Part shown: positions 1 to 64,000 of the stretch, in pieces
How positions within the stretch are numbered: the first letter of the stretch is position 1
Layout of the letters: each line of letters starts with the position of its first letter
DNA from: a virus
Length of the DNA stretch: 64,000 bases
Direction: 5' to 3' (one strand)
Virus genome (UHGV): UHGV-1493261
Made by a program: the position numbers and the translations under genes
Notes under the pieces: model-generated
The model's input: only the letters and a program-made list of their open reading frames with translations
Database searches by the model: none
What the model was told of the DNA's origin: nothing

Positions 1-8
1 GCGAGCTG

Positions 9-437
9 TTGTTTACTGTACCGACTCCAGCTGCTGGCGATACGGACGCGATCTTTGCCGATATGCTGGCCAAGGGGTATCTGGTGTATGACCTCACCCA
101 CGATGTCTACTCCTTTACTTCGCTGAACACCGTGTTTGGATTCACCATCACATCTGAAGCCAACATCCCTGACTGGGGTATCTTGGCATGGGGTGTTGAC
201 GGCCTGGGTGCAACCTACGCATCTTCTGACGTCGGTGCAGTTCTGATTGATGAGGGTGTCACCATGGAGCAGTACCTTGCCCAGTTCCCTCAGCACAATA
301 TCACAGGCAGCGACATCATTTTGGTCCAGCCTGGCGCTATCGCTCTCCCCCGTTTGGTGGGTGGATGGAATCCTCGGCTGAAGGACATCATCGCAGGTAT
401 TCGATCCCACATTCCGGTTGTGAATCCGACGCCGTAA
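9..437 (+). CDS. 3' portion of a gene truncated by the window start; unknown function
   Basis: ORF open from the window edge to the stop at 435-437, followed by a hairpin terminator; no recognisable motif. Confidence 0.4.
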   Translation: MFTVPTPAAGDTDAIFADMLAKGYLVYDLTHDVYSFTSLNTVFGFTITSEANIPDWGILAWGVDGLGATYASSDVGAVLIDEGVTMEQYLAQFPQHNITGSDIILVQPGAIALPRLVGGWNPRLKDIIAGIRSHIPVVNPTP

Positions 438-453
438 AAATAATTCAATAAAA

Positions 454-470
454 GGGGCTTTCGCCCCTTT
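454..470 (+). terminator. Rho-independent terminator-like hairpin (GGGGC-tttc-GCCCC + TTT)
   Basis: 5-6 bp GC stem read at 454-467, short T run; sits after the stop at 437. Confidence 0.45.
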
Positions 471-496
471 ACTTCTTCAATATCCTTCCCTATACT
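468..496 (+). promoter_or_regulatory. sigma70-like early promoter: -35 TTTACT, 17-nt spacer, -10 TATACT
   Basis: Hexamers and 17-nt spacing read directly; same architecture recurs at 7135, 14183 and 33188. Confidence 0.5.
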
Positions 497-523
497 TCAT
501 TCCATAAGCAGTACGACACCAAC

Positions 524-548
524 TTGAAAAGCAGGAACTATATCATGA
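524..548 (+). promoter_or_regulatory. Conserved translation-initiation box TTGAAAAGCAGGAACTATATCATGA
   Basis: Near-identical to 14242-14265; related boxes at 7200-7238, 33227-33262 and 54408-54437 (minus). Confidence 0.4.
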
Positions 549-862
549 CACAACTCAAGAACTTCACAGCCGATGACATGTTTGCCTTCCAGGGTGCTGA
601 GCACTTTGCTGACGGCTCCGTACCTCGCATCTACTACTTCTCCGACGAAGAGATGGAAGCGTTCTTCGACCTGATGGAAAAGGACTACGAACCAGGCGAC
701 TTCGTTTATATCATCCATCACGCTGAAGGACTGACCTTGGGTTGGACGGCCAACAACGAACCAGAAGAAGTAAACTTCCCTGAAGGTATCATGTCAGAGC
801 GCGTCGAATATCTACTGGAAGCCCTGGACCCCACACCCTCCCGCTCTGGGCGATGTCTGTAG
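545..862 (+). CDS. hypothetical early protein (105 aa)
   Basis: ATG at 545 with AGGA 8 nt upstream; the track's TTG start at 524 is probably an extension. Confidence 0.5.
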   Translation: MTQLKNFTADDMFAFQGAEHFADGSVPRIYYFSDEEMEAFFDLMEKDYEPGDFVYIIHHAEGLTLGWTANNEPEEVNFPEGIMSERVEYLLEALDPTPSRSGRCL

Positions 863-884
863 CCCAAGTTCAAAAATAAGATAA

Positions 885-904
885 GGGGGCTGACGCTCCC
901 TTTT
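885..904 (+). terminator. terminator-like hairpin GGGGGC-tgac-GCTCCC + TTTT
   Basis: Inverted repeat with one G-U pair, followed by TTTT. Confidence 0.4.
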
Positions 905-954
905 GGTTTCGCTAATTAGAAGAAACCGCCGTTAATTCAGTCAGGAGATATAAA

Positions 955-3669
955 ATGTCAAAGCTAAGTTTCCTCCAGTTCATGCAGGAAAGAGATCAGT
1001 TGGACGAAGCGTTCAACTCCGCTCCGTATGAGCTGACTATGGGTAAGAAGAACGCAGGCGATGTGTTCTTCACCTTCGTCGACGAAGATGAAAAGGAATA
1101 CCGTATTCAGTTCTATACCCCTCAGGGGCTGGGCAAGAGCGTTCGTCAGGTTTTCATCGGTCAGAAGCGCGGCTCCGTCTATCCTGACGCCATCGCTCGC
1201 TTCAAGAACCCAATGCGCGTTATCGCTTCCATGATCGAAGCGACCAAACAATTCATGGCGACTCCTCTGGGCAAGACCATCGATGGCTTTGCTGTCAACT
1301 TCTCGAAGAAAGCGCTGGATCGCGGTATGACCCTAATTCCTAAGATCATCCGCCAGTCCGGCCTGAAACAAAAACTGAATGTCATGGACCTGACCTACGC
1401 GCCTGTCCCTGACCGTGGTTATGTGTGGCTGGTCCGCAAGGGTAAAGATCCGGCTCAGGTATTCGACGGTCCGAAGATGCAGGGTATCACCTGGGATGAT
1501 CCAGACAAGGTCGGCGACGTTCCGGTTCAGAATAATACTTCGGATGTGGGAGTTGGGGCTGGTTCTTCTGAAATCGAAGTCAACCGCGAGTGGTACAACA
1601 GCTCGGACACTGGTCTGGAGTTGAAGAGCGGGCGAGACCCGATTCGTGGAAACTACGTCCGCCTGATAAGCGGTTCGAAAGAAGTAGCCGCATTCTATGG
1701 TTATGATTTTGACAAATATCCAGACGGGACTGAGGTATCTTGGAATATGAAGCGCGGCTTCACCAACCAAGACTTGGTCGGTGCGTCCATGACCAAACAG
1801 AAGAAAGGCATGTACGATCAGTACACTTTCAAGAAAGGTGCTCAGATAATTCTGGTGGTGGACGTTGACACCAGCAATGACACCAGCAATGACACCAGCA
1901 ATGACAACGGTTGGAAACTCACAAAAGCCGATGCCACTCAACCAATGTTAGTATGGGCGGGGAAAGAAAAAGGTCGCTTAGTCACGGCAAATATCGCTCC
2001 CCACTACAATGAGCCGGGCGTGTATGTTGGCGCATACATGAATGAGAAACCTGTGCGTGGGCAAAGTGCTGATTTCATTGCTCGTCAGTTGAAATTACCA
2101 CAAGTCCCTATCAGTATCCTGAATGATTTCACCACGGCGTCCACAAAATTTTGGAAAGGTTCTCAGCAGAAGTCCGCGCCAGCTGACTCTAACACCACAA
2201 TCGGGGCAACCAGTATCGATCAATTGCGTGACAGCGGTTTCATCGCTCGTGTTCTGGGTATCATTGATGCCAACATTGACCAGAAAGCAAGCCATCTCCC
2301 AGGGGAAAGCATTAAGAAGATCGGACAGGCACGTTATCAAACTAAAGGTGGTCTGGTGATCATCGTCAGCTTCGATTCAGTCGATGGCAAGAATCTGACC
2401 TACAACGTGTTCTCTGAAATCGAAACTCAGCCTGGTGTCATCTCTGGCGATGCTCGTCTGGTGGCAAACAAAATCATGGAAACGATCACACACGTGGCCA
2501 AACATCAGTACACTGGCAAATGGGAAATTAGCGCAGTGCCAACAAGCGCTCCATACCCTATCAAAGCCATTCGCCGTTCTCGGGGCTGGGGTTATGTGGA
2601 AACCGCAAACTGGACTCTGAAAGTGTCCGACGCTGTCCTGAATCGTGTGAAGCCAGGGAACACTGCTCTGCTGGAACTCATCAAAGAACCTCCTCGTGGC
2701 AAGCACCTGCTGGTAATCATCCCAGAGAAGGGCGACAAGACCCTGATGCTGAAAGATCGTATTAGCGGGGCCATCTATGGTTCTATCGACCTGAATGCCC
2801 AGGGTGCTGATATGGTCAACTCTGGAACCCTGAAGATGCCACGCAACGCCATGGTGTTTGGCGAGACTGTCAACGGTATGTCTATCACTTGGTCTGGAAT
2901 CAATTTCCCGAAAACTGGGAAGTATGATGGTGCTGTATTGACCACGAATGTGACCTATTACTACGACAAAGGAAAAGTCGCGTTCACACCGATGATCTCC
3001 CAGAAAGGGCGGCTGCTGAACAATCCGAAGACATATGAACTTCCTTTGAATAAAGACATTGTTCAGGCATTGATCGATGAAATTTCTTCTAAAATGGAAA
3101 TGATATCTCGGAATATGCAAACTCTGAAAAGCACGTCGCATAATCCGAAACAAGTATTTTTGGACGACATTTCTGTTGACAACAACGGTTCAGTCCTTTG
3201 GCGCGGGTACGACATGGCGGATCGCCGCACTAATGATTTTATGTTGGGTATCCTGTCCAAAGAAACCGAGAGACTGGAGAAAGAGTCGAGTACTGCGAAG
3301 AAGACTGGTGCCGACCTTGCGGCATACGCCGACTCCATCCGCGACAACGCACCAAAAGGTCGCGACCTGGATTGGCAGATCTATGCAAGCCGTGATGGTC
3401 AGACTCTGAACGTGGACTGGGATATCACCTTCCGCCGCAACACAACTGAAGGGGCATATCGCGAGTTCAAAGCTCAGATTGACCGCGCCAACCAGTACCT
3501 GCAGACTCTGTACCGGGATGCGAAGTCCAAGGGTTACAACCCGACTGAACCAAACCTGATGACTCTGGCTAGCGCCCAGCAGTCTGACCAGTGGTCACAA
3601 GACAACGGGGAAAGCGCATACAGCGAGTACGAGCAGTCCCTGGGTGGAAACATGCAGATCAAGATCTGA
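955..3669 (+). CDS. large hypothetical protein (904 aa) with internal DTSN x3 repeat
   Basis: Long uninterrupted ORF with SD CAGGAG; no family motif recognised. Confidence 0.6.
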   Translation: MSKLSFLQFMQERDQLDEAFNSAPYELTMGKKNAGDVFFTFVDEDEKEYRIQFYTPQGLGKSVRQVFIGQKRGSVYPDAIARFKNPMRVIASMIEATKQFMATPLGKTIDGFAVNFSKKALDRGMTLIPKIIRQSGLKQKLNVMDLTYAPVPDRGYVWLVRKGKDPAQVFDGPKMQGITWDDPDKVGDVPVQNNTSDVGVGAGSSEIEVNREWYNSSDTGLELKSGRDPIRGNYVRLISGSKEVAAFYGYDFDKYPDGTEVSWNMKRGFTNQDLVGASMTKQKKGMYDQYTFKKGAQIILVVDVDTSNDTSNDTSNDNGWKLTKADATQPMLVWAGKEKGRLVTANIAPHYNEPGVYVGAYMNEKPVRGQSADFIARQLKLPQVPISILNDFTTASTKFWKGSQQKSAPADSNTTIGATSIDQLRDSGFIARVLGIIDANIDQKASHLPGESIKKIGQARYQTKGGLVIIVSFDSVDGKNLTYNVFSEIETQPGVISGDARLVANKIMETITHVAKHQYTGKWEISAVPTSAPYPIKAIRRSRGWGYVETANWTLKVSDAVLNRVKPGNTALLELIKEPPRGKHLLVIIPEKGDKTLMLKDRISGAIYGSIDLNAQGADMVNSGTLKMPRNAMVFGETVNGMSITWSGINFPKTGKYDGAVLTTNVTYYYDKGKVAFTPMISQKGRLLNNPKTYELPLNKDIVQALIDEISSKMEMISRNMQTLKSTSHNPKQVFLDDISVDNNGSVLWRGYDMADRRTNDFMLGILSKETERLEKESSTAKKTGADLAAYADSIRDNAPKGRDLDWQIYASRDGQTLNVDWDITFRRNTTEGAYREFKAQIDRANQYLQTLYRDAKSKGYNPTEPNLMTLASAQQSDQWSQDNGESAYSEYEQSLGGNMQIKI
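1867..1902 (+). repeat. perfect 12-bp tandem repeat x3 (GACACCAGCAAT), in frame, encoding DTSN-DTSN-DTSN
   Basis: Three identical adjacent copies read directly. Confidence 0.9.
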
Positions 3670-3677
3670 TCATCGAA

Positions 3678-3693
3678 AGCCCCTTCGGGGGCT
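3678..3693 (+). terminator. terminator hairpin AGCCCC-ttcg-GGGGCT
   Basis: Perfect 6-bp GC-rich stem immediately after the stop at 3669. Confidence 0.55.
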
Positions 3694-3701
3694 TATAAAT
3701 A
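3694..3701 (+). promoter_or_regulatory. T4-type late promoter TATAAATA
   Basis: Exact TATAAATA octamer 25 nt upstream of the ATG at 3726. Confidence 0.6.
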
Positions 3702-3725
3702 ACTGAAATCCCCGAGGAGATTAAG

Positions 3726-4031
3726 ATGAAACCGTTTATCGAATATTTTAAAGAACAAGCCGCTAAACCTCAGACCCATGCTGGTGTCCAGGGTAAGACC
3801 GTATCCATCACCAAGCAAGCTGACGGCACCCAGTGGTGTTCCGGCGCTACCGTGACCCAGATCACTCCTGACAATCAGGCGGATGTCTACAACCTGGAGT
3901 TAACCAACGGCAACACCATCAAGGTGAAGCTGACCCCAGACCAGACTCACGGTATCTCCCAAGGTCAGGAAGTCGTTGCTGTCCATGACGGTTTCGAATT
4001 CTTCTTTGGCAAGCCTGCCGACAAAGACTAA
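3726..4031 (+). CDS. hypothetical late protein (101 aa)
   Basis: ORF with SD GAGGAG; preceded by a late promoter. Confidence 0.55.
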   Translation: MKPFIEYFKEQAAKPQTHAGVQGKTVSITKQADGTQWCSGATVTQITPDNQADVYNLELTNGNTIKVKLTPDQTHGISQGQEVVAVHDGFEFFFGKPADKD

Positions 4032-4062
4032 GTGAAACCATCAAGATGACTCTTGATCATAA

Positions 4063-4091
4063 TCCCCCTAAATACAGGGGGATTTCTTTTT
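4063..4091 (+). terminator. terminator hairpin TCCCCC-taaataca-GGGGGA + T-rich tail; loop carries a TAAATA late-promoter-like core (4067-4074)
   Basis: Inverted repeat plus TTTCTTTTT. Confidence 0.5.
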
Positions 4092-4105
4092 CTGAGGACA
4101 ACATC

Positions 4106-4459
4106 ATGGTCAATGCGAGTATTTTCATCAACCGTGGACTGCTTGCTATAGCCCACTCTCATGCCTTGCACTTCGTTACAACGTCCTATGCCAAGCACAA
4201 GGCACTCGGGGAGTTCTACGGGGATCTAGAGGACTTGCTGGACACGTTTACCGAAGCATACATCGGTGCAGGTGGTCAGTATGTTCCATCATTCGAGAAT
4301 ATCAAATTGTACAACCCAGACCCTATCTCCTATATTAACAGTGTGGTGATAGACGTCGATGGCATCTACAAGCAGTGTGACTCCCACCTTCAGAGCACTC
4401 TTGACGATATCAAGACACTGTGCTATCAGACGATCTACAAACTGAAGCAGCTGTCGTAA
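4106..4459 (+). CDS. hypothetical protein (117 aa)
   Basis: ATG at 4106 with GAGG 9 nt upstream; the track start at 4046 lies inside the terminator hairpin and is unlikely. Confidence 0.5.
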   Translation: MVNASIFINRGLLAIAHSHALHFVTTSYAKHKALGEFYGDLEDLLDTFTEAYIGAGGQYVPSFENIKLYNPDPISYINSVVIDVDGIYKQCDSHLQSTLDDIKTLCYQTIYKLKQLS

Positions 4460-4516
4460 GTCAATACGAAATAAAGGCATATAATTTTGCTCATTATTCA
4501 CCAAAAGGAAAGGACA

Positions 4517-5128
4517 ATGAGCAAAATCTTTATCCCGTCACACCGCGAAGGATGTGAAATCGCGGCCAACTACCTGCGCGGTCGCATGAACTGCGGCGCT
4601 GTCTTCATCGAGCCAAATTCGTTTGACAACAAAGAATCACCTGATGCCATCGGGTTCCGTTCCGGCGGTTGCTCTATCCTGATGGAAGTGAAGGTGTCTC
4701 GCTCTGATTTCCTTACCGACAAGAAGAAGCCTCATCGCATGGATCCGACGACGGGCATGGGCGCATACCGCTTTTATGTCTGCCCTCAGGACGTGATCAG
4801 GGTTGAAGACCTACCACCGAAGTGGGGGCTGTTCTACTTCACACCCCGCAAGTCCCTGATGCCAGTTCATGTGCCAGACATGCGGTACTCTTTATTGTCA
4901 TCACCAGATCATTATCAGAAGTACCTTGATGAACAGATCAAGAGAGGAAGAACCGTTACTCGGCATATGCGCAGCTACATGGAACTCCTCGAAGGCTTCG
5001 CCCACTTTGAGCGCAACACTGCCGGGGAGCAGAATATCCTGTATGGGGCTTGGCGCCAACTGTGTATAGCTCAAAGTCGTGGTGTAGACTATACTGTGAC
5101 CGAAGTGTTCCAGAGGCCGAAGATCTAA
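4517..5128 (+). CDS. putative PD-(D/E)xK-type nuclease
   Basis: Motif sPDaigf...ilmEvKvS; ATG at 4517 with SD AAAGGAAAGGA; stop overlaps the next start (TAATG). Confidence 0.4.
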   Translation: MSKIFIPSHREGCEIAANYLRGRMNCGAVFIEPNSFDNKESPDAIGFRSGGCSILMEVKVSRSDFLTDKKKPHRMDPTTGMGAYRFYVCPQDVIRVEDLPPKWGLFYFTPRKSLMPVHVPDMRYSLLSSPDHYQKYLDEQIKRGRTVTRHMRSYMELLEGFAHFERNTAGEQNILYGAWRQLCIAQSRGVDYTVTEVFQRPKI

Positions 5129-5784
5129 TGAACTATCAAAAAATTCATGACGCTATAATAACCAGAGCCAGGGATAGAATTTTAACTGGTTACAAGGAAA
5201 AACACCACGTCATCCCTCTATCTCTTGGTGGTGAAGACAGGAACTACAATAAAGTTTCTCTCACAGCATCTGAACATTATATTATTCATCTTCTGTTGGC
5301 AAAAATTCACGGCGGGGTAATGGTCAGCGCATTTAAAAAGATGCGCCACTTGACCTCTAATCCTCCAAACAATAAAGAATTTGCCGCCAGGAGGGAATTG
5401 TTGTGTACGACAGCCGGAGAGAAAGCGAAAGATCCACAAAAACGGAAAAATCATTCTCTGAAAATGAAGGGTAGAAACCATACAGAATCTACCAAATTGT
5501 CAATATCTAATTCCATGACTGGGGAGAATAACCCAATGAAGGGGATACCTGCATGGAGGAATCCGACCAACATCAGCCGAGGAACCCATAAAAATTGGTT
5601 GGCGGCTGGAGAAATTTATGACTTGTACATCACAGGGAAATTTTTAAGAGTTATCGACCTCTTCAATGCTTGCAAATTGCCGACATCATACGGAACGGTT
5701 TCCACCATAAAAACAAAATTGGAATTGGGTTGGAAACCAAGGAAAGACGCGGATTGGTTGCAATTCTATGAGGAACACAAATGA
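5128..5784 (+). CDS. HNH homing endonuclease (free-standing)
   Basis: Motif HHVIPLSLGGEDRNYNKVSLTASEHYIIH; visibly AT-richer than neighbours; translationally coupled on both sides. Confidence 0.7.
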   Translation: MNYQKIHDAIITRARDRILTGYKEKHHVIPLSLGGEDRNYNKVSLTASEHYIIHLLLAKIHGGVMVSAFKKMRHLTSNPPNNKEFAARRELLCTTAGEKAKDPQKRKNHSLKMKGRNHTESTKLSISNSMTGENNPMKGIPAWRNPTNISRGTHKNWLAAGEIYDLYITGKFLRVIDLFNACKLPTSYGTVSTIKTKLELGWKPRKDADWLQFYEEHK

Positions 5785-6839
5785 AATTTCTCGACGAACA
5801 ATTCATAAATTACGTTGCTCCCAGACTCGATAAATTCAAGTGGGAACGTGTTGGGTCTGTCGCAAATTTTAGATGCCCGCTTTGTGGAGATTCTCTCAAA
5901 AGTGCTAATAAGCGACGCGGTTATTTTTTCTTCGATCGAGATAATGATTGCTTTCGGTTCAAATGTCATAATTGCCATAACATGAATGGCTGGTCATTTG
6001 AGTTCTGGCTGAAGAAGTTCGACGAACGCCTCTCAACAGAGTACAACATGGAGAAGTTCCGTCTGCTGGGTGATACTTCGGGCAGACCACTTCCTTCCCT
6101 GAAGCCGTTGCCAAAGCTGACACAGACCGCCCGTATTGGCTCAGTGGCGGCAAAACGCGACGAGAGCCTCCTCGGCAATATGCTACGACTTGATCTGCTA
6201 CCGCCTGACCATAAGGCTCGACAGTACGTACAGTGGCGTGGACTGCCGGATAGCACTTTGTCCCTCCTGTATTACACACAGCACTTCCGCCAGGATCTAC
6301 TCCAGTTCGAAACGAACCCTGAGAAGCAGCTGAAAATTCCCGATGACGAGCGCCTGGTAATCCCATTCTGGACTCAGGATGGTCGCATGAAGATCGTTCA
6401 GGGGCGTGCATTCGACAAGAATGCGACACTGCGCTACGCAACAGTCAAGCCCAAGGATGAAGACACTAAGGTCTATGGTGAAGACCGGGTGAACATTCAC
6501 AAAACCAAGCTGGTTGTGGAAGGTCCGATTGACAGCCTGTTCCTACCCAACTGTCTTGCATCGGCCGACGCTGATCTACTGAGCGTGAAGGGTGACATTT
6601 ATATCCCTGATAATCAGTACCGGAACCCGCAGGTATGTGATGGCATTCAGAAGATGATAGATAAAGGTGTCAAGGTCGTCCTCTTCCCGCCGAATATTCC
6701 GTGGAAGGACATCAATGATATGGTCATGCCTTCGAAGGGTAACATGGCCATACGAGACCTCCTGAAGCTGATCGCCCAGAACGTCTACCAGGGGATGGCT
6801 GCATCACTGCAATTTGCTGAACTGAGGAAAGTGAGATGA
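5781..6839 (+). CDS. 61: DNA primase, T4 gp61-like
   Basis: N-terminal zinc ribbon CPLCGDS...CHNC; motifs VEGPIDSLF and WKDINDM match T4 gp61 as I recall it. Confidence 0.85.
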   Translation: MKFLDEQFINYVAPRLDKFKWERVGSVANFRCPLCGDSLKSANKRRGYFFFDRDNDCFRFKCHNCHNMNGWSFEFWLKKFDERLSTEYNMEKFRLLGDTSGRPLPSLKPLPKLTQTARIGSVAAKRDESLLGNMLRLDLLPPDHKARQYVQWRGLPDSTLSLLYYTQHFRQDLLQFETNPEKQLKIPDDERLVIPFWTQDGRMKIVQGRAFDKNATLRYATVKPKDEDTKVYGEDRVNIHKTKLVVEGPIDSLFLPNCLASADADLLSVKGDIYIPDNQYRNPQVCDGIQKMIDKGVKVVLFPPNIPWKDINDMVMPSKGNMAIRDLLKLIAQNVYQGMAASLQFAELRKVR

Positions 6840-7042
6840 CATTAGAAGAACTGAACAAACTGGACGACGGGGAGATCGTGCGGGGGTACTTGAAATCTCG
6901 TGAGGGGTATGTCCTATCTGGGGAAGAGTCTCCGAGTTTCATCCACGGCTGGAAGAATGGTCAGGTGGACTTCCATGGGGTTCCCATCAGTGCTGAGCAG
7001 GCCGAATTGGCTCGCGAGTTTGTAAGATTTCGCCCGAACTAA
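6836..7042 (+). CDS. small hypothetical protein (68 aa)
   Basis: ORF coupled to the primase stop (ATGA overlap). Confidence 0.4.
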   Translation: MTLEELNKLDDGEIVRGYLKSREGYVLSGEESPSFIHGWKNGQVDFHGVPISAEQAELAREFVRFRPN

Positions 7043-7070
7043 AACTTTTTACTTCACATTACTTCCCTCC

Positions 7071-7094
7071 AGGCCTCGTCGAATGAGGCCTTTT
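7071..7094 (+). terminator. terminator hairpin AGGCCTC-gtcgaat-GAGGCCT + TTTT
   Basis: Perfect 7-bp stem plus T run. Confidence 0.6.
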
Positions 7095-7134
7095 AAAATA
7101 CTTCAAAAATATTTTAAAAAATTATTGAAAAGAC

Positions 7135-7163
7135 TTTACTATTCAATAATAGCGCACTATTAT
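7135..7163 (+). promoter_or_regulatory. sigma70-like early promoter: -35 TTTACT, 17-nt spacer, -10 TATTAT, AT-rich upstream region
   Basis: Direct read; A/T tract 7095-7130 upstream. Confidence 0.55.
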
Positions 7164-7199
7164 AATTCACATAGGGCGGTAACACACCGCCGAATGAAA

Positions 7200-7238
7200 G
7201 TGAAACGCACCAACTACATTATGAGGAATTACATCATG
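7200..7238 (+). promoter_or_regulatory. Conserved translation-initiation box, tandem ACTACATyATG copies
   Basis: caACTACATTATGAGGaattACATCATGg. Confidence 0.4.
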
Positions 7239-7724
7239 GCTACTACCAAAACTCTGATCACCAACGGCACCATCTCTTTCGAACTGAACACCGAAGTTGC
7301 TAAAGTTGAAATGTTCCGCATAGCTCAGGCAGCTGGCTTCACTGGTGGCAAAACTTCCTTCATGAACCTACTGAACGGTAAAGTGAAAGCGACTAACGGC
7401 TTCACCCTGGTAGAGCAGGTTGTGGTTGATAAAGCTGTGGTTGCTAAGACTGCCGACAAAGTTGGTATGCTGAAAAGCCTGGGCCACGACATCCGCATTG
7501 TCGAAGCAAACACCGAAACTTACGGCACCATCGTAGTCGGTAAAGGTCGCATCCAGCTGAACCCGCTGAACAACGGTTCCTTCTCTGTGATGGTCTTCCC
7601 TAAGAAGGGCTACGACAACACCGACATCGTGAAAGCTGCTGGTGGCGAAGCAAAAGCTCAGTACGTCAAAATGGGTAAACTGAGCGCCGACGCAGTTGAA
7701 GCTCTGGTGAGCAAACTGGCGTAA
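7236..7724 (+). CDS. hypothetical early protein (162 aa), probably highly expressed
   Basis: ATG at 7236 with GAGG 9 nt upstream; strong promoter and terminators on both sides. Confidence 0.55.
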   Translation: MATTKTLITNGTISFELNTEVAKVEMFRIAQAAGFTGGKTSFMNLLNGKVKATNGFTLVEQVVVDKAVVAKTADKVGMLKSLGHDIRIVEANTETYGTIVVGKGRIQLNPLNNGSFSVMVFPKKGYDNTDIVKAAGGEAKAQYVKMGKLSADAVEALVSKLA

Positions 7725-7731
7725 CCGGTGA

Positions 7732-7765
7732 CGGGGGAGGTGACTCCCCTCCTTTCAGGTTTTTG
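7732..7765 (+). terminator. imperfect GC hairpin followed by TTTCAGGTTTTT
   Basis: GGGGGAGG/CCCCTCC arms with a bulge, then T-rich tail. Confidence 0.4.
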
Positions 7766-7778
7766 GTAGGAGACCATC

Positions 7779-7967
7779 ATGTCACAAGCAATTATCCACC
7801 CCTCTTCAGGCGCTCTCTGGGTAGCCAGCCGCATTCCTAACAAAGTCTTCCCTCAGTTCCAAGAGGAGCTAGAGCAAGCGATGTTGTCCGTGTTGGAAAA
7901 ATACGGATACGACACTGAAGTTCGTGCTTCCTTTGGTGAAATCATGCCCGTGGTGGTGACCCGATGA
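7779..7967 (+). CDS. small hypothetical protein
   Basis: ORF with SD TAGGAGA. Confidence 0.4.
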   Translation: MSQAIIHPSSGALWVASRIPNKVFPQFQEELEQAMLSVLEKYGYDTEVRASFGEIMPVVVTR

Positions 7968-8164
7968 AACTGACTCTAGATCAGTTGGCCAGAGCCTCTT
8001 GCGCCCATCTCAAAGAAGTGACGGGTAAAGTATGGACACCATCCGTAATCACTTCTGCTGGGATGATCATGCTAACATCTGAGTCTTCCGTTCTGACTCT
8101 GTTTTATAGGGAACGAGAAGGTAGTTGGGCAGCTCGGCCTAGTGACAAAACCAAAGAAGAGTGA
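7964..8164 (+). CDS. small hypothetical protein
   Basis: ORF coupled to the upstream stop. Confidence 0.35.
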   Translation: MKLTLDQLARASCAHLKEVTGKVWTPSVITSAGMIMLTSESSVLTLFYREREGSWAARPSDKTKEE

Positions 8165-8275
8165 ATCCGCTGTTGGTGCTTATAACGCCATGAAGCGTGA
8201 CTTTGGTCCGATGATAGCCAAGTACAACACCATGCTGGAATCTATGTAGTCTCAACCCCTATGAGAGGAAACAAA

Positions 8276-8578
8276 ATGTTACACGGCAGCGAACAATCAA
8301 CCAAGATCGCAAAAGATGCAGCTCAGCAATTGGAAGCCCATACCTCCAAGGAATGGAAGGTCGTGGGTAACTCATTCTCTCAAATCACTCTGATGAACGG
8401 GAACGTCTACGTCGACCACCTGATTTCTACTGGTGCTTGGCGAGCAGGGATTCAGGATTTCTGGATCGAAGACCTCGCTGGCGAGTACCTGAGTTCTCCG
8501 ATTGAGGCTTATGACAGCCTGAAAGTCGCTGTCAAAGAACATCTGAAAGAACTTCAAGAAGTTTCAGACAGTCTGTAG
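8276..8578 (+). CDS. hypothetical protein (100 aa)
   Basis: ATG at 8276 with GAGAGGAA upstream. Confidence 0.4.
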   Translation: MLHGSEQSTKIAKDAAQQLEAHTSKEWKVVGNSFSQITLMNGNVYVDHLISTGAWRAGIQDFWIEDLAGEYLSSPIEAYDSLKVAVKEHLKELQEVSDSL

Positions 8579-8606
8579 TACCGCAATTCCTCAAGTTCAC
8601 TTTCAC

Positions 8607-8639
8607 TTTAAATACCTCTGCATTCATTGTGGAGGTATT
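8607..8639 (+). promoter_or_regulatory. late-promoter-like TTTAAATA (8607-8614) overlapping the 5' arm of a hairpin (8611-8619 / 8631-8639) whose 3' arm contains the endolysin SD GGAGG
   Basis: AATACCTCT pairs with GGAGGTATT; the ATG at 8644 follows. Confidence 0.45.
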
Positions 8640-8643
8640 TCTT

Positions 8644-9438
8644 ATGGCCATTCTAAAACTTGGCAACCGTGGCACTGAAGTGAAGGCACTTCAGAATAGC
8701 CTCAACAAAATCGGCTTCACCCTCGTCGCTGATGGTATCTTTGGCAAGGCAACAGAGAACGCTGTCAAGACTGTTCAGGCGGGTGCGGGGCTTGTCATTG
8801 ATGGTATCGTGGGTCCAAAGACCTCCTATGCTATTCGCAACGCCGGAGACGCCCATCAGGATCATCTAACTGAGTCAGACCTGATTGATGCTGCTAACGA
8901 TCTGGGTGTTGACCTCGCCTCTGTCAAGGCGGTGAATCAGGTTGAGTCACGCGGTACGGGCTTCACCAAGTCAGGTAAGATCAAGACATTGTTTGAGCGC
9001 CACATCATGTATAAGAAGCTGACGGCGAAGTTCGGGCAGGCTCGGGCGAATGCCATGGGACATATGTACCCGACGTTGGTCAGCCCTTCCGCAGGCGGGT
9101 ACACGGGTGGCGACGCGGAGTTGGATCGACTTCATGCAGCGATCAACATCGACGAGGATTGTGCGTACGAGAGTGCCTCATACGGCCTCTTTCAGATCAT
9201 GGGCTTCAACTGCCAGGTCTGTGGGTATGCCAACGCCAAGGAGATGTTCAACGACTTCCTGACAGGCGAACGCGCTCATTTGATGGCATTCGTGAAGTTC
9301 ATCAAGGCTGACGCCAAGCTCTGGCAGGCTCTGAAGGACAAGAACTGGGCTGAGTTTGCGCGGCGCTATAATGGTCCGGCATATGCCAAGAACCAGTACG
9401 ACACGAAGCTCGCTGCTGCATACCGCAGCTTCAGTTAA
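8644..9438 (+). CDS. endolysin: N-terminal peptidoglycan-binding domain plus muramidase-like catalytic domain
   Basis: PG-binding repeat LGNRGTEVKALQNSLNKIGF...DGIFGKATENAV; C-terminal region SYGLFQIMGFN. Confidence 0.7.
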   Translation: MAILKLGNRGTEVKALQNSLNKIGFTLVADGIFGKATENAVKTVQAGAGLVIDGIVGPKTSYAIRNAGDAHQDHLTESDLIDAANDLGVDLASVKAVNQVESRGTGFTKSGKIKTLFERHIMYKKLTAKFGQARANAMGHMYPTLVSPSAGGYTGGDAELDRLHAAINIDEDCAYESASYGLFQIMGFNCQVCGYANAKEMFNDFLTGERAHLMAFVKFIKADAKLWQALKDKNWAEFARRYNGPAYAKNQYDTKLAAAYRSFS

Positions 9439-9442
9439 CTCA

Positions 9443-9466
9443 AAGGCCGGAAACGGCCTTTTCTTT
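9443..9466 (+). terminator. terminator hairpin AGGCCG-gaaa-CGGCCT + TTTCTTT
   Basis: Perfect 6-bp stem plus T run after the stop at 9438. Confidence 0.6.
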
Positions 9467-9539
9467 ATCCAATCCTCAGGTATGCTGGGTTGTCACCTTA
9501 ATTAGAGGTGATGACACCCTGAGATATAGGAAGGTTCCC

Positions 9540-10382
9540 ATGCAATCTGCCACCAAAGTTGTAAGTAAGAAGCCAGCGGGCAAGACCAAGTCAGCACGTA
9601 AGAAGGAGACAATCCAGAAAGAAGATGACTGGATGAAGTTCTCTAAAGGTGACTTCAGAATCGCTCCGTTCAATGGCCTCTCAGAAAATCAGAACCTCGC
9701 GTATCAATCTGCTCTTGAAGAAAACCTCACCATCGCAATCGGTCCGGCAGGCACAGGTAAATCGTACTGTGGTGCCTCAGCCGCCGCCAAGCTCCTGATC
9801 GATAAAGTAGTCAGCAAGATCGTCATCACGCGCTCTCCGCTACCAACAGGCCAGACTGCAGGCTTCCGCCCTGGCGACACATACGAAAAGCTGATGCCAT
9901 ATCTGATGCCCCTGATTCAGACGCTGAAGAAGGTGCTGAAGACTGACACAGGTAGCGACGGTTTCTTCAACTATCTGTGGGAGAAGCGGATCATTGAGAT
10001 CCAGGATCTGGAGACCATCAAGGGGATGACCTTCGACGACACCTTCCTGATCATTGAAGAAGCGCAGGAATGTGATATGGAGCAACTGAAGAACCTACTG
10101 ACCCGCGCATCCGACTCGACTTACATCTTTGTCAACGGTGACATCAAACAGTCTAACAAGCGCCTGCGTGAAAGCGCCCTGGAAAAGTACGTCAGTTCCT
10201 TCCGCGACTTCAACACCAAGCTGGAGGCCGGAACCCTGAAGATCGATGGTGTTGGCGTCGGTGATGAGTACCCTGAATGGGTTCAACCGTTCAGTATCAT
10301 CGAGTTCGACAAGTCTGACCGCAACGGGCGCGGCGACTTCACCCGCCTGATGCTGGAAGTCAACGATCTGTACGACATTTAA
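9540..10382 (+). CDS. phoH: PhoH-like P-loop ATPase
   Basis: Walker A GPAGTGKS and overall PhoH-like layout. Confidence 0.75.
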   Translation: MQSATKVVSKKPAGKTKSARKKETIQKEDDWMKFSKGDFRIAPFNGLSENQNLAYQSALEENLTIAIGPAGTGKSYCGASAAAKLLIDKVVSKIVITRSPLPTGQTAGFRPGDTYEKLMPYLMPLIQTLKKVLKTDTGSDGFFNYLWEKRIIEIQDLETIKGMTFDDTFLIIEEAQECDMEQLKNLLTRASDSTYIFVNGDIKQSNKRLRESALEKYVSSFRDFNTKLEAGTLKIDGVGVGDEYPEWVQPFSIIEFDKSDRNGRGDFTRLMLEVNDLYDI

Positions 10383-10465
10383 GTAACTCGCCAACCCTCC
10401 CCGCCGCCTTCAATCTACGAGGGCGGCGTATAATAAAACCTGCGTAAACAAACCCGAGGAACACC

Positions 10466-12748
10466 ATGATTAACGTTATAAAACGTGACGGATCTTCTGT
10501 CCCATTTGATATTGAGAAACTACACGCAGTCGTAGACCGCGCATGTGATGGCTTGCCTGGTGTATCAATGTCAGAGGTGATCGCTGCATCGAAGATTCAG
10601 TTCACCGACAACATGAGAACAGATCGCATTCAGGATATCCTCATCCAGGCTGCAGCTTCACTGATCTCTGTAGAGAAACCCAACTACCAGTATGTGGCCG
10701 CTCGCCTGAAGTCATATGATCTGCGCAAGGCTGTCTATGGCCAGTACAAGCCGCCTCACCTGCTGGATATCTTCGTCAAGAACATCAAACAGCGCGTGTA
10801 TGATCGTGAGTTCCTTGATCTCTACACGACCGAAGAGTTCAACGAACTGAACGATGTTATCAACCACAAACGTGACAAGAACTTCACCTGGGCGGCCATG
10901 GGTCAGCTGACAGAGAAGTATCTGCTGCGTGACCGTTCCAAGAAGGACAGCAAGATCTTCTACGAAACCCCTCAGGTCATGTACATGGGCATCGCCATGG
11001 CGTTGTTCTCTAACTGGGACAGAGACAGCCGCCTGGAAATGGTTAAGAAGTTCTATGAATATGCCAGCACAGGCAAGTTCAGTCTTCCAACCCCGATTAT
11101 GGCAGGCGTTCGTACTCCTACCCGTCAGTTCAGTTCCTGCGTGTTAATCAAGACTGATGACACCCTGAACTCTATCAACGCAACAGCCAAGACCATCGTT
11201 GACTATGTGTCCAAACGTGCGGGTATCGGCTTCGACGTCGGGGCTATCCGTGGGATTGGTAGTCCTATTCGCGGCGGAGAAATGGTTCACACAGGCCTGA
11301 TCCCGTTCATCAAGTACCTCACTGGCGCACTGAAGTCGTGCTCTCAGGGCGGCATTCGTGGTGGTGCGGCAACAGCATACATCCCTCTGTGGCATTACCA
11401 GTTCGATGACGTCGTTGTTCTGAAGAACAACCGTGGTACTGAAGAAAACCGCGAACGCCGTATCGACTATGGCATTCAGATCAACCGCGTGATGTTTGAG
11501 CGCCTGGTTGCCAAGCAGCCTCTGTATCTGTTCGACCCGAAAGACAACCGCGAAATGTATGAAGCATACTTCGCTGACGTTGACAAGTTCCGTACTCTGT
11601 ATGAGAACATGATCAAGGCCGCTGATGCTGGTTTGGTTCGTGCTAAAAAGTTGCAGGCAGAAGAGGTGTTCCAGATGCTGTTAGACCAGCGTTCAGACAC
11701 AGGCCGCATCTACATCGCATTTGTCGATCACATGAATGAATACAGTCCATTCAACCTAGACACGATTTATTCTTCAAATCTTTGTTTAGAAATCGCCCTG
11801 CCGACCCGTGAGTTTGAGCAGTACAACGATGAAAACGGGCGCGTGGCTCTGTGCACCCTGGCTTCCTTCAACCTGACAGCGTTCGAAGATCCTACGGAAA
11901 TGGAAGACGTGGCGTTCGTGTTGGTGTCTGCGCTGGACATGCTGTTGGAATATCAGGACTATCCAGCGATTCAGGCTCGTAAAGCTGTTGAAGACTATCG
12001 TCCTCTGGGTGTTGGTATCGTGAACGTGGCTCACTTCCTGGCCAAGAACTTCACGGGTTATGGCTCACCAGCTGGTCTTGAAATGCTGGATGCGTGGATG
12101 GCACACCTGCACTTCTATCTGGTCAAGGCGTCCAACCGTCTGGCTATGAAGTTCGGTGCTTGCAAACGCAGAACCATCCACAATAATGGGCAGGTCACCG
12201 CCGACCTTCAGCCGCTTCCACTTGATATCCTACCAAATGGCAAGAAGCCGGAAGGGATGGCATACGGGCTGGATTGGGATGAGTTGAAGGATAATCTGAA
12301 GACCTATGGTATCCGCAACGCCACTCTGCTGGCAGTAGCCCCTACCGAAAGCTCCTCACAGGTCCTCAACGCAACGAACGGTATTGAGCCACCGAAGGGC
12401 TTGGTGAGCATCAAGGGTAGCAAGGACGGCACTTATAAGCAGGTCGTCCCGGACGTTGAGACCCTTGGACCGATGTATGACCTCAAGTGGGACCTGGACT
12501 GTATTGAGTACCTGAAGACCGCTGCTGTCATCCAGCGCTGGGTTGACCAGTCCATCAGTACCAACACGTGGTATGACCCAGAGAAGTACCCTGACAGCAA
12601 GATCCCTCGCGCCAAGATGATGCAGGATATCCTGTCGTTCTATATGTGGGGTGGCAAGACTCTGTATTACAACACAAACAAGGACGCCAAGGAAGACGAA
12701 GAGCTGAAGCAGGCTGAGGAAACTCAGTGCGATAGCTGTGTTGTATAA
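10466..12748 (+). CDS. nrdA: ribonucleotide reductase class Ia large subunit
   Basis: ATP-cone N-terminus; active-site stretch SSNLCLEIALPT...ALCTLASFNL; C-terminal CDSC. Confidence 0.9.
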   Translation: MINVIKRDGSSVPFDIEKLHAVVDRACDGLPGVSMSEVIAASKIQFTDNMRTDRIQDILIQAAASLISVEKPNYQYVAARLKSYDLRKAVYGQYKPPHLLDIFVKNIKQRVYDREFLDLYTTEEFNELNDVINHKRDKNFTWAAMGQLTEKYLLRDRSKKDSKIFYETPQVMYMGIAMALFSNWDRDSRLEMVKKFYEYASTGKFSLPTPIMAGVRTPTRQFSSCVLIKTDDTLNSINATAKTIVDYVSKRAGIGFDVGAIRGIGSPIRGGEMVHTGLIPFIKYLTGALKSCSQGGIRGGAATAYIPLWHYQFDDVVVLKNNRGTEENRERRIDYGIQINRVMFERLVAKQPLYLFDPKDNREMYEAYFADVDKFRTLYENMIKAADAGLVRAKKLQAEEVFQMLLDQRSDTGRIYIAFVDHMNEYSPFNLDTIYSSNLCLEIALPTREFEQYNDENGRVALCTLASFNLTAFEDPTEMEDVAFVLVSALDMLLEYQDYPAIQARKAVEDYRPLGVGIVNVAHFLAKNFTGYGSPAGLEMLDAWMAHLHFYLVKASNRLAMKFGACKRRTIHNNGQVTADLQPLPLDILPNGKKPEGMAYGLDWDELKDNLKTYGIRNATLLAVAPTESSSQVLNATNGIEPPKGLVSIKGSKDGTYKQVVPDVETLGPMYDLKWDLDCIEYLKTAAVIQRWVDQSISTNTWYDPEKYPDSKIPRAKMMQDILSFYMWGGKTLYYNTNKDAKEDEELKQAEETQCDSCVV

Positions 12749-12780
12749 ATTGGTCTAAACCTACTACCGTTATATCATCA

Positions 12781-12803
12781 GGGGTGAGAGATCACCCCTT
12801 ATT
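12781..12803 (+). terminator. hairpin GGGGTGA-gaga-TCACCCC between nrdA and nrdB (weak T tail)
   Basis: Perfect 7-bp stem; tail TTATT only. Confidence 0.35.
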
Positions 12804-12818
12804 AATCAGGAAAGAAAC

Positions 12819-13922
12819 ATGAGCGAACAGAAACAATTCTCCGTATTCGACCCAAGCTCGGACAACACTGGTCTACCGTTCTTCGGTGACCCAGTGAGCA
12901 TCCAGCGTTACGATGTCGTGGCCTGGCCATTCGTACAGAAGTGGTATGAGAAAGGTCTCAGTCAATTCTGGCGTCCTGAAGAGGTGGACATCACCAAGGA
13001 CAAGGCAGACTTCGCTACTCTGAACGAAGCAGAGAAACATGTCTACTTCAGCAACCTGAAGCGCCAGACCATGCTGGACTCTATCCAGGGTGCGGCTCCG
13101 TTCGAGGCGTTTGGTCCATGGGCGTCTACCCCTGAAATGCAGTTTGCTGTCCTTGAATGGACGCGCCAGGAAGCCATTCACTCTTTATCGTACACCCACA
13201 TTTTGCGCAATACTGTGAACGATCCAGGTATCGTGTTTGACCACGTACTGGATGTTGTGGAGATCGTGGACTGTGCTCACCAGATCAGTGTGTACTACGA
13301 TGACATGGTACAGTACAGTGGCATGCGTATGGCCGGACGCATCTTCACCCGAGAAGATCTGATGAATGCCAAACGCGCATTCTGGCGTGCTCTGTTTGCT
13401 GCCAACACACTGGAAGGCATCCGCTTCTACGTGTCCTTTGCATGCTCTTGGGCATTCACACAGTTCCAGAAGAAGATGGAAGGCAATGCCAAAATCATTC
13501 GACAGATCGCCCGTGATGAGCAGGATCACCTGATCCTGACCCAGACGCTGCTAAACCGCCTGCCTGGTATGGACCCCGACTTTGCAATCATCCGTGAGGA
13601 ACTGCGTGGTGAGATGACCCAGATGTTCCTGGACGTGGTCCATCAGGAGAAGGAGTGGGCGAACTACCTATTCAAAGACGGTTCCATCCTGGGGCTGAAC
13701 GCCAAGATCCTTCATCAGATGGTAGACTGGCTGGCAACCCACCGGATGGGCGCTATCGGGCACCCATATCCCGGTGAACCTCGCAAGGAGAACCCAGTCC
13801 CATGGATTAATGACTGGCTAGATAATAAGGCAATGCAGTACGCGTTGCAGGAAGCGGAAGCTCCTGATTATCTGATGGGTGTACTGACTGGTTCGGTATC
13901 CGATGGCCTCAAATTCGCTTAA
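12819..13922 (+). CDS. nrdB: ribonucleotide reductase class Ia small subunit
   Basis: Di-iron/tyrosyl-radical family pattern (EAIHSLSY, RDEQDHL). Confidence 0.85.
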   Translation: MSEQKQFSVFDPSSDNTGLPFFGDPVSIQRYDVVAWPFVQKWYEKGLSQFWRPEEVDITKDKADFATLNEAEKHVYFSNLKRQTMLDSIQGAAPFEAFGPWASTPEMQFAVLEWTRQEAIHSLSYTHILRNTVNDPGIVFDHVLDVVEIVDCAHQISVYYDDMVQYSGMRMAGRIFTREDLMNAKRAFWRALFAANTLEGIRFYVSFACSWAFTQFQKKMEGNAKIIRQIARDEQDHLILTQTLLNRLPGMDPDFAIIREELRGEMTQMFLDVVHQEKEWANYLFKDGSILGLNAKILHQMVDWLATHRMGAIGHPYPGEPRKENPVPWINDWLDNKAMQYALQEAEAPDYLMGVLTGSVSDGLKFA

Positions 13923-13931
13923 AGGTGAGAA

Positions 13932-14156
13932 ATGATTACGATCTATTCCAAACAAGGTTGCGCTCAGTGTGTAACAGCCGAAAATCTGTGCAAAATGAAA
14001 GGGCTGGAACACAAGATCCTCAAGCTGGACAAAGATTACCGGCTGGAAGAACTTCAGCAGTTGACGGGTAAGCCGCGCGTGTCGATGCCTGTAATCGTCC
14101 TCGCTGACCAGACCGTGACCGACGTTAATGGACTCGCCGCCAGCCTTAAACGCTGA
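13932..14156 (+). CDS. glutaredoxin/NrdH-like redoxin (74 aa)
   Basis: CAQC redox motif near the N-terminus; sits directly after nrdB. Confidence 0.6.
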   Translation: MITIYSKQGCAQCVTAENLCKMKGLEHKILKLDKDYRLEELQQLTGKPRVSMPVIVLADQTVTDVNGLAASLKR

Positions 14157-14164
14157 CAAGCCAA

Positions 14165-14185
14165 AGCCCCTCATTGAGGGGCTTT
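14165..14185 (+). terminator. terminator hairpin AGCCCCTC-att-GAGGGGCT
   Basis: Perfect 8-bp stem. Confidence 0.55.
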
Positions 14186-14211
14186 ACTTCTATAATCCCT
14201 GCGCTTATACT
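14183..14211 (+). promoter_or_regulatory. sigma70-like early promoter: -35 TTTACT, 17-nt spacer, -10 TATACT
   Basis: Same architecture as 468-496. Confidence 0.5.
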
Positions 14212-14241
14212 TCCCAGTAATTCATTGGCATTCGCCACAAA

Positions 14242-14265
14242 TTGAAAGCGGGAACTATATCATGA
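14242..14265 (+). promoter_or_regulatory. Conserved translation-initiation box TTGAAAGCGGGAACTATATCATGA
   Basis: Near-identical to 524-548. Confidence 0.4.
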
Positions 14266-14723
14266 CAAACAAAGTACTCACCAACCCACTGCACAACTTC
14301 GGTTACATTCAACTCCCTCTGGTGATCGACACCCTGTACGCCGACGACAAAGAAGAGATCTGCTGGTCACCCACCGCACTGATTGAACGCGAAATCTTCA
14401 AGTCTGTTGTTGATGTCATGTTCCGTATCGGTCGCAATGGACCTCTGGTCTACCTCGGCAAGGTGACTGAGTTGAAGACAAGCCACAACGAACGCTTCCT
14501 TCGTATCGATACAACGGGGTGCTCTCAGCAGGACTTCAACACACTACGTAACTATGTACTGATCAACCGTCCGGTCAGCCAGCACCGCCCGTACCTGACG
14601 TCAATGCACATCGACAATTTCATCACCGACGTGCACCTCCGCGCCGAAACCCTTCATGAAGAGGAAACAGGCCGAGCTATCGACACAGTCTTAAATATGG
14701 TTGTGATCACCCTGGCGGAGTAG
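14262..14723 (+). CDS. hypothetical early protein (153 aa)
   Basis: ORF preceded by the promoter cassette. Confidence 0.5.
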   Translation: MTNKVLTNPLHNFGYIQLPLVIDTLYADDKEEICWSPTALIEREIFKSVVDVMFRIGRNGPLVYLGKVTELKTSHNERFLRIDTTGCSQQDFNTLRNYVLINRPVSQHRPYLTSMHIDNFITDVHLRAETLHEEETGRAIDTVLNMVVITLAE

Positions 14724-14728
14724 TCCTC

Positions 14729-15079
14729 ATGCAAGATTACAAAGAGCTGAGCATGCAGCTGGCAGTCCCCATACCCGACAAAGATTTATACCAGAACCTG
14801 CATCATCTGATGTCTGAAGGACACATGCTGTCATTGCAGTCTGAGGATGGAACTCAGATCGGTTATGCCACCAGTTGCGTGGTCTACGACAAACCAGGAG
14901 ACGAAGAGCGCGGACAGGTCAGTGTGGGTTCCAGATTTGTGTTGAACAAGAAGCTGGAGGGATCAGTGGTTGACGTCAGGCCGATGATTATCCTCTACCA
15001 CTTCAACGGTAAAGAGATGTTCAGGTTATTGAGCCACTTCATGTTAGTCGTGGCTCCGGCATTCAGGACGAAATTCTAA
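14729..15079 (+). CDS. hypothetical protein (116 aa)
   Basis: ORF. Confidence 0.45.
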   Translation: MQDYKELSMQLAVPIPDKDLYQNLHHLMSEGHMLSLQSEDGTQIGYATSCVVYDKPGDEERGQVSVGSRFVLNKKLEGSVVDVRPMIILYHFNGKEMFRLLSHFMLVVAPAFRTKF

Positions 15080-15456
15080 TTCGTCCTTTTCAACCACACG
15101 GTGTCTGTTATTGGATCTGGATTGTTGACCACATAGAATGTGATGGTAACGCCCAGAGAATGGTAATCCTCTGACAGACTCACCGTGACTTCTTCTACCT
15201 CTGCTCTGGGTTCATACAGGGCGATAGCGTCCTCTACTTTGTTCCTCACGTCTACCTGGATAGTCGGTGTCGTGTTTTCGCCCAGCAGCCCATAAAGCCC
15301 CGCGCCGATCCCAGGATAAGTAGGCCAATCCCCAACCGAAGACATGACGATATTCCGCACGGATTGTAAGACAGCATACACACCTGATTTCATGGTGACA
15401 TCTTTGGTCACCGGATGCATGCCGAACTTCAGATCGACATCTTTATACTCTTTCAT
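15076..15456 (-). CDS. 25: baseplate wedge protein, T4 gp25-like
   Basis: Matches my recollection of T4 gp25 (PGIGAGL..LLGE, YEPR, NPDPI). Confidence 0.75.
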   Translation of the reverse strand: MKEYKDVDLKFGMHPVTKDVTMKSGVYAVLQSVRNIVMSSVGDWPTYPGIGAGLYGLLGENTTPTIQVDVRNKVEDAIALYEPRAEVEEVTVSLSEDYHSLGVTITFYVVNNPDPITDTVWLKRTN

Positions 15457-15529
15457 TTCGCGATCCTCTCAGGATGCCTATAAGGAGCAGAGAGACGTGC
15501 TGCCCCTCTGCCACCAAACTTATACCAAC

Positions 15530-17140
15530 TTACTCTTTGGTGCCGAAATTACCACCATTGTCTTTTAATTCTGCCTTGATGTCAATCTCACCCGGACCCG
15601 TAGGGGATGCAGGGGTTGCACCTGACAGAGAAGAAGCGCGACCAGCACCTTCGGCATATATGATGTTACCATTGATCGTCTGAGCGACAGTCAGTTTGTC
15701 AGCGATTATCTCAGTCGTTAGAATCTTAGGAACCTTCAATGTCCCGCCGACCTCCAGAGTCTCGCAGATAATGCGCAGAATATTCTGCGCTTGCATTTCC
15801 GCTAGGTCACTGAATTTCATCAGCGCTGTGCCCGCAACCACATTTGAGTAGTTGTTGGAATGCAAATGATAGACCTCACCTGTCTTGCGCTGAACTTCAG
15901 TTCCTTTGACCGTCAGGTTGTGGTCCCCGCCGACATAATAACGCTTGTTGAACATCGTCAGGTCATAGTGGTCTTTGACGGACTTGTTGACCACATCACC
16001 ATCCGGCAACATTTGCTTGTAAGACCCAGACTTATGCATCCAATGAAGACGTTCACCACCAGGGGTGTCATCCACTTCCATAATATGCCCAGCTCGGGAC
16101 ACCATGACGTTATTGTACGGGTATTTGGAGCCACCCGCAGCCGGAACTATGGTCTCTCCAGTGTTGTCAATATCCCGCACTCGCCCAGTGGGAGCCGGAG
16201 TCGGTTGTTCCTTTGGAGTACGATCTGGGATAGGTTCTGACCATTTACCATTCTGCTGAGCAGGCAAGGCTGTGGCTGTGTTAGCAGGACCAGGCCAACG
16301 ATACCCCAAGACCGAAGAACGTCTGAAACGACTGACCTTCACTGAATCGGATTGGTTGCCACCAATACACCAGACATAGTTTTCATCGAACTTCTGTACA
16401 AACGCCACGTGTCCAAATGTAGGGTTGTTACCACGCCGGAAGACTACGATAGCACCATATTGTGGTGCTGACAGTGGAGTGCCCCATGTAAGGTAAGATC
16501 GGGCAAGAGCGGAGCGTGTAGACGTGTATCCAGCCTGTATCATAACCCAACCCACGAACGCCGCACACCACGACACTTCATCTTCAGAAGCACCAAGGGA
16601 GGTTGTCTTGTGATATTCTATAATGCGCGGGTTGTTGTTGAACTTTCCGGCATACTCCTTGATACCCAATTCGCCACGAGCGATTGTCATCCACTTCTCT
16701 GGATCATACCCACCAACAGGTGGTTGTGGATCTGGTTGTGGTTCGTCTTCTTGTTTCACAGGAACGTCAGTGACAGCGTTGTACGCCTGACGTTCTACAG
16801 ATTGAACGACCTGCCCGAGAGCCAGCGGGTTTGTGTCGGCGCCATCAGTAGGGCTTGAACCAGTCCAAGTCCAGGTGATGCGTAAATTCTGGTATGCTTC
16901 GTCAAGGGCGAACCCCATAACCTCAGTGCCAGGAATGATACCCGTTGGAGACCAACCTAAACCAGCAGAGGAGGCATTTGAAGCAGGCATCAGTACCTTC
17001 GCCCATGGGAGTTTGTCTGTAGGCAGGAGGACGGGATCGTCGGTGTGTACGCCATATATGCGGACGGCGACGCGCCCGTTTTGGTCTGGATCGTTGACAT
17101 CTTCAACGGTGCCGTAAAACCATCTCATATTGTCTAACAT
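15530..17140 (-). CDS. 5: baseplate central spike: gp5-like N-terminal OB domain fused to a CHAP peptidase/amidase domain
   Basis: N-terminus WFYGTVEDVNDPDQNGRVAVRIYGVH...LPWAKVL; CHAP Cys (SWCAAFVGWV) and His (GHVAFV). Confidence 0.7.
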   Translation of the reverse strand: MLDNMRWFYGTVEDVNDPDQNGRVAVRIYGVHTDDPVLLPTDKLPWAKVLMPASNASSAGLGWSPTGIIPGTEVMGFALDEAYQNLRITWTWTGSSPTDGADTNPLALGQVVQSVERQAYNAVTDVPVKQEDEPQPDPQPPVGGYDPEKWMTIARGELGIKEYAGKFNNNPRIIEYHKTTSLGASEDEVSWCAAFVGWVMIQAGYTSTRSALARSYLTWGTPLSAPQYGAIVVFRRGNNPTFGHVAFVQKFDENYVWCIGGNQSDSVKVSRFRRSSVLGYRWPGPANTATALPAQQNGKWSEPIPDRTPKEQPTPAPTGRVRDIDNTGETIVPAAGGSKYPYNNVMVSRAGHIMEVDDTPGGERLHWMHKSGSYKQMLPDGDVVNKSVKDHYDLTMFNKRYYVGGDHNLTVKGTEVQRKTGEVYHLHSNNYSNVVAGTALMKFSDLAEMQAQNILRIICETLEVGGTLKVPKILTTEIIADKLTVAQTINGNIIYAEGAGRASSLSGATPASPTGPGEIDIKAELKDNGGNFGTKE

Positions 17141-17174
17141 ATTGAGTTCCGGTTGTCAAACAAGGATTTGAAGG

Positions 17175-17182
17175 TATTTATG
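17175..17182 (-). promoter_or_regulatory. late-promoter-like CATAAATA, 35 nt upstream of the gp5-like start
   Basis: Minus-strand read of 17175-17182. Confidence 0.35.
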
Positions 17183-17481
17183 CGCAGCTGATTTTGCCTT
17201 ATATACTATAGGAAGCTCTGCTTCCGTTCATTTTATTTGTTTTATTCGATCCTATTCGCTTCGCTCATCAAACCGCCCTATGCGGGCAGCACCATTCCAA
17301 TGCCATGGAGGCATAAGGGCGAGGCAATAACTGTACACCCCAGAACACTCCTTGAAAAATGGTATTTTACTGACAATCTGATTCAAAACAAACAAACACC
17401 AACAAATGACTCGGGAACAAGCCCATTATAGCAATTTCAGGTAAAGAGAGTGCGTGTTAACCGATTTTACAGTTAAGCCAA

Positions 17482-17505
17482 TAAAAATCCCGCCGAAGCG
17501 GGATT
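17482..17505 (-). terminator. terminator hairpin AATCCCGC-ttcg-GCGGGATT + TTTTT (minus strand)
   Basis: Perfect 8-bp stem plus T run downstream of the gene ending at 17653. Confidence 0.6.
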
Positions 17506-17652
17506 ACTGTTTCTTAGACAACCTGACCTTGAGGGCTTCGGTTAACAAGTCAAGATGCCATGGCATCGACTCGTTGATTTCAAATATGCTATAGCCGTGT
17601 AACTTCAATTCATCACACATCACGAAGTAGGATAATAAATCAGTTTCAAACA

Positions 17653-26889: not shown

Positions 26890-27935
26890 TGGAAATCAAA
26901 GCAATAAACAACAATGACATGCTGAAACAGGCTGTCTTGGCTATCCGTGAATTCGGGATCGAATCTGATCCTGGTAATGCTGAAATCAATACTGATAGCA
27001 CCCGCTTCCTTGATGGCGTGACCATAACCGTCGCCGACATCCGTGACCGCTGGCTATCCGTTGAAGGTCGTAACTCATCGGCTATCGCCGCCATCGGCGA
27101 GACCTTCTGGGTTCTGTCCGGGCGCGATGACGTTCGCTTCCTGTCCCGCGTGTTGCCCCGCGCCGCCAACTTTTCCGACAACGGCCACACATGGCGAGCT
27201 GCTTATGGTCCGCGTCTGTACGCTCATGGTCAGCTGGATAGCGTTATCAACCGCCTGCGCAAGAATCCAAACACTCGCCAGGCGTACCTCACCATCTATG
27301 ATCCGGCTCTGGATTCAGATGCTGGTCTGGCGAAGTTCAGTGAGAGTGGCGAAGCAAAGACCAAGGACATGGTGTGTAACCTGGCTCTGTTGTTCGCCAT
27401 CGTTGAAGGTCGCCTGAACCTGACGGTTATCAATCGCTCACAGGATGTTCTGTGGGGTATGAGTTCAATCAACTTCATTGAGTTCTCTATTCTTCAGGAA
27501 GTGATTGCTCGGGTGTTGGATGTTGACGTCGGCCAGTACAAGCTCTTCTCCAACAATCTTCATTACTACAACAATGAAGTCAGCCAGAAGCAGCTGGGCA
27601 AGATCACGAAGGACACCAAAGTAGAAGCTGGGTTCATCAACTCCATGATCCACTTCACGAACGTGACCAACCAGAACCATATCCGCGATCTGTTCACTGG
27701 CGTGCTTGTTCATTGTGACTTCGGTAGCCCTTGGGAAACTGTTGTTGCCTTCCTGAAGGAGTATGATGCGGATCGCGGTCTGATTGTGCAGATGGCATAC
27801 TGCCTGCACTGCAAATTGAATAACAAGCTCATTAACCTGGACCTGATTCAGGATCATGGATTGAACACCGCGCTCACCCATTCTCCGGTTGACCGCAAGA
27901 TCGTTGATCCTAAGTTCCTGGAAGGTGTAGTATGA
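26889..27935 (+). CDS. thymidylate synthase-family enzyme (pyrimidine hydroxymethylase-like), 348 aa with C-terminal extension
   Basis: ThyA-like blocks WRAAYGPRL, YLTIYDP, INRSQDVLWGMSSINFIEF; the conserved Cys is followed by Asn (VCN) where I recall ThyA having PCH. Confidence 0.7.
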   Translation: MEIKAINNNDMLKQAVLAIREFGIESDPGNAEINTDSTRFLDGVTITVADIRDRWLSVEGRNSSAIAAIGETFWVLSGRDDVRFLSRVLPRAANFSDNGHTWRAAYGPRLYAHGQLDSVINRLRKNPNTRQAYLTIYDPALDSDAGLAKFSESGEAKTKDMVCNLALLFAIVEGRLNLTVINRSQDVLWGMSSINFIEFSILQEVIARVLDVDVGQYKLFSNNLHYYNNEVSQKQLGKITKDTKVEAGFINSMIHFTNVTNQNHIRDLFTGVLVHCDFGSPWETVVAFLKEYDADRGLIVQMAYCLHCKLNNKLINLDLIQDHGLNTALTHSPVDRKIVDPKFLEGVV

Positions 27936-28501
27936 TGTACCCAAATCTTGAATTCTTTACGGGGCGCAAGCGTTCCGGTAAGGACTTCTGTTTGGAGTCC
28001 CTCATCAGATATCACCAACTACAGGGTGATATGGACATCCAGCGCCTTTCGTTCTCAGATGAACTGCGCCGGGTTGCCAACTTCATCTATCCATGGCTGC
28101 CAGCGGAGGTAGAGGATGCCGTGAAGGACGTTCCTTACGACCACCCTGATAACCCCAAGGGCTTAACCCCACGGCAGATCTGGCTTCATCTAGGCAGCGA
28201 TACGGGCTTACGTTACGTACAACCCGATCTGTTCCTGGCGTTCTTCAAGCGCTTCCAGCTTCCTCTGGTAGAGCAGAACCCCCACGTCCATTATATCGTG
28301 AGCGATCTGCGTACCCCTCAGGAATATGAATGGGCGCTGAGTACGAAATGTCCTATCACCCGTATTTCAAAGGCCGATCGTGCTGGTATCATAGAGGACG
28401 ATATAGAGGCTTTCATTGACCAAATGAAAGTGGACTACGAATTCCTCAATCCATTTGATGGTTGGGAACCGTTCGTTAAATTCTACGGAGAACGTAAATG
28501 A
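27932..28501 (+). CDS. 1: deoxynucleoside monophosphate kinase, T4 gp1-like
   Basis: GRKRSGKD P-loop matching my recollection of T4 gp1 (GVKRSGKDT). Confidence 0.65.
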   Translation: MMYPNLEFFTGRKRSGKDFCLESLIRYHQLQGDMDIQRLSFSDELRRVANFIYPWLPAEVEDAVKDVPYDHPDNPKGLTPRQIWLHLGSDTGLRYVQPDLFLAFFKRFQLPLVEQNPHVHYIVSDLRTPQEYEWALSTKCPITRISKADRAGIIEDDIEAFIDQMKVDYEFLNPFDGWEPFVKFYGERK

Positions 28502-29052
28502 TCACAGCAGGGCATATCAAAAGCCTGCTCGAACTCCAAAAGGCCACTAACGTGGCCTACTTTGGGGAAGAGTGGAAGAATGTATGGAGTCAGAACGCAG
28601 TTATCAACTCCATCTATCGTGAGTGGGCAGAGTTCCTTGATGAAACCACCCGTGACTGGAAGGTCTATGGCAACGACATCGGGTTTGACCATACGAACGC
28701 AGTTTATGAACTGGTGGACGTGGTACACTTCATGTTGTGCTTCATCCTTGTGGACCGCACCAAAGGTGAGATCGAAGAAGAATTTGAAGTCCTGAGTAAT
28801 CGCGAATTCACCCCATCTGCTTTGGGTGTTGTAGGGCATCGCAATGTTACGTACCGCCTTGGGCAATTCATGAACGATCCTTGCGTTGAGACTCTCATGT
28901 TCTTCCTGTCGTCTGCGTGTTCTTATATGGAGATCGACATTGAGACTTACATACTGGCGCACAAACGCAAGAACGATCGCAATCGTCTGCGTGCTTCTGG
29001 TGGTGCGGATTACGACAAGTCCGCAGAAACCCCTCTGACCCTGGAGTTCTAA
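28498..29052 (+). CDS. all-alpha NTP pyrophosphatase (dCTPase/dUTPase-like, gp56-like)
   Basis: Helical acidic motifs (EWAEFLDE, ELVDVVH); position in the nucleotide cluster. Confidence 0.4.
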   Translation: MITAGHIKSLLELQKATNVAYFGEEWKNVWSQNAVINSIYREWAEFLDETTRDWKVYGNDIGFDHTNAVYELVDVVHFMLCFILVDRTKGEIEEEFEVLSNREFTPSALGVVGHRNVTYRLGQFMNDPCVETLMFFLSSACSYMEIDIETYILAHKRKNDRNRLRASGGADYDKSAETPLTLEF

Positions 29053-29594
29053 TGTTTACAGTCGTCGTTTCATACCATGCGGAGAACGCTGCTCAGGCAT
29101 CCTCCAAATTCGCCGAGCACATCATCGGCGGCGGCCATAATGTATTCCTTACCGAATACAACAGGCCTGTTAAACCGGGCGACGGTCTTTCGGCGACTGT
29201 TACGCATAAGATCGCCAGCGAGCAACCAGAGTCTCTGTTCAGAATGATCGAAGAGTATGCCAGTGGTGGCATCAAGATACCAGATGAACTGGTAGACGTT
29301 TATTTTGAAGGCTCGATCTATTATATCCACGCTATGCCAAAGGATGTAACCATTGAACAGATGATGTATATCCTGAATATAGCACTGAACACTGCGTGCA
29401 TCAACCGCACGAACTACAACAATCTGCGCAATATGTACCTAACCGACCGACATAATGAAGCACCGTCACCTATTGAGACGATGTCCCTGAAGAGCATCCA
29501 AGAGGCGGTTAACATTTTGTCCCAGAAGGTTATGGGTGTAGACTTACTAACGACGATTAACAACAAAGAGGAAGTGAAATGGCCAGTTCATTAA
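29052..29594 (+). CDS. hypothetical protein (180 aa) in the nucleotide-modification cluster
   Basis: ORF; no motif recognised. Confidence 0.45.
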   Translation: MFTVVVSYHAENAAQASSKFAEHIIGGGHNVFLTEYNRPVKPGDGLSATVTHKIASEQPESLFRMIEEYASGGIKIPDELVDVYFEGSIYYIHAMPKDVTIEQMMYILNIALNTACINRTNYNNLRNMYLTDRHNEAPSPIETMSLKSIQEAVNILSQKVMGVDLLTTINNKEEVKWPVH

Positions 29595-30664
29595 TGGACC
29601 GCATGCTGAAGGTTGCTAAGAAACACGATGACCAGGCTTCAGTGCTGTCCCAATCAGACGCTCTGGAACCGTCTATCATCTGTTCTACTGGTATTCCCCT
29701 GATCGACATCGCATGGTCTGGGCGTATTGACGGCGGCCTGATCTCCGGTATCAAGATGATGGTGGGTGATTCCCGTACCTTCAAAACGATGTTCGGTCTG
29801 GTGGACGTCAAGGCGTACATGGACAAGTTCCCTGACGCTATCTGTGTATTTGCTGACTCGGAAAAGGGTGCCAACGCCGATTACTGGACCTCTATGGGCA
29901 TTGACATGGACCGCGTCCTGTACGTACCGATCGACAACGTTGAACAGACCAAGATCCGCTTGCTGCAGATCCTACAGGAAGTCAAGAAAGGCGACCATGT
30001 TATAATCTTCATCGACTCTATCAGCCAACTTCCCTCCACCAAGGAAGTTGAAGATGCGATCAAAGGGAACGACACTCAAGACATGACCCGCGCCCGTGCC
30101 CTCAACAGCTTCTGGCGTGTCATGACTCCCGAAATCAACAGCAAAAATCTCGTGTGTGTTTGGATCAACTCCTATTACGATGAGATCGGCAACCAATATG
30201 CCGAGCCTAACATCAAAGGTGGCAAACAGGGCTTCTTATCCTCCAACTTGATCTGGTTTATCACCCGTTCTCAGGTGAAGGAAGACAAAGATCTGCTGGG
30301 CTGGAACTTCAACATAAGCATCATGAAAGGTCGCCATGTCAAAGAGAAAGCCAAGCTCCCTGTGACGGTACTGTACAACGGTGGTATTGATCGCTGGAGC
30401 GGCCTGCTTGAGATCGCTCGTGCTCTGGGTTATGTTGATATGCCGTCTTCCGGCTGGTATGTGCGTACAGCCAAGGGTGGTTTCGATCCTGAGAAGGAAA
30501 AGAAATATCAGAAGCGTCAGATGGGTGATGATTTCTGGTATCCGCTGCTGGAGAATGTCAACTTCGCCGATGACGTGAAGAAAATGTTCGGTGTTTCTAA
30601 CGGTACTGTTATGCCTGCTAACATGCTGGAGCAAATGGACCATGTTATTAACACAAGCGAATAA
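29579..30664 (+). CDS. uvsX: RecA-like recombinase UvsX
   Basis: Extensive match to my recollection of T4 UvsX (GGLISGI, DSEKGANADYWTSMGID, FIDSISQL, DMTRARALNSFWRVMTP, GGIDRWSGLLE). Confidence 0.85.
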   Translation: MASSLMDRMLKVAKKHDDQASVLSQSDALEPSIICSTGIPLIDIAWSGRIDGGLISGIKMMVGDSRTFKTMFGLVDVKAYMDKFPDAICVFADSEKGANADYWTSMGIDMDRVLYVPIDNVEQTKIRLLQILQEVKKGDHVIIFIDSISQLPSTKEVEDAIKGNDTQDMTRARALNSFWRVMTPEINSKNLVCVWINSYYDEIGNQYAEPNIKGGKQGFLSSNLIWFITRSQVKEDKDLLGWNFNISIMKGRHVKEKAKLPVTVLYNGGIDRWSGLLEIARALGYVDMPSSGWYVRTAKGGFDPEKEKKYQKRQMGDDFWYPLLENVNFADDVKKMFGVSNGTVMPANMLEQMDHVINTSE

Positions 30665-30971
30665 CAGTGGAGGGGGAGGAGACTCCCCCAATAACTACAC
30701 AATCATCGACCCTGGTGCTGATCAGCTGGCGATTATCAAGATCACTTCTGGCAAATTCCGTGGAGTTCAATTCCGGTTCGGCAAGGTGGCCATCAACGAA
30801 GTGGACGGCGAACCCCGCCTGTCTTTCGTGACTGATATATTGAAGAAACCATTGCGTCTGATGTTTGTGAATTTGAAAGAAAATGACTTGTTCACTGAGG
30901 TGTCAGGGGATATCCTTGTAGATCTCATGCAGCGTAATGCTCAGGAATATAATAAATTTTTGGTGGGGTAG
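30642..30971 (+). CDS. small hypothetical protein (start uncertain)
   Basis: Only in-frame ATG is at 30642, overlapping the uvsX end. Confidence 0.3.
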   Translation: MLLTQANNSGGGGDSPNNYTIIDPGADQLAIIKITSGKFRGVQFRFGKVAINEVDGEPRLSFVTDILKKPLRLMFVNLKENDLFTEVSGDILVDLMQRNAQEYNKFLVG

Positions 30972-30977
30972 TGGCCA

Positions 30978-32402
30978 ATGTTACTCGAATCTGTCGTGCT
31001 TTCACAGTTGATTTACAATGAAGATTACCAAAGAAAGATCCTGCCGTACCTGAAAGCCGATTATTTTGACAACGAAGGCGAAAAGGTCATCTTTGGTCTG
31101 ATTGACAGTTATACCTCAGAGTACAATGCCCGCCCGTCTGTCGAAGCACTATCTATAATTCTTGAACGGACAAAGCTGAACGAATATGTGTTTGACCAGG
31201 CGGTATCTGCCCTGGAGAACATCAACGACAACACCTTCAATGAAGAGTGGCTGGCGAAGGAAACCGAGGCTTGGGCGCGGCAAAAGGCCGTACACAACGC
31301 AATCAAGACCGCCGTCAACATCTACGGTGACGAGAAGCGCAAGGACGAGATGAACAACATCCCGACCATGTTGCAGGAAGCCCTGGCGATCCGGTTTGAT
31401 TCATACCTCGGTCACATCTATTGGGAGATGGCGGCAGAGCAGTATGACCACATGAACTCCAACGAGGCCAAGATCCCGTTCGCAGTTGAGATATTCAATA
31501 AGGCGACACGTGGTGGCGTTGGTAAGAAGACACTGAACATCGTAACAGGCGCGATCAACGCAGGTAAGACCACAACGCTGATTGACCTGACCGCAGGGTA
31601 CTCGGAGCAGGGGCTGAACGTCTTTGTCTTCACCCTTGAAGTGGCTGAGAACGTCTGGCGACACCGCCTTGATGCCCGTATCATGCGTCGCGACTTTGAG
31701 TCTTTAGAGAAACTCACAAGGCACGAGTATATTGCAACGATAGAGAAGCTCCGCAGTCGCCAAGATGGTGCGCCCAAGGGTGATATCGTCATCAAGGAAT
31801 ATCCTTCCGGTACTGGACACACAGGTTTATTCCGCCGCGATATCCTTGAGTACATCCAGGCAACTGGTCGTGCTCCCGATGTTATCGTTATTGACTATCT
31901 TGGCGAAGCTGCTTCCTCGCGCCTGCCTGCCCACCTGATGCAGAACACGAACGTCTATTACACGTCTGTGGCTCGTGAGTTTCGTGCGCTGGGATTTGAG
32001 TTTGATGTCCCTGTATGGACTGGTATGCAGTTCAATCGTGAGAATCAGAATAGCACTGATGGCGGAATCAGTGATTTGGCAGATGCTATCGGTATTCCGA
32101 AGGTGGCCGACTTCATCATGGCATTCTATGCTCCTGACGAACTGGCGGCGGTCAAGAAAGCCCGAGCCTCAATACTCAAGAACCGTTATGCCAACAAGCA
32201 GAAGCTGAAATCATTCCTGTTTGGTATGGACCAAGACAAACAGATCCTGTTTGACCTGGACTGGAATGAAGTTAAGAAGGACCTGACTGAGGCTGAGGCC
32301 AAATATGTCGAAAACGTACACATCAAACATGACCTCAACAAGTCCGGGGCTGCTGCCAGCGATGAGCAGAAAGCCCAAACAGTCAATAATTGGAAATTCT
32401 AG
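30978..32402 (+). CDS. 41: replicative DNA helicase, T4 gp41-like (DnaB family)
   Basis: Walker A GAINAGKTT; N-terminus and overall pattern match T4 gp41 as I recall it. Confidence 0.85.
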   Translation: MLLESVVLSQLIYNEDYQRKILPYLKADYFDNEGEKVIFGLIDSYTSEYNARPSVEALSIILERTKLNEYVFDQAVSALENINDNTFNEEWLAKETEAWARQKAVHNAIKTAVNIYGDEKRKDEMNNIPTMLQEALAIRFDSYLGHIYWEMAAEQYDHMNSNEAKIPFAVEIFNKATRGGVGKKTLNIVTGAINAGKTTTLIDLTAGYSEQGLNVFVFTLEVAENVWRHRLDARIMRRDFESLEKLTRHEYIATIEKLRSRQDGAPKGDIVIKEYPSGTGHTGLFRRDILEYIQATGRAPDVIVIDYLGEAASSRLPAHLMQNTNVYYTSVAREFRALGFEFDVPVWTGMQFNRENQNSTDGGISDLADAIGIPKVADFIMAFYAPDELAAVKKARASILKNRYANKQKLKSFLFGMDQDKQILFDLDWNEVKKDLTEAEAKYVENVHIKHDLNKSGAAASDEQKAQTVNNWKF

Positions 32403-32420
32403 GCAATTCAATAAAGCGGG

Positions 32421-32443
32421 TCATAGGGTATAATTCTATGATC
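32421..32443 (+). other. hairpin TCATAG-ggtataatt-CTATGA with TATAAT in the loop
   Basis: Direct read. Confidence 0.4.
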
Positions 32444-32466
32444 TGAATGTAAACCAGGAGCACATC

Positions 32467-32802
32467 ATGTCACACAATGATTTTATGGCTGGCCTGGTGC
32501 AGGCCGCCAAACAGGTGTGCCACACCAAACAAGCGATTGAGCTGAGTCCGGAGCAGACTCTGGAGTTCTTCAACAATCGTAAAATCTGGGAGGAATATGG
32601 AATTGGTATGATATGCCAAGAGGGTGAACTCGTACAGCTGGATCTGCCGTCATTTCCCCTTCCAGTGCGCACCAACACAGTGGAATGGTATACGACGGAA
32701 GATGGTGTAGAGATCATCCCGAAGTTCCAGTATCACTCAATCGTAAACTTCTTTTTACGCCGTTGCGGGACTAATCTGATCCCACAAGGTATGAGATCTT
32801 AA
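32467..32802 (+). CDS. hypothetical protein (111 aa)
   Basis: ORF with SD CAGGAG. Confidence 0.45.
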   Translation: MSHNDFMAGLVQAAKQVCHTKQAIELSPEQTLEFFNNRKIWEEYGIGMICQEGELVQLDLPSFPLPVRTNTVEWYTTEDGVEIIPKFQYHSIVNFFLRRCGTNLIPQGMRS

Positions 32803-32817
32803 CAAGAGGAACACCAA

Positions 32818-33132
32818 ATGTCTGTAGAACAAATCGGCTTTTATGTACTACCATCTGATCCTGAATCCCGTCGCAAGCTGATAGGTGCGATTGAAAACTG
32901 TCGTGCCGCCCAAGTCCGCATCAAGTCGGAACAGACTTTCATTACTGAGACTCTGGCCGAGCTGGCGAAAGACACGGGTATCAAGGCCAGCGACTTGCGC
33001 AAGGTTGTATCCGACCGCGCCAATGGAACTTACCATAAGACGATCGAAACGAGCGAGAAATATCAAGACTTATACGAGTCTCTATTCCCGAACGCCAAGC
33101 CCGATCGAGATCCGAATGCCAGTGGCGAATAA
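32818..33132 (+). CDS. hypothetical protein (104 aa)
   Basis: ORF with SD GAGGAA. Confidence 0.45.
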   Translation: MSVEQIGFYVLPSDPESRRKLIGAIENCRAAQVRIKSEQTFITETLAELAKDTGIKASDLRKVVSDRANGTYHKTIETSEKYQDLYESLFPNAKPDRDPNASGE

Positions 33133-33150
33133 ATCAATAGAACACCAAGA

Positions 33151-33175
33151 AGCCCAGTCAAGTACTGGGCTTTTT
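33151..33175 (+). terminator. terminator hairpin AGCCCAGT-caagt-ACTGGGCT + TTTTT
   Basis: Perfect 8-bp stem plus T5. Confidence 0.7.
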
Positions 33176-33187
33176 AACTTCAATAAC

Positions 33188-33216
33188 TTTACTTTCAAGA
33201 AATAATCGCCTAATAT
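33188..33216 (+). promoter_or_regulatory. sigma70-like early promoter: -35 TTTACT, 17-nt spacer, -10 TAATAT
   Basis: Same architecture as 468, 7135 and 14183. Confidence 0.5.
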
Positions 33217-33226
33217 TTAATCTGTA

Positions 33227-33262
33227 TTGAAGAGTTACAACTACATCATGAGGCTGGAAATG
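33227..33262 (+). promoter_or_regulatory. Conserved translation-initiation box TTGAAGAGTTACAACTACATCATGAGGCTGGAAATG
   Basis: Shares AACTACATCATGA.GCTG...ATGAACGT with the minus-strand box at 54408-54437. Confidence 0.4.
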
Positions 33263-34453
33263 AACGTCAAAACATTCAATATTCCGATCGACAATGAAGG
33301 GTTGGTAGTTGAGCGACTGAAGAAGCTCGAGCGCACTGCCGAAAGGTTGGGTGTTCCGTTTCCGACTGTGACTTATGGTGAACCCTTCAAAACCCACACC
33401 CGCGACTTCACTGGTGAGATCCTTACTCACTGGTGGAAACCTGTCACTCTCGAAGGCGAAGGCATTGACCACCCCATCTCTTATGGTGGCTGGAAGATCA
33501 TCGGTCAGTTCAATCACGAATATCCAAAGGTTATTCTTAACCGCCTGTCCGACAACATCAATCCTGACTTCATCCGTCGCTTCGAGACAGAGAACGTCTC
33601 TTGGTGTCAGCATTGCAATCTAGCCATCCGTCGCAAGAACACGTATGTGATTGAAAATGAGGAAACGCATACCCAGATGCTGATTGGTAGCACCTGTATG
33701 CATCATTATGTGCCTCATCAGAAATCGCTTGACGCGATTATGTCTTACTATCTGGAAATCCAAGAGTTCTTCATGCCAGACGAGGACGACCCAGAGGGTA
33801 TATATCGCGTCCAAAATGAGCGCTTCACCGACACCCACAGTTACCTGCGCGCATGCTTCCAGGTGATGCTGGCAGGCGTGGATATCAAGTCTGAACTGTT
33901 TGACAAAGTACTGGGCTATGTCCGGTCTCATCAGAAACCAAAAGCAGGTTCCGATGAAGAGTATTTCGTAAACAAGGCACACGAATACCGTGAAGATGCC
34001 GAGTCGGAAATGTACCATATGAAGCTTTTCATCAGTGCGCTGTCCGAATCTAATGAGTTCAATGTTCGCCTGAAACGCATGTGTGAACCCGGCTATCACC
34101 TCATCAAGGATAACAACACAGTCTGCTGGGGTGCCAAGAAGTATTACGATTACATCCATCGTCCTCGTACTGACCGCAAGGCGGAGAACAAATGGGTGGG
34201 TGAAGTCAGTGAAATGCTGGAAGTGCAAGTCAGATTCGACAAGCGCACCTTCCTCTTCTCCAATGAATATGGTGATAGTTACCTGTTTACTTTCAAAACA
34301 GCAGAAGGCAATACAATTACCTGGAAGACCTCTTATATGGATACAGAGTTCTTGCAGGGCGATATGATCATCCGTGGTCGTGTCAAAGAACTGACTGAGT
34401 ACAACGGCGTTAAACAAACTCAGGTCACCAGAGCCAAATTGAGGAAATTATGA
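33260..34453 (+). CDS. hypothetical early protein (397 aa) with Cys/His cluster
   Basis: ATG at 33260 with GAGG 6 nt upstream; CQHCN...STCMH. Confidence 0.5.
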   Translation: MNVKTFNIPIDNEGLVVERLKKLERTAERLGVPFPTVTYGEPFKTHTRDFTGEILTHWWKPVTLEGEGIDHPISYGGWKIIGQFNHEYPKVILNRLSDNINPDFIRRFETENVSWCQHCNLAIRRKNTYVIENEETHTQMLIGSTCMHHYVPHQKSLDAIMSYYLEIQEFFMPDEDDPEGIYRVQNERFTDTHSYLRACFQVMLAGVDIKSELFDKVLGYVRSHQKPKAGSDEEYFVNKAHEYREDAESEMYHMKLFISALSESNEFNVRLKRMCEPGYHLIKDNNTVCWGAKKYYDYIHRPRTDRKAENKWVGEVSEMLEVQVRFDKRTFLFSNEYGDSYLFTFKTAEGNTITWKTSYMDTEFLQGDMIIRGRVKELTEYNGVKQTQVTRAKLRKL

Positions 34454-34565
34454 ATTTGATTGAGTTTGTTCTGAAGTCGTTCGCCTTTGGTCTGATAGCA
34501 TGTGGGATGATTACAGCTATGCTTCTCGTCATAGCCCTGGTCATCCCCTTTAAGAGGAAATAGAG

Positions 34566-34766
34566 ATGAAACGTGAAATCATGGATGTGTACGAGCCAGG
34601 ATCTTGTTGTCCTGGCCATGACAAGTATCCATCCGATACTTACAAGAATCGACGTTCCAAAGCGCAACGCTCCAAGAGCATTAAGAAGGAGCATCGCCAC
34701 GCTCGTCGTGTCAAGCGTCTGGGGCTGAAATCTGACCTGAATACCATTACGCGGGAGGACTTTTGA
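34566..34766 (+). CDS. small basic protein
   Basis: ORF with SD AAGAGGAAA; Lys/Arg-rich. Confidence 0.4.
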   Translation: MKREIMDVYEPGSCCPGHDKYPSDTYKNRRSKAQRSKSIKKEHRHARRVKRLGLKSDLNTITREDF

Positions 34767-34978
34767 TGGAATGTTCATGCGGAGGGCAGGGCACAAGTGC
34801 CTACATGCCATTCACCACTGTGAAGGAAGCCGAAGCCGCTGGATTTGCCGTGGACAAGGCTCCCTGTGTAATCGCCACGAAGGATTGCCCGTGCTGTAAG
34901 AGGCACTCTCAGGACGTCTTCTACGCCCCTGATGCGCGTCCGGCTACGGTCAACCTGCTCTCACTGATGAGGAAGTGA
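34763..34978 (+). CDS. small Cys-rich protein
   Basis: CSCGG...CPCCKRH. Confidence 0.4.
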   Translation: MMECSCGGQGTSAYMPFTTVKEAEAAGFAVDKAPCVIATKDCPCCKRHSQDVFYAPDARPATVNLLSLMRK

Positions 34979-35062
34979 CATGATAAAGTTTATCGACTGG
35001 TTGTTCTGTATACCGCCGCTGAGTGCTGAGATCCGTTCCCTGATAATATATTGAAGTCTCTG

Positions 35063-35089
35063 GGGTTATAATAGCATCACATATAACCC
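35063..35089 (+). other. hairpin GGGTTATA-(11 nt)-TATAACCC immediately upstream of the ligase start
   Basis: Perfect 8-bp stem. Confidence 0.45.
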
Positions 35090-35101
35090 TGGAGACACCA
35101 C

Positions 35102-36532
35102 ATGATCCCTATCCTTGAAACAGTCCACCGACTTCGCGAAACCAAAGGCAGCAATGCGAAGAAAGCCGTGCTGACCGAAGCATTCAAGAACAACCCAGAC
35201 TTGGCAGACTTCCTGCAGTATGTCTATGACCCAATGACGTCGTTCTATCGGACTGAGTTGAAGCTCAGCGCGTACCCTCGCATGCTCGTCCGTGAGAAGA
35301 CCGATGACATTAGCGAAGTCTATGGCGTCCTCGACCAGATGGCGCAGCGCCTTGTCGGTGGCCAAAAGGCTGATGCCCTGTTGGCCTCTGTCGCCCTGAA
35401 GATGGATCCCCAATACCACGAACTCATTCAGATGATCCTAGACCGTGATATCAAGGCGGGTATCGCTGAGAAGGGCATCAATGCAGCGTTCAAAGCAGCG
35501 GGTGGCACAGGCCGACTGATCAACATTCTTCCGTATCATCGTTATGACAACATGACGATTGACCTGCTGAAGAAGATGGACTTCAAGCGTGGTGTCTACA
35601 GCCAGCTGAAGTCAGACGGTATGTTCGCCAACATCATATGTCGGTACAATAAAGAGCCTGAGATTCGCTCTCGATCCGGTTCCCTTATCGCAGGCGGTTC
35701 GGTTGACAACCTGTCACTGGTGTTCAAGGACATCATCTACGATGCGGGGATTGGTGAGAGTGTGTTCCATGGTGAACTTCTCGTTGTTGACCTCAAGTCG
35801 AATACCATCCTGCCTCGTGCTGTCGGTAACGGTAAACTCAACAGCGTGATTCAGACAGGAGAACCCCTAGAAGATCGTTATCGGGTGATCTACCGGGTGT
35901 GGGATGTTGTGCCGTATGAACAATGGTTCAACGCCCAGCGCGTGGATACCCCGTATGAGCGCCGCTTCGATATCATCCAGCAACTGTTTGATGAAGACGA
36001 CGGTCTGGTTCAGGTTCAGGAAACTCGTGTTGTTCACTCATTTGCCGAAGCCGTCGACCACTTCAAAGACGCGCTGGCTCGCAAAGAAGAAGGCACGATA
36101 TGTAAGGCCGCAGACATGCCGTGGGAAGATGGTACTTCTTCTGAAGGTCTGAAGCTGAAGATGGAGGTTGAGTGTGACCTTGAAATCGTGGGCTTCAACG
36201 AGGCCGACAAGAAGGGTAAACACGCCAAGACTTTTGGCTCACTGATTTGTAAAACTTCCGACAGCCTGCTTGTTGTTGGCGTATCAGGGATCTCAGATGA
36301 GCTGAGACGCCATATGTGGGAGAACCAGGGCGATTACATTGGCAAGATCGCCGCAGTGCTCTCCAATGGCGTACAGGACAAGACAGACGATGCGATGAAG
36401 TCTTTGTTCCTACCTCGCCTTGTAGAAGTCCGCATTGACAAGAAAGTGGCCAACACACTGGATGAAGTCTATGCGATACAGAAAGCGTACATCGAAAACA
36501 TCGCATTCCTGTTGGAGAAGGGAAATGGGTGA
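35102..36532 (+). CDS. 30: ATP-dependent DNA ligase, T4 gp30-like
   Basis: Adenylation motif QLKSDGM (KxDG); size and layout like T4 ligase. Confidence 0.8.
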   Translation: MIPILETVHRLRETKGSNAKKAVLTEAFKNNPDLADFLQYVYDPMTSFYRTELKLSAYPRMLVREKTDDISEVYGVLDQMAQRLVGGQKADALLASVALKMDPQYHELIQMILDRDIKAGIAEKGINAAFKAAGGTGRLINILPYHRYDNMTIDLLKKMDFKRGVYSQLKSDGMFANIICRYNKEPEIRSRSGSLIAGGSVDNLSLVFKDIIYDAGIGESVFHGELLVVDLKSNTILPRAVGNGKLNSVIQTGEPLEDRYRVIYRVWDVVPYEQWFNAQRVDTPYERRFDIIQQLFDEDDGLVQVQETRVVHSFAEAVDHFKDALARKEEGTICKAADMPWEDGTSSEGLKLKMEVECDLEIVGFNEADKKGKHAKTFGSLICKTSDSLLVVGVSGISDELRRHMWENQGDYIGKIAAVLSNGVQDKTDDAMKSLFLPRLVEVRIDKKVANTLDEVYAIQKAYIENIAFLLEKGNG

Positions 36533-36758
36533 GTACATGAGTTTCTGGTGGGCGAAGTTCTTGGTTGAACTTCAGATATCCGGCATCGTCTTCTTGATCG
36601 CCGTGATCCTAGTTGCCCGTTCGGCGTTCAAGCAATGGCGCTGCAAACACAGCACCTATCGTGAGAACCATGCTTGCCATGCTATCTGCACCCATTGCGG
36701 GAAGGATCTTGGGTTTGTGGGCACTGTTCGCAAGATGAAGAATCACAAAGAGGTGTGA
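36525..36758 (+). CDS. small membrane protein with C-terminal Cys/His cluster
   Basis: ATG at 36525 with SD GGAGAAGG; hydrophobic helix; HACHAICTHCG. Confidence 0.4.
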   Translation: MGEYMSFWWAKFLVELQISGIVFLIAVILVARSAFKQWRCKHSTYRENHACHAICTHCGKDLGFVGTVRKMKNHKEV

Positions 36759-36762
36759 TCTG

Positions 36763-37020
36763 ATGGACGAGCTATTCGCATTGGTGATTGCATTAACGTT
36801 CTTACTGTCCTTGATTATCAGCTCGCTTGTGTTGTTGCTGGTGTGGATAGCTGTTCCCGAGATCAATAACCACAAGGCGCTCGTTGTCGTGATTATCCTA
36901 GGTCTGAGTGCTTCCCTTACTCTTCACTATTCCAAACAGGAGTATAATCCTAACAAATATTACAAGACATTAGCGGACAAGTATCATGAGTTTAAGAATG
37001 AAAGAGCTTCCGGTAAATGA
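36763..37020 (+). CDS. small membrane protein
   Basis: Hydrophobic N-terminal half. Confidence 0.4.
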   Translation: MDELFALVIALTFLLSLIISSLVLLLVWIAVPEINNHKALVVVIILGLSASLTLHYSKQEYNPNKYYKTLADKYHEFKNERASGK

Positions 37021-37240
37021 CAAGAAGTACATGTACAAGGTTCTGCTGAGCCTCGGGGTGTCACAATCTGGGCTGGCTCGTTTATTGGATTGTTCTAATG
37101 TTGTGAACTACTGGGCGAAGGGATATCGTGTTGTCCCCCGCTCATTCCGTCGCTTCATCCTGGTGTTACAGTTCATCAAGAAGAAAGGGCTGATGGAAGA
37201 GTTATTGCAATTTATTAAAGAAGAGGAACGCAAATGCTAA
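36986..37240 (+). CDS. small helix-turn-helix protein (start uncertain, 36986 or 36998)
   Basis: HTH-like LGVSQSGLARLLDCSNVVNYWAKG. Confidence 0.4.
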   Translation: MSLRMKELPVNDKKYMYKVLLSLGVSQSGLARLLDCSNVVNYWAKGYRVVPRSFRRFILVLQFIKKKGLMEELLQFIKEEERKC

Positions 37241-37893
37241 CAGAGTGGCAGAAGATGGAGTTCGAGCGGGCGTTCAACGTTTACTGTGTCTTCATGGCGA
37301 TCAAGCTGCACTTCACCACTAAGGACTTCGATTACAGCTTGTATGGACCTATGAATTACAAGTTCGAGACGTTCTTGGCGAAGGAGGCCGTGTGCAAACA
37401 GTTTGCTCGCCTTGCCCGTCGGTTCGAGTCGTCACAGGGTGAAGTGGTAGAGAACTACATCATTGCCAACTTCATCAAATCACCCAAGACATGGGTGACG
37501 ACATTGCTTACACGCCAGGCTCAGGCCAATTATGATGAATACCGTAAGCTGTACGAGAACTTCACATATAACTTCCTTGAGGAGTTCGAGCGGGAGATGA
37601 TCCCTGCCATAAGGGAGCGCAACTGCACCTTCATTGAGTACATCAAGGGGACGGGTACAGGTCATCCACCGTTGCTAACAGACATCATCATCAAGAAGTT
37701 CCCGATTTGGTTCCTTGTCGGTCTGAACAAGATCGTTGGTTTCATTCATCTATACGATACGATTCTGCGTGATGACATCTACTGGAACTCAGAGGCGTTC
37801 TTGCTCAGGAAGACGAATGCTGTGGTTCCGGATGAGGATACCACATATTCAAAACAGAGACTCCGTGAGCTAATACAAGCCCACGGAATCTGA
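37234..37893 (+). CDS. hypothetical protein (219 aa)
   Basis: ORF with SD GAGGAA. Confidence 0.5.
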   Translation: MLTEWQKMEFERAFNVYCVFMAIKLHFTTKDFDYSLYGPMNYKFETFLAKEAVCKQFARLARRFESSQGEVVENYIIANFIKSPKTWVTTLLTRQAQANYDEYRKLYENFTYNFLEEFEREMIPAIRERNCTFIEYIKGTGTGHPPLLTDIIIKKFPIWFLVGLNKIVGFIHLYDTILRDDIYWNSEAFLLRKTNAVVPDEDTTYSKQRLRELIQAHGI

Positions 37894-39888
37894 TTACCAT
37901 TCCCACAGGATGCGGGAATTATCTGTTTTGTTCTCAGGCTCAAGATATGAGCTGTTGAAGTTATTGGTCGTGTTGATCCTCTTAGAAGCATCCACATTCT
38001 GCTGTACTGGCATCACGACGCTGGCTGGAGGCGGTGAATAGCCGCCTTGTACTTGCTCGATATTAGACAGCGCCCTCCCTTGTGATGGCATGGCCCCACC
38101 CAGAGTACCACCCCCGATAGAACCATACGCAGCTTTCAGCTGAGAGGTGCGGTCATTAGCCATATTCTTGTGATCTGAAGACACACCAGAAGGTATCGGA
38201 GTCAGCGTCTGTGGATCGTTGTTCGGTTTTGGATCGTTGTTCGGTTTTGGTGACGTCTGTGGATCGATGTTCGGTTGTGGTGACGTCTGTGGCTGCGAGG
38301 TCTCTGCCACATTAGGAGACGGATTCTCATCAGTGTCAATCAGCATAGACTGGCGAGCCTCATCCATCTTCTGCTTCGCAGCCTGTCCACCCAGAGCGTC
38401 AGGGATGATGCTGACGAACTTGTCAACGATATCGAACATCGCATTGGTGATTGTGTTCAGCATGTTGAAGAAAGGTTTCTTCACATTTTCGGCAAATCCC
38501 TTCTTGATTTCGTCAATAACCTTGTTGGCCACACCCATGCCCTCGTCGATCACACTACTGATACCCCCTGTGATCCAGTCTACCAGCTTCATCAATTCCG
38601 ACTGAAGGTTGTCTGCCAGCTTGCCAGGGATATCCGTAAGAGACGTGTCTCTCCCGATCCCTGCAAACAAGTCGTTGCTAATCCAGTCGATAATACCATT
38701 CAGCCAACGAGCGGGAGCCTCGGTGATCATGAGGGTGTATTTGCGCAGGGTTTCTCCCGCCTCGGTATCAAAGCCAAAGATCTTGGACACCCAGTCAAAT
38801 ATATCACCAAATCCACCAACCAGTTCTGATATCCCCGCCCGTACTCGGTCAACTATCGTGACAGCACCTTTACCCAGGATCTCCTTCGCATCAATGAAGC
38901 CTTTACCGAAGTCCCAGATCATAGACAGGAGAGCCAGTGGACCGACTTTCAGGAACTTGAACACCTTCCCAAATGGGCCCAGAAGTTTGGTGATACCTTC
39001 TCCCAGCTTGGAGAACATGCCGAGGAAAGTCCCGACAACACCACCGATGATCTTGAACGGCTTGAGCAAGAAGCCCTTCAGTGCATTCAGGCCAAGCATG
39101 GCCGCCACAGCAGCCCCGATACCGGAGGAATCGTCTTTCTGGTCATCGTCTTTGGGTATAACAGAACCCGCCTGAGGATGACCACCCGTTTCTTTGTCGG
39201 TTTCCCCACGGCGCATCTCGTCCTTCTCACGCCACTTCTGGTCTTCATCAAAGATGCGTGTCAACACTCCAACGATATGACCGCCCGTGCGTCCAATCTT
39301 GTTTTCAATGCTAGACAAGCGAGTAAGGGTGTCATCGGAGTTCTTTTTCAGTTCAGCAACATCGTCACGAACCTCGATCATCACTCCGTCGATCATGTTC
39401 AAGAATGATCCCACGCGGACCAGAGACACACTCTGCTCGTCCATGCGCTTGAGGGTGTCATCATTGGCAGACTTCAGCTGGTCTGAGATCAGGTTAAGAT
39501 ACTCCAGGGACGTGTCATCTGTTGGCATGCGGGTGATCTCACCGAGGCGGTCAATCTTGCCTGCGATATTCTCCAGTTCCCGATTGCCTTCGTTACCCAC
39601 ATCGACAGTATCCTTCATCCATACGCTGAAGTCGCGGGTGAAGATCGGAGACATGCGAGCGAATCCCATGACGATCTCATTGACTGTCGGGATACGGATT
39701 TCAAATGGCTTGGACTCGGCCTTGGTGCCCTGTTTAGTGGCAGATTCCAGCTTGGCCAGATTCTTGTTCATCCGGTCAAGCTGTCTGTTGGTTTCATTCT
39801 GAGCGCGGAGTTGTTTGCGCTGCATCATCTCCGCCTTGATCTTGTCTAGAACTTTGACAACATCATTGTTCGTTGCTTCCTGTGCCAT
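37894..39888 (-). CDS. large virion-associated protein (664 aa): coiled-coil N-terminus, Gly-rich hydrophobic segment, Pro-rich repeat C-terminus; possibly tape-measure/hub-like
   Basis: Composition only; lies at the end of a minus-strand structural block. Confidence 0.4.
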   Translation of the reverse strand: MAQEATNNDVVKVLDKIKAEMMQRKQLRAQNETNRQLDRMNKNLAKLESATKQGTKAESKPFEIRIPTVNEIVMGFARMSPIFTRDFSVWMKDTVDVGNEGNRELENIAGKIDRLGEITRMPTDDTSLEYLNLISDQLKSANDDTLKRMDEQSVSLVRVGSFLNMIDGVMIEVRDDVAELKKNSDDTLTRLSSIENKIGRTGGHIVGVLTRIFDEDQKWREKDEMRRGETDKETGGHPQAGSVIPKDDDQKDDSSGIGAAVAAMLGLNALKGFLLKPFKIIGGVVGTFLGMFSKLGEGITKLLGPFGKVFKFLKVGPLALLSMIWDFGKGFIDAKEILGKGAVTIVDRVRAGISELVGGFGDIFDWVSKIFGFDTEAGETLRKYTLMITEAPARWLNGIIDWISNDLFAGIGRDTSLTDIPGKLADNLQSELMKLVDWITGGISSVIDEGMGVANKVIDEIKKGFAENVKKPFFNMLNTITNAMFDIVDKFVSIIPDALGGQAAKQKMDEARQSMLIDTDENPSPNVAETSQPQTSPQPNIDPQTSPKPNNDPKPNNDPQTLTPIPSGVSSDHKNMANDRTSQLKAAYGSIGGGTLGGAMPSQGRALSNIEQVQGGYSPPPASVVMPVQQNVDASKRINTTNNFNSSYLEPENKTDNSRILWEW
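38205..38292 (-). repeat. compound tandem repeat (18-bp unit x2, then 30-bp unit x about 1.5), encoding repeated DPQTSP-KPNND segments
   Basis: GGATCGTTGTTCGGTTTT x2 at 38213-38248; GGTGACGTCTGTGG recurring at 38249 and 38279. Confidence 0.8.
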
Positions 39889-39899
39889 GGGTCACCTCG

Positions 39900-41288
39900 T
39901 TAAACCTTCTGTGCTTGGCCTTTCTCAATCGCCTGAGGAGTAGTGGTGGAAGCAGTTGTCTGATTGGTCTGAGGTGGAAGCACCTGCTCCAGCAAACTGT
40001 CCTTGGCAATCTCAGCGATGCACTGATAATCTTTGGTCAGGCGGGAAATCTTGTGACGCACTTTGGTCACGATATAGTGGCCTGTCGATAGCTTACTTAA
40101 CTCTGCCAGGTTTTCGTTCTTCTTAGGACGGTTGGACTGGTCTTCGACGTAGAACACCTGACCGACGTTCAGGCGGTTATCACCAACGAGCAACACGCGC
40201 ATCACAGTGCTGGCAAGACTGAAGTTGATAACACGACTAGCATAATCAATCTGCTCCGCTCCATCCGGCTGGGCTTCAATGTAACGGACGTTCTGACGAT
40301 TGAATTCATCTGAGAACATCGGGAACGGATCAAGGTGAGCCGTCTCTGCAAACCACTCAGTATAGATGCGCTGTGTTGGGGTGACTGTCTTGGTCTCAAA
40401 GTCGTAGACGCGCTCGTTCACCGCCAGGACATCGCGGTAGTTTGCCATGAACTGGTCACGCGCCAGCTTCTTCTCTGCCTTGATGATCGTGCGCATAAAG
40501 CGCTCAGAGTTGAAGTTGTTATCCTGCATGAGCGGCGCGTCCTGAGGATCACGGAACAACTTGTTCTGTTGAGCTAGTTCCTGCTTCTCTTCTGCTGTCA
40601 ATGACTGGCTACCCTGGTTGAACAACGTCGTCAGGCTCTTGAAGTGATAGCCATTGAAGTCTTCATAGAACACGAATGGCATGAACAATTCGTCATAAGA
40701 ACGGCTCGCCATATAATCAATAGATCGCAGCACAGGCCAGAGAGGGGTGGCGAACCGCTCTTGAATTCCATATGACGGGTCGATGTCTTCGAACTTGGTG
40801 CGCGACTCCAGCTGATTGAAGATTGTCTTCGCCATGTCAGAATACGAACCGTCAAGACCGAGGGAGCATCGGATCATGCTGTCCTTATAGGCATCGGTGG
40901 TCACCATGTGCAACCAGAATGCTTTCTTGGACGAGCTGTTGGACTCATCAGCTACGCGCCCAACACGCGCTACGCGCAGGGAGAGAGTGGTGTAATCCGA
41001 GGCCGCCGGACTCTTGAATGACACCACAACTTCTTCGCCACCCAAGATAGGCATTGTGTCAAGAATGTCCCACCCCTCTTTTATCAAGACATTGGCTGTA
41101 AGCGATGGAGATGACTTCCCTTCAAGACCCAGATCCTGGAAGACGTTGAACTCCTCAAACAACGCCGTCAGGTCATATGGCGTTGGTGATCCGCCCTGGG
41201 GTGTATGAGGGAGTATCGCCATATACTTCAGGTCAAATGTTGTTGACGGTGTTACAATACCGTCTTGGGTCTCTCTGTTTTCGATCAT
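39900..41288 (-). CDS. hypothetical structural protein (462 aa), candidate baseplate hub component
   Basis: Position in the structural block only. Confidence 0.35.
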   Translation of the reverse strand: MIENRETQDGIVTPSTTFDLKYMAILPHTPQGGSPTPYDLTALFEEFNVFQDLGLEGKSSPSLTANVLIKEGWDILDTMPILGGEEVVVSFKSPAASDYTTLSLRVARVGRVADESNSSSKKAFWLHMVTTDAYKDSMIRCSLGLDGSYSDMAKTIFNQLESRTKFEDIDPSYGIQERFATPLWPVLRSIDYMASRSYDELFMPFVFYEDFNGYHFKSLTTLFNQGSQSLTAEEKQELAQQNKLFRDPQDAPLMQDNNFNSERFMRTIIKAEKKLARDQFMANYRDVLAVNERVYDFETKTVTPTQRIYTEWFAETAHLDPFPMFSDEFNRQNVRYIEAQPDGAEQIDYASRVINFSLASTVMRVLLVGDNRLNVGQVFYVEDQSNRPKKNENLAELSKLSTGHYIVTKVRHKISRLTKDYQCIAEIAKDSLLEQVLPPQTNQTTASTTTPQAIEKGQAQKV

Positions 41289-41839
41289 TTCGCCAACTCC
41301 TGCTCCAGCTGATTGACAAACGAAGACACATAATCTGGGTCGAGTACTTGGATGTTCCGTTTGGCTTCATTCTTACTGATTGCATCATCATGATATGAAA
41401 CTGCCGTCAGACCATAGTTAGCAATTATGGACGGCTCATCCAGGTCTAGGTTATATGCAAATTTGATAGCACGGGCGTCGGTCACGTTGTTGAACTGGTC
41501 GACATAATAGGCTGTATCCCACATACCATCGATGCCGTAATCTGCAGTCAGTTCTTCAATAATACGGCGTTCCGGTTTCGGCCAGTCCTTATTGATGTCC
41601 ATGATGCCGTTTATCAGACAAGGTATCCAAAACAACTCGAAGGATCCGTAAACGCGTTCTGCGAAAGACCTTGGGGTTTCCCCCTCTTGAATCGTATACG
41701 GCAGGAGAAGCCCTTCGATGTCCTTAATTTTCTGTAAGATCATCACCCGGCGCGTTAAGTTCTGTAACAGCACCTGATCATTCTCTTGGACATCTTGCAA
41801 TTGATGCCAAACAAGTGGAAACTTCTCAAAATATTTCAT
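41285..41839 (-). CDS. hypothetical protein (184 aa)
   Basis: ORF coupled within the block. Confidence 0.4.
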   Translation of the reverse strand: MKYFEKFPLVWHQLQDVQENDQVLLQNLTRRVMILQKIKDIEGLLLPYTIQEGETPRSFAERVYGSFELFWIPCLINGIMDINKDWPKPERRIIEELTADYGIDGMWDTAYYVDQFNNVTDARAIKFAYNLDLDEPSIIANYGLTAVSYHDDAISKNEAKRNIQVLDPDYVSSFVNQLEQELAK

Positions 41840-41850
41840 GGCATCCTCTC

Positions 41851-42819
41851 TTAGAAGCTATCGCCTTCGGTTTCAAAGCGCCCTTTATGCAGAGGCTCCA
41901 GTTCGATGAAGGTCATGTCAACCTGCGTGGACACGATACCATCATCTTTGTGAACCGCGTATGAACTGTCCGGCGTCTCGTTGACGAACATGTTGGAAAG
42001 TACACAAGTGGAGATGCGGTGCAGCCACTGGTTACGCTCCCCATTGACCATGAACGTAATGTCGAATGTTGAAGGATGCAAGTAAAACGCGCTGGAATTC
42101 TTGTTGTACTTGTACTCTGGGTACATGTGCATCTTGAACATGCGGATGATCTCACGGACCATTTTGGCTTCCTTCTGAGATCGCGGCGTGAATTTGAATG
42201 TAAACGGAATCTCACGGTTGCGTACCCCCTGGAAGATCATCTCCACATACGGGTTGGTCATCGTACCAGTGAACAACTCAAGGGTGTCATGAGCGTTGAT
42301 GGTAGGCATGAACGGGATAGCCTCCGATGCAGACTGAATGGCCTTGGTCGCTGCAAATCGACCCATTTCCTTCCCGACGTTGAGCGCATCACCCAGTTTA
42401 AACTGAGTCATGTCTTGGGCGGCGCGGGAAAGGAACTGTGCCCCCATACCAGCCAGCCCCAGCTCGCTACCGTTCCAGCCAACGCCATAGTTGGTTGTAA
42501 TGGACTCGGGCATACAAAGTACGATAGACTCGTTTGAACGAACGTGACGCGCCCATGCATATTTGGTGATGGAACCAGACTTGGACCCATAGACCACAGG
42601 AGTATTCCCCAGAGGGTTCTGTATTGGGTTCTCGATAGTCTGAGTAGCCGTGTTGCCATAAGATGAACCGGAGATGCGGTTGATGTTGAATAGGACATAG
42701 TGTCCCAAGGTCTTACCCCCAGTGACGTCTAGGGGATAAGACAATTGCTTCTGAGCCTGGGACAATCCCTTCGTGTTCAGAACCTTGATCTTATCGATTG
42801 TCTTTTTGAAGTCGGACAT
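41851..42819 (-). CDS. hypothetical structural protein (322 aa), possibly baseplate/tube-related
   Basis: Preceded by a late-promoter-like CCTAAATA at 42854-42861. Confidence 0.35.
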   Translation of the reverse strand: MSDFKKTIDKIKVLNTKGLSQAQKQLSYPLDVTGGKTLGHYVLFNINRISGSSYGNTATQTIENPIQNPLGNTPVVYGSKSGSITKYAWARHVRSNESIVLCMPESITTNYGVGWNGSELGLAGMGAQFLSRAAQDMTQFKLGDALNVGKEMGRFAATKAIQSASEAIPFMPTINAHDTLELFTGTMTNPYVEMIFQGVRNREIPFTFKFTPRSQKEAKMVREIIRMFKMHMYPEYKYNKNSSAFYLHPSTFDITFMVNGERNQWLHRISTCVLSNMFVNETPDSSYAVHKDDGIVSTQVDMTFIELEPLHKGRFETEGDSF

Positions 42820-42829
42820 AGTCTCAGCC

Positions 42830-42837
42830 CTTAAATA
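42830..42837 (+). promoter_or_regulatory. late-promoter-like CTTAAATA for the gp4-like gene
   Basis: 33 nt upstream of the ATG at 42870. Confidence 0.35.
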
Positions 42838-42853
42838 GATAGAGTGTTATGGC

Positions 42854-42861
42854 TATTTAGG
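42854..42861 (-). promoter_or_regulatory. late-promoter-like CCTAAATA (minus strand) for the gene starting at 42819
   Basis: 35 nt upstream of the minus-strand ATG. Confidence 0.3.
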
Positions 42862-42869
42862 ACTAGATT

Positions 42870-43484
42870 ATGAGCAACTATCTTCAGGGGAAGTACACCC
42901 CAGTTAATCCCAAGAAGTATCAGGGGAATGTGAATAACATCATCTTCCGCTCTTCGCTGGAGTTGGTGGCTTTCAAGTTCTGTGATATGAACTCCGCGAT
43001 AGTGAAGTGGTCTAGTGAGGAGACCGTAATCCCTTACATTTCCCCAGTCGACGGGCGCACCCATCGTTACTTCATGGACCTCAAGGTCTGGACGCGCCGT
43101 GAAGGGCAAGAGGAACTACAGGTCACCCTCATTGAGATCAAGCCCAAAGACCAGATCAAGCAGCCGAAGAAGACTCCGAACATGAAGGAGTCGACATTCA
43201 ACAATGCGATGCGAACCTGGTTGGTCAATTCTGCCAAGTGGGAGGCCACCCGCGAACTGTGTGCCAAGAAGAACTGGAAGTTCATTATCTGGACCGAAGA
43301 GCATCTTGTTCCAGGTGAGGATCCGGATGTTCGTAAACAGTTTGAGCTGAAGTCGAAAAAGAAACGGGATATGGAGATGCAAGATCGCCGACATGCTGAG
43401 CGTGTCAGGGTGCTGAAGGAACAGATGCGGAAGGAGATTAAACCCGCCCCAACGGAGCGGGATGATGGACTTCTATTACCTTAA
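42870..43484 (+). CDS. 4: head completion protein, T4 gp4-like
   Basis: N-terminal third matches my recollection of T4 gp4 (IIFRSS.E...F, EETVIPYISPVDG..HRYFMDL, IEIKPK). Confidence 0.6.
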   Translation: MSNYLQGKYTPVNPKKYQGNVNNIIFRSSLELVAFKFCDMNSAIVKWSSEETVIPYISPVDGRTHRYFMDLKVWTRREGQEELQVTLIEIKPKDQIKQPKKTPNMKESTFNNAMRTWLVNSAKWEATRELCAKKNWKFIIWTEEHLVPGEDPDVRKQFELKSKKKRDMEMQDRRHAERVRVLKEQMRKEIKPAPTERDDGLLLP

Positions 43485-43693
43485 CTTCTTTTGTGGCCAG
43501 GGGCGTAGCAGGTATGCCTGTCGCGCCCGATTTGCCAGCCGTCTGCTCGCGCCTGTTTGACACAATCACCCCAAGTCTCACCAGTGTATTGTTTGAACCC
43601 GCACTTGGGGTGATGCTCTTCCCAAGCCCAACTGCACGCCTTGCAATCTGAGCATTCACAATAAAGATCGATGGTGTAACCTGAAGTGATCAT
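43481..43693 (-). CDS. small Cys-rich protein
   Basis: CECSDCKAC...C...C. Confidence 0.4.
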   Translation of the reverse strand: MITSGYTIDLYCECSDCKACSWAWEEHHPKCGFKQYTGETWGDCVKQARADGWQIGRDRHTCYAPGHKRS

Positions 43694-43695
43694 AA

Positions 43696-44103
43696 TCAGT
43701 CTTCTAGGTGATCGTAGATCTTCTGACGGAACGCATTACCACCAGCACAACCCTTGGCCAGCAGGTGGGTGCCGCCCGTACCGATCACGCTGATTGTTGA
43801 GAAGCCCAAGATACGGCCTGTGATGGACTGATCAACCTTCACTGTCTCCACCTTACCGATGCGCAACTCATCAGCATCACGACGGATGAAACCACGTTTG
43901 ACGATGACGCGCTTGTTAGTCACAGCGAATTCAGTTGTCAATACATTTAAAATTGTTGGTATCAGAAATAACAAGCTGAATCCAAATGTTGGGATAAACG
44001 TTAAAATAACCAGAACGTAAATCCAAAAACCGCTCCACCAAGTCGGGCGGGTGAAGGCAATAACGTGCTCGTCTTTGCCGAGCATACGATCTACATAACG
44101 CAT
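43696..44103 (-). CDS. membrane protein with bacterial PH-like domain
   Basis: Two hydrophobic helices followed by VTNKRVIVKRGFIRRD. Confidence 0.4.
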   Translation of the reverse strand: MRYVDRMLGKDEHVIAFTRPTWWSGFWIYVLVILTFIPTFGFSLLFLIPTILNVLTTEFAVTNKRVIVKRGFIRRDADELRIGKVETVKVDQSITGRILGFSTISVIGTGGTHLLAKGCAGGNAFRQKIYDHLED

Positions 44104-44113
44104 GATAAATTCC

Positions 44114-44623
44114 TTATTTGTCAGGGTTCACTAAAACAGGGGTGGATACCAGTTCGCCGTTCTTCACAGAATGCTGGACTACAACAAACTGATCGACCAT
44201 GCGATATACTTCAATTCCAGCAGCCAGCATGTCAATAATACCGTCTATGATACGATATGGTCGGTCATAGAACACTTTAGCGATCTTGCCACTGTCGATA
44301 ATACGACGGGTGCACTCTGGGCATGGACTATGAGTGACAAACATCACCAGGCCACAACAGTCTTCGGTGTGCTGGGGGAGTTTGCTCAGAGCATTCTCCT
44401 CGGCGTGGATAACACCAACCGATACCAGTTGACCGTCTACTTCCTTCTCACAGACATTAGGAGCGCCAGGAGCAGTCCCGTTCCAACCGATAGACAGGGG
44501 CTGGTCAACACGCGGGTCAACGATAACACAGCCGACCTTCAGGCGCTGGGCATAGCTGGACAGAGCGTATGCATGAGCCGAGCGCATATGCGCAAACAAC
44601 ATACGGGGTTTGATAGCCATCAC
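44114..44623 (-). CDS. cd: dCMP deaminase
   Basis: Zinc-binding motifs HAEENAL and SPCPEC. Confidence 0.8.
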   Translation of the reverse strand: MMAIKPRMLFAHMRSAHAYALSSYAQRLKVGCVIVDPRVDQPLSIGWNGTAPGAPNVCEKEVDGQLVSVGVIHAEENALSKLPQHTEDCCGLVMFVTHSPCPECTRRIIDSGKIAKVFYDRPYRIIDGIIDMLAAGIEVYRMVDQFVVVQHSVKNGELVSTPVLVNPDK

Positions 44624-44934
44624 ATCACCAGTTTCTTTTCAAGGAGGAAGATCATGTCGTCTTGGTCTGCACGACCAAAGATCTGACCCATGGCGACCAT
44701 CTGGTGGACTTCCCTGACAATGATTTCTTTGCCAGGAGTAACTTCATCCAGGTCCATGATAGTGCTGACGCGGTCTACCATGCGCGGCGGGTGATTAATG
44801 TAGCGCTGCAGGTACTTCTCACGAGTGGCGATCAGGTTGTTCAGCTCGGACAGCTCTGTCTCTTCTTCTGAGAAGCGCTTTTCCTTCGCCTGTAGTTCAG
44901 ACAGACGCTCATACATTTCTTTTAATGGGGTCAT
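44620..44934 (-). CDS. hypothetical protein (104 aa)
   Basis: ORF. Confidence 0.4.
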   Translation of the reverse strand: MTPLKEMYERLSELQAKEKRFSEEETELSELNNLIATREKYLQRYINHPPRMVDRVSTIMDLDEVTPGKEIIVREVHQMVAMGQIFGRADQDDMIFLLEKKLVM

Positions 44935-45003
44935 TTCCGGTTCCTCTTAATAAACGAAGGGAAGTATATACTCCCCCTTCTTCAATAACCGCTGAATCTT
45001 TAT

Positions 45004-45333
45004 TCAGAGATAAGATTTACCGAGTTCGGTCAGGCGATAGAACGTCACCTCAGTGTTCGGCCAGTTCACGTAAGAACCGTCATGAACCATTGAGCCAGCT
45101 GGTTCAATCAACCCTTTGGACAACAGGGAAGCCCCAGTGCGGGGGTTGCCTTTGACGGAGGTGAAACCACCAGCGTTCGGGCATACCTGGAACGTCCAGA
45201 CGGTGTTGCCCTTGTCATTGGTCCAGGATTTGGGATGAAAGTACCATTCACCATAACGGCAATGACCTTTCTCAAAGTTCAACATTCCTAAAAGGACGCA
45301 GAGTTGATGTCCTGTGATGCGTGGCTTTTTCAT
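45004..45333 (-). CDS. hypothetical protein (109 aa)
   Basis: ORF. Confidence 0.4.
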   Translation of the reverse strand: MKKPRITGHQLCVLLGMLNFEKGHCRYGEWYFHPKSWTNDKGNTVWTFQVCPNAGGFTSVKGNPRTGASLLSKGLIEPAGSMVHDGSYVNWPNTEVTFYRLTELGKSYL

Positions 45334-45530
45334 GACAATACTCCTTTCAGAGCTAAAACGGAAAGCACACCAATAATCAACACAATCGGCCTGATATAAT
45401 AACCCGTTTTAGTTTGCTTCAAGATACATGGAGAGGAGAAGCGCAGATATGGATCCCCTTTCCGGTAGCCTGTGATTGTAACCTTCTGCACTTTATAAGG
45501 CACTTTTTGACCAGAAAAATAAATTTTCAT
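45330..45530 (-). CDS. small hypothetical protein
   Basis: ORF. Confidence 0.3.
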
Positions 45531-46087
45531 ATTTCAATCCCCAGATTGGTGTATAACAACTCAGACAGGGTTACAGGGCGCTTGAATTGTTCCCAACTAC
45601 AGTTCAGGTATTCACGTTCTTCACGCATTTCACTGTGAAGATGACCATGGATATTATACGCCCAGCGGTCTAATTGATAAGGAACGTGAGTGGTCAACAC
45701 ACGACCAACCGGAGTATCACGCTCATACATCGCACCAAAGGAGCTAATCCATCCCTCTTGATACAGCTGCATCAACATCTTGAAGCTGTCATGGTTGCCT
45801 TGCGCCACCCTGATGATAAAGTTCGGACGCCAGTCATCGGGAACCGGGCGGCGCTTGAACTCATCAATATTCCTCTTGGCACCCTCGCGCATCAGGCGAA
45901 TGAACCCCTCAGCCCCGATGAAGCAGATGTCCCCAGCCAGTTCAAGGACGTCTCGGGACTTCAGCCCCTGAAAGATACTGTCGATAACTGCAGCATCATG
46001 TGCCTCTTGGGTATCGAACCCACGGGGATTGAAGATCTTCTTGTGCCCAAGGTGGGTGTCGCCCAGATACTTTACAATTCCTGCCAT
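45527..46087 (-). CDS. calcineurin-like metallophosphoesterase
   Basis: GDTHLGH and GNHD motifs; start probably the Met at 46087. Confidence 0.6.
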
Positions 46088-46515
46088 TATGGTTTCCTCA
46101 ACCATTCTAAAATCGGTACGTTCACAAACCCTTTATGCCAGCGATGGGGTTTATGGCCTCTGTTGTGTTCGAGCAAACACGTGTCCGGTGGGACACTGAA
46201 GTGGATGCCGTCGATGTCGTAGTAATGCCCATCAATCAGAGTATACACATGACCTTCGGTCTGACTGTAATGGATCTCTGCTTGAGGGTACACGTGCTTC
46301 AACAACAGAGCGACCTGGTAACACTTCCCGTTCTTCCCCACATACTCGACATCCACCTGTTGTGGAAACACATCTTTGACAAGGTTTATCAATCTCGTGA
46401 TGTCATTTACGACAACCGAACGTTTCATATCACCTCTCCCGAGGATTCGTTGGTGAACCAATGATACTCTATCCCGGATATAGAAAAGCCCCTCACGGGG
46501 CTTGATCGTCTTCAT
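46087..46515 (-). CDS. hypothetical protein (142 aa)
   Basis: ORF. Confidence 0.4.
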
Positions 46516-46795
46516 CAGGGAATATACGCCATCGACCTATTCCATACCACTCACCGATAGAGTTCCACGTCCTTTCCCCAGGCCAGCCACCGACCGAGTA
46601 GTAATGCGCCACCAGCCGCCAGTAAGGAAGAGAGGCCGTGTTCACGCCGCCGTCGGCCTTTAGGCAGGCCAAGTACCAATTCGTGAGACTGAACGCCTGA
46701 AATAACGGATGAAGGAACATGAAGTACAGGTAGCCCAATATGGCTGTGAATACCCCAGCTGTTACGATCACACCGATGACAGTGAATACAATCAT
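46493..46795 (-). CDS. small membrane protein
   Basis: Hydrophobic N-terminus. Confidence 0.35.
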   Translation of the reverse strand: MIVFTVIGVIVTAGVFTAILGYLYFMFLHPLFQAFSLTNWYLACLKADGGVNTASLPYWRLVAHYYSVGGWPGERTWNSIGEWYGIGRWRIFPDEDDQAP

Positions 46796-47424
46796 CCCAC
46801 AACCTCCAGTCCCATCAGATCTTCCATGGTCTTCTGAATACGCAGCCAGTCAAGCGCAGCGTCATAACGAGGGTCGTGATAGACCATACCTTCCAGTTCC
46901 CACGCCTTGATGCCAGCATACCGATCCTGCTGTCCAACACCCTTCAGCCAACTCACGATGTCGAACGTGTGGTGGTAATCCCATGGCTCGTTGGAGTCCT
47001 GCTTACACGTCACTTCAATGATGTGCTGAGCCTTGCGTAGATCGAACAAGTTACGGTCACACCAGTCAACCGAGCGCGGGTCTACCCCAAGACGATGACA
47101 ACCCTTGCGGATTTCATCGGCCAATTGGAAGATAGAGATGTCATCTTCCTTGGGATACAGACTGACGGCGCGAGCCGCATCACACGGGTTGCGCTTGCCC
47201 GTGCCCAGCCACCATTCAACTGTCCCAGCGTCCTTCACGCGACCAAGTTCGAGCTGCTCTTTGACATTCAGCTTAATGAACGTCGTGCGCTCCTCAACCA
47301 GCTGCTGAAGAGTATAACGCTTGGTCAGGTCGGCGATGGTGTGTGCCCAAGACAGCATGACTGCATCATCCCAGCGCCCCAGGGTTTCGCTGTCGGCCAC
47401 AGCCAAAAAATTTGATTTATACAT
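46792..47424 (-). CDS. DEDD-family 3'-5' exonuclease (DexA-like)
   Basis: Exo I-like ADSET and Exo III-like YHDPRYDA. Confidence 0.5.
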   Translation of the reverse strand: MYKSNFLAVADSETLGRWDDAVMLSWAHTIADLTKRYTLQQLVEERTTFIKLNVKEQLELGRVKDAGTVEWWLGTGKRNPCDAARAVSLYPKEDDISIFQLADEIRKGCHRLGVDPRSVDWCDRNLFDLRKAQHIIEVTCKQDSNEPWDYHHTFDIVSWLKGVGQQDRYAGIKAWELEGMVYHDPRYDAALDWLRIQKTMEDLMGLEVVG

Positions 47425-47668
47425 GTTTATTCTCCCAACACTTTATTTTGGCTTTTACTGTATAATAATTTTCATCAATGAACTTTTTGTTGACGCGCTT
47501 AATTTCTATCTCTGGGCAAAGTAACCCTATAGTTTCCCTCAAAATCTGGCTCACCCTGGCCTGTGAAATACAATAAATTTCTGATACTTCTTTCGAACTA
47601 GATCCAGACATGACAAGTTTTAGAATATTGACCTTTTTATAAAATTCTTGATCAAACGCGCATATCAT
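47417..47668 (-). CDS. small sigma-70 region-4-like HTH protein
   Basis: EVSEIYCISQARVSQILRETI resembles sigma region 4.2; the gene is strongly AT-rich. Confidence 0.4.
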   Translation of the reverse strand: MICAFDQEFYKKVNILKLVMSGSSSKEVSEIYCISQARVSQILRETIGLLCPEIEIKRVNKKFIDENYYTVKAKIKCWENKHV

Positions 47669-47671
47669 TAT

Positions 47672-48286
47672 TCACCCCTCCTCGTCGATGATTTCTTGCT
47701 CATCTTCGACAATCATGATACCTTCTGTGTCTAGATGAGAAAGTTCCATCAGATCATCATCGAATCCGTCTCCTTCCCTGATATAGAAGACTGGGACGAC
47801 ACGGCGGCGGGTCTCTTCATACACGCTTTCAGAGATTCGATTGATATGGCGCACTACACTGTAGAGGTTCAGGCCACCAATACCACAGCCGATAGCAGGC
47901 AGGCCGACATAGACAGTTTCGTCTTTAGTTGCTTCCACAATTTCATGCACCTGCTCAAACAGGGTCTGAACAGAACTGATGACTGACGGCATTCGAGCGT
48001 TCGGGCCTGGATAAAACTGAGTGTAGAGGTTCGCACCCCAGACACCAGTGCTATGGTCAAATGCATAGGACATGCCACCCAGGCGTTGCTCTGGACCACG
48101 AGGGTCGTTCGCATCGACTTCGCGCAGCGCTGGGAAGTTGTTGCCGATGTGCAGGGCAATACCCGCGCCCATGGTAGACCAACAGTTGGCACCGTGGGCA
48201 AAGATGTCGATCAGATTGAAGCTACAGGCGGCTTTCAGTAAATCGCCGCCATTGATTACATAGGCTGTCATGCGTACTGTCTCCAT
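47672..48286 (-). CDS. macro-domain protein (ADP-ribose binding/processing)
   Basis: Macro-like N-terminal pattern VINGGDLL...FAHGANCWSTMGAGIA. Confidence 0.5.
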   Translation of the reverse strand: METVRMTAYVINGGDLLKAACSFNLIDIFAHGANCWSTMGAGIALHIGNNFPALREVDANDPRGPEQRLGGMSYAFDHSTGVWGANLYTQFYPGPNARMPSVISSVQTLFEQVHEIVEATKDETVYVGLPAIGCGIGGLNLYSVVRHINRISESVYEETRRRVVPVFYIREGDGFDDDLMELSHLDTEGIMIVEDEQEIIDEEG

Positions 48287-48510
48287 TCAATAATGCTGTT
48301 GTCAACACATGACACCTGGATGATGCCTGTGCGGTGGTGATAATCAGTCATCTGCATGATAAAGTTGTTCCCATTGCGGATAATGGTGTTGACAACGATA
48401 CCCTTGGCAGCAAGGCGTATTACAATGGCAGTGCAAAGGCGGTCCATGTAACCGGACACAGAACCTGGTTCGAAGCATCGCTCGAACAGATTTTCAAATT
48501 CTGGGCTCAT
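48268..48510 (-). CDS. small hypothetical protein
   Basis: ORF. Confidence 0.35.
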   Translation of the reverse strand: MSPEFENLFERCFEPGSVSGYMDRLCTAIVIRLAAKGIVVNTIIRNGNNFIMQMTDYHHRTGIIQVSCVDNSIIEWRQYA

Positions 48511-48560
48511 TTGATGTTACCAAACAAGGGGTCGAGGCGGTAATAATACCGCCTTTTTCT

Positions 48561-48971
48561 TCAATAGAGGTCTTCTGAAAAGAGTTCGCGGAAAGGGGTT
48601 GTCTTCAGGCGCACCTGATTGATCTGCCCAGCTTCACGGGCTACGATGCATGCCTCTTCACGAGTGAGGAAGTTGCCCTGGTTGTCGATGAATCCCTGTT
48701 CGCGGGTATGGGTGGATTTAATGACGCCTGCTTCTTTCAGGATCTTGAGCTGGCTGTTCATGAATCGGCTGTGGTGACGGTCGGCAACGACGATTACATC
48801 ACCATATTTGTTGGCAGCAGCGACCACACGGCGCTCCCAGGCACCTTCGACAGGAAGTTCACGAGTGTACAATGGAATCATCGTATCACCGATGTCATCC
48901 CCCTTCACCTGTGAGAACAACTTGCCTTCAGTGCCCGTTGGGAGTTCACGAAAATATCCCAGTAATTTCAT
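48561..48971 (-). CDS. hypothetical protein (136 aa)
   Basis: ORF; start 3 nt after the stop of the frameshifted gene. Confidence 0.45.
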   Translation of the reverse strand: MKLLGYFRELPTGTEGKLFSQVKGDDIGDTMIPLYTRELPVEGAWERRVVAAANKYGDVIVVADRHHSRFMNSQLKILKEAGVIKSTHTREQGFIDNQGNFLTREEACIVAREAGQINQVRLKTTPFRELFSEDLY

Positions 48972-48974
48972 AAT

Positions 48975-49252
48975 CTATTCAATCCAAATTTCAGGTTCAG
49001 AGATGTCAACCATATCCACTGTCTGGTTCTTCAGATCATGGAAACAGTCGCCGAGGAATTGTATTTTGCCGTCGGTCAGGAACAGATGGCAAATGATGCT
49101 GGATCAGTTGCATTCACCAGCAGGCTCGGTGTGAACGTAGGCTCAATAACATTGTTGTTCCACGACCACATCGGACCTTGGGTTTCGCCCTTAATGCGAT
49201 ATAGATGAAGTATACCACACCCAGGACAATGAAAATACAAGGAATCATCCAT
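48975..49252 (-). pseudogene. Cys/His zinc-ribbon-like gene (about 93 aa) split by a single-nucleotide frameshift
   Basis: Frame 1 (49252 down to stop 49076) gives MDDSLYFHCPGCG...PTFTPSLLVNATDPAS; frame 2 (49103 down to stop 48975) gives CHLFLTDGKIQFLGDCFH...; one extra T in the TTT run at 49091-49093 (minus strand) joins them. Confidence 0.5.
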
Positions 49253-49287
49253 AGACAGAAGTTTAGGGCTCAGAAGCTATGTTATGA

Positions 49288-49575
49288 TCAACCATCTACA
49301 GTGGCTTCAGGATCGTAGGGGCGCAGTTCACCAACCAGTTTCGGAAAGAGTGCAAGCCCGAACAGGTTGAAAGAACGCATAGTGCCTACCATTGCAACAT
49401 CTTCCCCTTCCTCGATATCTTTCAGGGCGCACATTGGATAATATTCATCGACCTCTGGGTCTTCCGTCTCACCATAGAGACCAAACGCCACCTCCTCTTT
49501 GATAAAGCGAGGAACCAGGAAATCAAATAGGATAATGATGAATACTATAGGTGCTGCAGAACGGAAATAGAACAT
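49288..49575 (-). CDS. hypothetical protein (95 aa)
   Basis: ORF. Confidence 0.4.
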   Translation of the reverse strand: MFYFRSAAPIVFIIILFDFLVPRFIKEEVAFGLYGETEDPEVDEYYPMCALKDIEEGEDVAMVGTMRSFNLFGLALFPKLVGELRPYDPEATVDG

Positions 49576-49616
49576 AGCACAACCCTCCAGGTGAGGAGGG
49601 GCGAACCCCTCCGATG

Positions 49617-50948
49617 CTATAGGCCAAGAGCCTTTTCAAGGTCATTAAGGTCTTCAGTGTAAAGATCGATGTCCTCTTTCTTACTTAATTCCTTGTGCTG
49701 TGCTTCAAGGTTCTCAATCTGCTTCAGTAGGCGCTCACGGGCGTCCAGAGTAATAGACGACAGAGGCATCTTGAACAACTCGTCAAGATCACCACCAAAG
49801 TCCGGGTAGTCCTGCATGAACAGAGACTTCAGCACGTCAATCTTTTGGCGGAGATCAACACGCGTCGCCCATTCAATGAACACCGCCCGGTCACCCAGCT
49901 TGCGGATCCTGTCTGCCATGTCCTTCAACAGATACTGGCGACGGTCTTCGTACCGTGACAGGCGATAATTGAAGAACGGCAGCAACATGTCCCGCCAACC
50001 AGAATAACGATGAATAACACCGTCTTCATCCCAGGCCGTCCAAACAGGCTTGGTGGCTGAATACAGCTTGAACATCTGCTCAACCTGCTCGTCACTCAGC
50101 TTAGAGAGTTCGCCGCGCTTAAACACAACCGTGATATCCCAGCCATCTTCGGTCGTGTCGTTGGCGTACTCGGTCAGGATACCTGCCTTATACAGAGGCA
50201 ACAACACCTTGGTCTCATAAGTCTTGGCGAACCAACCCACTGGGACTTCGGTGATATGCAGGGTCGTGGCATTGACCCGACGGAAGATACCGCGACTGTA
50301 TGCTCTTCCTTCCTCAGTATAGCCTGTCTCCCCTTTGTAGCCGTTCCAGTACGGTTTTAAGTCTTTCGGGTCTTCGCCACGGAGAAGCGCTCTCAGGGCA
50401 CTGAGCACGGACTTAACGCAATGACACGGGGTGTCGGTAGAATATCCGGTGCCGATACCATTGATCCCATTCACCAGGAACATGGGTAGGATGGGCAGAA
50501 AGAACTTCGGCTCCAGTCTTTCTTCACCAAGGTAGTTGTATTCCAAGATACCCTCATCCTCCTTACGGAAGATCTTGCGGATAACATCAGATACAGCGAC
50601 GGATATGTATCGGGCAGATGAAGCATCACGCCCCATGATAGAACCAAACTGGCCATCGCGGTCAAAGTACGGGATGTTGTTCGTGCCTGGGAACCCCTGA
50701 GCCATGTTCACGATAGTGCCGCTCATGTTCTCACCACCAGACTTGTAGTTGGTGCGAGCGGCGGCGAACATACCAAGGCGGTCAACGATCTCCTCCTTGT
50801 TGTACTCAAGAGCAGCAAAGAGGATCTTGCGCTGGCTTGGCTTGAGGCTGTCAATCAGCTGAGGGATTTGACGGATGCTGTTGACCACAGAAAACTGCTT
50901 ATGGTCAGTGTTGACAAAGTCCGTTACAGTAATGCTCTTGGCAACCAT
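49617..50948 (-). CDS. 52: DNA topoisomerase II medium subunit, T4 gp52-like (GyrA-like)
   Basis: Matches my recollection of T4 gp52 (IDSLKPSQRK, catalytic-Tyr region AAARTNYKSGG); start at 50948 or 51011. Confidence 0.85.
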   Translation of the reverse strand: MVAKSITVTDFVNTDHKQFSVVNSIRQIPQLIDSLKPSQRKILFAALEYNKEEIVDRLGMFAAARTNYKSGGENMSGTIVNMAQGFPGTNNIPYFDRDGQFGSIMGRDASSARYISVAVSDVIRKIFRKEDEGILEYNYLGEERLEPKFFLPILPMFLVNGINGIGTGYSTDTPCHCVKSVLSALRALLRGEDPKDLKPYWNGYKGETGYTEEGRAYSRGIFRRVNATTLHITEVPVGWFAKTYETKVLLPLYKAGILTEYANDTTEDGWDITVVFKRGELSKLSDEQVEQMFKLYSATKPVWTAWDEDGVIHRYSGWRDMLLPFFNYRLSRYEDRRQYLLKDMADRIRKLGDRAVFIEWATRVDLRQKIDVLKSLFMQDYPDFGGDLDELFKMPLSSITLDARERLLKQIENLEAQHKELSKKEDIDLYTEDLNDLEKALGL

Positions 50949-50949
50949 C

Positions 50950-51399
50950 TTACCCACGATAACCTCCCACTTCATATGGATCGACAATGTAGTCCACAAT
51001 CCAAGTTTCAAGTTTTACCGCCAGAGGAGATTTGTCTTCTTCATCCAGGGTGTAATATCTTTTGCCAGTACCCTTCAGTGGGTCGTACACAACAAGTTTT
51101 TCATGACGAGTGTCTAAGATGATCTGGTGCAATAACCCTGGCGTTGCTGGACTTGGCACGCAAAGCAGATAAACATAATCATGATAGATGGTGGCAGTTT
51201 GGTTGATCCCTTTCCCTTGCAAGAACGGAACCCCTTCCATACAAAGAACGTCACCAATCGTGGTTTCCCAATTCGCGAAACTTTCATGCCATATTTCAGC
51301 AACCTCGGCGACCGGACGCTCAAGTAACATCGCCAGGCACGTTGACATACACGTGTCTTTTGTTGGCTGCATCTGATGAGTTAGTGGATATTCCATCAT
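50950..51399 (-). CDS. peptidase C39-like (papain-fold cysteine peptidase) domain protein
   Basis: QMQPTKDTCMSTCLAML (Gln/Cys box) and HEKLVVYDP (His box); ATGA overlap with the gp39 stop. Confidence 0.5.
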   Translation of the reverse strand: MMEYPLTHQMQPTKDTCMSTCLAMLLERPVAEVAEIWHESFANWETTIGDVLCMEGVPFLQGKGINQTATIYHDYVYLLCVPSPATPGLLHQIILDTRHEKLVVYDPLKGTGKRYYTLDEEDKSPLAVKLETWIVDYIVDPYEVGGYRG

Positions 51400-53306
51400 T
51401 CATCCTCGGTTTCAAATAGACAAACATCGCTAAACCAGGTTTTGCGGTAATCGGCGGCCTCATCACCGAAGCCATTCTTCAGTGACTGTTGATAGCCATC
51501 GTCCAGCGTGACCGTCGTAGTATACGCATCCAGGTTGTTTAGAATACGCTTGAAGTCTTCAGTGCTGTTGCCACCCAGACCTTTCAGATATTTCTTCTTC
51601 GTGATCTTCTTGGCATCGGGGGTCTTCAGGAACTCCTCATACTCGGTGTTGTTCATGAACTCATGCATCACCTTACCACACCACACGCGCATATAAGGAG
51701 TACGCAGCAGCTTCAGCCTGCCCTGACGGACGTACTCTGGCCAGAACGTACAATACAGGGTGATCAACAACCCACGGATGTGAATGCCGTCGTCGTCCGC
51801 ATCGGTAGCCACAACAGTCTGTGGGTAACGGCTGATGTCAAGGGGCTGGCCTGGTACTGCACCACCGTGGATGGTACACAGATTCTTGAACTCTTCGTTT
51901 GCCATCACCTTTGAGCGCGGGGCGTTCAAACAGTTGATGAACTTACCACGAAGCGGGAACAACCCGATCTTCTTGGTGTCGCGGGCGTTCAGGATAGGAT
52001 TGGAGGCACTATCACCCTCTGTCAGCAACAGGGAGCATCCGCTGCGGTCACCACGGGCGGTCGCCGGGTAATACTTCTCAATCTCACGATAATCCCGCTT
52101 GCTGATGTCCTTCTTGGCCTTTTCAAACTCAGCATCATCCTGCTCATTGCGCAGGGAAGCCAGTTCTTTACTCAGACCAGCCGTAACGAACTCAAGCGCC
52201 TTGCGGATCAGTTTATCGCTGGGCTTGTACGACGTACCGAACTGGCTGACAGGAGTGGTCATGCGCTCCTTGGTCTGGCTGTCAAAGCGTGGGTTGTTGA
52301 TGTCGGCAGCGATGAACAAGGACATGTGGTTCTTGATCATTGCTGGCTTCAGCTCGGTCTTGAACTTCTTCACCAGCTGGGGACGAATCGCTGCCACGAT
52401 CTGGTCGGCAACATAATCAACGTGAGGACCACCGATGTGGGTGGCAATAGAGTTCACGTATGATGCGTGCATGAACGTACCGGATGAAGGGGCTACAGCA
52501 ACAGACCAATCCCCGGTTTCGTCAACAGCCGAGCCAGCATGGAAGTAATCAACGAAATGGCCAAAGCGGTCAATCCGGATTTGCTTCCCGTTGAGAACAA
52601 TCTTCAGGCGCGGGTTACACGCAGCCACTTCAAACGCGCGGCGATAGATCATCAGCAGGTTGTTCTGGTCAAGTCCTTTGACGCCCAGGCGAGCATAGTC
52701 AGGGATCCAGGCGATGGATGTGCCAGGACTGTTCACGTTGCTGATGACTGGGTTAGATTTCTTGCTCATGTTATCTTCAAACGTCTGAGTATAAGACTTC
52801 TTGCCGTCATTAGTCGTGACGCGGAACCATTTGGAGAACACGTTGACGAGGGACGCCCCTTCGCCATTCTGACCACCGGACTTCTGGTTGTTGTACTCTT
52901 CGTCTTCGTCGTTGAAGTTCGATCCCGCATATAGAGAGCCGAACAACATTTCAGGAAGCCACTCGTTGGTGACGCCATGCTTGACCACAGGGATACCCCC
53001 GTTGTCAGCAACGATGATTTGACCGTTCATCGGGGAAACTGTGACGGTGATTTCCGTCAGGGATTTGCCCTCAGGGGTCTTGCTGTGGTCAACACAGTTG
53101 GTGATGATTTCATCAAACTGTTTGATCAGCGCGGGGGAGTACTCAAAGTTGTCACGGAAGATGACTTTGTCCTTAGTTGGGTCATACACCCACACCGTCC
53201 CCACAGACGAACGAATACTGCCCAGATGACGCTCTGGGCGGAGTAGGATATGCTCAACGTGAGTGAGCTTCTTGTACTTGCGTTCAATATCAATTTTGTT
53301 GGACAT
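51396..53306 (-). CDS. 39: DNA topoisomerase II large subunit, T4 gp39-like (GyrB-like ATPase plus TOPRIM)
   Basis: EHILLRPERHLGS; GHKL ATPase; TOPRIM LLLTEGDSA. Confidence 0.85.
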   Translation of the reverse strand: MSNKIDIERKYKKLTHVEHILLRPERHLGSIRSSVGTVWVYDPTKDKVIFRDNFEYSPALIKQFDEIITNCVDHSKTPEGKSLTEITVTVSPMNGQIIVADNGGIPVVKHGVTNEWLPEMLFGSLYAGSNFNDEDEEYNNQKSGGQNGEGASLVNVFSKWFRVTTNDGKKSYTQTFEDNMSKKSNPVISNVNSPGTSIAWIPDYARLGVKGLDQNNLLMIYRRAFEVAACNPRLKIVLNGKQIRIDRFGHFVDYFHAGSAVDETGDWSVAVAPSSGTFMHASYVNSIATHIGGPHVDYVADQIVAAIRPQLVKKFKTELKPAMIKNHMSLFIAADINNPRFDSQTKERMTTPVSQFGTSYKPSDKLIRKALEFVTAGLSKELASLRNEQDDAEFEKAKKDISKRDYREIEKYYPATARGDRSGCSLLLTEGDSASNPILNARDTKKIGLFPLRGKFINCLNAPRSKVMANEEFKNLCTIHGGAVPGQPLDISRYPQTVVATDADDDGIHIRGLLITLYCTFWPEYVRQGRLKLLRTPYMRVWCGKVMHEFMNNTEYEEFLKTPDAKKITKKKYLKGLGGNSTEDFKRILNNLDAYTTTVTLDDGYQQSLKNGFGDEAADYRKTWFSDVCLFETEDE

Positions 53307-53355
53307 CGGCCTATCCCGTCAATGGTAAACACACAAGATTATGTATGGGGTCGGC

Positions 53356-53937
53356 TTATAGACCAAATTTGCTGCGCCACTTTTCAACCTTGTGTTCAAT
53401 AGCGTGCTCCACTTTAATGCGAGTGGCCATCAAAGAGGAGCCACGGATCGCCCCTTCCCCACACCCCATGCGCGCAGCATGCTTGATTAGGTCATTGACA
53501 AGATGATCCAATCTGTCTTGACTGCGATAAGGCTGGTTGCACAATCGGATAATCCGGCCATGATAATGATGGATAAGATTCAGATGCTTTTGAGGATCAC
53601 GATCAATCAGACGGAACCAGTCTTCTTCCAACAGATTAGAAGAAATATCGTTCACCGTCGCCATGTGGTTGATGACAGAGTCGATCATTTCGACCTTGTT
53701 CAGAGAGCCGCGCATTTGGACGTCGTCATAATCCATGACGTACATAAGGTCAATGGCAGAGATAATGACATCAGCAACTTCGCCATTCAACGGCTCGGAA
53801 GATGCTATGCCATGAAACACATCAGACAGTTCACAGATCTCTTCACCTAGTTTGTTCAGAACAAACACAGGCGAACGGTCTGGGGTATGAGCAGTGCAGT
53901 CATAAGAAGTGTCGACGATAGTGTGTAGAAATTTCAT
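53356..53937 (-). CDS. MazG-like nucleotide pyrophosphohydrolase (tentative)
   Basis: EExxE-like LGEEICELSDV and EVADVIISAID. Confidence 0.35.
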   Translation of the reverse strand: MKFLHTIVDTSYDCTAHTPDRSPVFVLNKLGEEICELSDVFHGIASSEPLNGEVADVIISAIDLMYVMDYDDVQMRGSLNKVEMIDSVINHMATVNDISSNLLEEDWFRLIDRDPQKHLNLIHHYHGRIIRLCNQPYRSQDRLDHLVNDLIKHAARMGCGEGAIRGSSLMATRIKVEHAIEHKVEKWRSKFGL

Positions 53938-54422
53938 TTCAAAGTTCCTTGTATGCGGAGACGATTAATGTGGGCAATGATATAGTCCATAGAGTTTTGA
54001 AAACTGTATTTCCCGTTCCGAACATATGCATGGATCAGGGGTAGGCGACTGTAAGCCAATCTGATCTTCAGACGTTCAGGCATTGTCTGGAGTTTCATGC
54101 TAGTTGCAAATAGGATATTGCGCTTGAATTCTTCGGTAGACGGGTCCAGGACAATGACGCGGGAAGCCGCCAATCCCTGTCCATATTGCTTGGCCTCATA
54201 ACCGTCGAGCAGGCGCAGGTTGTCATCCCTATACTTCAGCCAATACCAGTACCCCTCCATGGAGTTAAACACACCATGTTCATGGGTAGTCATTGGATGA
54301 TGGGTAAAATGCGAGAGGAAGCGCCCGAGTTCCGTCTGGCTCCGGCTGTAGATGTTGAAGTGATTCTTACCCTCTGTTGCAGGGGTCATCTTGTTCTGTG
54401 GAACGTTCATTAACAGCATCAT
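53934..54422 (-). CDS. hypothetical protein
   Basis: ORF whose start region carries the conserved box; start at 54422, 54419 or 54410. Confidence 0.45.
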   Translation of the reverse strand: MMLLMNVPQNKMTPATEGKNHFNIYSRSQTELGRFLSHFTHHPMTTHEHGVFNSMEGYWYWLKYRDDNLRLLDGYEAKQYGQGLAASRVIVLDPSTEEFKRNILFATSMKLQTMPERLKIRLAYSRLPLIHAYVRNGKYSFQNSMDYIIAHINRLRIQGTLK

Positions 54423-54437
54423 GATGTAGTTTCTCAA
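54408..54437 (-). promoter_or_regulatory. Conserved translation-initiation box (minus strand) TTGAGAAACTACATCATGATGCTGTTAATGAACGT
   Basis: Shares ACTACATCATGA.GCTG...ATGAACGT with 33227-33262. Confidence 0.4.
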
Positions 54438-54464
54438 ATCAAAGTATTGCTGTGTGCAGCCAGT

Positions 54465-54662
54465 TTATTTCTTCACACACCCCAAATAGGAGCAGAGTAA
54501 ACCGACAACAGAAAATATAATGGCAAGAAGGTAACGAGTTACCTGCATTTGTGGTGTTGTAAGCAGGCCGATAACGCTTTCGAGCGCCAGGAACAAACAC
54601 ACCCCAGCGACTACACCGAATTTGAACGAATTACGTTCTCTGTTAATTCTGAACTTGTACAT
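54465..54662 (-). CDS. small membrane protein (65 aa)
   Basis: Two hydrophobic segments. Confidence 0.4.
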   Translation of the reverse strand: MYKFRINRERNSFKFGVVAGVCLFLALESVIGLLTTPQMQVTRYLLAIIFSVVGLLCSYLGCVKK

Positions 54663-54711
54663 TGCGCACCTCCTGTTAGGGAAATAGGGGAGGAAACTCC
54701 CCTGTAACTAT

Positions 54712-55212
54712 CTAGCCCAGAAACACTACTAAAGTCAAATTAGTGAGGGCGCTGCGACCTTCCCGCAGCATTTCATGCGCAGATGCAAGGCGCTTGGGGT
54801 CATGCAACGTATCAGAGAACACGATGATGTTTGCTTTATCGATGTCCGTGCCCATGTAATGGGATATGGTTGTCGTGTGCTGTTTCTTGTCTACATCGGG
54901 CAATGATACATCCGCACCTGCTCGGGAGCGGAAGAAAGAATCGCGTTCACTAACGCTATGGAAGACACCCATGATGTTGAGGTTGTTCTCTGTCTGGAAA
55001 TCATAGGACAGAATCTTCTTCAGCGCGGCGGTGTGCCCAGTCTGGCGCAGCATGCGATAGTACAGTATGTTTCCAGGACAGGTGGGGTCCGTCACACCTC
55101 CCCTCGATTGGCGATCTTTCTGGATTTCATACGCATCCAGGATAAGTTGTTGGACCATTTCAATATGGGCAGTCAGGGAGATTTCGACTTTACGTTTGAC
55201 CATGGATTTCAT
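54712..55212 (-). CDS. hypothetical protein (166 aa)
   Basis: ORF with SD GAGGA. Confidence 0.45.
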   Translation of the reverse strand: MKSMVKRKVEISLTAHIEMVQQLILDAYEIQKDRQSRGGVTDPTCPGNILYYRMLRQTGHTAALKKILSYDFQTENNLNIMGVFHSVSERDSFFRSRAGADVSLPDVDKKQHTTTISHYMGTDIDKANIIVFSDTLHDPKRLASAHEMLREGRSALTNLTLVVFLG

Positions 55213-55283
55213 TTGGTGTATCCTCAGTTAGGTTCCGCTCATGGGGAACGAGTCCATTATACACCGAATACCGGAAATGAAAA

Positions 55284-55303
55284 AGAGGCCGGAGCCTCTT
55301 TTG
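55284..55303 (-). terminator. terminator hairpin AGAGGC-cgga-GCCTCT flanked by A run and T run (potentially bidirectional)
   Basis: Perfect 6-bp stem; near-identical core to 57393-57410. Confidence 0.6.
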
Positions 55304-55330
55304 TTAACCCATGATCATCGCGTTCATGGC

Positions 55331-55565
55331 TCATTCCTCTTCGTATTTTCCTGTCCTGAAGTTCCACTTTCGCGCATTCTTCAGGTCCAGGTCTTTGAAG
55401 ATGTTTCCAAAGATCTTTTGGAAGGAGGTCTGCTCTTGTTCTTCCTCAAGATCCTTGGGCTTCTTGACAGGCTCTTTCACCATACCGCCTTCGGGTTTCC
55501 CCACATCGGCGGTCGTGGTTCCAGGGGCTGCCGAGTCTTCAAGGAAGTCCTGGAAGCATTTCATG
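55331..55565 (-). CDS. small acidic protein (78 aa)
   Basis: ATG at 55565, 2 nt after the upstream stop. Confidence 0.4.
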
Positions 55566-55566
55566 A

Positions 55567-56388
55567 TTAGACCGCAGCCATTTCGCAACGAGTAGAGGTC
55601 ACAGAGTGGCCGTCAGCGTCTTCAACAACACACCAGTACTCACCCTCGTTTTCGGCAGCAACTGCAGTGATAACCAGGCTCGCAGTTGCAGCAGTGGGGT
55701 TAGTGCCAGCATCGATCACCTCACCTTCACCACCAGGGACATCAGAGAAGTACCAAGTATGTGTGTATGGGGTAGTGCCGCCTGTAGCAGCGATGGTGAA
55801 GGTTGCGGATTCACCTGTTGTTACATCCTGAGAAGCAGCCAGATCGGTAGACAGAGACAGAGCGCCAGCCACTGTGATGACGGTAGAGTCAGTGTGGTCA
55901 CCTTCAATGGTTACACCGTATACAGTCACTGAACCCGGCGCCAGCAGCTTGAATTTACCACCACCGATGTGCACAGCTTTGGTCAGATCGCCAGAGTACC
56001 AGTTGACACCCTGGTAGGTCGCGTTCTCCGGAGCGACGGCCGCCTTCAGTTCAACAACCTGACCGACTTCACCATTAGCAGTTTCAGGGGTGATGGTCAG
56101 GCCAGTGGTCAGCACAGCGCTTGGGTCGTGGATTTCATAAGACAGCTGGAAGCCAACGGGCTTGGTTGGATCCACTTTGGTGACGCCATCGGCCTGCAAA
56201 TTGCTCTTAGTCAGCAGTGCATCCAGACCTTTACACTCAGTCAGGATCTCGTCTGGGTCTTGGTTAAGACTGGTCTTTTCCCAACCACGAGCAGTACCTG
56301 TTACAGTGTGAAGACGCTCAGTTTCCGGTTTGTTGCGAACAACTTCCGGTGCTACTAATACAGTGATCGTTGGCATGGTTTCCTCCAC
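55567..56388 (-). CDS. Ig-like domain protein (BIG2-like plus Ig-like), candidate virion decoration protein
   Basis: Ig hallmark LVITAVAAENEGEYWCVVEDADGHS; BIG2-like VELKAAVAPENATYQGVNWYSGD. Confidence 0.5.
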   Translation of the reverse strand: MEETMPTITVLVAPEVVRNKPETERLHTVTGTARGWEKTSLNQDPDEILTECKGLDALLTKSNLQADGVTKVDPTKPVGFQLSYEIHDPSAVLTTGLTITPETANGEVGQVVELKAAVAPENATYQGVNWYSGDLTKAVHIGGGKFKLLAPGSVTVYGVTIEGDHTDSTVITVAGALSLSTDLAASQDVTTGESATFTIAATGGTTPYTHTWYFSDVPGGEGEVIDAGTNPTAATASLVITAVAAENEGEYWCVVEDADGHSVTSTRCEMAAV

Positions 56389-56747
56389 TCATCCAAATCG
56401 TTGTTCAGAGCCATCATCAGCTCATTATCTGGTTCGTATGAACCGGAACATAAATCATCGCGCCATACGCCTAATGTCAACAAAGCAGCCTTGAGGCGTG
56501 GCAACTGGGGCTTATCCACCTTCAAAACGAGCATACGGCAAGCGGCCTCTGTTTCGAACGTATTGAAGACAGTAATCAATTGATTGAGAATCAACCGAGG
56601 ACTCTTACCAGGGACAAATCTCTTCAATGATTGATTAATTAGCGAAATCCGCTGAATGTCTACCAACAGTTCATCCCACGAGACAGAATCTACAATATAA
56701 TGCCTCAGTGCATAATCCATCAAGTTGCTTTCGTCAACGATAGGCAT
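56355..56747 (-). CDS. hypothetical protein (130 aa)
   Basis: ORF. Confidence 0.4.
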   Translation of the reverse strand: MPIVDESNLMDYALRHYIVDSVSWDELLVDIQRISLINQSLKRFVPGKSPRLILNQLITVFNTFETEAACRMLVLKVDKPQLPRLKAALLTLGVWRDDLCSGSYEPDNELMMALNNDLDEWRKPCQRSLY

Positions 56748-56777
56748 ATTGAATAAGTTCAGCTGTTGTACATCGGC

Positions 56778-57203
56778 TTATTTAATCTGCAATTTTTCGA
56801 TCAGCTTCGCAATCAGCTGAATGCGATCTTCTTCTGTGATACCCAGCGGCGCAGCCAACAACTTGAGATCGTCAACCCCCAACAGGTTCAGAGTCTCGGC
56901 TGTGATGTTGGTTTCAATCACAGCCCCGGTTTCAAACGGCTTACCGAACTTGTCGCGACCATAACGCTTGAGGGTCGCAGCCAGCCCTGGAAGCTCCTGG
57001 AGGAGTTCCTTCGTGCCGTCTTGGTATTCGCACACCCAACCGTACCCGCCAGCGTAGACGACGCCTCCGTCTCCCCCTGGAGGGATGTTATCGATGGCGC
57101 GTTGTAGGTAAGTGGGCAACACACCTTCCTCCTTCGCCTGGATGTCATCGACTGGGGCTTCGGTTTTGATTTCAACTTTCTTGACTTCAGGTTTCTTCGC
57201 CAT
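56778..57203 (-). CDS. hypothetical protein (141 aa)
   Basis: ORF. Confidence 0.45.
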   Translation of the reverse strand: MAKKPEVKKVEIKTEAPVDDIQAKEEGVLPTYLQRAIDNIPPGGDGGVVYAGGYGWVCEYQDGTKELLQELPGLAATLKRYGRDKFGKPFETGAVIETNITAETLNLLGVDDLKLLAAPLGITEEDRIQLIAKLIEKLQIK

Positions 57204-57392
57204 GTTTGGTTCTCCTATAGACTGTTACGTATTTACCACAGCAATTGCAACAGTATACGTGCATCGCGTATCCTTCGCCTGTGAAGTCGCAACCACCACA
57301 GCGACAGAACAATTTCACGAACTGTTGGTCATGAACTTCACGGGGAGGAAAGTTCTTGTGGGAGTATTCCCTGGTCTCGCCTTCGAACTGAA

Positions 57393-57410
57393 AGGAGGCC
57401 GGAGCCTCCT
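57393..57410 (-). terminator. terminator hairpin GGAGGC-cgga-GCCTCC downstream of rIIB
   Basis: Perfect 6-7 bp stem; minus-strand tail TTTCAG. Confidence 0.5.
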
Positions 57411-57427
57411 TGGTGGATGGGGTTTGG

Positions 57428-58993
57428 TTACTTGTACAGACCTGTCACGTCAATAGACTTGTGCTGGCGATTGTACTCAGCAGTGTAGTCATCCAACACC
57501 AGGTATTCACAGCAGCGGATTTTGCTTGAACCAAAATCATCGGTGACCGACACGATGTCACGCGGGTTCAGCTTACAGCGAACGACACGCTGTCCCACAG
57601 AACCGAAACACTCCTTCAGGTAGGCCAGGGAGCAAACGTGCAAACCGTATGAACACAGGTCAGAGTTGTTGTCGTTCACGAATGAGCGAGCCATCCGCAC
57701 GATAGTGCCTGGGGCGTTGCTGATCGTGTTGCTGTGCTTGTCCATGTAGTTGCCGCGCACCGATTTGTAGAGGATGATGTCACCATCGTCGTCAATTTCG
57801 ATGTCAGAGTACGCCATGAACTCATAGATGCGCCCGGACTGAACCAGAGAAGCTGACGGGTTCTGGAACATTTTGTCCATAAACTTCGCCATGCGGTCCA
57901 GATTGTGGAAGTCACCCTTCAGCATCAGCGCCAGTACACGCTTGGCGATGGATGTGCCTGTGATGTCATGACCGGACCAGCGGACACGGTTGTCAGACAC
58001 GTCTACCAGACCAGCAGCGTACTTCGCGATGGCTTCACGAGGTCGCATCAGCGAGTAGGCCAGCTTCACGTCTTTGTCTTTGATCGCCTGTACGATGCGG
58101 TCGTAGGCCGGGTGTGAAGTGGTGATCGTTTCCGGCTTACCGTCAATCGCGATAACAACGCTGTCAGGCAGAATCAGGATCTGGTGTTCGTTCAGGAACA
58201 CGTCCAGGTCTTTCGCACCGAAGTCCTGCTTGGTCTTCTTGTCATCAGCCACTTCTTCAACGTCTTTGACAGCGACGGTGAATTCTACAGAAGACAGAGC
58301 CAGACGCAGGGTGCGACCGAGGATGCCATCAAAGTAACCAACACGGCGACGGGCATCCAAGGATCCACGGATAGGATAGGTTTCCCCGTCAACCACAACG
58401 CTGATTTCAACGTTACTCGGAACTTTGTCCGCACCTTCTGACAGTGCCACAGAAATTTCTGCCATCTCGCCGATAGCTTCAACATCGAAAGCGCGACTAT
58501 CACCTTCCACAGGAGTCAATTCAGACTTTTCAAAGAAAGCCCCTTTGAAATTGCCGTCGTTAGTGAGACACAGATACTTGTTGTGGTTCGGCAGATATGC
58601 CCCAACATACCATTCTGTGCCATCTTTGTCTTTGGCCGTGCCGCCCGGTTGGACCTCGAATACTTCCTGCTCTTCCGGCTTGATAGGAGAGATCACAGTT
58701 ACCTTGTTTTTCTCCTCGGTAATCCGGACCAACAGGGCACGGGCGATCGTCTTGGCTGACACACCGTACACCTTGGCCAAGAATGCATTGCTGACATTAC
58801 CTGCCGCCGAATCCCTTTGGATATTGGCGATCTGATCTGTTGTCAGGGATTTCAGCGAAGTAGGGTCAACACCGAGTTCCGTGTCGGAAACACGTTGTAC
58901 AGTCGAGCGGGGTATGCCCAACAGAGTAGCAATTGCGCTCTGGCTTTTGCCTTCCTTCAAATACTTCAGGATCTTTTCGTCAATCTTGTTCAT
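57428..58993 (-). CDS. rIIB: rIIB-like protein
   Basis: C-terminus CSYGLHVCSLAYLK..FGS...RVVRCKLNPRDIVSV matches my recollection of T4 rIIB; N-terminal HTH; probable start at 58993. Confidence 0.75.
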   Translation of the reverse strand: MNKIDEKILKYLKEGKSQSAIATLLGIPRSTVQRVSDTELGVDPTSLKSLTTDQIANIQRDSAAGNVSNAFLAKVYGVSAKTIARALLVRITEEKNKVTVISPIKPEEQEVFEVQPGGTAKDKDGTEWYVGAYLPNHNKYLCLTNDGNFKGAFFEKSELTPVEGDSRAFDVEAIGEMAEISVALSEGADKVPSNVEISVVVDGETYPIRGSLDARRRVGYFDGILGRTLRLALSSVEFTVAVKDVEEVADDKKTKQDFGAKDLDVFLNEHQILILPDSVVIAIDGKPETITTSHPAYDRIVQAIKDKDVKLAYSLMRPREAIAKYAAGLVDVSDNRVRWSGHDITGTSIAKRVLALMLKGDFHNLDRMAKFMDKMFQNPSASLVQSGRIYEFMAYSDIEIDDDGDIILYKSVRGNYMDKHSNTISNAPGTIVRMARSFVNDNNSDLCSYGLHVCSLAYLKECFGSVGQRVVRCKLNPRDIVSVTDDFGSSKIRCCEYLVLDDYTAEYNRQHKSIDVTGLYK

Positions 58994-59024
58994 CTTGTAG
59001 TTCCCACGTTGGTTAACAGGACTA

Positions 59025-61781
59025 TTATGCCCTGATAATGGAATTTGAAATAACGTCCAAGTAATCCGAAGAATTTTCAATCGGGTTCAGGGCGCTTGGT
59101 TTGTAATTCTCTTTCAAGAACCGGACAACACGATGACGTTCTACGGTCATGCGGTTCGCCTTTTTCGCGTTCCGTGTTGGCGTCTTCAGTAAATCAAACG
59201 GTACGAATCCGTGAATCCTCAGAACTTCCGATGCGCGACTGAAGATTTGCAACATACGTTGTTCCGCGCGGAACACCCTTTCATCCCGCTCATTGGTATA
59301 CAGATTCAGATTCAGAGTGCTGATCGTATCCTGGAAATGTTTGAAGCGGCGAACCTCATGAAGAGAAACATTACGCTTCGACATCGCCTGATAATGGCGG
59401 ATAGTTTGTTCGTCCAAGATATCGTCAACATAATCCAGCATTTGGTTATACCGATTAACCAGCTGATTATAACGCCCGTCTTCCCCTTCACCGAACGCCT
59501 GTTTTACCAGATGACACCCGTATTTCAGGCGATTAGAACCAAGATGAAGTCTCTGATGAGATTTCAGCAACTGTATCGCGTTGTGGCGTTCCAGCATCGG
59601 CCTGGCATTCTCCAACATGATCTTCAGGATTTCATCGATCGGGATGAAGACCTCTGGGAACTTCTTCATCATTGGCACGGATTTACGGCGAGCCAAGAAT
59701 ATTCTGTCGTGAATGTTGAGCATGTCGCTGATATACACTGGCTTGCCTTCATCGTCGACACTGACTGCGTGCTCATACAGAGATTTGCGAATACCCCGCG
59801 CCGCAGCTGTGGTCAACGTTCTGTCCATCACCTGATGGATACACTCATAGCCAGACACCTCAATATAGACGATGCGCTCGCCCTTGTTGATGATATCTGA
59901 GATCTGGTCGCCCGTCAGTTCTTCATACTGTTTTATGTCGAAGTTTCTGGACGTGAACGGAAACAGACCAGGGTCTTTGGTGACCGGAGGCGTGACATAC
60001 GTCAGTTCGTTCATGAACTTAACTTCAGCAGGCTCCAGCACCGCACTCAGCCAATCGACGAACTTGTCGGCGAAGCACAGATAATCAACCGTCGTTTCTT
60101 CTTTACCAATCCAAGTTTCAAAGAAATCATAGAGAGCCTGAGAATTCTTGAACGCAGGGTTGTCCTTAGATTGGTTGCGCTTGGTGACATAGGATGTGTT
60201 CGGCTTGGCCACGATGACTATCGTCCCTGTATCTTTCAGCTGCTTGATCTTCAGGTTACGAGCACGAACACTATCTTCGATCACCACAGTAACATGCTGG
60301 CCGCGATCAATCCACTTCTGGATTTCTGAAATGGTCAGGGTACTGGACTCACCCCAGTCATAGAAGATCTCCATAGAGAACGGCGATGACAGCTCATTGA
60401 ACGGCGCGGTATGGTCATAATCGCGATCAATCTCAACAGGCAGCGGGTAACGGTAATATGAATCGTGGAAGCGCTTGTCAGCCGGGTATTCCTTTTCAAC
60501 CATCTTGCGGAACCCACTGCCGAACATTTCACTCAGTTTTACCTTCTCCATATACAGGGCAAGAGGACCGCGCTTACACGCCAGCTCCAGGTCACGCATC
60601 TTTTCTGTCAAGATTGCATTGGCGGTGCCCTTAAACTCCTCAGAGAGCGTCTCACGCGTGAATTCGTCATACGACAGGTCTTCACGCGACGGTGGTACGT
60701 TCAGCGAGCCAAGTTCAAAGAATGTATAAGACGACGGGAACTTACTCATGATAGAGGAAGTGTCTGGGTCGAGCTGATTCAGGTCAATCGGGTACGACAC
60801 GCCACCCATTACAGCATAATGGATGTTCCCCTGGCCTTTCGGCTGGATGTACGTGTTGTTGACCTTGAAATCATAACTGATATCTTCCCAGCTGAAGCGG
60901 TATGAAGCGTTCTCAACAATTGGACGTTGTTCAGGGCGCATAACACGACCAAGGCGAACCAGTTCATCGGAGAATGCAGAGAAACGAGCGTTCTTCACCG
61001 GGATCTTCACCGTCATGCCGTTGAACTCATCGGTGTCTTCCGGCTTAGGATCACGGGTTTCAAGATCTTTGGTGATCAGATCAACAGTCGGGATGCGCTT
61101 GGCATTCAGGTACATCAGGAAGCGATGGAGTTTACCGTCCATGCGGCTTTCCACAGTGAACGAATCCGATACCGCAAATGGTGATTTGGAGCCAAGACCG
61201 AATGCCCCAATCTGATCATCATCTTCTTCCTTCGTACTGTGGAAGAGGGTGGTATACAATCCAGGCGTACGAATGATCTCGCCGTCTTCACGACGGAACA
61301 CCAAAGACCCATTGTAGAACCCTGGAATGCCGATGACTCCGGCCGAATCGGGGATCTCATCTTCCTTGACCACCATGTTTCCTTCCAGCAGCACCTCATC
61401 TTCCTGTGCTGGGATAGGCTCGCCAATGATCTTCTCAAGTGGCAGACCGATGCCGTAATCACGTATTTCCAGCCATGGTTCAAAGTCATCAGGTAGATGC
61501 ACAACAACCTGCTTACCCTTCGGTGCAAGGTATTTGCTATGGCGGGCAGGAGGCGGAGTGAGAGGCGCGTAGTGGGACGCCATCACACGGTGCATACGAT
61601 CACGCATGCCATGGGAGTCGATGGCGTTACAGACGGTTTCGCGCAGGGCTGCAGCCTCTTTGTAACGATACAATGATGAGAACAGAGTCTCAAACATCTT
61701 ATCGTTCATCTTCACGTTGAACGCCTGCCCCTGAATGGAAGACGACGAGCGGATAAAGTGCTCGGACTTGCGCATTTTCAT
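59025..61781 (-). CDS. rIIA: rIIA-like protein (GHKL-type ATPase N-terminal domain)
   Basis: N-terminus matches my recollection of T4 rIIA (QAFNV..KMFETLFSSLYRYK, RETVCNAIDSHG, DYGIGLP, GAFGLGSKSPF). Confidence 0.85.
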   Translation of the reverse strand: MKMRKSEHFIRSSSSIQGQAFNVKMNDKMFETLFSSLYRYKEAAALRETVCNAIDSHGMRDRMHRVMASHYAPLTPPPARHSKYLAPKGKQVVVHLPDDFEPWLEIRDYGIGLPLEKIIGEPIPAQEDEVLLEGNMVVKEDEIPDSAGVIGIPGFYNGSLVFRREDGEIIRTPGLYTTLFHSTKEEDDDQIGAFGLGSKSPFAVSDSFTVESRMDGKLHRFLMYLNAKRIPTVDLITKDLETRDPKPEDTDEFNGMTVKIPVKNARFSAFSDELVRLGRVMRPEQRPIVENASYRFSWEDISYDFKVNNTYIQPKGQGNIHYAVMGGVSYPIDLNQLDPDTSSIMSKFPSSYTFFELGSLNVPPSREDLSYDEFTRETLSEEFKGTANAILTEKMRDLELACKRGPLALYMEKVKLSEMFGSGFRKMVEKEYPADKRFHDSYYRYPLPVEIDRDYDHTAPFNELSSPFSMEIFYDWGESSTLTISEIQKWIDRGQHVTVVIEDSVRARNLKIKQLKDTGTIVIVAKPNTSYVTKRNQSKDNPAFKNSQALYDFFETWIGKEETTVDYLCFADKFVDWLSAVLEPAEVKFMNELTYVTPPVTKDPGLFPFTSRNFDIKQYEELTGDQISDIINKGERIVYIEVSGYECIHQVMDRTLTTAAARGIRKSLYEHAVSVDDEGKPVYISDMLNIHDRIFLARRKSVPMMKKFPEVFIPIDEILKIMLENARPMLERHNAIQLLKSHQRLHLGSNRLKYGCHLVKQAFGEGEDGRYNQLVNRYNQMLDYVDDILDEQTIRHYQAMSKRNVSLHEVRRFKHFQDTISTLNLNLYTNERDERVFRAEQRMLQIFSRASEVLRIHGFVPFDLLKTPTRNAKKANRMTVERHRVVRFLKENYKPSALNPIENSSDYLDVISNSIIRA

Positions 61782-61876
61782 AGTATAGAAATCCTATCAA
61801 TGTCAAAGGGGAACATATTGGTTGAGTGGGTATAATACGGTGGGCGTCTTCAATTGAAAAAGCCCTCGGCTGAGGG

Positions 61877-61900
61877 CTTTGTTCAGATCAATCTTCAGTG
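61877..61900 (-). terminator. terminator hairpin AGCCCTC-(4 nt)-GAGGGCT + TTTTT
   Basis: Perfect 7-bp stem plus T5 after the gene ending at 61888. Confidence 0.6.
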
Positions 61901-62235
61901 GCAAATTGCGCCTGGAAGTTGAATGTCGGTCGGGTGGCACCAGGCTCAAGGGTTTCCTCAAGATAGCCCACGACCGTGCGGGTGACTGACACAGTCTCTT
62001 TGCGCGGTTTGACTGGAGTGGCCAGTGCGATGATAGATGCCTTCTCTTCTTCAGTGCGGGTATAATCCACGTTGAAATGATAACGGCTACCGAACGCTGC
62101 CACTTCCACTTTGGTGATCTGTAGATCTTTCAGTTCAGTGCTGTTCAGGGTTCCCACGTTCAACTGTGAGCGCAGGTGCTCAACAATATTGGAGTACACA
62201 TACTGTGGGGTGATCAGCTGTTCAATAGAACTCAT
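61888..62235 (-). CDS. hypothetical protein (115 aa)
   Basis: ORF. Confidence 0.45.
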   Translation of the reverse strand: MSSIEQLITPQYVYSNIVEHLRSQLNVGTLNSTELKDLQITKVEVAAFGSRYHFNVDYTRTEEEKASIIALATPVKPRKETVSVTRTVVGYLEETLEPGATRPTFNFQAQFATED

Positions 62236-62376
62236 AACATATCCTCTACTTTTTGGGTTCGGTTTTACTTAATCGAGCGACCTCTGCTCGAAGGAAGATT
62301 ATCTCGTCGGTCATCAAACATCACCCATGATCTGGCCAACTTTGAAGTGCCTGCAGAAAGATCCTTCAGGCACTCC

Positions 62377-62577
62377 TCACTTACGTTTGCGCTTGTTCTT
62401 TCCATAGGTCTTCGCCTTCTTCTTGCGGGTTACAGACGGGCGACCATGTCCCGGTTCGCCGGGTGTGCCACCCTGAGTGTAACGACGCCCCCACATGTCA
62501 TCACCACGATGCGCGGCGACGATTTCCATTTCTGACAGCGCTAGCATAGCAGCAACAGCCGCAGATGATTTCTTCAT
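62377..62577 (-). CDS. small basic protein
   Basis: C-terminal Lys/Arg tract. Confidence 0.35.
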   Translation of the reverse strand: MKKSSAAVAAMLALSEMEIVAAHRGDDMWGRRYTQGGTPGEPGHGRPSVTRKKKAKTYGKNKRKRK

Positions 62578-63029
62578 TTCGTTTCCCCCTTGGCAGCATA
62601 GGACAGTGCCTGAACAATCATTACAGCCAGATCGATCGGCGAGTAGGTGCTGTTCAGATCTTCTCGAACACTCTGCTCGATTTCTTCATCAGACTGGACC
62701 ACAGGACAGTTCTTCCCCTGGCGACGGCGTTCTGCGTTGATCATATCACGCAGGAGCAGATCGGTGAAGGAGTACTCATCAAAGTTTTCCAGATAATTCT
62801 GAATCCCAGTGGATACAGGGGTTGGCTCCGGCTCCTGTGCCCCAGGATCTTTCAGGGCAGCAACAGTGGCATCAATATCCCACAGAGGGTTCATCAGTAA
62901 CAGAAGATTAACTGTTTCTCCTGACTCTGAAGTCGGGTTATTTCCCAGCACCTTGTAAAGATTCTTCAGGGTGCTGTCAAAGGTCAGAACGGTCTGCGCC
63001 AGTTCTTCATAAGTTGGTTTGGTAGTCAT
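62574..63029 (-). CDS. hypothetical protein (151 aa)
   Basis: ORF. Confidence 0.45.
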   Translation of the reverse strand: MTTKPTYEELAQTVLTFDSTLKNLYKVLGNNPTSESGETVNLLLLMNPLWDIDATVAALKDPGAQEPEPTPVSTGIQNYLENFDEYSFTDLLLRDMINAERRRQGKNCPVVQSDEEIEQSVREDLNSTYSPIDLAVMIVQALSYAAKGETK

Positions 63030-63391
63030 CAGCGTTTGCTCCGGCGTTTGTTCTTCATCTTAGTGGCCTGACGTTTGTGAGCAGCGGCTCCACGCAGGCG
63101 TGTGGGTTCTTGATAGCGGCGGTCGGCATAGAACTCCCGCATATCACATTCAGTGTCTCGTTGTTTAAGTTTGGCAATCAGAGCCTTGGTGTCCGGCATC
63201 TGTTCTAACTCGTCACAGATGATCATGCGCTCACCAGGCTCATTCCGACGCTTCGGGATATCATCGGGAGTGATGTGCACAACCTCAACTCCTGGTAGCT
63301 TCTCTTCCAGTAGAACTTTGATCAACCGAGAACCCAGTCCGGCTCCAACAATCACAATCTTTCTTGGCTTGTCTGTCATGTTCTTGTCCAC
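63029..63391 (-). CDS. hypothetical protein (120 aa)
   Basis: ORF. Confidence 0.45.
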   Translation of the reverse strand: MDKNMTDKPRKIVIVGAGLGSRLIKVLLEEKLPGVEVVHITPDDIPKRRNEPGERMIICDELEQMPDTKALIAKLKQRDTECDMREFYADRRYQEPTRLRGAAAHKRQATKMKNKRRSKR

Positions 63392-63441
63392 GAAAAAGGG
63401 GATAGAGCAATAATACCCTATCCCCTTTTATTGAAGAACGA

Positions 63442-63855
63442 TTAGACTTCAGATTCTACTTTGCCGCCTCGTAGATCCCGAACTGGTTTACCGTCCGGTG
63501 CCATCACATAAATGGTGTTGATTGTCTCAAACCAAGACAGCTGGTCAACACCCTCGGTGTATGGGGTCACCGGAACAGAAGTCTTGACCTCTTTGCCTTT
63601 CGTGTTCGGATGTTCAACCACATCCAAGAACGCACATTTCCCGCTCGGAAGGATCACACCATCAGTAAACAGCACGATCTTCTTGCGAGGGTTGCTGGCC
63701 TCACCCAGGCACACCACCAGATGATGGATCATCTCGGGGCGGGTAATCAACATGTCGTCTTTGATAATCCCTTGCTTGATAGCAGAGATCACCACTTCAT
63801 CCAACAGAGCCTGCTGTTGGTCCAGTGTCAGGGATTCAGTGAGTTTCACGCTCAT
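63442..63855 (-). CDS. hypothetical protein (137 aa)
   Basis: ORF. Confidence 0.45.
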   Translation of the reverse strand: MSVKLTESLTLDQQQALLDEVVISAIKQGIIKDDMLITRPEMIHHLVVCLGEASNPRKKIVLFTDGVILPSGKCAFLDVVEHPNTKGKEVKTSVPVTPYTEGVDQLSWFETINTIYVMAPDGKPVRDLRGGKVESEV

Positions 63856-63859
63856 GACA

Positions 63860-64000
63860 TCAGCCTTTGAAGTTAATCGGTTTCTGAATACCAGCGTCGA
63901 ACGCGGCCTGGGTACGGGTATCGCTCACCACCTGGCAGGTCTTGTCAAGGTCGATGCGCGGGTAGCCGAACATGCCAGCAATCAACGAACCAGGGAACTG
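63860..64000 (-). CDS. 3' end of a minus-strand gene whose start lies beyond the window
   Basis: Open frame from the window edge to the stop at 63860-63862, ending ...GIQKPINFKG. Confidence 0.4.
   Translation of the reverse strand, partial: QFPGSLIAGMFGYPRIDLDKTCQVVSDTRTQAAFDAGIQKPINFKG

Follow-up and report, generated by a model that had tools for sequence, protein, structure and literature searches.

A repeated candidate early-expression cassette of PeSL type at variable gene slots of an Agtrevirus-like phage

The 64,000-nt stretch of viral DNA analysed here (the window) contains two collinear intergenic cassettes, c1 (447-550) and c2 (14162-14267), in which a GC hairpin, a promoter-like site TTTACT-N17-TATACT and a leader run into the start codon of a small gene. 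Together with their counterparts in related phages, they are most probably (roughly 0.72 by our estimate) PeSL-type composite early-expression cassettes, of the kind known from T4-like phages, which also act as a homology arm for gene swapping. The early transcription signals of ViI-like phages have so far been poorly defined, and the cassette family offers a concrete set of predicted early promoter, terminator and leader units. It also points to fixed slots in which unrelated small genes appear to be swapped under identical expression signals, a place to seek host-takeover or anti-defence genes. The same slots are candidate safe insertion sites for the engineering of these phages, which are widely used in therapy and biocontrol.

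By megablast, bases 1-20000 of the window matched 276 phage records, nearly all of them from Ackermannviridae. The top match was Escherichia phage YX22 (96.8% identity over 93% of the query), Shigella phage Ag3 was 92% identical over the same bases, and the Salmonella and Klebsiella members were mostly 60-80% identical over the 20 kb. Because of the YX22 and Ag3 matches, the window is assigned to an Agtrevirus-like, ViI-like phage of the Ackermannviridae; T4-type replication and morphogenesis genes are present in it. One patch of 363 nt (1542-1904), located within an ORF of 904 aa (955-3669), is 97.5% identical to Klebsiella phage Magnus (Taipeivirus), whereas its flanks are only 75-82% identical to that phage, which looks like a recent inter-genus exchange inside one gene.

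Anatomy of the cassettes and related sites in the window

The c1 cassette lies on the + strand and opens with an AT-rich, UP-element-like tract (AAATAATTCAATA, 438-450), which directly follows the stop codon (TAA, 435-437) of the upstream gene and may function as an UP element. It is followed by a GC-rich hairpin, AAAGGGGC-TTTC-GCCCCTTT (451-470), with an 8-bp stem and a 4-nt loop, the 3' TTT of which overlaps the -35 hexamer of the promoter-like site TTTACT-N17-TATACT (468-496; -35 at 468-473, -10 at 491-496). Transcription probably starts near A504, giving a CA-rich leader, or putative 5' UTR (504-532), that is predicted to be unstructured and that leads into the initiation block AGGAACTATATCATGACA (533-550), with the Shine-Dalgarno sequence AGGA (533-536), an 8-nt spacer and the ATG at 545. 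This ATG starts a cargo gene of 105 aa (545-862, + strand) of the Ag3 orf00111 family, and a terminator-like hairpin found by the scan tool (883-902, + strand) closes the c1 unit and forms the right edge of the variable slot.

The c2 cassette, also on the + strand, has the same arrangement after the upstream stop codon at 14154-14156. Its hairpin, AAAGCCCCTC-ATT-GAGGGGCTTT (14163-14185), has a 10-bp stem and a 3-nt loop, and the stem sequence is G/C-swapped relative to that of c1. The promoter-like site TTTACT-N17-TATACT occupies 14183-14211 (-35 at 14183-14188, -10 at 14206-14211), and the leader with the initiation block (ending in AAATTGAAAGCGGGAACTATATCATGACA) extends over 14219-14267, with the ATG at 14262 starting a cargo gene of 153 aa (14262-14723, + strand) of the Ag3 orf00087 family. 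The hairpin, the promoter hexamers and the leader entering the ATG, as described by the initial annotation, were thus all found in place in both cassettes. The description of the two copies as near-identical did not hold, since the MAFFT alignment of 447-550 with 14162-14267, collinear throughout, gave 76% mean column identity with several gaps. Exact blocks common to both are CTTTACTTCT, TATACTTC and GGAACTATATCATGACA, the last of which occurs exactly twice in the window, and the sole significant BLAST match between c1 and c2 was the 23-nt 3' block (E 2e-5). The similarity nevertheless survived proper alignment: the local alignment score was 58, compared with 14.4 +/- 2.5 for 4983 random windows, the maximum of which was 29.

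Both hairpins are predicted to be stable (-13.5 kcal/mol and z -3.65 for c1, -16.6 kcal/mol and z -4.74 for c2). Shuffled sequence folds better than the c1 leader taken together with the ORF start (z +1.18), and at least as well as the c2 leader, which fits an open initiation region. No Rfam family matched the 64 kb at gathering thresholds and only chance-level matches (E 0.3-0.4) were obtained in the two cassettes, so that a structured leader, a riboswitch or an sRNA was rejected. The scan tool called the c1 hairpin terminator-like on the minus strand only and reported no + strand intrinsic terminator at either c1 or c2, because the T-run is interrupted (TTTACTTC). The c1 hairpin is presumed to be a terminator or attenuator of upstream transcription. 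The hairpins of the c2 and c3 orthologues (c3 and c4 being the two further sites described below) were listed by the authors of the Ag3 genome as rho-independent terminators Torf088 and Torf101 (PMC3121705 Table S2), and the c4 orthologue is Torf057 in their annotation.

The promoter class TTTACT-N17-TAnnnT has four matches in the window (468, 7135, 14183 and 33188) against 0.14 expected, all on the + strand and each with a GC hairpin before it and a + strand ORF after it. The two sites outside c1 and c2 had been said to follow terminators, and T-run hairpins do precede them, at 7071-7095 and 33152-33175. At c3, the hairpin and T-run AGGCCTC-GTCGAAT-GAGGCCT-TTTT (7071-7095, + strand) and an AT-rich tract of 40 nt precede the promoter-like site TTTACT-N17-TATTAT (7135-7163, + strand), and the leader (7174-7239, + strand; folding z -1.56) has a 5' hairpin, GGGCGG...CCGCC, followed by the tandem initiation motifs AACTACATTATGA and AATTACATCATGG. 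The distant member c4 (33152-33216, + strand) combines its hairpin and T-run with TTTACT-N17-TAATAT (33188-33216), and it had no match to a profile built from five cassette copies. Hairpin and promoter are thus present at both c3 and c4, with a longer spacing than in c1 and c2. The c2 and c3 promoter-like sites are conserved in Vi01 and Magnus.

The initiation motif AACTAYATYATGA occurs five times in the window against 0.02 expected, and each copy overlaps an ATG that shares its frame with a downstream ORF. At c1, c2 and 54422 the annotated gene begins with this ATG, and at c3 and c4 the annotated start is located further downstream. The copy at 54419-54431 (AACTACATCATGA, minus strand) is located at the start of a minus-strand gene, matching the start of Ag3 orf00010, and no promoter could be recognised upstream of it. 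At c3, the start annotated in Ag3 is the second ATG (7236) of the tandem pair. The two motifs (7212-7239) are in frame with each other (ATG AGG AAT TAC ATC ATG), and in Klebsiella phage Magnus the first of them forms a 3-codon mini-ORF ending in TAA. The tandem could have been left behind by an old deletion that joined two initiation blocks, or it could encode a leader peptide.

Other regulatory motifs were also encountered in the window. T4-type late-promoter motifs (TATAAATA-like) are located upstream of several genes (~3694-3701, 23260-23312 and 42820-42869), including two divergent gene pairs, each of which has one short intergenic region in common. A second promoter-like class, TTCAAT-N14-TATAAT, has nine matches with one mismatch at most against 0.17 expected: six on the + strand (4460-4485, 10409-10434, 18157-18182, 20001-20026, 26173-26198 and 36923-36948) and three on the minus strand (45653-45678, 55256-55281 and 63410-63435). 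The TATAAT of the copy at 26173-26198 is part of a hairpin, GGGCTGCTATAATAGCAGCTCC. With its short spacer, this class recalls an activator box near -30, not a -35 hexamer. The abstract of the 2012 'Viunalikevirus' paper reportedly mentions conserved regulatory sequences, and the class may, we presume, be the conserved regulatory motif of that paper.

Conservation and paralogous copies

The c1 element of 104 nt was found by BLAST at 731 places in 300 phage records; it was covered to at least 80% in 267 of these, and an identity of 80% or more was reached by all but 14 of the best matches. Represented among the records are Agtrevirus, Limestonevirus, Kuttervirus, Taipeivirus and Serratia phages. 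Loci of the distant genera were retrieved by DNA match, single-protein locus searches having returned close relatives only.

Among 13 aligned c1 orthologues from four genera, conservation was expressed as the mean pairwise identity of each segment. The -35 hexamer is invariant (1.00), and the AT-rich tract (0.99, with 12 of 13 columns invariant) and the hairpin stems (0.98) follow closely, as do the leader 504-529 (0.94, with 22 of 28 columns invariant) and the initiation block (0.91). Values for the upstream CDS end, positions 530-532 and the hairpin loop are 0.74, 0.54 and 0.36, respectively. The c1 stem is paired in 100% of the orthologues, with one compensatory change of G-C to A-U. A hairpin, promoter and initiation region that are functional would be expected to leave such a footprint; the leader is the one part for which known functions do not account, its conservation going beyond what promoter or Shine-Dalgarno function alone would explain.

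The complete genome of Ag3 was searched with the profile of five cassette copies. Three strong copies were found, located at 64.9 (c1), 50.7 (c2) and 100.5 kb. The copies at 144.2, 79.8 and 80.2 kb are weaker, and elsewhere only the initiation block was recovered; all profile copies are on the strand of the early-type gene clusters. The 100.5-kb copy, which lies outside the window and carries its hairpin between the -35 and -10 hexamers, has in common with c1 the spacer TCTTCAATA and a 23-nt leader stretch, TCATTCCATAAGCAGTACGACAC. No consensus requires these sequences, which argues for common descent rather than convergence. The cassette copies appear to be paralogues, each conserved across Ackermannviridae. 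The shorter motif TAYAYYATG is present at about 20 Ag3 gene starts, with or without a promoter.

At 79.4-80.2 kb of Ag3 (L015), each of orf00137-139 has its own hairpin and initiation block, in some cases with a promoter, and Vi01 and Magnus hold different genes at this position. It is probably another variable slot of the c1 kind, outside the window.

A scan of IMG/VR with the 16-mer AGGAACTAYAYCATGA returned at least 120 loci, mostly chance matches in unrelated contigs, and from the loci listed only about two dozen with a promoter upstream were used. In three loci (L041, from a 92.8-kb IMG/VR contig; L103; and L020, on a 165-kb contig), a promoter-like site of the TTTAC type precedes AGGAACTACATCATGA by about 60-70 nt, and the upstream sequence is unlike that of c1, c2 or the 100.5-kb-type cassette. 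The block in these contigs may reflect chance or a wider spread of the initiation block.

Variable slots and recombination junctions

The c1 slot is bounded by a DUF7270 gene and a large gene with the 'MSK.SFLQFMQE' motif, and between these same two flanking genes at least six unrelated gene families (A, B, C, D, E and E2) were found. Family A occupies the slot in the window, LIMEstone1 and Magnus, and family B in Vi01; B is followed by A in Ag3 and L002, C is found in L051, D in P46FS4, and E followed by E2 in L092. Family A is present in 85 phage records and B in 141, compared with about 300 for the cassette. At the right-hand edge of the slot, other phages become homologous again at the terminator hairpin or shortly beyond it, at TCGCTAATTA...GAAACCGCC in the conserved leader of the next gene. 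The other cassettes are also followed by different genes: among the matches listed, the 100.5-kb type precedes family F, G or H, and c2 precedes I alone or J and then I, an ORF of 77 aa being located between the c2 cassette and the 153-aa cargo gene in Vi01, L010 and others. Between genomes, the cargo gene is thus seen to move beside the conserved cassette, and the cassette itself apparently stays.

No relationship was found by all-against-all BLASTP between the proteins encoded behind the cassette copies, so gene duplication does not explain the repeat and was rejected as its source. For all five downstream proteins in the window, the only matches were to PHROGs of unknown function, with none to Pfam; among them are the c1 cargo (phrog_9866) and the c2 cargo (phrog_3902). 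The c1 cargo protein is strongly acidic, with a pI of 4.2 and 22 D+E against 6 K+R in 105 aa.

The junctions were resolved by comparing the window with its relatives. At c1, Ag3 has an insertion of 271 bp (orf00112) relative to the window, with an overlap of 28 nt in the latter, and the extra ORF in Ag3 and L002 has a direct repeat of the initiation block (28 nt) on either side. In a three-way comparison the window corresponds to the left copy up to AGGAACTA and to the right copy from AGGAACTA on, so that the crossover interval, mapped against L002 and Ag3, is AGGAACTA, located just before the ATG. The extra 77-aa ORF of L010 at c2 likewise lies between direct repeats of this block, and a copy of the block separates the two cargo ORFs of L092. 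Such products are what recombination between two block copies, running in either direction, should yield.

The initial annotation had suggested a spread by recombination between promoter regions. The comparative data support recombination at the cassette, but the mapped junctions are in the ribosome-binding block and not in the promoter, and it is the cargo that moves, not the cassette. Its share in the overall divergence is limited: in an unbiased list of the indels between the window and Ag3 over 64 kb, only one out of about 16 is flanked by the cassette repeat, and among the others are indels with homing endonuclease genes and indels that lack a repeat. The cassette can therefore account for no more than a small part of the plasticity, and the idea that it is the main driver was dropped. 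One ORF of the window (5050-5784) has a NUMOD3 motif and is homing-endonuclease-like; about 650 nt of it (5132-5780) are missing from Ag3, whose endonuclease genes are at other sites.

Interpretation and comparison with known systems

The proposed role of the cassette is as follows. The GC hairpin would end or attenuate transcription coming from the upstream gene, and a promoter of the host sigma-70 or T4-early type, TTTACT-N17-TATACT, with its -35 overlapping the T-rich tail of the hairpin, would restart it; an unstructured leader of about 40 nt would then lead through a fixed ribosome-binding block, AGGAACTAYATCATGA, into the start codon. In this manner the cassette may insulate and restart transcription and provide strong translation of any ORF placed behind it. 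Recombination in the cassette, at the ribosome-binding block, would delete, insert or replace the small accessory genes behind it. Since its conservation greatly exceeds that of the flanking sequence, the cassette may act as a homology arm, and recombination there would leave the slot hypervariable and the expression signals fixed. The promoter and terminator activities, as well as recombination as the cause of cargo turnover, are deduced from sequence comparison, and the turnover could also have arisen by illegitimate recombination, with selection then favouring products that kept the expression signals. The cassette had been described as a duplicated early expression cassette; its repetition is borne out, and the non-consensus spacer and leader in common suggest common descent and not chance promoter likeness, while early timing and transcription initiation we infer from the sigma-70- and T4-early-like hexamers only.

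Independent promoters and ribosome-binding sites might have converged on the same optimal consensus, with neither common descent nor a role for recombination. The moderate identity of c1 and c2 (76%), with shared positions mostly in the -35, the -10 and the stretch from Shine-Dalgarno to ATG, agrees with this, as does the fact that c4 has little in common with the other copies beyond the hexamers. Convergence is nevertheless very unlikely, given the leader stretch of 23 nt and the spacer that c1 and the Ag3 100.5-kb copy share outside any consensus, the repeated block on both sides of the c1 and c2 indels, with the window as an exact left/right chimera, and the presence of the same cassette before three to six unrelated genes at orthologous positions among the matches listed. 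Still less credible, to the point of being extremely improbable, is a small self-copying mobile element or its target site (MITE-like, or a homing endonuclease site). The repeat is intergenic and indel-associated, and several homing endonuclease genes are present in the window and its relatives, but apart from the single hairpin it lacks terminal inverted repeats, it shows no duplication of a target site, its copies occupy fixed orthologous positions in four genera, and no endonuclease gene adjoins c1 or c2, the endonuclease indels being at other sites.

The leader and initiation block might instead act mainly as a cis-acting RNA operator, recognised by a RegA-like repressor or a host RNA-binding protein, and this constraint, not transcription or recombination, would explain their identity in front of unrelated genes. 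T4 RegA binds AU-rich sites overlapping start codons, and Ag3 encodes a RegA homologue, gp137. The high values of the leader and the initiation block (0.94 and 0.91, against 0.36-0.54 for neighbouring unconstrained positions) and the TAYAYYATG motif at Ag3 gene starts irrespective of a promoter fit such an operator. On the other hand, the motif is absent from Ag3 genes 44, 45, 62, regA, 43 and 32, with a partial match only in rIIB, and its absence from these classical RegA targets weakens the idea, which was kept as a weak rival only. Neither a predicted structure nor an Rfam family was found, and the hairpin, the promoter and the repeat-flanked indels are left unexplained by it. As an account of the whole element an operator is unlikely; it is compatible with the PeSL-type cassette and is not a replacement for it. 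A more speculative extension, which we regard as distinctly unlikely, is that the leader and initiation block form a cis-element for a family-specific factor, an RNA-binding regulator or a recombination protein, and that the slot is an integrase-free gene-cassette system. If so, a fixed promoter and an attachment-like junction at the ATG would allow unrelated early accessory genes to be exchanged across the genera of Ackermannviridae, and these genes would be candidates for host takeover or anti-defence.

The preferred reading, that of a PeSL-type cassette, can be set against three known systems. T4 early promoters depend on host sigma-70 and have a -35 of the GTTTAC type and an AT-rich upstream tract. 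The cassette is similar in its -35 TTTACT, 17-nt spacer, TAnnnT -10 and A/T-rich upstream tract, and differs in having TATACT, not TATAAT, as its -10. The authors of the LIMEstone1 genome predicted five early promoters by T4-box similarity without further analysis (PMC3296691), and those of the CBA120 paper reported that ViI-like phages lack homologues of Alt, ModA, MotA and AsiA and that early promoters could not be identified informatically (PMC3184105). The early-promoter list of the Ag3 paper includes only two members of the class, Porf100 and Porf138, and neither c1 nor c2. No usable transcriptome, start-site or reporter results for the cassette sites of Ackermannviridae were found in the literature searched.

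The c1 unit also resembles a moron, the autonomous promoter-gene-terminator unit described in tailed phages by Hendrix and colleagues. Its promoter (468-496) is followed by one small accessory ORF (545-862) and then by a terminator-like hairpin (883-902), and the unit is located between two conserved genes and is patchy among relatives. In contrast to morons, its promoter side belongs to the fixed, conserved backbone and only the ORF is exchanged. As the phage is virulent, the cargo is presumably expressed in lytic infection and not from a prophage.

The closest likeness is to the PeSLs of T4-like phages, elements of about 100 bp composed of an AT-rich tract, a stem-loop terminator or attenuator, a sigma-70-like early promoter, a Shine-Dalgarno sequence and a start codon, which are repeated, precede ORFans and have been linked to indels and replacements (Arbiol et al. 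2010, PMC2839356). On the experimental side, the class is characterised by promoter and terminator activity and by excised mini-circles. All of these parts are present, in the same order, in c1 (438-550) and c2 (14163-14267), and TTTACT-N17-TATACT is close to the T4/PST PeSL promoter consensus TTTACW-N17-TAYWAT, which has a stem-loop just upstream (Comeau et al. 2014, PMC4122927). The cassette is likewise repeated in the genome, precedes ORFans and adjoins indels and replacements between relatives, so that every sequence-level criterion of a PeSL appears to be represented. The differences are that PeSLs belong to Straboviridae and the cassette to Ackermannviridae, for which no paper applying the PeSL concept was found in the literature searched; that RB49 and phi1 have about 50 PeSLs per genome, compared with three strong and a few weaker profile copies in Ag3 and with 731 BLAST places in 300 records; that each Ackermannviridae copy occupies a fixed orthologous locus conserved across genera; that its junctions are in the ribosome-binding block before the ATG, whereas the AT-rich region was proposed for RB49; and that the leader itself is strongly conserved. 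The cassette is therefore best filed as a putative PeSL-type element, a label not previously given to it in Ackermannviridae, with its junction at the ribosome-binding block and its unusually conserved leader as local features. It would carry the PeSL idea, in which recombination takes place at conserved regulatory cassettes, to phages other than the T4-like ones.

What the first reader, a model, noticed from the sequence alone, without database searches (positions are those of the whole stretch)
524..548. Conserved translation-initiation box spanning the start codon of at least five genes
The element AACTAyATCATGA, often preceded by TTGAAA about 20 nt upstream, occurs at 524-548, 14242-14265, 7200-7238 (two tandem copies), 33227-33262 and 54408-54437 (minus). 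The last two additionally share ATGA.GCTG...ATGAACGT. The encoded proteins are unrelated, so conservation is at the RNA/DNA level and extends beyond a generic SD. It could be an operator for a translational repressor (as RegA is for T4 early mRNAs), an RNase processing site, or a recombination hotspot.
Basis: seen in the sequence. Interest (0 to 1): 0.6.

Follow-up and report, generated by a model that had tools for sequence, protein, structure and literature searches.

The report
Shared start-codon box of early phage genes
A group of unrelated small early genes in this Ackermannviridae phage share a nearly identical ribosome-binding stretch across the start codon. It is the downstream end of a repeated terminator-promoter-leader cassette, at which gene cassettes have been gained or lost between related phages.

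Summary
AACTAYATCATGA occurs 5 times in the window with at most 1 mismatch, against 0.19 expected, always at a translation start region.

The window is an Agtrevirus-like Ackermannviridae phage. In the complete relative Ag3, 15 of the 16 best-scoring box+ATG sites among 5839 ATGs are annotated start codons. The 9-mer without ATG occurs only at chance level. The same box is present in Kuttervirus CBA120, is degenerate in Erwinia phage Bue1, and is absent from 50 kb of a distant Vibrio phage.

The box is a weak SD, a fixed 9-nt spacer, AUG and usually AC. TTGAA usually lies about 20 nt upstream. It follows early promoters (TTTACW-N17-TAnnnT) that have adjacent hairpins. Box start regions have weaker SD pairing and less structure than other start regions.

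This anatomy matches the PeSL cassettes of T4-type phages, which have not been described in this family.

Three gene-cassette indels between relatives are bounded by two box copies, with the junction inside the box. However, boxes are not statistically richer in breakpoints than other gene starts.

A RegA homologue exists, but the TIRs of genes 44, 45, 62 and regA lack the box, so the operator idea stays untested. Verdict: a new variant of a known kind, of moderate interest.

The parts
451..470 (+). Site 1: G+C-rich stem-loop directly upstream of and overlapping the -35 hexamer
   Evidence: Folds at -13.5 kcal/mol, z -4.2, 0 of 200 shuffles as good
468..496 (+). Site 1: sigma70-type early promoter, TTTACT-17-TATACT
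   Evidence: Promoter scan and regex scan
524..548 (+). Site 1: TTGAAA, weak SD (AGGA at 533-536), box AACTATATCATGA at 536-548, start codon at 545
   Evidence: The start maps to Ag3 orf00111
545..862 (+). Site 1 gene, 105 aa, unknown function (phrog_9866)
7135..7163 (+). Site 2: early promoter, TTTACT-17-TATTAT
7175..7191 (+). Site 2: stem-loop in the leader, downstream of the -10
   Evidence: Leader fold -16.5 kcal/mol, hairpin GGGCGG...CCGCCC
7212..7239 (+). Site 2: two tandem boxes. AACTACATTATGA has no SD, and its ATGAGGA supplies the SD for the second box, AATTACATCATGG. The start annotated in Ag3 is at 7236
   Evidence: The sequence is identical in Ag3 and CBA120
7236..7724 (+). Site 2 gene, 162 aa, unknown function (phrog_3764)
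14163..14185 (+). Site 3: stem-loop overlapping the -35
   Evidence: -16.6 kcal/mol, z -4.3
14183..14211 (+). Site 3: early promoter, TTTACT-17-TATACT
14243..14265 (+). Site 3: TTGAAA, GGG, box AACTATATCATGA, start codon at 14262
14262..14723 (+). Site 3 gene, 153 aa, unknown function (phrog_3902). In L009 and CBA120 an extra small gene sits between this box and this gene
33147..33175 (+). Site 4: terminator-like stem-loop followed by a T run
   Evidence: -16.8 kcal/mol, z -5.5
33188..33216 (+). Site 4: early promoter, TTTACT-17-TAATAT
33227..33262 (+). Site 4: TTGAAG, box AACTACATCATGA (33239-33251) with no SD in front, then ATGAGG as SD for the annotated start at 33260. This box is probably vestigial or uORF-like
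   Evidence: Ag3 has lost the box here, and in CBA120 the box ATG is out of frame
33260..34453 (+). Site 4 gene, 397 aa, unknown function (phrog_2319)
54419..54443 (-). Site 5: TTTGATTTGAGA plus box AACTACATCATGA, start codon at 54422. The intergenic space is 42 nt and holds no canonical promoter
53934..54422 (-). Site 5 gene, 162 aa, unknown function (phrog_652)
58990..59002 (-). Partial box AACTACAAGATGA (11 of 13) at the rIIB start codon (58993)
   Evidence: The same 9-mer is conserved at rIIB of Ag3 and CBA120 while the flanks differ

Best explanation
The box is the downstream module of a repeated early-gene expression cassette of enterobacterial Ackermannviridae. The cassette is analogous to the PeSL (promoter-early stem-loop) cassettes of T4-type phages.

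A full cassette reads: G+C-rich hairpin, then a sigma70-type promoter (TTTACW-N17-TAnnnT), then a leader of 25-45 nt. The leader ends in TTGAA, about 7 nt, (A)GG, AACTAYATC, AUG and AC. The TTGAA-to-AUG part also occurs alone in front of internal genes.

On the mRNA it serves as the ribosome binding site of small genes of unknown function. These are mostly the first genes of early transcripts. It represents a distinct class of start site with a weak SD, an A/U-rich spacer and little local structure.

Because the same 15-25 nt are repeated in front of many unrelated genes, they also provide short homology. Gene cassettes have been deleted, inserted or exchanged at this homology between related phages. 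That exchange, together with selection for expression, keeps the copies alike.

Shown here: the link to start codons and early promoters, the family-wide distribution, the weak-SD and low-structure character, and box-bounded cassette indels. Inferred: that the box itself raises or tunes translation, that recombination (not only selection on the survivors) places the junctions there, and that no dedicated binding factor is needed.
For: - **Tied to start codons.** 5 hits against 0.19 expected in the window. In Ag3, 15 of the 16 ATGs with spacer score of at least 10 are annotated starts, out of 5839 ATGs of which 205 are annotated starts. In CBA120, 10 of the 13 top hits are annotated starts (tables). 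The 9-mer without ATG is at chance level.
- **Not the generic SD.** 83 window starts show only G-richness at -11..-8 and no spacer consensus.
- **Cassette anatomy.** TTTACT-17-TAnnnT promoters lie 24-44 nt upstream of sites 1-4. Hairpins overlap or adjoin them, with z scores of -4.2 to -5.5. In Ag3 a strict early promoter lies within 120 nt of 7 of 15 box starts against 3 of 201 others (p=2e-7). TTGAA at -27..-14 is found at 8 of 15 against 6 of 201.
- **Whole promoter-leader-box units are paralogous.** For example, Ag3 64827 and 100472 are 76-87% identical over about 95 nt.
- **Start-site class.** SD duplex energy is -4.7 against -6.1 kcal/mol (p=1.5e-4). Local fold energy is -4.7 against -8.05 kcal/mol (p=3e-5). 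The leaders have no conserved fold.
- **Box-bounded indels.** A 298-bp orf00112 cassette is present in Ag3 and absent from the window, with the junction inside AGGAACTA. A 245-bp orf096-like cassette lies between two boxes in L009 and is also present in CBA120. It is absent from the window, Ag3, L007, L008, L010 and L011. The crossover points differ between L010 and L011. A 149-bp ORF lies between two AGGACTATATCATGA copies in CBA120, against one copy in Ag3.
- **Known precedent.** PeSLs are defined as a stem-loop plus early promoter, with the SD and start codon at the 3' end. T4/PST promoters follow TTTACW-N17-TAYWAT, and crossovers have been mapped between the -10 and the ATG (PMC2839356, PMC4122927).
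Against: - **No excess of breakpoints.** Breaks in Ag3-CBA120 similarity at the start region are not more frequent at box genes (8/15) than at other genes (86/201, p=0.30).
- **Junctions at SD or ATG are general.** Single-gene indels without a box also end exactly at the SD or ATG. Junctions there may simply reflect which recombinants survive.
- **Orthologous boxes are not unusually conserved.** Ag3 and CBA120 differ at 17 of 99 box positions (about 83% identity, counted). The adjacent leader is about 83-100% identical.
- **Unexplained conservation.** No argument about SD strength or accessibility explains why this particular 9-nt spacer, with one consensus, is kept in two subfamilies. A binding factor would explain it more simply.
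- **No expression data were found** (and 52 returned nothing relevant).
Confidence: 0.55

Rival explanations
1. The box is an RNA operator. A phage-encoded single-strand RNA-binding protein recognises UUGAA...GGAACUAYAUCAUGAC and blocks 30S binding. The protein would be the RegA homologue or an unknown early or middle protein. Binding would switch off the immediate-early genes together.
For: The box overlaps the AUG, is unstructured and is A/U-rich. T4 RegA sites have the same properties (PMC3014915). About 13-16 mRNAs per genome carry it. One consensus is kept in two subfamilies. Relatives encode a genuine RegA homologue that matches PDB 1REG at E=4e-26, with T18, R21 and W81 conserved. rIIB, a classical T4 RegA target, has an 11/13 box that is conserved in Ag3 and CBA120.
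Against: The gene 44, 45, 62 and regA start regions do not carry the box in Ag3 or CBA120. Genes 44 and 45 are documented RegA targets in T4 and RB69 (PMC3014915), and regA autoregulation is from my own knowledge. T4 RegA sites show no clear sequence conservation (PMC3014915), unlike this box. Two of the five RNA-binding residues differ (K14 to G, F106 to H). Boxes at sites 2a and 4 lie upstream of the real start. No binding or expression data exist.
Confidence: 0.2
2. The box is purely a cis-acting translational enhancer: an especially good SD-spacer-AUG context. It was selected independently at each gene and has no role in recombination and no binding factor.
For: The SD is weak and local structure is low. 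The A/U-rich spacer keeps the register with the AUG constant.
Against: Independent selection would not be expected to produce the same 9-mer plus TTGAA plus AC at about 15 sites. Whole promoter-leader-box units are clearly paralogous. Boxes occur where their ATG is not the main start (sites 2a and 4).
Confidence: 0.12
3. The box is a cleavage site for a phage or host endoribonuclease that processes or inactivates early mRNAs, as RegB does at GGAG in T4.
For: Its position in early-mRNA start regions is the same as that of T4 RegB sites (PMC3014915).
Against: Box start regions do not contain GGAG. Their SDs are AGGA, GGGA or GAGA. No RegB homologue is annotated in Ag3 or CBA120 (annotation tables; no search was run). 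No other evidence points this way.
Confidence: 0.04
4. The box is a DNA-level site: a promoter, or the operator of a transcription factor.
For: TTGAA and TAYATC loosely resemble promoter hexamers.
Against: The spacing is about 10 nt rather than 17. The '-10' lacks the invariant final T. A transcript would start beyond the ATG. The strict register with SD and ATG, and the strand specificity relative to the gene, argue for an RNA-level role.
Confidence: 0.03

Closest known systems
PeSL (promoter-early stem-loop) cassettes of T4-type phages: RB49/phi1, T4/PST and KVP40/nt-1 (Arbiol et al. 2010, PMC2839356; Comeau et al. 2014, PMC4122927)
   Same: Both are composite repeats of a stem-loop plus a sigma70-type early promoter, with the SD and start codon at the 3' end. 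The -35/-10 consensus is the same as in T4/PST (TTTACW-N17-TAYWAT). Both occur in many copies per genome in front of small genes of unknown function. Both flank indels between close relatives, with crossovers between the -10 and the ATG.
   Different: This one is in another family (Ackermannviridae), where I found no description of it. The best-conserved part here is the SD-spacer-AUG box with its upstream TTGAA, not the promoter. The box also occurs without a promoter in front of internal genes. Mini-circle formation is untested.
RegA translational operators of T4 and RB69 (Uzan and Miller 2010, PMC3014915)
   Same: Both are unstructured A/U-rich stretches that overlap or abut the AUG of a set of mRNAs. 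A RegA homologue is encoded by the family. rIIB carries a partial box.
   Different: T4 and RB69 sites have no clear consensus (SELEX gave aaAAUUGUUAUGUAA and UAA repeats). This box is a sharp 13-nt consensus. It is absent from genes 44, 45, 62 and regA. Binding is untested.
RegB endoribonuclease sites (GGAG in the SD of T4 early mRNAs; PMC3014915)
   Same: Both are elements in the start region of early mRNAs.
   Different: The box has no GGAG, and no RegB homologue is annotated in the relatives.
Phage leader translational enhancers such as the T7 gene 10 leader (own knowledge, not tested here)
   Same: Both have an A/U-rich unstructured spacer between SD and AUG. UACAU lies just before or near the AUG in both.
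   Different: The T7 element belongs to one gene. This box is a repeat shared by about 15 genes, and no enhancer activity has been measured.

Membership tests
PeSL cassette | Stem-loop (terminator or attenuator) adjacent to or overlapping the promoter | tested here: met
   Sites 1, 3 and 4 have hairpins at 451-470, 14163-14185 and 33147-33175, with z scores of -4.2 to -5.5. Site 2 has a hairpin in the leader. Site 5 has none.
PeSL cassette | Sigma70-like early promoter (T4/PST type, TTTACW-N17-TAYWAT) | tested here: met
   Met at sites 1-4. In Ag3, 7 of 15 box starts against 3 of 201 others. Not met at site 5 or at internal box genes.
PeSL cassette | SD and start codon of the downstream gene form the 3' end of the repeat | tested here: met
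PeSL cassette | Many copies per genome, next to small non-essential genes of unknown function in variable regions | tested here: met
   About 16 copies in Ag3 and 13 in CBA120. All five window genes have unknown function. Box genes have a median length of about 128 aa.
PeSL cassette | Indels or replacements between close relatives have their junctions in the repeat | tested here: inconclusive
   There are three clean box-bounded indels. However, there is no enrichment over other gene starts, and indels without a box also end at the SD or ATG.
PeSL cassette | Promoter and terminator activity, and mini-circle formation, shown experimentally | not testable with these tools
   Needs reporter assays and inverse PCR.
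RegA operator | Overlaps or abuts the initiator AUG, is unstructured and is A/U-rich | tested here: met
RegA operator | A RegA protein is encoded by the phage | tested here: met
   Ag3 orf00162 matches PDB 1REG at E=4e-26. It is also annotated in CBA120 and Bue1. The gene lies outside the window.
RegA operator | Present on classical RegA targets (genes 44, 45 and rIIB; regA itself from own knowledge) | tested here: not met
   Absent from genes 44, 45, 62 and regA in Ag3 and CBA120. Only rIIB has an 11/13 match.
RegA operator | Bound by RegA, with translation repressed | not testable with these tools
   Needs binding and repression assays.
RegB cleavage site | GGAG in the SD region | tested here: not met
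   Box SDs are AGGA, GGGA, GAGA or CAGG.

The most novel reading that the evidence does not exclude
The box is a portable operator. A phage factor reads the 26-nt sequence, so any gene cassette that recombines in behind a box is automatically placed under the phage's early-gene translational programme. This would be a plug-and-play regulon, in which one sequence serves as ribosome binding site, regulatory address and recombination joint.
Probability: 0.15. Interest if true: 0.7.

Novelty: new variant of a known kind. Interest (0 to 1): 0.4.

Why it matters
If the reading holds, Ackermannviridae organise their accessory early genes much as T4-type phages do with PeSLs. Members of this family are used in phage therapy and biocontrol (Vi01, CBA120, LIMEstone and Ag3 relatives).

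The difference is that the conserved joint sits on the start codon itself. That gives three practical handles:
- a way to find early genes and correct start-codon calls in these genomes;
- a natural insertion point for engineering cassettes that would be expressed early;
- a concrete 26-nt RNA with which to test whether the family's RegA homologue, or another factor, has a defined operator. That has never been pinned down sharply, even in T4.

If the box is only a shared ribosome binding site, it is an ordinary regulatory repeat.

Tried and rejected
- **Generic SD or spacer preference.** Rejected: 83 window starts show no spacer consensus.
- **Promoter reading of TTGAA...TAYATC.** Rejected on spacing, on the missing final T of the '-10', and because the transcript would start beyond the ATG.
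- **Conserved RNA structure.** None: five leaders fold no better than shuffles around the box.
- **Antisense or sRNA copy of the box.** None: occurrences not followed by ATG are at chance level and show no notable non-coding copy.
- **RegA regulon test.** The TIRs of genes 44, 45, 62 and regA lack the box.
- **Paralogy of the proteins.** None.
- **Genome-wide breakpoint enrichment, Ag3 against CBA120.** Not significant.
- **Distant relative.** 50 kb of Vibrio phage K352 (gp41 46% identical) has no box.
- **Literature.** The Ag3 and LIMEstone papers describe only sigma70-like, T4-like middle and late promoters and terminators. No paper in the library holds the motif string. No Ackermannviridae transcriptome study was found.
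- **IMG/VR scan for GGAACTATATCATGAC.** 20 matches fall in 11 contigs of 152-162 kb, with several matches in seven of them. Another 34 are single hits in other contigs, which is about what I estimated for chance.
- **Technical note.** Loci L003 and L004 were re-fetched as L005 and L006 because I misread how files are stored.

Full report
**What the window is.** The first 20 kb match Ackermannviridae phages: 96-97% identity to Escherichia phage YX22, Salmonella phage vB_CECAV_050 and others, and 92% to Shigella phage Ag3 (genus Agtrevirus). The window is colinear with the first 65 kb of Ag3, reversed. I rebuilt the whole Ag3 genome with its 216 annotated genes and the whole CBA120 genome (Kuttervirus, a different subfamily). 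I also took 100 kb of Erwinia phage Bue1 and 50 kb of a distant Vibrio phage.

**The observation.** AACTAYATCATGA is found 5 times with at most one mismatch, against 0.19 expected, and no shuffle reaches 5.
- I mapped the Ag3 proteins onto the window. The ATG in the box is the annotated start at 545, 14262 and 54422 (minus strand).
- At 7212 and 33239 the box has no SD in front. Its ATG lies 15 and 12 nt upstream of, and in frame with, the annotated start, and its ATGAGG provides that start's SD.
- The five proteins are unrelated and of unknown function.

**More than a generic ribosome binding site.** The 83 mapped starts of the window show only G-richness at -11..-8 and no preferred spacer.
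- In Ag3, a weight matrix of the nine spacer positions was scored in front of all 5839 ATGs on both strands. It gives 16 sites with a score of at least 10, and 15 of them are annotated starts. The sixteenth is an in-frame internal ATG of a small gene. Only 3.5% of ATGs are annotated starts.
- The 9-mer RAMTAYATC occurs 13 times without a following ATG, about the chance number. It occurs 13 times with a following ATG, against about 0.4 expected.

**Extended anatomy.** I aligned the sites of the window, Ag3 and CBA120 on the ATG. The consensus is tTGAAa.g.AGG AACTAtATC ATG ac.
- TTGAA at -27..-14 is found at 8 of 15 box starts against 6 of 201 others.
- Window sites 1-4 lie 24-44 nt downstream of TTTACT-17-TAnnnT promoters.
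- In Ag3 such a promoter lies within 120 nt of 7 of 15 box starts against 3 of 201 others.
- Strong hairpins overlap or adjoin the -35 at sites 1, 3 and 4. At site 2 the hairpin lies in the leader.
- Some whole promoter-leader-box units are paralogous over about 95 nt.
- Site 5 and several Ag3 and CBA120 sites have the TTGAA-to-ATG part only, behind an upstream gene or hairpin.

**Character of the start region.** The leaders have no shared fold, and the box is predicted to be unpaired. Compared with the other 200 Ag3 starts:
- box starts pair more weakly with the anti-SD (median -4.7 against -6.1 kcal/mol, p=1.5e-4);
- they have less local structure (-4.7 against -8.05 kcal/mol, p=3e-5);
- they have a more A/T-rich spacer.

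**Distribution.** CBA120 has the same consensus at 13 top sites, 10 of which are annotated starts. Bue1 has a drifted version, CTAYAYC-ATG, with TTGAA upstream. The Vibrio phage has none. In IMG/VR the exact 16-mer GGAACTATATCATGAC gives 20 matches in 11 contigs of 152-162 kb, plus scattered single hits.

**Recombination.** Three presence/absence differences are bounded by two copies of the box.
1. Ag3 has orf00112 between AGCAGGAACTACACCATGA and CGAAGGAACTATATCATGA. The window has one hybrid copy, AGCAGGAACTATATCATGA, and lacks the 298 bp between them.
2. An orf096-like gene of about 75 codons sits between two boxes in IMG/VR contig L009, and after the box in CBA120. It is absent from the window, Ag3, L007, L008, L010 and L011. 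The single boxes of L010 and L011 are different hybrids, so the crossovers were at different points.
3. CBA120 has a 149-bp ORF between two AGGACTATATCATGA copies where Ag3 has one copy.

Several orthologous promoter-leader-box units are followed by unrelated genes in Ag3 and CBA120.

There are two cautions:
- A crude genome-wide test shows no excess of such breaks at box starts over other starts (8/15 against 86/201, p=0.30).
- Indels without a box between the window and Ag3 also end exactly at the SD or ATG.

The box is therefore demonstrably a place where cassettes have been joined. It is not shown to be a preferred one.

**Comparison with what is known.** PeSL cassettes of T4-type phages are composite repeats of a stem-loop and an early promoter that end in the SD and start codon. 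They are concentrated next to small genes of unknown function. They mediate deletions, insertions and mini-circles, with crossovers between the -10 and the ATG. The T4/PST promoter consensus is TTTACW-N17-TAYWAT (PMC2839356, PMC4122927). The anatomy here meets those features. The experimental ones cannot be tested.

The differences are the family, the sharp conservation of the spacer across the AUG together with TTGAA, and the occurrence of the box without a promoter. The Ag3 and LIMEstone genome papers do not mention the box, and no paper in the library contains the motif string.

**The operator idea.** T4 RegA binds unstructured A/U-rich stretches at the AUG of about 30 mRNAs, without a clear consensus (PMC3014915). 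The family encodes a genuine RegA homologue: it matches PDB 1REG at E=4e-26. T18, R21 and W81 are kept, while K14 and F106 are changed. However, genes 44, 45, 62 and regA have no box. Only rIIB has an 11/13 match, which is conserved in Ag3 and CBA120. I keep this as the main rival, at about 0.2. An RNase site and a DNA-level site have no support.

**Verdict.** The finding is real and extends well beyond the window. The best reading is a family-specific early-gene cassette end that serves both as a ribosome binding site and as a recombination joint: a new variant of the PeSL theme. What keeps this exact sequence conserved remains open.

Noticed in passing
window 468-485, 7135-7150, 33176-33193; also CBA120 30500-30560: The early promoters share more than the hexamers. 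TTTACT is followed or preceded by (C)TTCAATAA, and CBA120 has two tandem CTTTACTTCAATAAAA units upstream of the site 4 orthologue. This may be an extended -35/spacer element or a sign of slippage.
   Followed up: partly
window 5128-5784: An ORF about 30% identical to the homing endonucleases of Ag3 sits between the orf00103 homologue and the primase gene. Ag3 has no gene there. Conversely, Ag3 has endonuclease genes (orf00096, orf00042) that the window lacks.
   Followed up: partly
window 955-3669: One 904-codon ORF covers what Ag3 annotates as three genes (orf00110, orf00110.1, orf00109). CBA120 annotates its counterpart as a possible fusion protein.
   Followed up: no
window 4026-4032, 12811-12816, 34560-34763, 45333-45527, 47424-47670: Most single-gene presence/absence differences between the window and Ag3 that lack a box also end exactly at an SD or a start codon. 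Cassette-like gene modularity is therefore general in this phage.
   Followed up: partly
window 54417-54426: A perfect 10-bp palindrome, CATCATGATG, spans the start codon of site 5. This is why the motif search also reports a 2-mismatch hit on the opposite strand at 54412-54424.
   Followed up: yes
CBA120 (L012) 30449-30462, compared with window 33248-33262: At the site 4 orthologue the box ATG is 13 nt upstream of the annotated start and out of frame with it. It opens a 14-codon ORF. In the window it is in frame, and in Ag3 the box has decayed. This may be a small upstream ORF or a relic.
   Followed up: partly
CBA120 143251-143400 (L015); Ag3 102413 (L005): There are probable annotation gaps. 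CBA120 has an unannotated 50-codon ORF with a perfect box. In Ag3 orf00184, an in-frame internal ATG with a box suggests that the annotated start lies too far upstream.
   Followed up: no
Ag3 135834-137688 and CBA120 134232-136403 (outside the window): About 2 kb next to the tRNA genes has no annotated gene in either genome.
   Followed up: no
window 58990-59002 (minus strand): The rIIB start has the partial box AACTACAAGATGA. The 9-mer is identical in Ag3 and CBA120 although the sequence upstream differs. rIIB is a classical RegA target in T4.
   Followed up: partly

Follow-up and report, generated by a model that had tools for sequence, protein, structure and literature searches.

The octamer TATAAATA at positions 3694-3701 lies ahead of a gene in a phage sequence of 64,000 nucleotides (UHGV-1493261), the whole of which is referred to here as the window. 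A first-pass annotation regarded this octamer as one of a family of late-promoter-like elements that share a TAAATA core and are served by a gp55-type late sigma system with a relaxed consensus. The locus thus raises the question of whether such a family exists and which form of RNA polymerase would recognize it. Taken as a whole, the set of boxes described below very probably represents gp55-type late promoters.

Megablast comparison of the whole window places the phage in the family Ackermannviridae, subfamily Aglimvirinae, as an Agtrevirus-like virus. Sequence identity is 95-98% with Escherichia phage AV101 and its relatives, compared with about 92% with Shigella phage AG3. The AV101 annotation served to curate a list of 90 genes, the start and stop codons of which were verified, and the starts were confirmed by tblastn. 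All upstream regions having a spacer of at least 20 nt were inspected for motifs, and the spacing was measured from the last A of a box to the start codon. All 4096 hexamers were ranked for an upstream zone comprising the sense strand 20-42 nt before the start, with composition-preserving shuffles of the same zones (n=5000) as the null. The 77 kb of AV101 outside the window formed an independent set. Ortholog starts were located in phages CBA120 (Kuttervirus) and 0507-KN2-1 (Taipeivirus; KN2-1 below), and a position matrix was compiled from 30 sites in the window and AV101.

The gene labels used in the original proposal (gp5-CHAP, tube-family protein, gp4-like protein and endolysin) are correct according to the protein domains and the AV101 and CBA120 annotations. 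The product of 15530..17140 (gp5) has Gp5_OB and CHAP domains, and that of 8644..9438 (the endolysin) has PG_binding and N-acetylmuramidase (PF11860) domains. In the annotations of both AV101 and CBA120, 22315..23259 corresponds to the gp54/tube-like baseplate protein and 42870..43484 to gp4, the head completion protein; 41851..42819 is gp48. The orthologs of hyp904, hyp101 and hyp117 in Dickeya phage XF4 are annotated as structural proteins.

Some other features of the gene map may be recorded here. Hyp101 (3726-4031, 101 aa) matches positions 1-100 of the 189 in phrog_4048, and its orthologs in AV101, AG3 and XF4 are encoded by longer genes of 570-579 nt. As only the N-terminal half of the family profile and of the longer orthologs is matched, the window phage carries a truncated version of this protein. 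A 657-nt gene at 5128-5784, immediately 5' of the primase gene, has the size and position of the homing endonuclease F-LimV of XF4 and no counterpart in AV101, and probably represents the insertion of a mobile endonuclease. Long spacers of 224-412 nt without a curated gene are situated at 17141-17503, 48972-49287, 57204-57427 and 63030-63441, and some long spacers contain short unannotated ORFs, such as 63029..63391. A scan of the whole window at the Rfam gathering threshold found no RNA family.

Placement of the TAAATA box

The two copies of TATAAATA reported previously, at 3694-3701 on the plus strand and at 23294-23301 on the minus strand, are both present and are the only ones in the window. 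The TAAATA cores reported with them were also found, at 4069-4074, 8609-8614 and 42832-42837 on the plus strand and at 17175-17180 and 42854-42859 on the minus strand. In agreement with the spacing of 25-35 nt that had been claimed, these seven sites are 24, 31, 29, 34, 34, 32 and 34 nt from a start codon.

The signal lies in the placement of the hexamer, not in its raw abundance. The octamer TATAAATA occurs twice, compared with an expectation of 0.69, and at least two copies were obtained in 18 of 100 shuffles. TAAATA occurs 15 times, compared with an expectation of 14.2, which is the level of chance. Nevertheless, 12 of these 15 copies (80%) are on the sense strand 24-38 nt ahead of a gene start, and TAAATA has the first rank of the 4096 hexamers for the upstream zone. 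The comparison with shuffled controls that the first-pass annotation had proposed also bears out the enrichment: the shuffled zones contain 1.19±1.07 copies and never more than 6 in 5000 shuffles, as against the 12 observed.

Since the raw totals are at expectation, and since intergenic DNA is richer in A/T than coding DNA, the boxes might be functionless A/T-rich hexamers that gather between genes by chance. However, hexamers consisting of A and T only, taken as a class, have 7% of their copies in the upstream zone, and the antisense hexamer TATTTA is found there in a single copy. Moreover, the box is retained across genera although its flanks change, and the same result was obtained with the independent part of AV101. 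A chance origin of the set has next to no probability.

In this independent part, TAAATA is again the top hexamer of the upstream zone, with 12 of its 34 copies placed there; the hexamers next in rank, CTAAAT and ACTAAA, overlap it. The AV101 genes outside the window that are headed by TAAATA are gp22, gp18, gp14, gp6, VriC, three tailspike/tail-fibre genes and UvsW, and TAATTA is found ahead of gp19 and gp20.

In the comparisons with CBA120 and KN2-1, a TAA(A/T)TA box was found no more than 5 nt from the same position in 23 of 23 cases, and the flanks of the conserved boxes are about 63% identical. Identity within the hexamer itself is circular, because the comparison was anchored on the box, and it is the rate of retention that constitutes the evidence. 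At three orthologous positions, those of gp4, hyp101 and gp26, TAAATA in one genus is replaced by TAATTA in another. The gp4 box is TAATTA in both CBA120 and KN2-1. The box ahead of hyp101, which is TAATTA in KN2-1, is retained in AV101, AG3 and CBA120; the position of the gp26 box is occupied by TATAAATA in CBA120 and KN2-1. These exchanges, together with the TAATTA boxes at gp19 and gp20 of AV101, led to the addition of three TAATTA sites in the window, ahead of gp26, hyp904 and PhoH. Like five of the TAAATA sites (gp2, the RuvC-like gene, hyp116, hyp130 and hyp141), they had been overlooked previously (Table 1).

Table 1. Positions of the TAA(A/T)TA boxes, of the second promoter motif and of the gp33 gene in the window
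Feature	Position	Strand	Location or match
GCTAATTA, TAATTA variant	911..918	+	36 nt 5' of ATG, 955..3669 (904 aa, hyp904)
TATAAATA box	3694..3701	+	24 nt 5' of ATG, 3726..4031 (hyp101)
CCTAAATA box	4067..4074	+	31 nt 5' of ATG, 4106..4459 (MobD.6-like, hyp117)
TTTAAATA box	8607..8614	+	29 nt 5' of endolysin ATG (8644)
CTTAATTA, TAATTA variant	9497..9504	+	35 nt 5' of PhoH ATG (9540)
CTTAAATA box	14690..14697	+	31 nt 5' of ATG, 14729..15079 (hyp116)
CATAAATA box	17175..17182	-	34 nt 5' of gp5 ATG at 17140
TATAATTA, TAATTA variant	18488..18495	-	28 nt 5' of gp26 ATG at 18459
CGTAAATA box	19508..19515	+	38 nt 5' of RuvC-like resolvase ATG (19554..20144)
CTTAAATA box	23273..23280	+	32 nt 5' of gp2 ATG (23313); half of a face-to-face pair
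TATAAATA box	23294..23301	-	34 nt 5' of gp54/tube-like GTG start (23259)
CTTAAATA box	42830..42837	+	32 nt 5' of gp4 ATG (42870)
CCTAAATA box	42854..42861	-	34 nt 5' of gp48 ATG (42819)
ATTAAATA box	56779..56786	-	31 nt 5' of ATG, 56355..56747 (hyp130)
GGTAAATA box	57230..57237	-	26 nt 5' of ATG, 56778..57203 (hyp141); kept in CBA120
TTCAAT-N13-16-TATAAT	7142-7166	+	
TTCAAT-N13-16-TATAAT	10409-10434	+	
TTCAAT-N13-16-TATAAT	20001-20026	+	
TTCAAT-N13-16-TATAAT	26173-26198	+	
TTCAAT-N13-16-TATAAT	32407-32434	+	
gp33 homolog, late-transcription co-activator	20680..20925	+	PF16805, E 8.5e-18; PHROG 254

The gp5 box is kept in CBA120 and KN2-1 despite diverged flanks, and the PhoH box is kept in the same two phages. 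The box ahead of hyp904 is kept in AV101. The hyp116 box, which is situated within the 3' end of the gene 14262..14723, is the weakest member of the set. It is kept only in AV101, and no clear ortholog start for hyp116 was found in CBA120 or KN2-1. The box ahead of hyp130 overlaps the stop codon of 56778..57203, and the gene that follows hyp130 encodes an Ig-domain structural protein (55567..56376). The minus-strand box at 42854..42861 heads the operon gp48-gp53-hyp462-hyp664. The assignment is of the highest confidence for gp5, gp54, gp2, gp48, gp4, gp26 and the endolysin, and of lower confidence for hyp116, PhoH and the site in a terminator loop at 4067.

The divergent pair proposed near 42820-42869 consists of boxes that face each other ahead of gp4 on the plus strand and gp48 on the minus strand. 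In this pair (42830-42861), as in that at 23273-23301, each box lies in the 5' UTR that is predicted for the divergent transcript; two polymerases would thus be unable to occupy both boxes at once.

Two copies of TAAATA, at 26469-26474 (+) and 33214-33219 (-), have no gene to serve and may be due to chance; one is inside a coding region and the other is antisense between two plus-strand genes. The copy at 19547-19552 (-) was rejected as a promoter, as it forms the 3' arm of the resolvase hairpin described below and is not kept in Kuttervirus. A depletion of TAAATA outside promoter positions was also considered and dropped: 3 copies are left over in the window, but about 21 in the rest of AV101.

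Box consensus and gene classes

The core T-A-A-(A/T)-T-A is invariant in the 30-site matrix. There is no base preference between -22 and -3 relative to the box, and a weak a/c followed by C is found just 5' of it. No base reaches 50% at any position from -22 to -1 of the matrix, and a conserved -35 element is thus lacking. In the window, the exact TAAATA core is found at 12 sites, TAATTA at 3 and the full octamer TATAAATA at only 2. The earlier description of the consensus as relaxed was right in that only TAAATA or TAATTA is fixed, while the two bases that complete the T4 octamer vary. The pairs found at -13/-12 in the window are TA, CA, CT, CC, GG, TT, AT and CG. Across the boxes of the matrix, C is the commonest base at -12, and A(-12) is not conserved. 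The usual form in AV101 outside the window is aCTAAATAyc, sometimes CTAAATAcccc at tailspike genes.

The bases directly after the box are C-rich, unlike the AT-rich bases in T4. A is enriched at the sixth and seventh bases 3' of the box (19 and 17 of the 30 sites, respectively), where, by analogy with T4, the transcription start would be expected to fall.

The major capsid gene of AV101 (gp23; upstream region L050, 40875-40967) lacks an exact TAA(A/T)TA box. It has only ACTAAGTA, a box with one mismatch situated 40 nt 5' of the ATG, and this points to the use of boxes with a single mismatch as well.

The genes preceded by TAAATA in the window are gp5, gp54, gp2, gp48, gp4, the endolysin, hyp101, hyp117, hyp130, hyp141, hyp116 and the RuvC-like gene. 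Each of the remaining structural genes in the window, namely gp25, gp53, those for the two large proteins that follow gp53 and that for the Ig-domain protein, is located 3' of a same-strand gene headed by a box. NrdA, the thymidylate-synthase operon, ssb, ligase and similar genes have a different element ahead of them, TATAAT, often in the form TTCAAT-N13-16-TATAAT. The extended form has 5 matches in the window, all on the plus strand, compared with an expectation of 0.01, and is never found ahead of structural genes. The two classes are separate: late and virion genes, those for lysis and of the packaging type included, have TAA(A/T)TA, and early and replication genes have TATAAT.

This separation bears on whether the boxes could be -10 elements for the host sigma-70 holoenzyme or for a middle-mode factor, instead of being read by gp55. 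TAAATA is A/T-rich and is placed as a -10 element would be, the gp26 variant TATAAT-TA holds a perfect sigma-70 -10 hexamer, and neither PhoH nor the RuvC-like gene is a classical late gene. However, TAAATA agrees with the consensus TATAAT at no more than three positions out of six, and its last base is A instead of T; neither a conserved -35 element nor a TG extension is found 5' of the boxes. Early genes are already served by the separate TTCAAT-N13-16-TATAAT class, and the genes downstream of the boxes belong to the set served by gp55 promoters in T4. Recognition of the set by sigma-70 or a middle-mode factor is thus very unlikely.

The TTCAAT-N13-16-TATAAT match at 20001-20026 is located within the RuvC-like gene and is directed toward the membrane/FmdB/gp33 genes; gp33 would accordingly come from an early-type promoter. 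A perfect sigma-70 consensus, TTGACA-16-TATAAT (12 of 12 positions; 0.02 expected per window), is located at 18645-18672 (-), inside the plus-strand gene 18509..19033 and pointing toward gp26. It is present in AV101, and no perfect match was found in CBA120 or KN2-1.

Predicted late transcription and leader hairpins

The window encodes a homolog of the late-transcription co-activator gp33 (Table 1), PHROG 254 being the late promoter transcriptional regulator family. Genes for gp55 (PHROG 234, E 2.6e-52) and gp45 (PHROG 223) are found in the 98%-identical AV101, a few kb past the edge of the window. The window phage most likely has gp55 as well, judging by these near-identical genomes, with its gene outside the window.

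The relationship of AV101 gp55 to its T4 namesake is distant. BLASTP of T4 gp55 against AV101 gp55 gave no match, a phmmer search of the PDB sequences with the AV101 protein did not find T4 gp55, and the AV101 protein has no Pfam match. However, a profile of 16 Ackermannviridae gp55 homologs could be aligned with T4 gp55 by hhalign with a probability of 87% and an E value of 4.5e-6. The cryoEM structure from T4 shows the gp55 residues that line the pockets for promoter bases, with A(-12) flipped into a deep pocket and stacked on Y97 (PMC7892883). The pocket residues N13, R57, F86 and T99 of T4 are identical in the alignment, and L54 aligns with M. On the other hand, an invariant W is found in place of Y97, and F in place of H95. 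This alignment, which is moderately reliable, suggests that the mode of reading the box is conserved while its upstream end has changed.

Late in infection, the core of the host RNA polymerase would be associated with the gp55-type sigma factor of the phage, with assistance from gp33 and the gp45 sliding clamp. Such an enzyme would recognize a box at the -10 position with the core TAAATA, or sometimes TAATTA, and would need no -35 element. Both the dependence on gp55 and the point of initiation are taken by analogy from T4. Transcription would start about 6-7 nt 3' of the box, so that baseplate, head-completion, virion and lysis genes on both strands would have short leaders of about 20-30 nt. 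The gp55-type late system with a relaxed consensus, as first proposed, is supported by the form of the boxes, the class of the genes that they head, the factor genes and earlier predictions for related phages.

Some of the boxes are associated with hairpins. Each leader was folded twice, once from just 5' of the box, as in a read-through transcript, and once from 7 nt 3' of it, as in a transcript with a late start. The endolysin hairpin has 13 bp. Its 5' arm (8610-8622) is formed by the box and its 3' arm (8628-8640) contains the Shine-Dalgarno sequence GGAGG. The read-through form of this leader has a folding energy of -16.1 kcal/mol (z -4.6), compared with -4.3 kcal/mol for the late-start form. 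In the resolvase hairpin (19509-19553), the box is again the 5' arm, and the stem ends 1 nt before the AUG; the corresponding energies are -20.9 kcal/mol (z -4.9) and -3.3 kcal/mol. Between either of these two leaders and the upstream genes on the same strand, no terminator-like site was detected. The same box-in-hairpin architecture is found at three AV101 tailspike genes and at gp6.

The endolysin hairpin is conserved in 9 Ackermannviridae leader variants, and the distant homologs L076 and L077 lack it. In the 8 endolysin leaders that were aligned, three variable pairs are kept via wobble and one sequence has a single A-G mismatch; the changes are one-sided, and no double compensatory change was found among these leaders. 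All 8 distinct resolvase leaders fold, with one A-U to U-A double change and one paired G/C deletion. In the Kuttervirus resolvase leaders, the 3' arm is no longer TATTTA and the 5' box is still TAAATA.

In T4, the leaders of e, 49, soc and I-TevI have a hairpin that sequesters the ribosome binding site and whose 5' arm includes a late promoter (PMC3014915, PMC2988022). Read-through RNA thereby sequesters the ribosome binding site, and RNA made from the late promoter lacks the 5' arm (PMC3014915). The leaders found here resemble those of T4 e and 49 in that they precede an endolysin and a Holliday-junction resolvase and in that the 3' arm covers the Shine-Dalgarno sequence or abuts the AUG. 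However, the proteins are a PG_binding and PF11860 muramidase and a RuvC-like protein, which are not homologous to gpe and gp49. The resemblance is therefore one of function class and regulation only. By this model, transcripts reading through from upstream genes would have their ribosome binding site hidden by the hairpin and would be untranslatable. Transcripts from the late promoter, the start of which is assumed to be as in T4, would lack the 5' arm and could be translated.

The box at 4067..4074 is in the loop of a terminator-like hairpin (4061-4084), and both hairpin and box are conserved in four genera. A late start at this site would begin inside the 3' arm of the terminator and would thereby escape termination. 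Less confidence is placed in this site, since the terminator alone could account for conservation of the loop. The box ahead of hyp101 is directly 3' of another hairpin, at 3677-3694.

For some members of the set, namely the 4067 site and the boxes at 8607 and 19508, which are hairpin arms, there is thus an alternative reason for conservation. By extension, the hexamer might act mainly in RNA, as a leader hairpin, a terminator loop or a protein site in the 5' UTR, and might not be a promoter. The stability and conservation of the endolysin and resolvase hairpins would fit such a role, as would the several tailspike boxes of AV101 that are also hairpin arms. Most boxes, however, including those of gp5, gp2, hyp101 and hyp141 and of AV101 gp22 and gp18, are in no significant structure, and the hexamer is identical with or without a hairpin. 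The Kuttervirus resolvase leaders, in which the box has outlasted its pairing partner, also argue against pairing as the reason for its retention. A role mainly in RNA is unlikely for the set. The RNA and promoter roles are not mutually exclusive, as the T4 leaders combine both.

A further proposal is that gp55 of these phages reads the six base pairs TAA(A/T)TA with -13/-12 free and the A(-12) pocket used differently, and that promoters within hairpins gate translation widely. For this proposal as a whole the case is evenly balanced. A different use of the pocket would be consistent with the alignment of Y97 with W and of H95 with F. Wide gating in Ackermannviridae may cover the endolysin, RuvC-type resolvase and tailspike genes as well as gp6. 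Neither the reading of a six-base-pair core by gp55 nor widespread hairpin gating has been described for Ackermannviridae.

Comparison with late promoters of other phages

Late promoters of the T4 type have already been predicted for this group of phages, and the present finding is the rediscovery of a predicted feature. In the AG3 paper, a search with TATAAATA allowing one mismatch gave 17 candidates, and three putative late promoters are listed (PMC3121705, Table S2). Of these promoters, Porf072 is orthologous to the box at 23294-23301 (-) and Porf084 to that at 17175-17182 (-). In the CBA120 paper, the late recognition sequence of ViI-like phages was stated to be unidentified. Later genome papers cite the motif CTAAATAcCcc for ViI-like/Ackermannviridae phages, as quoted in PMC7283392, and it equals the extended box at the AV101 tailspike genes. 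A search of a literature library found no transcription start mapping and no account of gp55 dependence for any Ackermannviridae phage.

The present analysis defines the core more cleanly and adds the TAATTA variant, the hairpin context and further sites; the six-base-pair core, the variant and the hairpins are not described in the AG3 and CBA120 papers. The question left by the CBA120 paper appears to be settled by sequence comparison, which indicates that the late machinery of ViI-like phages reads a six-base-pair TAA(A/T)TA core. The boxes provide a usable map of late transcription units for phages of the Agtrevirus type, which find application in biocontrol and in the engineering of reporters and tailspikes, and the endolysin and resolvase leaders point to a simple candidate timing device. 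The understanding of phage late transcription is unchanged, because the system is that of T4 with a relaxed box.

In the review of T4 late transcription, 50 late promoters of T4 are listed, with few deviations, and the late consensus of Aeromonas phage Aeh1 has (a/g)C at -13/-12 instead of TA (PMC2988020). The Aeh1 consensus resembles the aCTAAATA sites of AV101 in that TAAATA is preserved as the core, preceded by a change of the first two positions to nC. However, Aeh1 belongs to another family, and -13/-12 in the window are not fixed at all. By their sequence, the window boxes would fit a relaxed consensus of the Aeh1 type taken further, as opposed to the strict consensus of T4.

The arrangement of the boxes is closely similar to that in T4, where TATAAATA is found 14-28 nt ahead of genes 4, 53, 26, 51, 18, 20 and 22. 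In both cases there is a single A/T box at the -10 position, without a -35 element and on either strand. The same orthologous genes (4, 26, 18, 19, 20 and 22) are headed by it, and the 14-28 nt between box and ATG in T4 are of the same order as the 23-42 nt found here. In more than 40 distant T4-like contigs, whose gp4 is 40-50% identical, TAAATA is at the same place ahead of gp4. T4 gene 4 also has the same face-to-face divergent pair as the window, an arrangement that occurs in T4 at 4/53 and at 26/51. Homologs of gp33, gp55 and gp45 are present, the latter two by way of AV101. The two systems differ in that only the last six bases (TAAATA) of the T4 box TATAAATA are fixed here, and in that TAATTA is interchangeable with TAAATA at orthologous sites in these phages. 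The AV101 gp55, with 263 aa compared with 185 aa in T4, is similar to its counterpart at the profile level only.

Follow-up and report, generated by a model that had tools for sequence, protein, structure and literature searches.

Immediately upstream of the DNA primase gene in the analyzed phage genome, two unrelated elements very probably meet: a free-standing, promoterless homing endonuclease gene (HEG) of the HNH type, which belongs to the T4 Mob family and is orthologous to F-LimV, and a vertically inherited gene for an MmcB-like protein (ORF1). The HNH gene is a selfish mobile HEG whose type has been annotated before, as F-LimV in related phages; this is ordinary known biology. Rather than a new system of defense or against the host, the locus holds a textbook free-standing HEG beside a resident repair-type nuclease; what is added here are the limits of the primase segment apparently co-converted with the HEG, and a testable target prediction for a Mob-type enzyme.

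The window (the whole 64,000-nt stretch of DNA that was analyzed) comes from a phage of the Ackermannviridae (Aglimvirinae). Its region 3700–7050 is 96.6% identical to Escherichia phage YX22, 90–92% identical to Dickeya limestoneviruses and Agtrevirus phages, also Aglimvirinae, and ~72% identical to Kuttervirus phages. The gene order is common to all relatives: a large structural gene, a small structural gene, a Dps-like DUF5856 gene, ORF1, the HNH gene where present, primase, and a small ORF. The features of the locus are as follows.

4517–5128, + strand: ORF1, predicted MmcB-like PD-(D/E)xK nuclease-fold protein, 203 aa from ATG; resident Ackermannviridae gene, outside the mobile element
5128–5784, + strand: ORF2, free-standing Mob-type HNH homing endonuclease gene, F-LimV ortholog, 218 aa
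5128–5132, + strand: left insertion junction, ATGAA; HNH start and copy of the empty-site primase start sequence
5770–5785, + strand: right junction, GAGGAA and ATGAA; HNH 3′ end and primase start, read from the sequence
5781–5981, + strand: HEG-linked AT-rich primase 5′ allele (codons 1–67, zinc-ribbon region), defined by identity, GC3 and fixed differences
5781–6839, + strand: DNA primase gene, presumed target gene; 352 aa, phrog_47 DNA primase at 4.2e-78, annotated as primase in all relatives

The gene coordinates, overlapping stop and start codons, HNH motif and low GC content of the HNH gene given in the first-pass annotation are confirmed by the ORFs, an alignment of 36 homologs, and base composition. 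The ORF1 stop codon TAA (5126–5128) and the HNH start codon ATG (5128–5130) share one nucleotide (TAATG at 5126–5130), and the HNH stop codon TGA (5782–5784) overlaps the primase ATG (5781–5783) as ATGA at 5781–5784. The two overlaps bear out the translational coupling into the primase operon that had been proposed. Promoter-like and terminator-like sites were looked for on the + strand at 4889–7134, and none were seen; since this includes the insert, we treat the latter as a promoterless cassette. No paralogs of ORF1 or the HNH gene were found elsewhere in the window by tblastn.

Empty and occupied states of the ORF1–primase junction

Comparison of synteny with relatives lacking the insertion, suggested as a check in the first-pass annotation, yields clean empty sites without ORF2 in RPN242 and Ag3 (Aglimvirinae) and in KE27 (Kuttervirus). 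In these genomes ORF1 directly adjoins the primase gene, with the ORF1 TAA overlapping the primase ATG. The junction sequence at the empty site of RPN242 and PC3 is GATCTAATGAAATTT. The aligned sequence of the empty site is ...CCAGAGGC(C/A)GAAGATCTAATGAAATTT..., and that of the window, GATCTA/ATGAAC...CACAA/ATGAAATTT, slashes marking the edges of the inserted DNA, which comprises 653 nt (5128–5780) with ATGAA at each end. A Shine-Dalgarno-like sequence, GAGGAA (5770–5775), is located inside the HNH 3′ end, six bases upstream of the primase ATG.

The HEG is inserted precisely where the ORF1 stop codon meets the primase start codon. In the scenario we propose, its own translation would rely on the stop/start overlap with ORF1, and it would supply the primase with a new Shine-Dalgarno sequence and the ATGA overlap, so that the essential downstream gene would have a replacement ribosome-binding site provided by the element itself.

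Orthologs of the HNH gene with at least 95% identity are present in 21 phage records only, namely all 19 Dickeya records, YX22, and pSal-SNUABM-02, and a variant with 60–80% identity, in 13 phage records. A second HEG subtype (223–224 aa, 62% identical to the window protein) occupies the same junction in Se-J (Kuttervirus) and Trex_ER12 (Klebsiella phage). As all 19 Dickeya records carry the gene, in Dickeya limestoneviruses the HEG looks fixed rather than actively invading.

Other genomes show further states of the junction. Phage maane retains a 54-aa HNH remnant with an in-frame internal deletion, the first 38 residues being fused to the last 16. PC3-group phages have no HNH gene, and their ORF1 is internally deleted and frameshifted, but they keep most of the HEG-linked primase allele described below. 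In Yersinia phage CAU_YEP3, ORF1 is lost entirely and its place is taken by another Mob-like HNH gene, which encodes 276 aa and has only the last ~55 nt in common with the F-LimV type. An unrelated 94-aa ORF is located at the junction in CECAV_050 and Gloob; we weighed an origin as an HNH remnant and dismissed it, as there is no similarity. In total, at least four different kinds of occupants are observed. The junction is an insertion hotspot, and this genome series displays the whole cycle of gain, decay and loss of the element. It could serve as a ready test system, comprising the full HEG, the second subtype, a remnant, the empty site, HEG-less genomes with the linked allele, and an HEG replacing ORF1.

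The HNH protein and its known relatives

The HNH protein matches phrog_655, “homing endonuclease,” at 3.5e-53, and carries the NUMOD3 DNA-binding motif at residues 115–139 (Pfam, 1.1e-6). In the Pfam and NCBIfam scans no HNH model reached the threshold, NUMOD3 being the only Pfam match. The HNH catalytic motif occupies residues ~20–60, and H26, H27, N41, H50, and H54 are invariant in the 36 homologs, as are Y3, E24, P30, G35, L45, E49, L56, and L57. Residues 22–54 align with the HNH motif of McrA, YxExHHViPLSxGGxDxxxNxVxLxxxxHxxxH. The AF2 model is confident for residues 1–140, with pLDDT >90 at the HNH element, and places a beta-beta-alpha element within residues 24–61 (strands 24–27 and 42–45, helix 47–61). 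Fold searches with the whole model gave no significant matches, the best Foldseek matches being HNH domains; likewise, a single-sequence search of solved structures yielded weak HNH-motif matches only.

The limestonevirus ortholog, annotated F-LimV, is 95.4% identical to the window protein at the amino acid level. In the genome of Dickeya phage vB_DsoM_LIMEstone1, it is listed as ORF76, a putative free-standing MobE homolog with an HNH motif and with DNA primase (ORF75) as the downstream gene (Adriaenssens et al., 2012; PMC3296691), the name having been given from annotation alone. F-LimV (218 aa, 95% amino acid identity) occupies the same position, flanked by the ORF1 homolog (ORF77) and the primase (ORF75), with the same start/stop overlaps and the same linked primase 5′ allele. 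The difference is that the phage carrying the window gene has another host (Escherichia/Salmonella-type Aglimvirinae), and that the flanks are more diverged than the HEG.

Among experimentally studied enzymes, the closest parallel is MobE of phage T4 (Wilson and Edgell, 2009; PMC2790892). The identity between MobE and the window protein is about 34–40% over residues 1–139 (tblastn: RB5 mobE, 40% over residues 1–128, E = 1e-16; T6 MobE, 34% over residues 1–139, E = 2e-12); T4 mobD is 48% identical over residues 1–61 (E = 3e-9). Both proteins combine an N-terminal HNH domain with a distinct C-terminal DNA-binding region, and both are encoded by promoterless cassettes placed within a pre-existing operon and flanked by two conserved genes of DNA metabolism, nrdA and nrdB in the case of mobE. 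MobE nicks the 5′ region of the neighboring nrdB, with a recombination point in the first 189 nt of that gene (PMC2790892); the window enzyme would likewise attack its neighboring gene in the 5′ region, and the recombination boundary is in both cases ~200 nt into it. The systems differ in the site, which is ribonucleotide reductase for MobE and primase here, and in the C-terminal domain; moreover, no internal terminator-like hairpin was detected in the window insert. Nicking and mobility have been demonstrated for MobE, whereas for the window enzyme they are predicted.

The HEG has dN/dS of 0.15–0.23, and thus the endonuclease ORF is under purifying selection.

Base composition, the exchanged block and the predicted target

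The GC content of the HNH gene is 0.408, compared to the window mean of 0.494, placing it in the lowest 0.25% of windows of 657 nt, and its GC3 of 0.434 is the lowest among 71 ORFs (mean 0.582, sd 0.053), the neighboring genes having GC3 of 0.57–0.66. The low GC content of the HNH gene is beyond chance. The low-GC tract runs past the HNH stop codon, ~200 nt into the primase gene, to about position 5990, an extension missed by the first-pass annotation. In primase positions 5781–5990, GC is 0.395 and GC3 0.371, compared to GC3 of 0.622 in the remainder of the gene. Other low-GC islands of the window (~17.0–19.1, 24.6–25.5, and 47.4–48.1 kb) were considered as possible homing endonucleases and dismissed, PHROG matches there being to baseplate hub, phosphatase, exonuclease, and unknowns.

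The AT-rich tract at 5128–5990 covers two translation-initiation regions, and instead of a foreign origin one could invoke local functional constraint, e.g., a need for weak mRNA structure in translational coupling. However, HEG-less relatives encode nearly the same primase N-terminus (63/70 aa identical) with GC3 of 0.66–0.70 at the same codons, compared to 0.36–0.37 in HEG-carrying genomes. Low GC content thus tracks the HEG, not the position, and an explanation by constraint seems extremely improbable.

The same segment stands out by identity. Compared to HEG-less Aglimvirinae, the window is 95–99% identical at 5041–5127, just upstream of the insert, 67–77% at 5781–5990, and again 97–100% at 5991–6060, while compared to HEG-carrying phages it is 94–100% identical at 5781–5990. 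HEG-carrying and HEG-less genomes are separated by 43 fixed differences spanning 5792–5981, with none in at least 50 nt beyond 5981. The differences are mostly synonymous, with pS of ~1.0 in the primase 5′ block, 0.10 in ORF1, and 0.20 in the remaining primase. Wherever the HNH gene is present, the ~200 nt at the primase 5′ end are of the AT-rich type.

The second HEG subtype provides an independent replicate with the same block boundary. In Se-J compared to KE27, primase nucleotides 1–210 are 71–79% identical, the next 70 nt, 100%, and the remaining gene, 96–99%. In Se-J compared to Trex_ER12, the interval from the HEG start to ~5981 is 94–100% identical and the flanks 58–77% (~75% on each side), the identity collapsing between 5982 and 5996. 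A similar trend is seen between the window and LIMEstone1, where dS is 0.126 in the HEG, lower than in ORF1 (0.457) and in the rest of the primase gene (0.339). The left edge of the exchanged block is exactly the HNH start codon, with ORF1 outside.

Judging from these comparisons, the moving unit is the HNH gene together with primase codons 1–67, a block of ~850 bp (5128–5981) that originates from a more AT-rich donor and crosses genus boundaries. Given the empty sites, the block transfer between genera, the phrog_655 match and the lowest GC3, the original suggestion of a free-standing HEG that moves horizontally holds for the HNH gene. As a practical consequence, the primase 5′ end is recombinant in HEG-carrying phages, and should be masked when primase serves as a phylogenetic marker.

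The block pattern has the appearance of “intronless homing” with co-conversion, which was demonstrated experimentally for T4 MobE. Free-standing phage endonucleases cut hundreds of base pairs from their own gene, within a neighboring conserved gene, and repair from the HEG-carrying genome co-converts the interval (PMC2988022). The T4 endonucleases SegF and SegG, studied in T4 × T2 crosses (PMC2988022), are similar in that the endonuclease gene is distant from the cut site, flanking polymorphisms are co-converted, and a segment of the neighboring gene is excluded locally (marker exclusion). They differ in being GIY-YIG enzymes, while the window enzyme is of the HNH type, and here co-conversion is read from natural genome comparisons rather than crosses.

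By analogy, in a mixed infection the enzyme would nick or cut the primase 5′ region of an HEG-less phage, and the broken DNA would be repaired from the HEG-carrying genome, so that the HNH gene would be copied along with the 5′-terminal ~200 nt of the primase. The AT-rich, synonymously recoded primase 5′ allele would protect HEG-carrying genomes from their own enzyme. The co-converted segment probably contains or abuts the endonuclease target, and the predicted target is the 5′ ~200 nt (zinc-ribbon region, codons 1–70) of HEG-less Ackermannviridae primase alleles; both the endonuclease activity and the target position are predicted here from sequence. A computational search for the cleavage site among the 43 fixed differences over 5792–5981 revealed no cluster common to both HEG subtypes. 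Only six scattered positions, forming no cluster, are shared by HEG-less alleles across the two subfamilies and differ in both HEG-carrying subtypes.

It is also possible, albeit unlikely, that the same homing element targets the ORF1–primase junction that is split by the insertion, in which case the AT-rich primase segment would be a hitchhiking donor remnant and not an immunity allele. Such a target would fit the precise insertion at the conserved GATCTAATGAAATTT and the use of one junction by at least four different occupants, and the 100% conserved stretch past 5982 could be the first good homology for resolving recombination. On the other hand, in characterized free-standing phage endonucleases the cut site is remote and lies within a neighboring gene (PMC2988022), and the conversion tract is strongly one-sided, with the same end (5981–5996) in three independent comparisons involving two HEG subtypes. 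Moreover, the PC3 group, which has no HEG, retains most of the linked primase allele, which fits an immunity allele kept after HEG loss. We therefore prefer a target in the primase 5′ region.

With homing onto the primase 5′ region as the preferred reading, two further possibilities concern the present role of the gene. One is that it no longer moves, being a domesticated or defunct relic, either a non-homing nuclease in phage DNA metabolism or an inactive passenger. Its fixation in all sequenced Dickeya limestoneviruses would agree with that, as would the fact that for many T4 mob genes activity has never been shown (PMC2988022, Table 1). However, the HNH catalytic residues are all intact, dN/dS is low as given above, HEGs from distant hosts are more alike than their flanks, and the sister subtype has near-identical copies across genera; decay, when it happens, is visible, as in the degraded maane copy. 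We consider a relic quite improbable. The other, rather improbable, is a composite unit of the HNH gene and the primase zinc-ribbon codons 1–67, with homing repeatedly swapping the primase template-recognition module between phage genera; if so, it could alter priming specificity or bring a selectable benefit beyond selfish spread. The taxa concerned are Kuttervirus and the Klebsiella phage genus, and the Escherichia, Salmonella, and Dickeya Aglimvirinae. A variant in which the neighboring MmcB-like nuclease helps to turn an HNH nick into a recombinogenic break is still less likely.

ORF1, the resident upstream neighbor

At the level of at least 60% identity, ORF1 is present in about 270 Ackermannviridae records, in a single copy and at the same position, with or without the HNH gene. 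The syntenic homologs have amino acid identities of 95–98% in Aglimvirinae, ~75% in Kuttervirus, ~63% in Klebsiella, 54% in Serratia, and 37% in Vibrio ackermannviruses. The N-terminal domain of ORF1 is also found in Stx and Vibrio siphophages; the genome context of these distant homologs consists mostly of hypothetical early genes and is uninformative.

ORF1 matches phrog_631 at 1.7e-77, weaker matches including phrog_5429, “DNA repair protein.” The residues invariant in 38 homologs include H9, E40, D43, E57, K59, D64, D68, K71, and R74, and in ORF1 the core alpha-beta-beta-beta-alpha-beta fold bears the D...(D/E)xK catalytic residues, which are intact. The PD...ExK motif previously reported in this gene is thereby corroborated by the invariance of E40, D43, E57, and K59. 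A profile search against PD-(D/E)xK families, recommended at the same time, gave a divided result. The profile of ORF1 homologs matches PDB 3dnx (SPO1766, MmcB-like family, PF06319) at E = 1.3e-4, and Cas4 weakly, while ORF1 itself falls below the Pfam threshold, with no match at E ≤ 0.1 and none in NCBIfam. PF06319 is touched by two of the 38 homologs, at best at 5.4e-4, and a single-sequence search of solved structures with ORF1 yielded nothing useful.

Thus, a distant MmcB-like relative is the most fitting description of ORF1. MmcB has been described as an endonuclease of the PD-(D/E)xK type, protecting Caulobacter from mitomycin C (PMC9578287). Compared to MmcB of Caulobacter crescentus and SPO1766, ORF1 is phage-encoded, resides constitutively beside the primase gene, and is not SOS-regulated. 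Most likely, its product serves to repair or process phage DNA. ORF1 is dispensable in some lineages, namely the PC3 group and CAU_YEP3.

The first-pass annotation regarded ORF1 and the HNH gene as a two-nuclease accessory cassette, acquired together and working as a pair, be it for homing as a composite element or against the host or a competitor. The two genes are indeed adjacent and translationally coupled, and both proteins have nuclease folds or motifs; besides, Mob-type HNH enzymes are nickases (PMC2988022), and a second nuclease could in principle aid a double-strand break. However, RPN242, Ag3, KE27, and the majority of the about 270 Ackermannviridae records have ORF1 but no HNH gene, CAU_YEP3 has an HNH gene without ORF1, the GC3 of ORF1 is native (0.618), and the exchanged block begins exactly at the HNH ATG, leaving ORF1 out. 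Joint acquisition is therefore very improbable, and the notion of a cassette has to be abandoned. Of the two options originally considered, a homing element is retained for the HNH gene, and the anti-host nuclease pair is discarded, ORF1 being resident, native in composition and outside the block. Universal conservation in relatives together with core-like GC content and codon usage had been named as evidence against acquisition of the two genes: the HNH gene is neither universal nor native in composition, whereas ORF1 is both near-universal and native. Hence, ORF1 is the vertically inherited upstream neighbor of an insertion hotspot, and not cassette cargo.

Finally, ORF1 homologs are named “adenylosuccinate synthase” in several GenBank records. 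This name is wrong, and the annotation of these homologs should be corrected to MmcB-like PD-(D/E)xK protein.

Alternative occupants of the ORF1/primase junction

The junction between ORF1, the resident gene of an MmcB-like protein, and the primase gene, where the F-LimV-type homing endonuclease gene (HEG) is inserted, has other occupants in relatives (coordinates with an L number are those of the relative's own locus). Yersinia phage CAU_YEP3 has no ORF1, and a different Mob-like HNH gene, encoding 276 aa, is found in its place (L013, 2536–3366). Its product is 31% identical to the F-LimV type at the amino acid level, and only the first approximately ten codons and the last approximately 55 nt of the gene are common to both. 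Hence, one endonuclease gene has replaced another at the same site.

Some Agtrevirus phages, CECAV_050 (L006, 2522–2806) and Gloob (L007, 3644–3928), have at this junction an AT-rich ORF of 94 aa, of unknown function and unrelated to the HNH gene, and retain the GC-rich primase allele typical of HEG-less phages. In Salmonella phage maane (L011, 4424–4588) we observe a 54-aa in-frame remnant of a Se-J-type HNH gene, in which 38 aa from the N-terminus of the protein are followed directly by 16 aa from its C-terminus; little of the catalytic motif is left, though the annotation reads "homing endonuclease".

Loss of ORF1 and probable loss of the HEG

In five Escherichia phages of the Aglimvirinae, PC3 (L004, 2270–2716), PH4, A221, ZQ1, and LHE287, ORF1 is frameshifted and has an internal deletion of approximately 410 nt, hence the MmcB-like nuclease is dispensable. 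All five are devoid of the HNH gene and still carry most of the AT-rich 5' primase allele linked to the HEG, and this retention of the allele suggests that the HEG was once present in these phages and subsequently lost.

In GenBank, the ORF1 homologs of ChubbyThor, Gloob, AR2819, and VA-RY-4 bear the name "putative adenylosuccinate synthase". This identity is not supported by Pfam, PHROG, or structure results, the fold being that of MmcB-like PD-(D/E)xK proteins.

Variation upstream of ORF1 and elsewhere in the window

Variability extends to the junction on the upstream side of ORF1, where Enterobacter phage EspM4VN has an additional 510-nt ORF (L014, 2052–2561) between the Dps-like gene and ORF1. 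The Dps-like gene itself (DUF5856; window 4046–4459) bears the RefSeq name "starvation-inducible transcriptional regulator", and its LIMEstone1 counterpart, ORF078, is a detected virion structural protein.

Comparison with two relatives (L002, 1527–2345; L005, 828–1646) revealed a deletion of approximately 480 nt at window 4031–4046, shared with RPN242 and YX22; LIMEstone1, Ag3, and Kuttervirus have the segment. As a result of the deletion, a confirmed structural protein is shortened from 189 to 101 aa (ORF 3726–4031) and a 240-nt ORF is largely lost. GTGA(A) microhomology is common to both breakpoints.

PHROG matches in other low-GC islands (window approximately 17000–19100, 24600–25500, and 47400–48100) include no homing endonuclease, and represent baseplate hub, phosphatase, exonuclease, and unknown-function families. 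The ORF at 50950–51399 also has low GC3 (0.447). The 904-aa ORF at 955–3669 (phrog_3867, unknown function) contains a short tandem peptide repeat, three copies of DTSN, near residue 300, and its length, as compared in annotation tables, differs among relatives.

Follow-up and report, generated by a model that had tools for sequence, protein, structure and literature searches.

An endolysin gene of an Ackermannviridae (ViI-like, Aglimvirinae) phage probably lies under a temporal gate of the T4 gene e type, a reading by analogy to which a probability of roughly 0.6 is assigned. The window, meaning the whole stretch of 64,000 nucleotides analysed from the virus genome UHGV-1493261, has its best DNA matches, at ~96%, in Escherichia phages YX22, AV101 and RPN242. 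According to the proposed mechanism, RNA initiated upstream of the gene (before 8610) would form a 13-bp hairpin in which the Shine-Dalgarno (SD) sequence GGAGG is paired with an anti-SD strand, so that the ATG at 8644 would be closed to ribosomes; some of these transcripts may, in addition, end in the U-rich tract 8636-8643. Once the late sigma/gp33/clamp machinery is active, transcription would start near 8620, inside the hairpin, from a gp55-type promoter with the core TAAATA at 8609-8614, and the resulting RNA, devoid of the 5' arm, would form neither the occluding helix nor the terminator, would be translated, and would end at the terminator 9442-9461. Because the promoter lies inside the 5' arm, the late RNA would escape both termination and occlusion; these two effects are compatible, have the same biological outcome and probably cooperate. 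Endolysin would thus be made only late in infection, and the resolvase gene at 19554 would be gated by the same design. The sequences and their folding energetics and conservation, the association of TAAATA with late genes and the identity with the T4 e leader are observed, as described below; where late transcription starts, that read-through RNA exists and that translation is affected are what we infer.

The endolysin, which is unrelated to T4 lysozyme, is encoded within a plus-strand run of early/middle-type genes comprising primase (5781), small variable ORFs, the endolysin itself, phoH (9540), nrdA (10466) and nrdB (12819). The features of the locus, together with those of a second locus discussed below, are collected in Table 1. 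The hairpin directly 3' of the endolysin stop codon would close a single-gene late transcription unit. The conserved non-coding block that precedes the promoter core has a single copy in the window, and homology with relatives starts at ~8585-8594 despite differing upstream genes. The leader hairpin itself lies 32 nt 3' of the upstream gene's stop codon.

Table 1. Coordinates of the features considered at the endolysin and resolvase loci (window positions).
Feature	Position	Strand	Basis or remark
Conserved non-coding block CCTCAAGTTCACTTTCACTT	8589..8608	+	immediately upstream of promoter core
Late-promoter-like -10 element TTTAAATA, core TAAATA 8609-8614	8607..8614	+	direct reading
Hairpin 5' arm AAATACCTCTGCA	8610..8622	+	folding; putative anti-SD role; overlaps promoter core
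Predicted late transcription start, ~8620	8618..8622	+	predicted from T4 TATA-box spacing; SD open in such RNAs
Hairpin loop TTCAT	8623..8627	+	folding
Hairpin 3' arm TGTGGAGGTATTT	8628..8640	+	holds SD GGAGGT 8631-8636; direct reading and folding
U-rich spacer TATTTCTT, SD to ATG	8636..8643	+	could act as terminator U-tract
Endolysin gene, 264 aa	8644..9438	+	PG_binding_1 and N-acetylmuramidase PF11860 (Pfam), PHROGs, annotated relatives
Terminator-like hairpin AAAGGCCGGAAACGGCCTTT then TCTTTATCC	9442..9461	+	directly 3' of endolysin stop codon
Twin module	19509..19553	+	TAAATA 19510-19515 inside 5' arm 19509-19522 of 14-bp hairpin; 3' arm 19540-19553
RuvC-like Holliday junction resolvase gene	19554..20144	+	phrog_159, E = 1.7e-53; Pfam RuvC 23.2 bits (cut-off 22.2)
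gp33-type late-transcription coactivator gene	20680..20925	+	PF16805 Trans_coact, E = 8.5e-18

Direct reading of the leader (...CACTTTAAATACCTCTGCATTCATTGTGGAGGTATTTCTTATGGCC...) places GGAGG at 8631-8635, with 8 nt separating it from the ATG at 8644-8646, and in these positions, as in those of the two arms, the original prediction was accurate. It had paired AATACCTCT at 8611-8619 with GGAGGTATT at 8631-8639, and these segments do form eight Watson-Crick pairs and one G.U pair (T8619.G8631); the stem is longer than the nine pairs proposed, as folding extends it to a 13-bp helix between 8610-8622 and 8628-8640, closed by the loop TTCAT at 8623-8627. The folding energy of the 92-nt leader is -21 kcal/mol, compared with -12.0 +/- 2.4 kcal/mol for dinucleotide shuffles (z = -3.7), none of which was as stable (0/200). 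When the 95 translation-initiation regions predicted in the window were ranked by occlusion (median 4.7 kcal/mol, sd 2.9), that of the endolysin came second, with 16.8 kcal/mol needed to open it. The hairpin is a real feature, beyond chance expectation. A GTG at 8629 was considered as the start codon and dropped in favor of the ATG at 8644, which has an SD at a distance of 8 nt and is the start annotated in relatives. A search of 8000-20500 on both strands with Rfam 15 covariance models, at E values up to 1, found no curated RNA family.

The original prediction also recognized a late-promoter-like element, TTTAAATA, overlapping the 5' arm, and the placement of its core before gene starts bears out this class of element. 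In an unbiased test of all hexamers in the interval -50 to -20 relative to 96 predicted starts, TAAATA ranked first, with 12 of its 15 copies in this interval (binomial p = 1e-17), all 12 lying 30-44 nt ahead of the start codon, while the sigma-70 box TATAAT ranked second (9/34 copies). The genes led by TAAATA include homologues of the T4 late genes gp5 (17140, minus strand), gp54 (23259, minus), gp2 (23313, plus), gp48 (42819, minus) and gp4 (42870, plus). The total count of TAAATA in the window is at chance (15 copies vs 14.2 expected), the information lying solely in where it falls with respect to gene starts; the exact T4 consensus TATAAATA (two copies in the window) and TTTAAATA (one copy) also occur at chance level and are not enriched. 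At the endolysin leader TAAATA is invariant in all relatives, including Miltonvirus, and the orthologous TAAATA is annotated as 'putative late promoter' in the LIMEstone1 GenBank record. On the strength of its enrichment upstream of starts and its presence ahead of the gp5, gp54, gp2, gp48 and gp4 homologues, nnTAAATA very probably serves this group of phages as its late -10 core; the late-promoter sequence of the family was called not yet identified in the 2011 CBA120 paper. Homologues of gp55, gp33 and gp45 have been reported in AG3, CBA120 and ViI (PMC3121705, PMC3184105); the genes for gp55 and gp45 lie outside the window. The element at the endolysin leader departs from the T4 consensus, and the bases 3' of it are not AT-rich, being richer in G+C than those at typical T4 late promoters. 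A sigma-70 promoter at this site was rejected, as TAAATA matches TATAAT at only 3/6 positions and a -35 element at the right spacing is absent.

A late start near 8620 is predicted because in T4 the distance from the late TATA box to the transcription start downstream of it is about one helical turn (PMC2988020). The folding comparison of early- and late-length leaders proposed with the original prediction gave an SD that is shut in the former (~15 kcal/mol) and open in the latter (~3 kcal/mol). For RNAs starting at 8400, 8500, 8579 or 8600, that is, upstream of 8610, opening of GGAGGU is computed to cost 14.8-15.5 kcal/mol, in line with the proposed burial of the SD, and the SD bases have an unpaired probability of no more than 0.008. 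For RNAs starting at 8618-8622, which lack the 5' arm, the computed cost falls to 2.5-3.4 kcal/mol, as expected if RNA begun at the promoter-like element leaves the SD free. The long-minus-late difference is 13.5 kcal/mol for the endolysin and 13.9 kcal/mol for the resolvase, and exceeds 13 kcal/mol in only these two among the 12 TAAATA-led genes.

Conservation was assessed in 19 unique Ackermannviridae loci from IMG/VR, whose endolysins are 83-98% identical and which, judged by endolysin identity, appear to include Agtrevirus-, Limestonevirus-, Kuttervirus- and Taipeivirus-like phages. All 19 relatives retain both hairpin and leader, although the genes upstream of the endolysin differ, and two Miltonvirus phages also have the hairpin. 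Column identity over 8594-8643 is 0.85-1.0 in the 19 sequences, compared with 0.93, 0.97 and 0.71 for codon positions 1, 2 and 3, such that the leader is conserved to the degree of codon positions 1-2. Variation within the close family is confined to the loop (TACAT, ATCAC and AACAT, with the stem kept), a T inserted into the tail, and three positions of the stem at which C-G, U-G and G-U interchange; these three still pair in 6/7 haplotypes, and across relatives the stem is paired in 98.9% of cells, the sole exception being an A.G mismatch in haplotype L007. Because G.U pairs are present in every haplotype, the hairpin works only in plus-strand RNA, and it is in this form that it is selected. 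Within the close family no two-sided base-pair change was found, 10 of the 13 pairs being invariant and three varying on one side, and a shuffle control for covariation in this set was uninformative. Each arm is separately constrained, one by the promoter and the other by the SD.

The more distant Miltonvirus leader (Serratia phage 3M, endolysin 61% identical), ATAAATACCCTCTG-atataccaa-CAGAGGGTTTTTCATTATG, keeps TAAATA, the anti-SD arm, the SD arm and the ATG, while its stem (an extra C:G pair, involving both arms), its loop and its upstream sequence differ. In the MAFFT alignments neither this leader nor the resolvase indels were in structural register, and these were compared by eye and by per-sequence folding. 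In every relative the computed cost of opening the SD switches from 13.6-19.3 kcal/mol in long RNA to 2.9-5.8 kcal/mol in late RNA. The leader is absent from more distant PF11860 endolysins of other phage types (loci L022, L023 and L045-L047).

A second hairpin of this design precedes the resolvase gene. Its leader, GTAAATAGCCCATA...TATGGGCTATTTAC-ATG (19509-19553), has a 3' arm that stops one base before the ATG; the hairpin has z = -3.0 with 0/200 shuffles as stable, and the initiation region is the most occluded of the 95 in the window. Opening is computed to cost 18.8 kcal/mol in long RNA and 4.8 kcal/mol in late RNA. Compensatory variation occurs among relatives, in that the two bases of a G:C pair are either both there or both missing, and in locus L041 an A-U pair is swapped to U-A.

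The most substantial alternative to a translational gate is that the hairpin serves chiefly to end transcripts of the variable upstream genes, as a rho-independent terminator overlapped by a late promoter, with burial of the SD a by-product of packing and upstream RNA ending before the ATG. A published listing supports it: Table S2 of the phiSboM-AG3 paper gives the orthologous hairpin as terminator Torf098 (57235..57266, ccttcgcattcattgcggaggtattttcttat, -12.2 kcal/mol), and the LIMEstone1 record has a terminator feature adjoining the site. The core stem CCUCUGCA/UGUGGAGG, at -9.7 kcal/mol (-11.6 in relatives), is close to the -10 to -13 kcal/mol of terminator-like hairpins in the window, its tail scores 3.8-4.9 (UAUUUCUU, 3.8) against 3.6-3.8 for clear terminators there, and the six T in the 9 nt before the ATG tie for second highest among predicted genes; the Miltonvirus counterpart reads GAGGG and then TTTTTCATT. 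Promoter boxes also lie inside terminator hairpins elsewhere in the window (TAAATA at 4064-4093; TATAAT at 21186, 26186 and 32418). However, the hairpin was not called in a consensus terminator scan, two pairs of its core stem are G.U in this phage, and termination does not need an SD as 3' arm, a feature conserved over five genera. Furthermore, the near-identical T4 e hairpin has been found experimentally to block translation of read-through RNA rather than to act as a terminator (PMC3014915), and a design directed against the initiation region recurs at the resolvase, matching two T4 genes that are gated translationally. Termination as the main function is judged somewhat unlikely, and the two functions are not mutually exclusive. 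With rho-independent terminators that overlap a promoter (as published for this site in phiSboM-AG3, Torf098, and similar to T4-type promoter/stem-loop cassettes) the hairpin shares a G+C core stem flanked by an A-tract and a U-tract; it differs from an ordinary terminator in that the following gene's SD makes up the 3' arm, the A-tract is the putative late promoter, and the hairpin cannot arise in RNA begun at that promoter. The U-rich tract after the hairpin, the published terminator listing and the second module at the resolvase had been missed in the original prediction.

Two further explanations would dispense with a temporal switch or with selection on the helix. If the TAAATA at 8609 were unused and all endolysin mRNA came from upstream, the hairpin would be a constant brake or an RNA-stability element, as might be suspected from the departure of TTTAAATA from TATAAATA and from the G+C-richer bases that follow the box relative to typical T4 late promoters. 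This is quite improbable, given the placement of 12/15 TAAATA copies 30-44 nt before start codons, those of known late genes included, the invariance of the box in all relatives including Miltonvirus, and the size of the barrier, as ~15 kcal/mol would all but shut translation off instead of adjusting its level, the effect in T4 being 100-fold (PMC3014915). A chance pairing between a promoter ending in AAATA and an SD with a T-rich spacer, with the helix itself unselected, would accord with the constraint placed on the arms by their other functions and with the lack of two-sided pair changes in the close family, and yet hardly deserves credence in light of the shuffles (0/200), the rank of second among 95 for occlusion, the pairing of the three variable stem positions in 6/7 haplotypes, the like architecture built from another stem sequence in Miltonvirus, and the true compensatory changes in the twin module at the resolvase. 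Some of the same observations weigh against the preferred reading of a T4 gene e-type gate: the close family has no two-sided pair changes, its arms being separately constrained by promoter and SD; the U-rich tail and the AG3 terminator listing mean that SD occlusion may be secondary; TTTAAATA is off the T4 consensus and is followed by bases that are not AT-rich, unlike those of typical T4 late promoters; and no recognizable promoter precedes the hairpin on the stretch that follows the 7733-7755 terminator. The literature searched held no transcript 5'-end or 3'-end data, translation data, transcriptome or TSS map for any Ackermannviridae phage, and no earlier description of such a gate for this family.

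A gate of this kind would extend the control mechanism of T4 lysozyme to a second phage family and to unrelated enzymes, would provide TAAATA as a working late-promoter core for the Ackermannviridae, and would lead to reinterpretation of the published 'terminator' Torf098. The two loci suggest a general rule for gp55-type phages, whereby genes whose early expression is harmful, such as those for lysis and for cleavage of branched DNA, have a late promoter within a hairpin that occludes the ribosome-binding site or terminates transcription. The leader would also offer a compact element for restricting expression to the late phase, of potential use in the engineering of widely used biocontrol phages.

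McPheeters et al. reportedly described, in 1986, the T4 gene e leader as a hairpin that sequesters the ribosome-binding site and contains internal late promoters. The structure has since been documented as demonstrated, reducing lysozyme synthesis 100-fold, with transcripts from the late promoters lacking the 5' strand; the distant T4-type phages Aeh1, 44RR, 25 and 31 have gene e without the structure (PMC3014915). The T4 leader, TTTTATAAATACCTTCTATAAATACTTAGGAGGTATTATG, contains TATAAATACCTTC...GGAGGTATTATG, and when subjected to the same calculation yields 13.6-14.5 kcal/mol for long RNA and 0.9-3.5 kcal/mol for late RNA, nearly equal to the SD-opening costs computed here. In both phages a lysis enzyme is encoded within a group of early genes of like orientation, the hairpin 3' arm includes the SD GGAGGT, and the 5' arm begins inside a late -10 box; the original prediction had likened the arrangement to that of the T4 lysozyme gene, and leader geometry and long and late energies agree with this comparison. 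Wherever sequence analysis can probe it, that prediction is supported. The differences lie in the family (Ackermannviridae here, Straboviridae for T4), in the enzyme, a PG_binding_1 and PF11860 muramidase here and a non-homologous lysozyme in T4, and in details of the leader: one late box here and two in T4, with the core TAAATA here and the full TATAAATA in T4; a 5-nt loop without a second promoter here and a 12-nt loop in T4; a helix of 13 bp here and of about 10 in T4; and a U-rich, terminator-like spacer of 8-9 nt here, whereas the T4 ATG directly follows the arm. The T4 gate was shown experimentally, whereas the present one is predicted from sequence and folding.

The T4 arms, AATACCTTC/GGAGGTATT, are identical to those of the LIMEstone1 and Kuttervirus relatives and differ from those in the window by two adjacent bases (CT for TC). 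This identity is not proof of common descent, because TAAATA and complementarity to GGAGG(T) fix nearly every base of the arms. The gate may conceivably be a portable three-in-one device (terminator, gp55 late promoter and anti-SD strand) that predates the genes under its control, goes back to a common ancestor shared by Straboviridae and Ackermannviridae, and was kept while the lysis and resolvase enzymes were swapped for non-homologous ones, although this history is doubtful; the alternative is that it evolved twice, with the promoter and SD sequences almost dictating the same arms. The swaps in an ancestral-gate history would be of T4 lysozyme for the PG_binding/PF11860 muramidase and of endonuclease VII for the RuvC-like resolvase.

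The product of T4 gene 49 is endonuclease VII. The RuvC-like resolvase is its functional analogue, sharing the junction-resolvase role without being homologous to it. T4 gates both gene e and gene 49 translationally in such a manner, and the gene 49 parallel is drawn from the review in question rather than from the gene 49 leader sequence (PMC3014915): in gene 49, as proposed here, the initiation region is sequestered in early/middle read-through RNA, and a late promoter drops the 5' strand. In the resolvase hairpin described here a strong SD is absent, and the whole TAAATA box pairs with TATTTA beside the ATG. The type of gate found at T4 gene e is thus already known, and the endolysin and resolvase leaders, as read from their sequences, would add gated genes in the Ackermannviridae.

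The leader design of the endolysin gene, in which TAAATA, a very probable gp55-type late-promoter core, overlaps the 5' arm of a hairpin that covers the initiation region, recurs at the gene for a RuvC-like Holliday-junction resolvase (window 19509-20144, + strand). The resolvase ATG at 19554 adjoins the 3' arm of its 14-bp hairpin, and compensatory changes are found in this hairpin among relatives. Promoter-like boxes also coincide with other inverted repeats in the window (see table). A TAAATA (4069-4074) that precedes by 31 nt the ORF at 4106, encoding a MobD.6-like protein or 'starvation-inducible regulator', occupies the loop of a terminator-like hairpin; this arrangement looks like a terminator overlapping a late promoter. 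The ortholog of this hairpin is listed as Torf105 in the phiSboM-AG3 genome paper.

Features of the window outside the endolysin SD hairpin
Position	Strand	Feature	Remark
4064-4093	+	Terminator-like hairpin CCCCCT-AAATAC-AGGGGG, then ATTTCTTTTTCT	
8589-8608	+	Non-coding block CCTCAAGTTCACTTTCACTT, with tandem CACTTT	Just 5' of endolysin late box
8675-8694	+	Local hairpin, 8 bp without mismatch, CTGAAGTG-aagg-CACTTCAG	Within the endolysin gene, about codons 11-17
19510-19515	+	TAAATA of resolvase leader	Within 5' arm of hairpin
21186-21203	+	TATAAT-loop hairpin CGGGGTATAATTACCCCG	
26186-26216	+	TATAAT-loop hairpin GGGCTGCTATAATAGCAGCTCC, then TTTTGTTTT	
32418-32443	+	TATAAT-loop hairpin GGGTCATAGGGTATAATTCTATGATC	
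23275-23299 and 42832-42859		Back-to-back TAAATA boxes	Divergent late pairs gp2/gp54 and gp4/gp48

At the two divergent late gene pairs, the paired TAAATA boxes that probably drive them, spaced 15-21 nt apart, form an inverted repeat, which would partially occlude the initiation regions in long RNAs started upstream. For gp48 and gp4, the computed difference between these and late RNAs, started past the box, is 8-9 kcal/mol.

T4-type late promoters require no upstream element, and despite this the block just 5' of the endolysin late box is nearly invariant between genera. In one fold (RNA from 8400) it pairs with endolysin codons 11-14. The local hairpin in the endolysin coding region may be just a by-product of the encoded protein.

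In the closest relative (IMGVR_UViG_3300045988_107072; endolysin 98% identical), a TATAAT box is present at about 1428-1433 of the locus, about 35 nt 5' of TAAATA, and a sigma-70 transcript from it would include the entire hairpin. The LIMEstone1 record carries a 'terminator' feature (HE600015 54223-54250; 1574-1601 of the extracted endolysin locus) directly 3' of the SD hairpin and within the beginning of the endolysin CDS; the SD hairpin itself may be what was meant, its coordinates having slipped. In Shigella phage Ag3 (FJ373894 55551-57301), a homing endonuclease gene, orf096, is inserted between endolysin and phoH; this gene is absent from the window.

The resolvase module finds a parallel in T4 gene 49. 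The three terminator-like hairpins with a sigma-70-type -10 box, TATAAT, in the loop constitute repeated terminator/early-promoter cassettes and recall the promoter/stem-loop cassettes found in T4-type phages.
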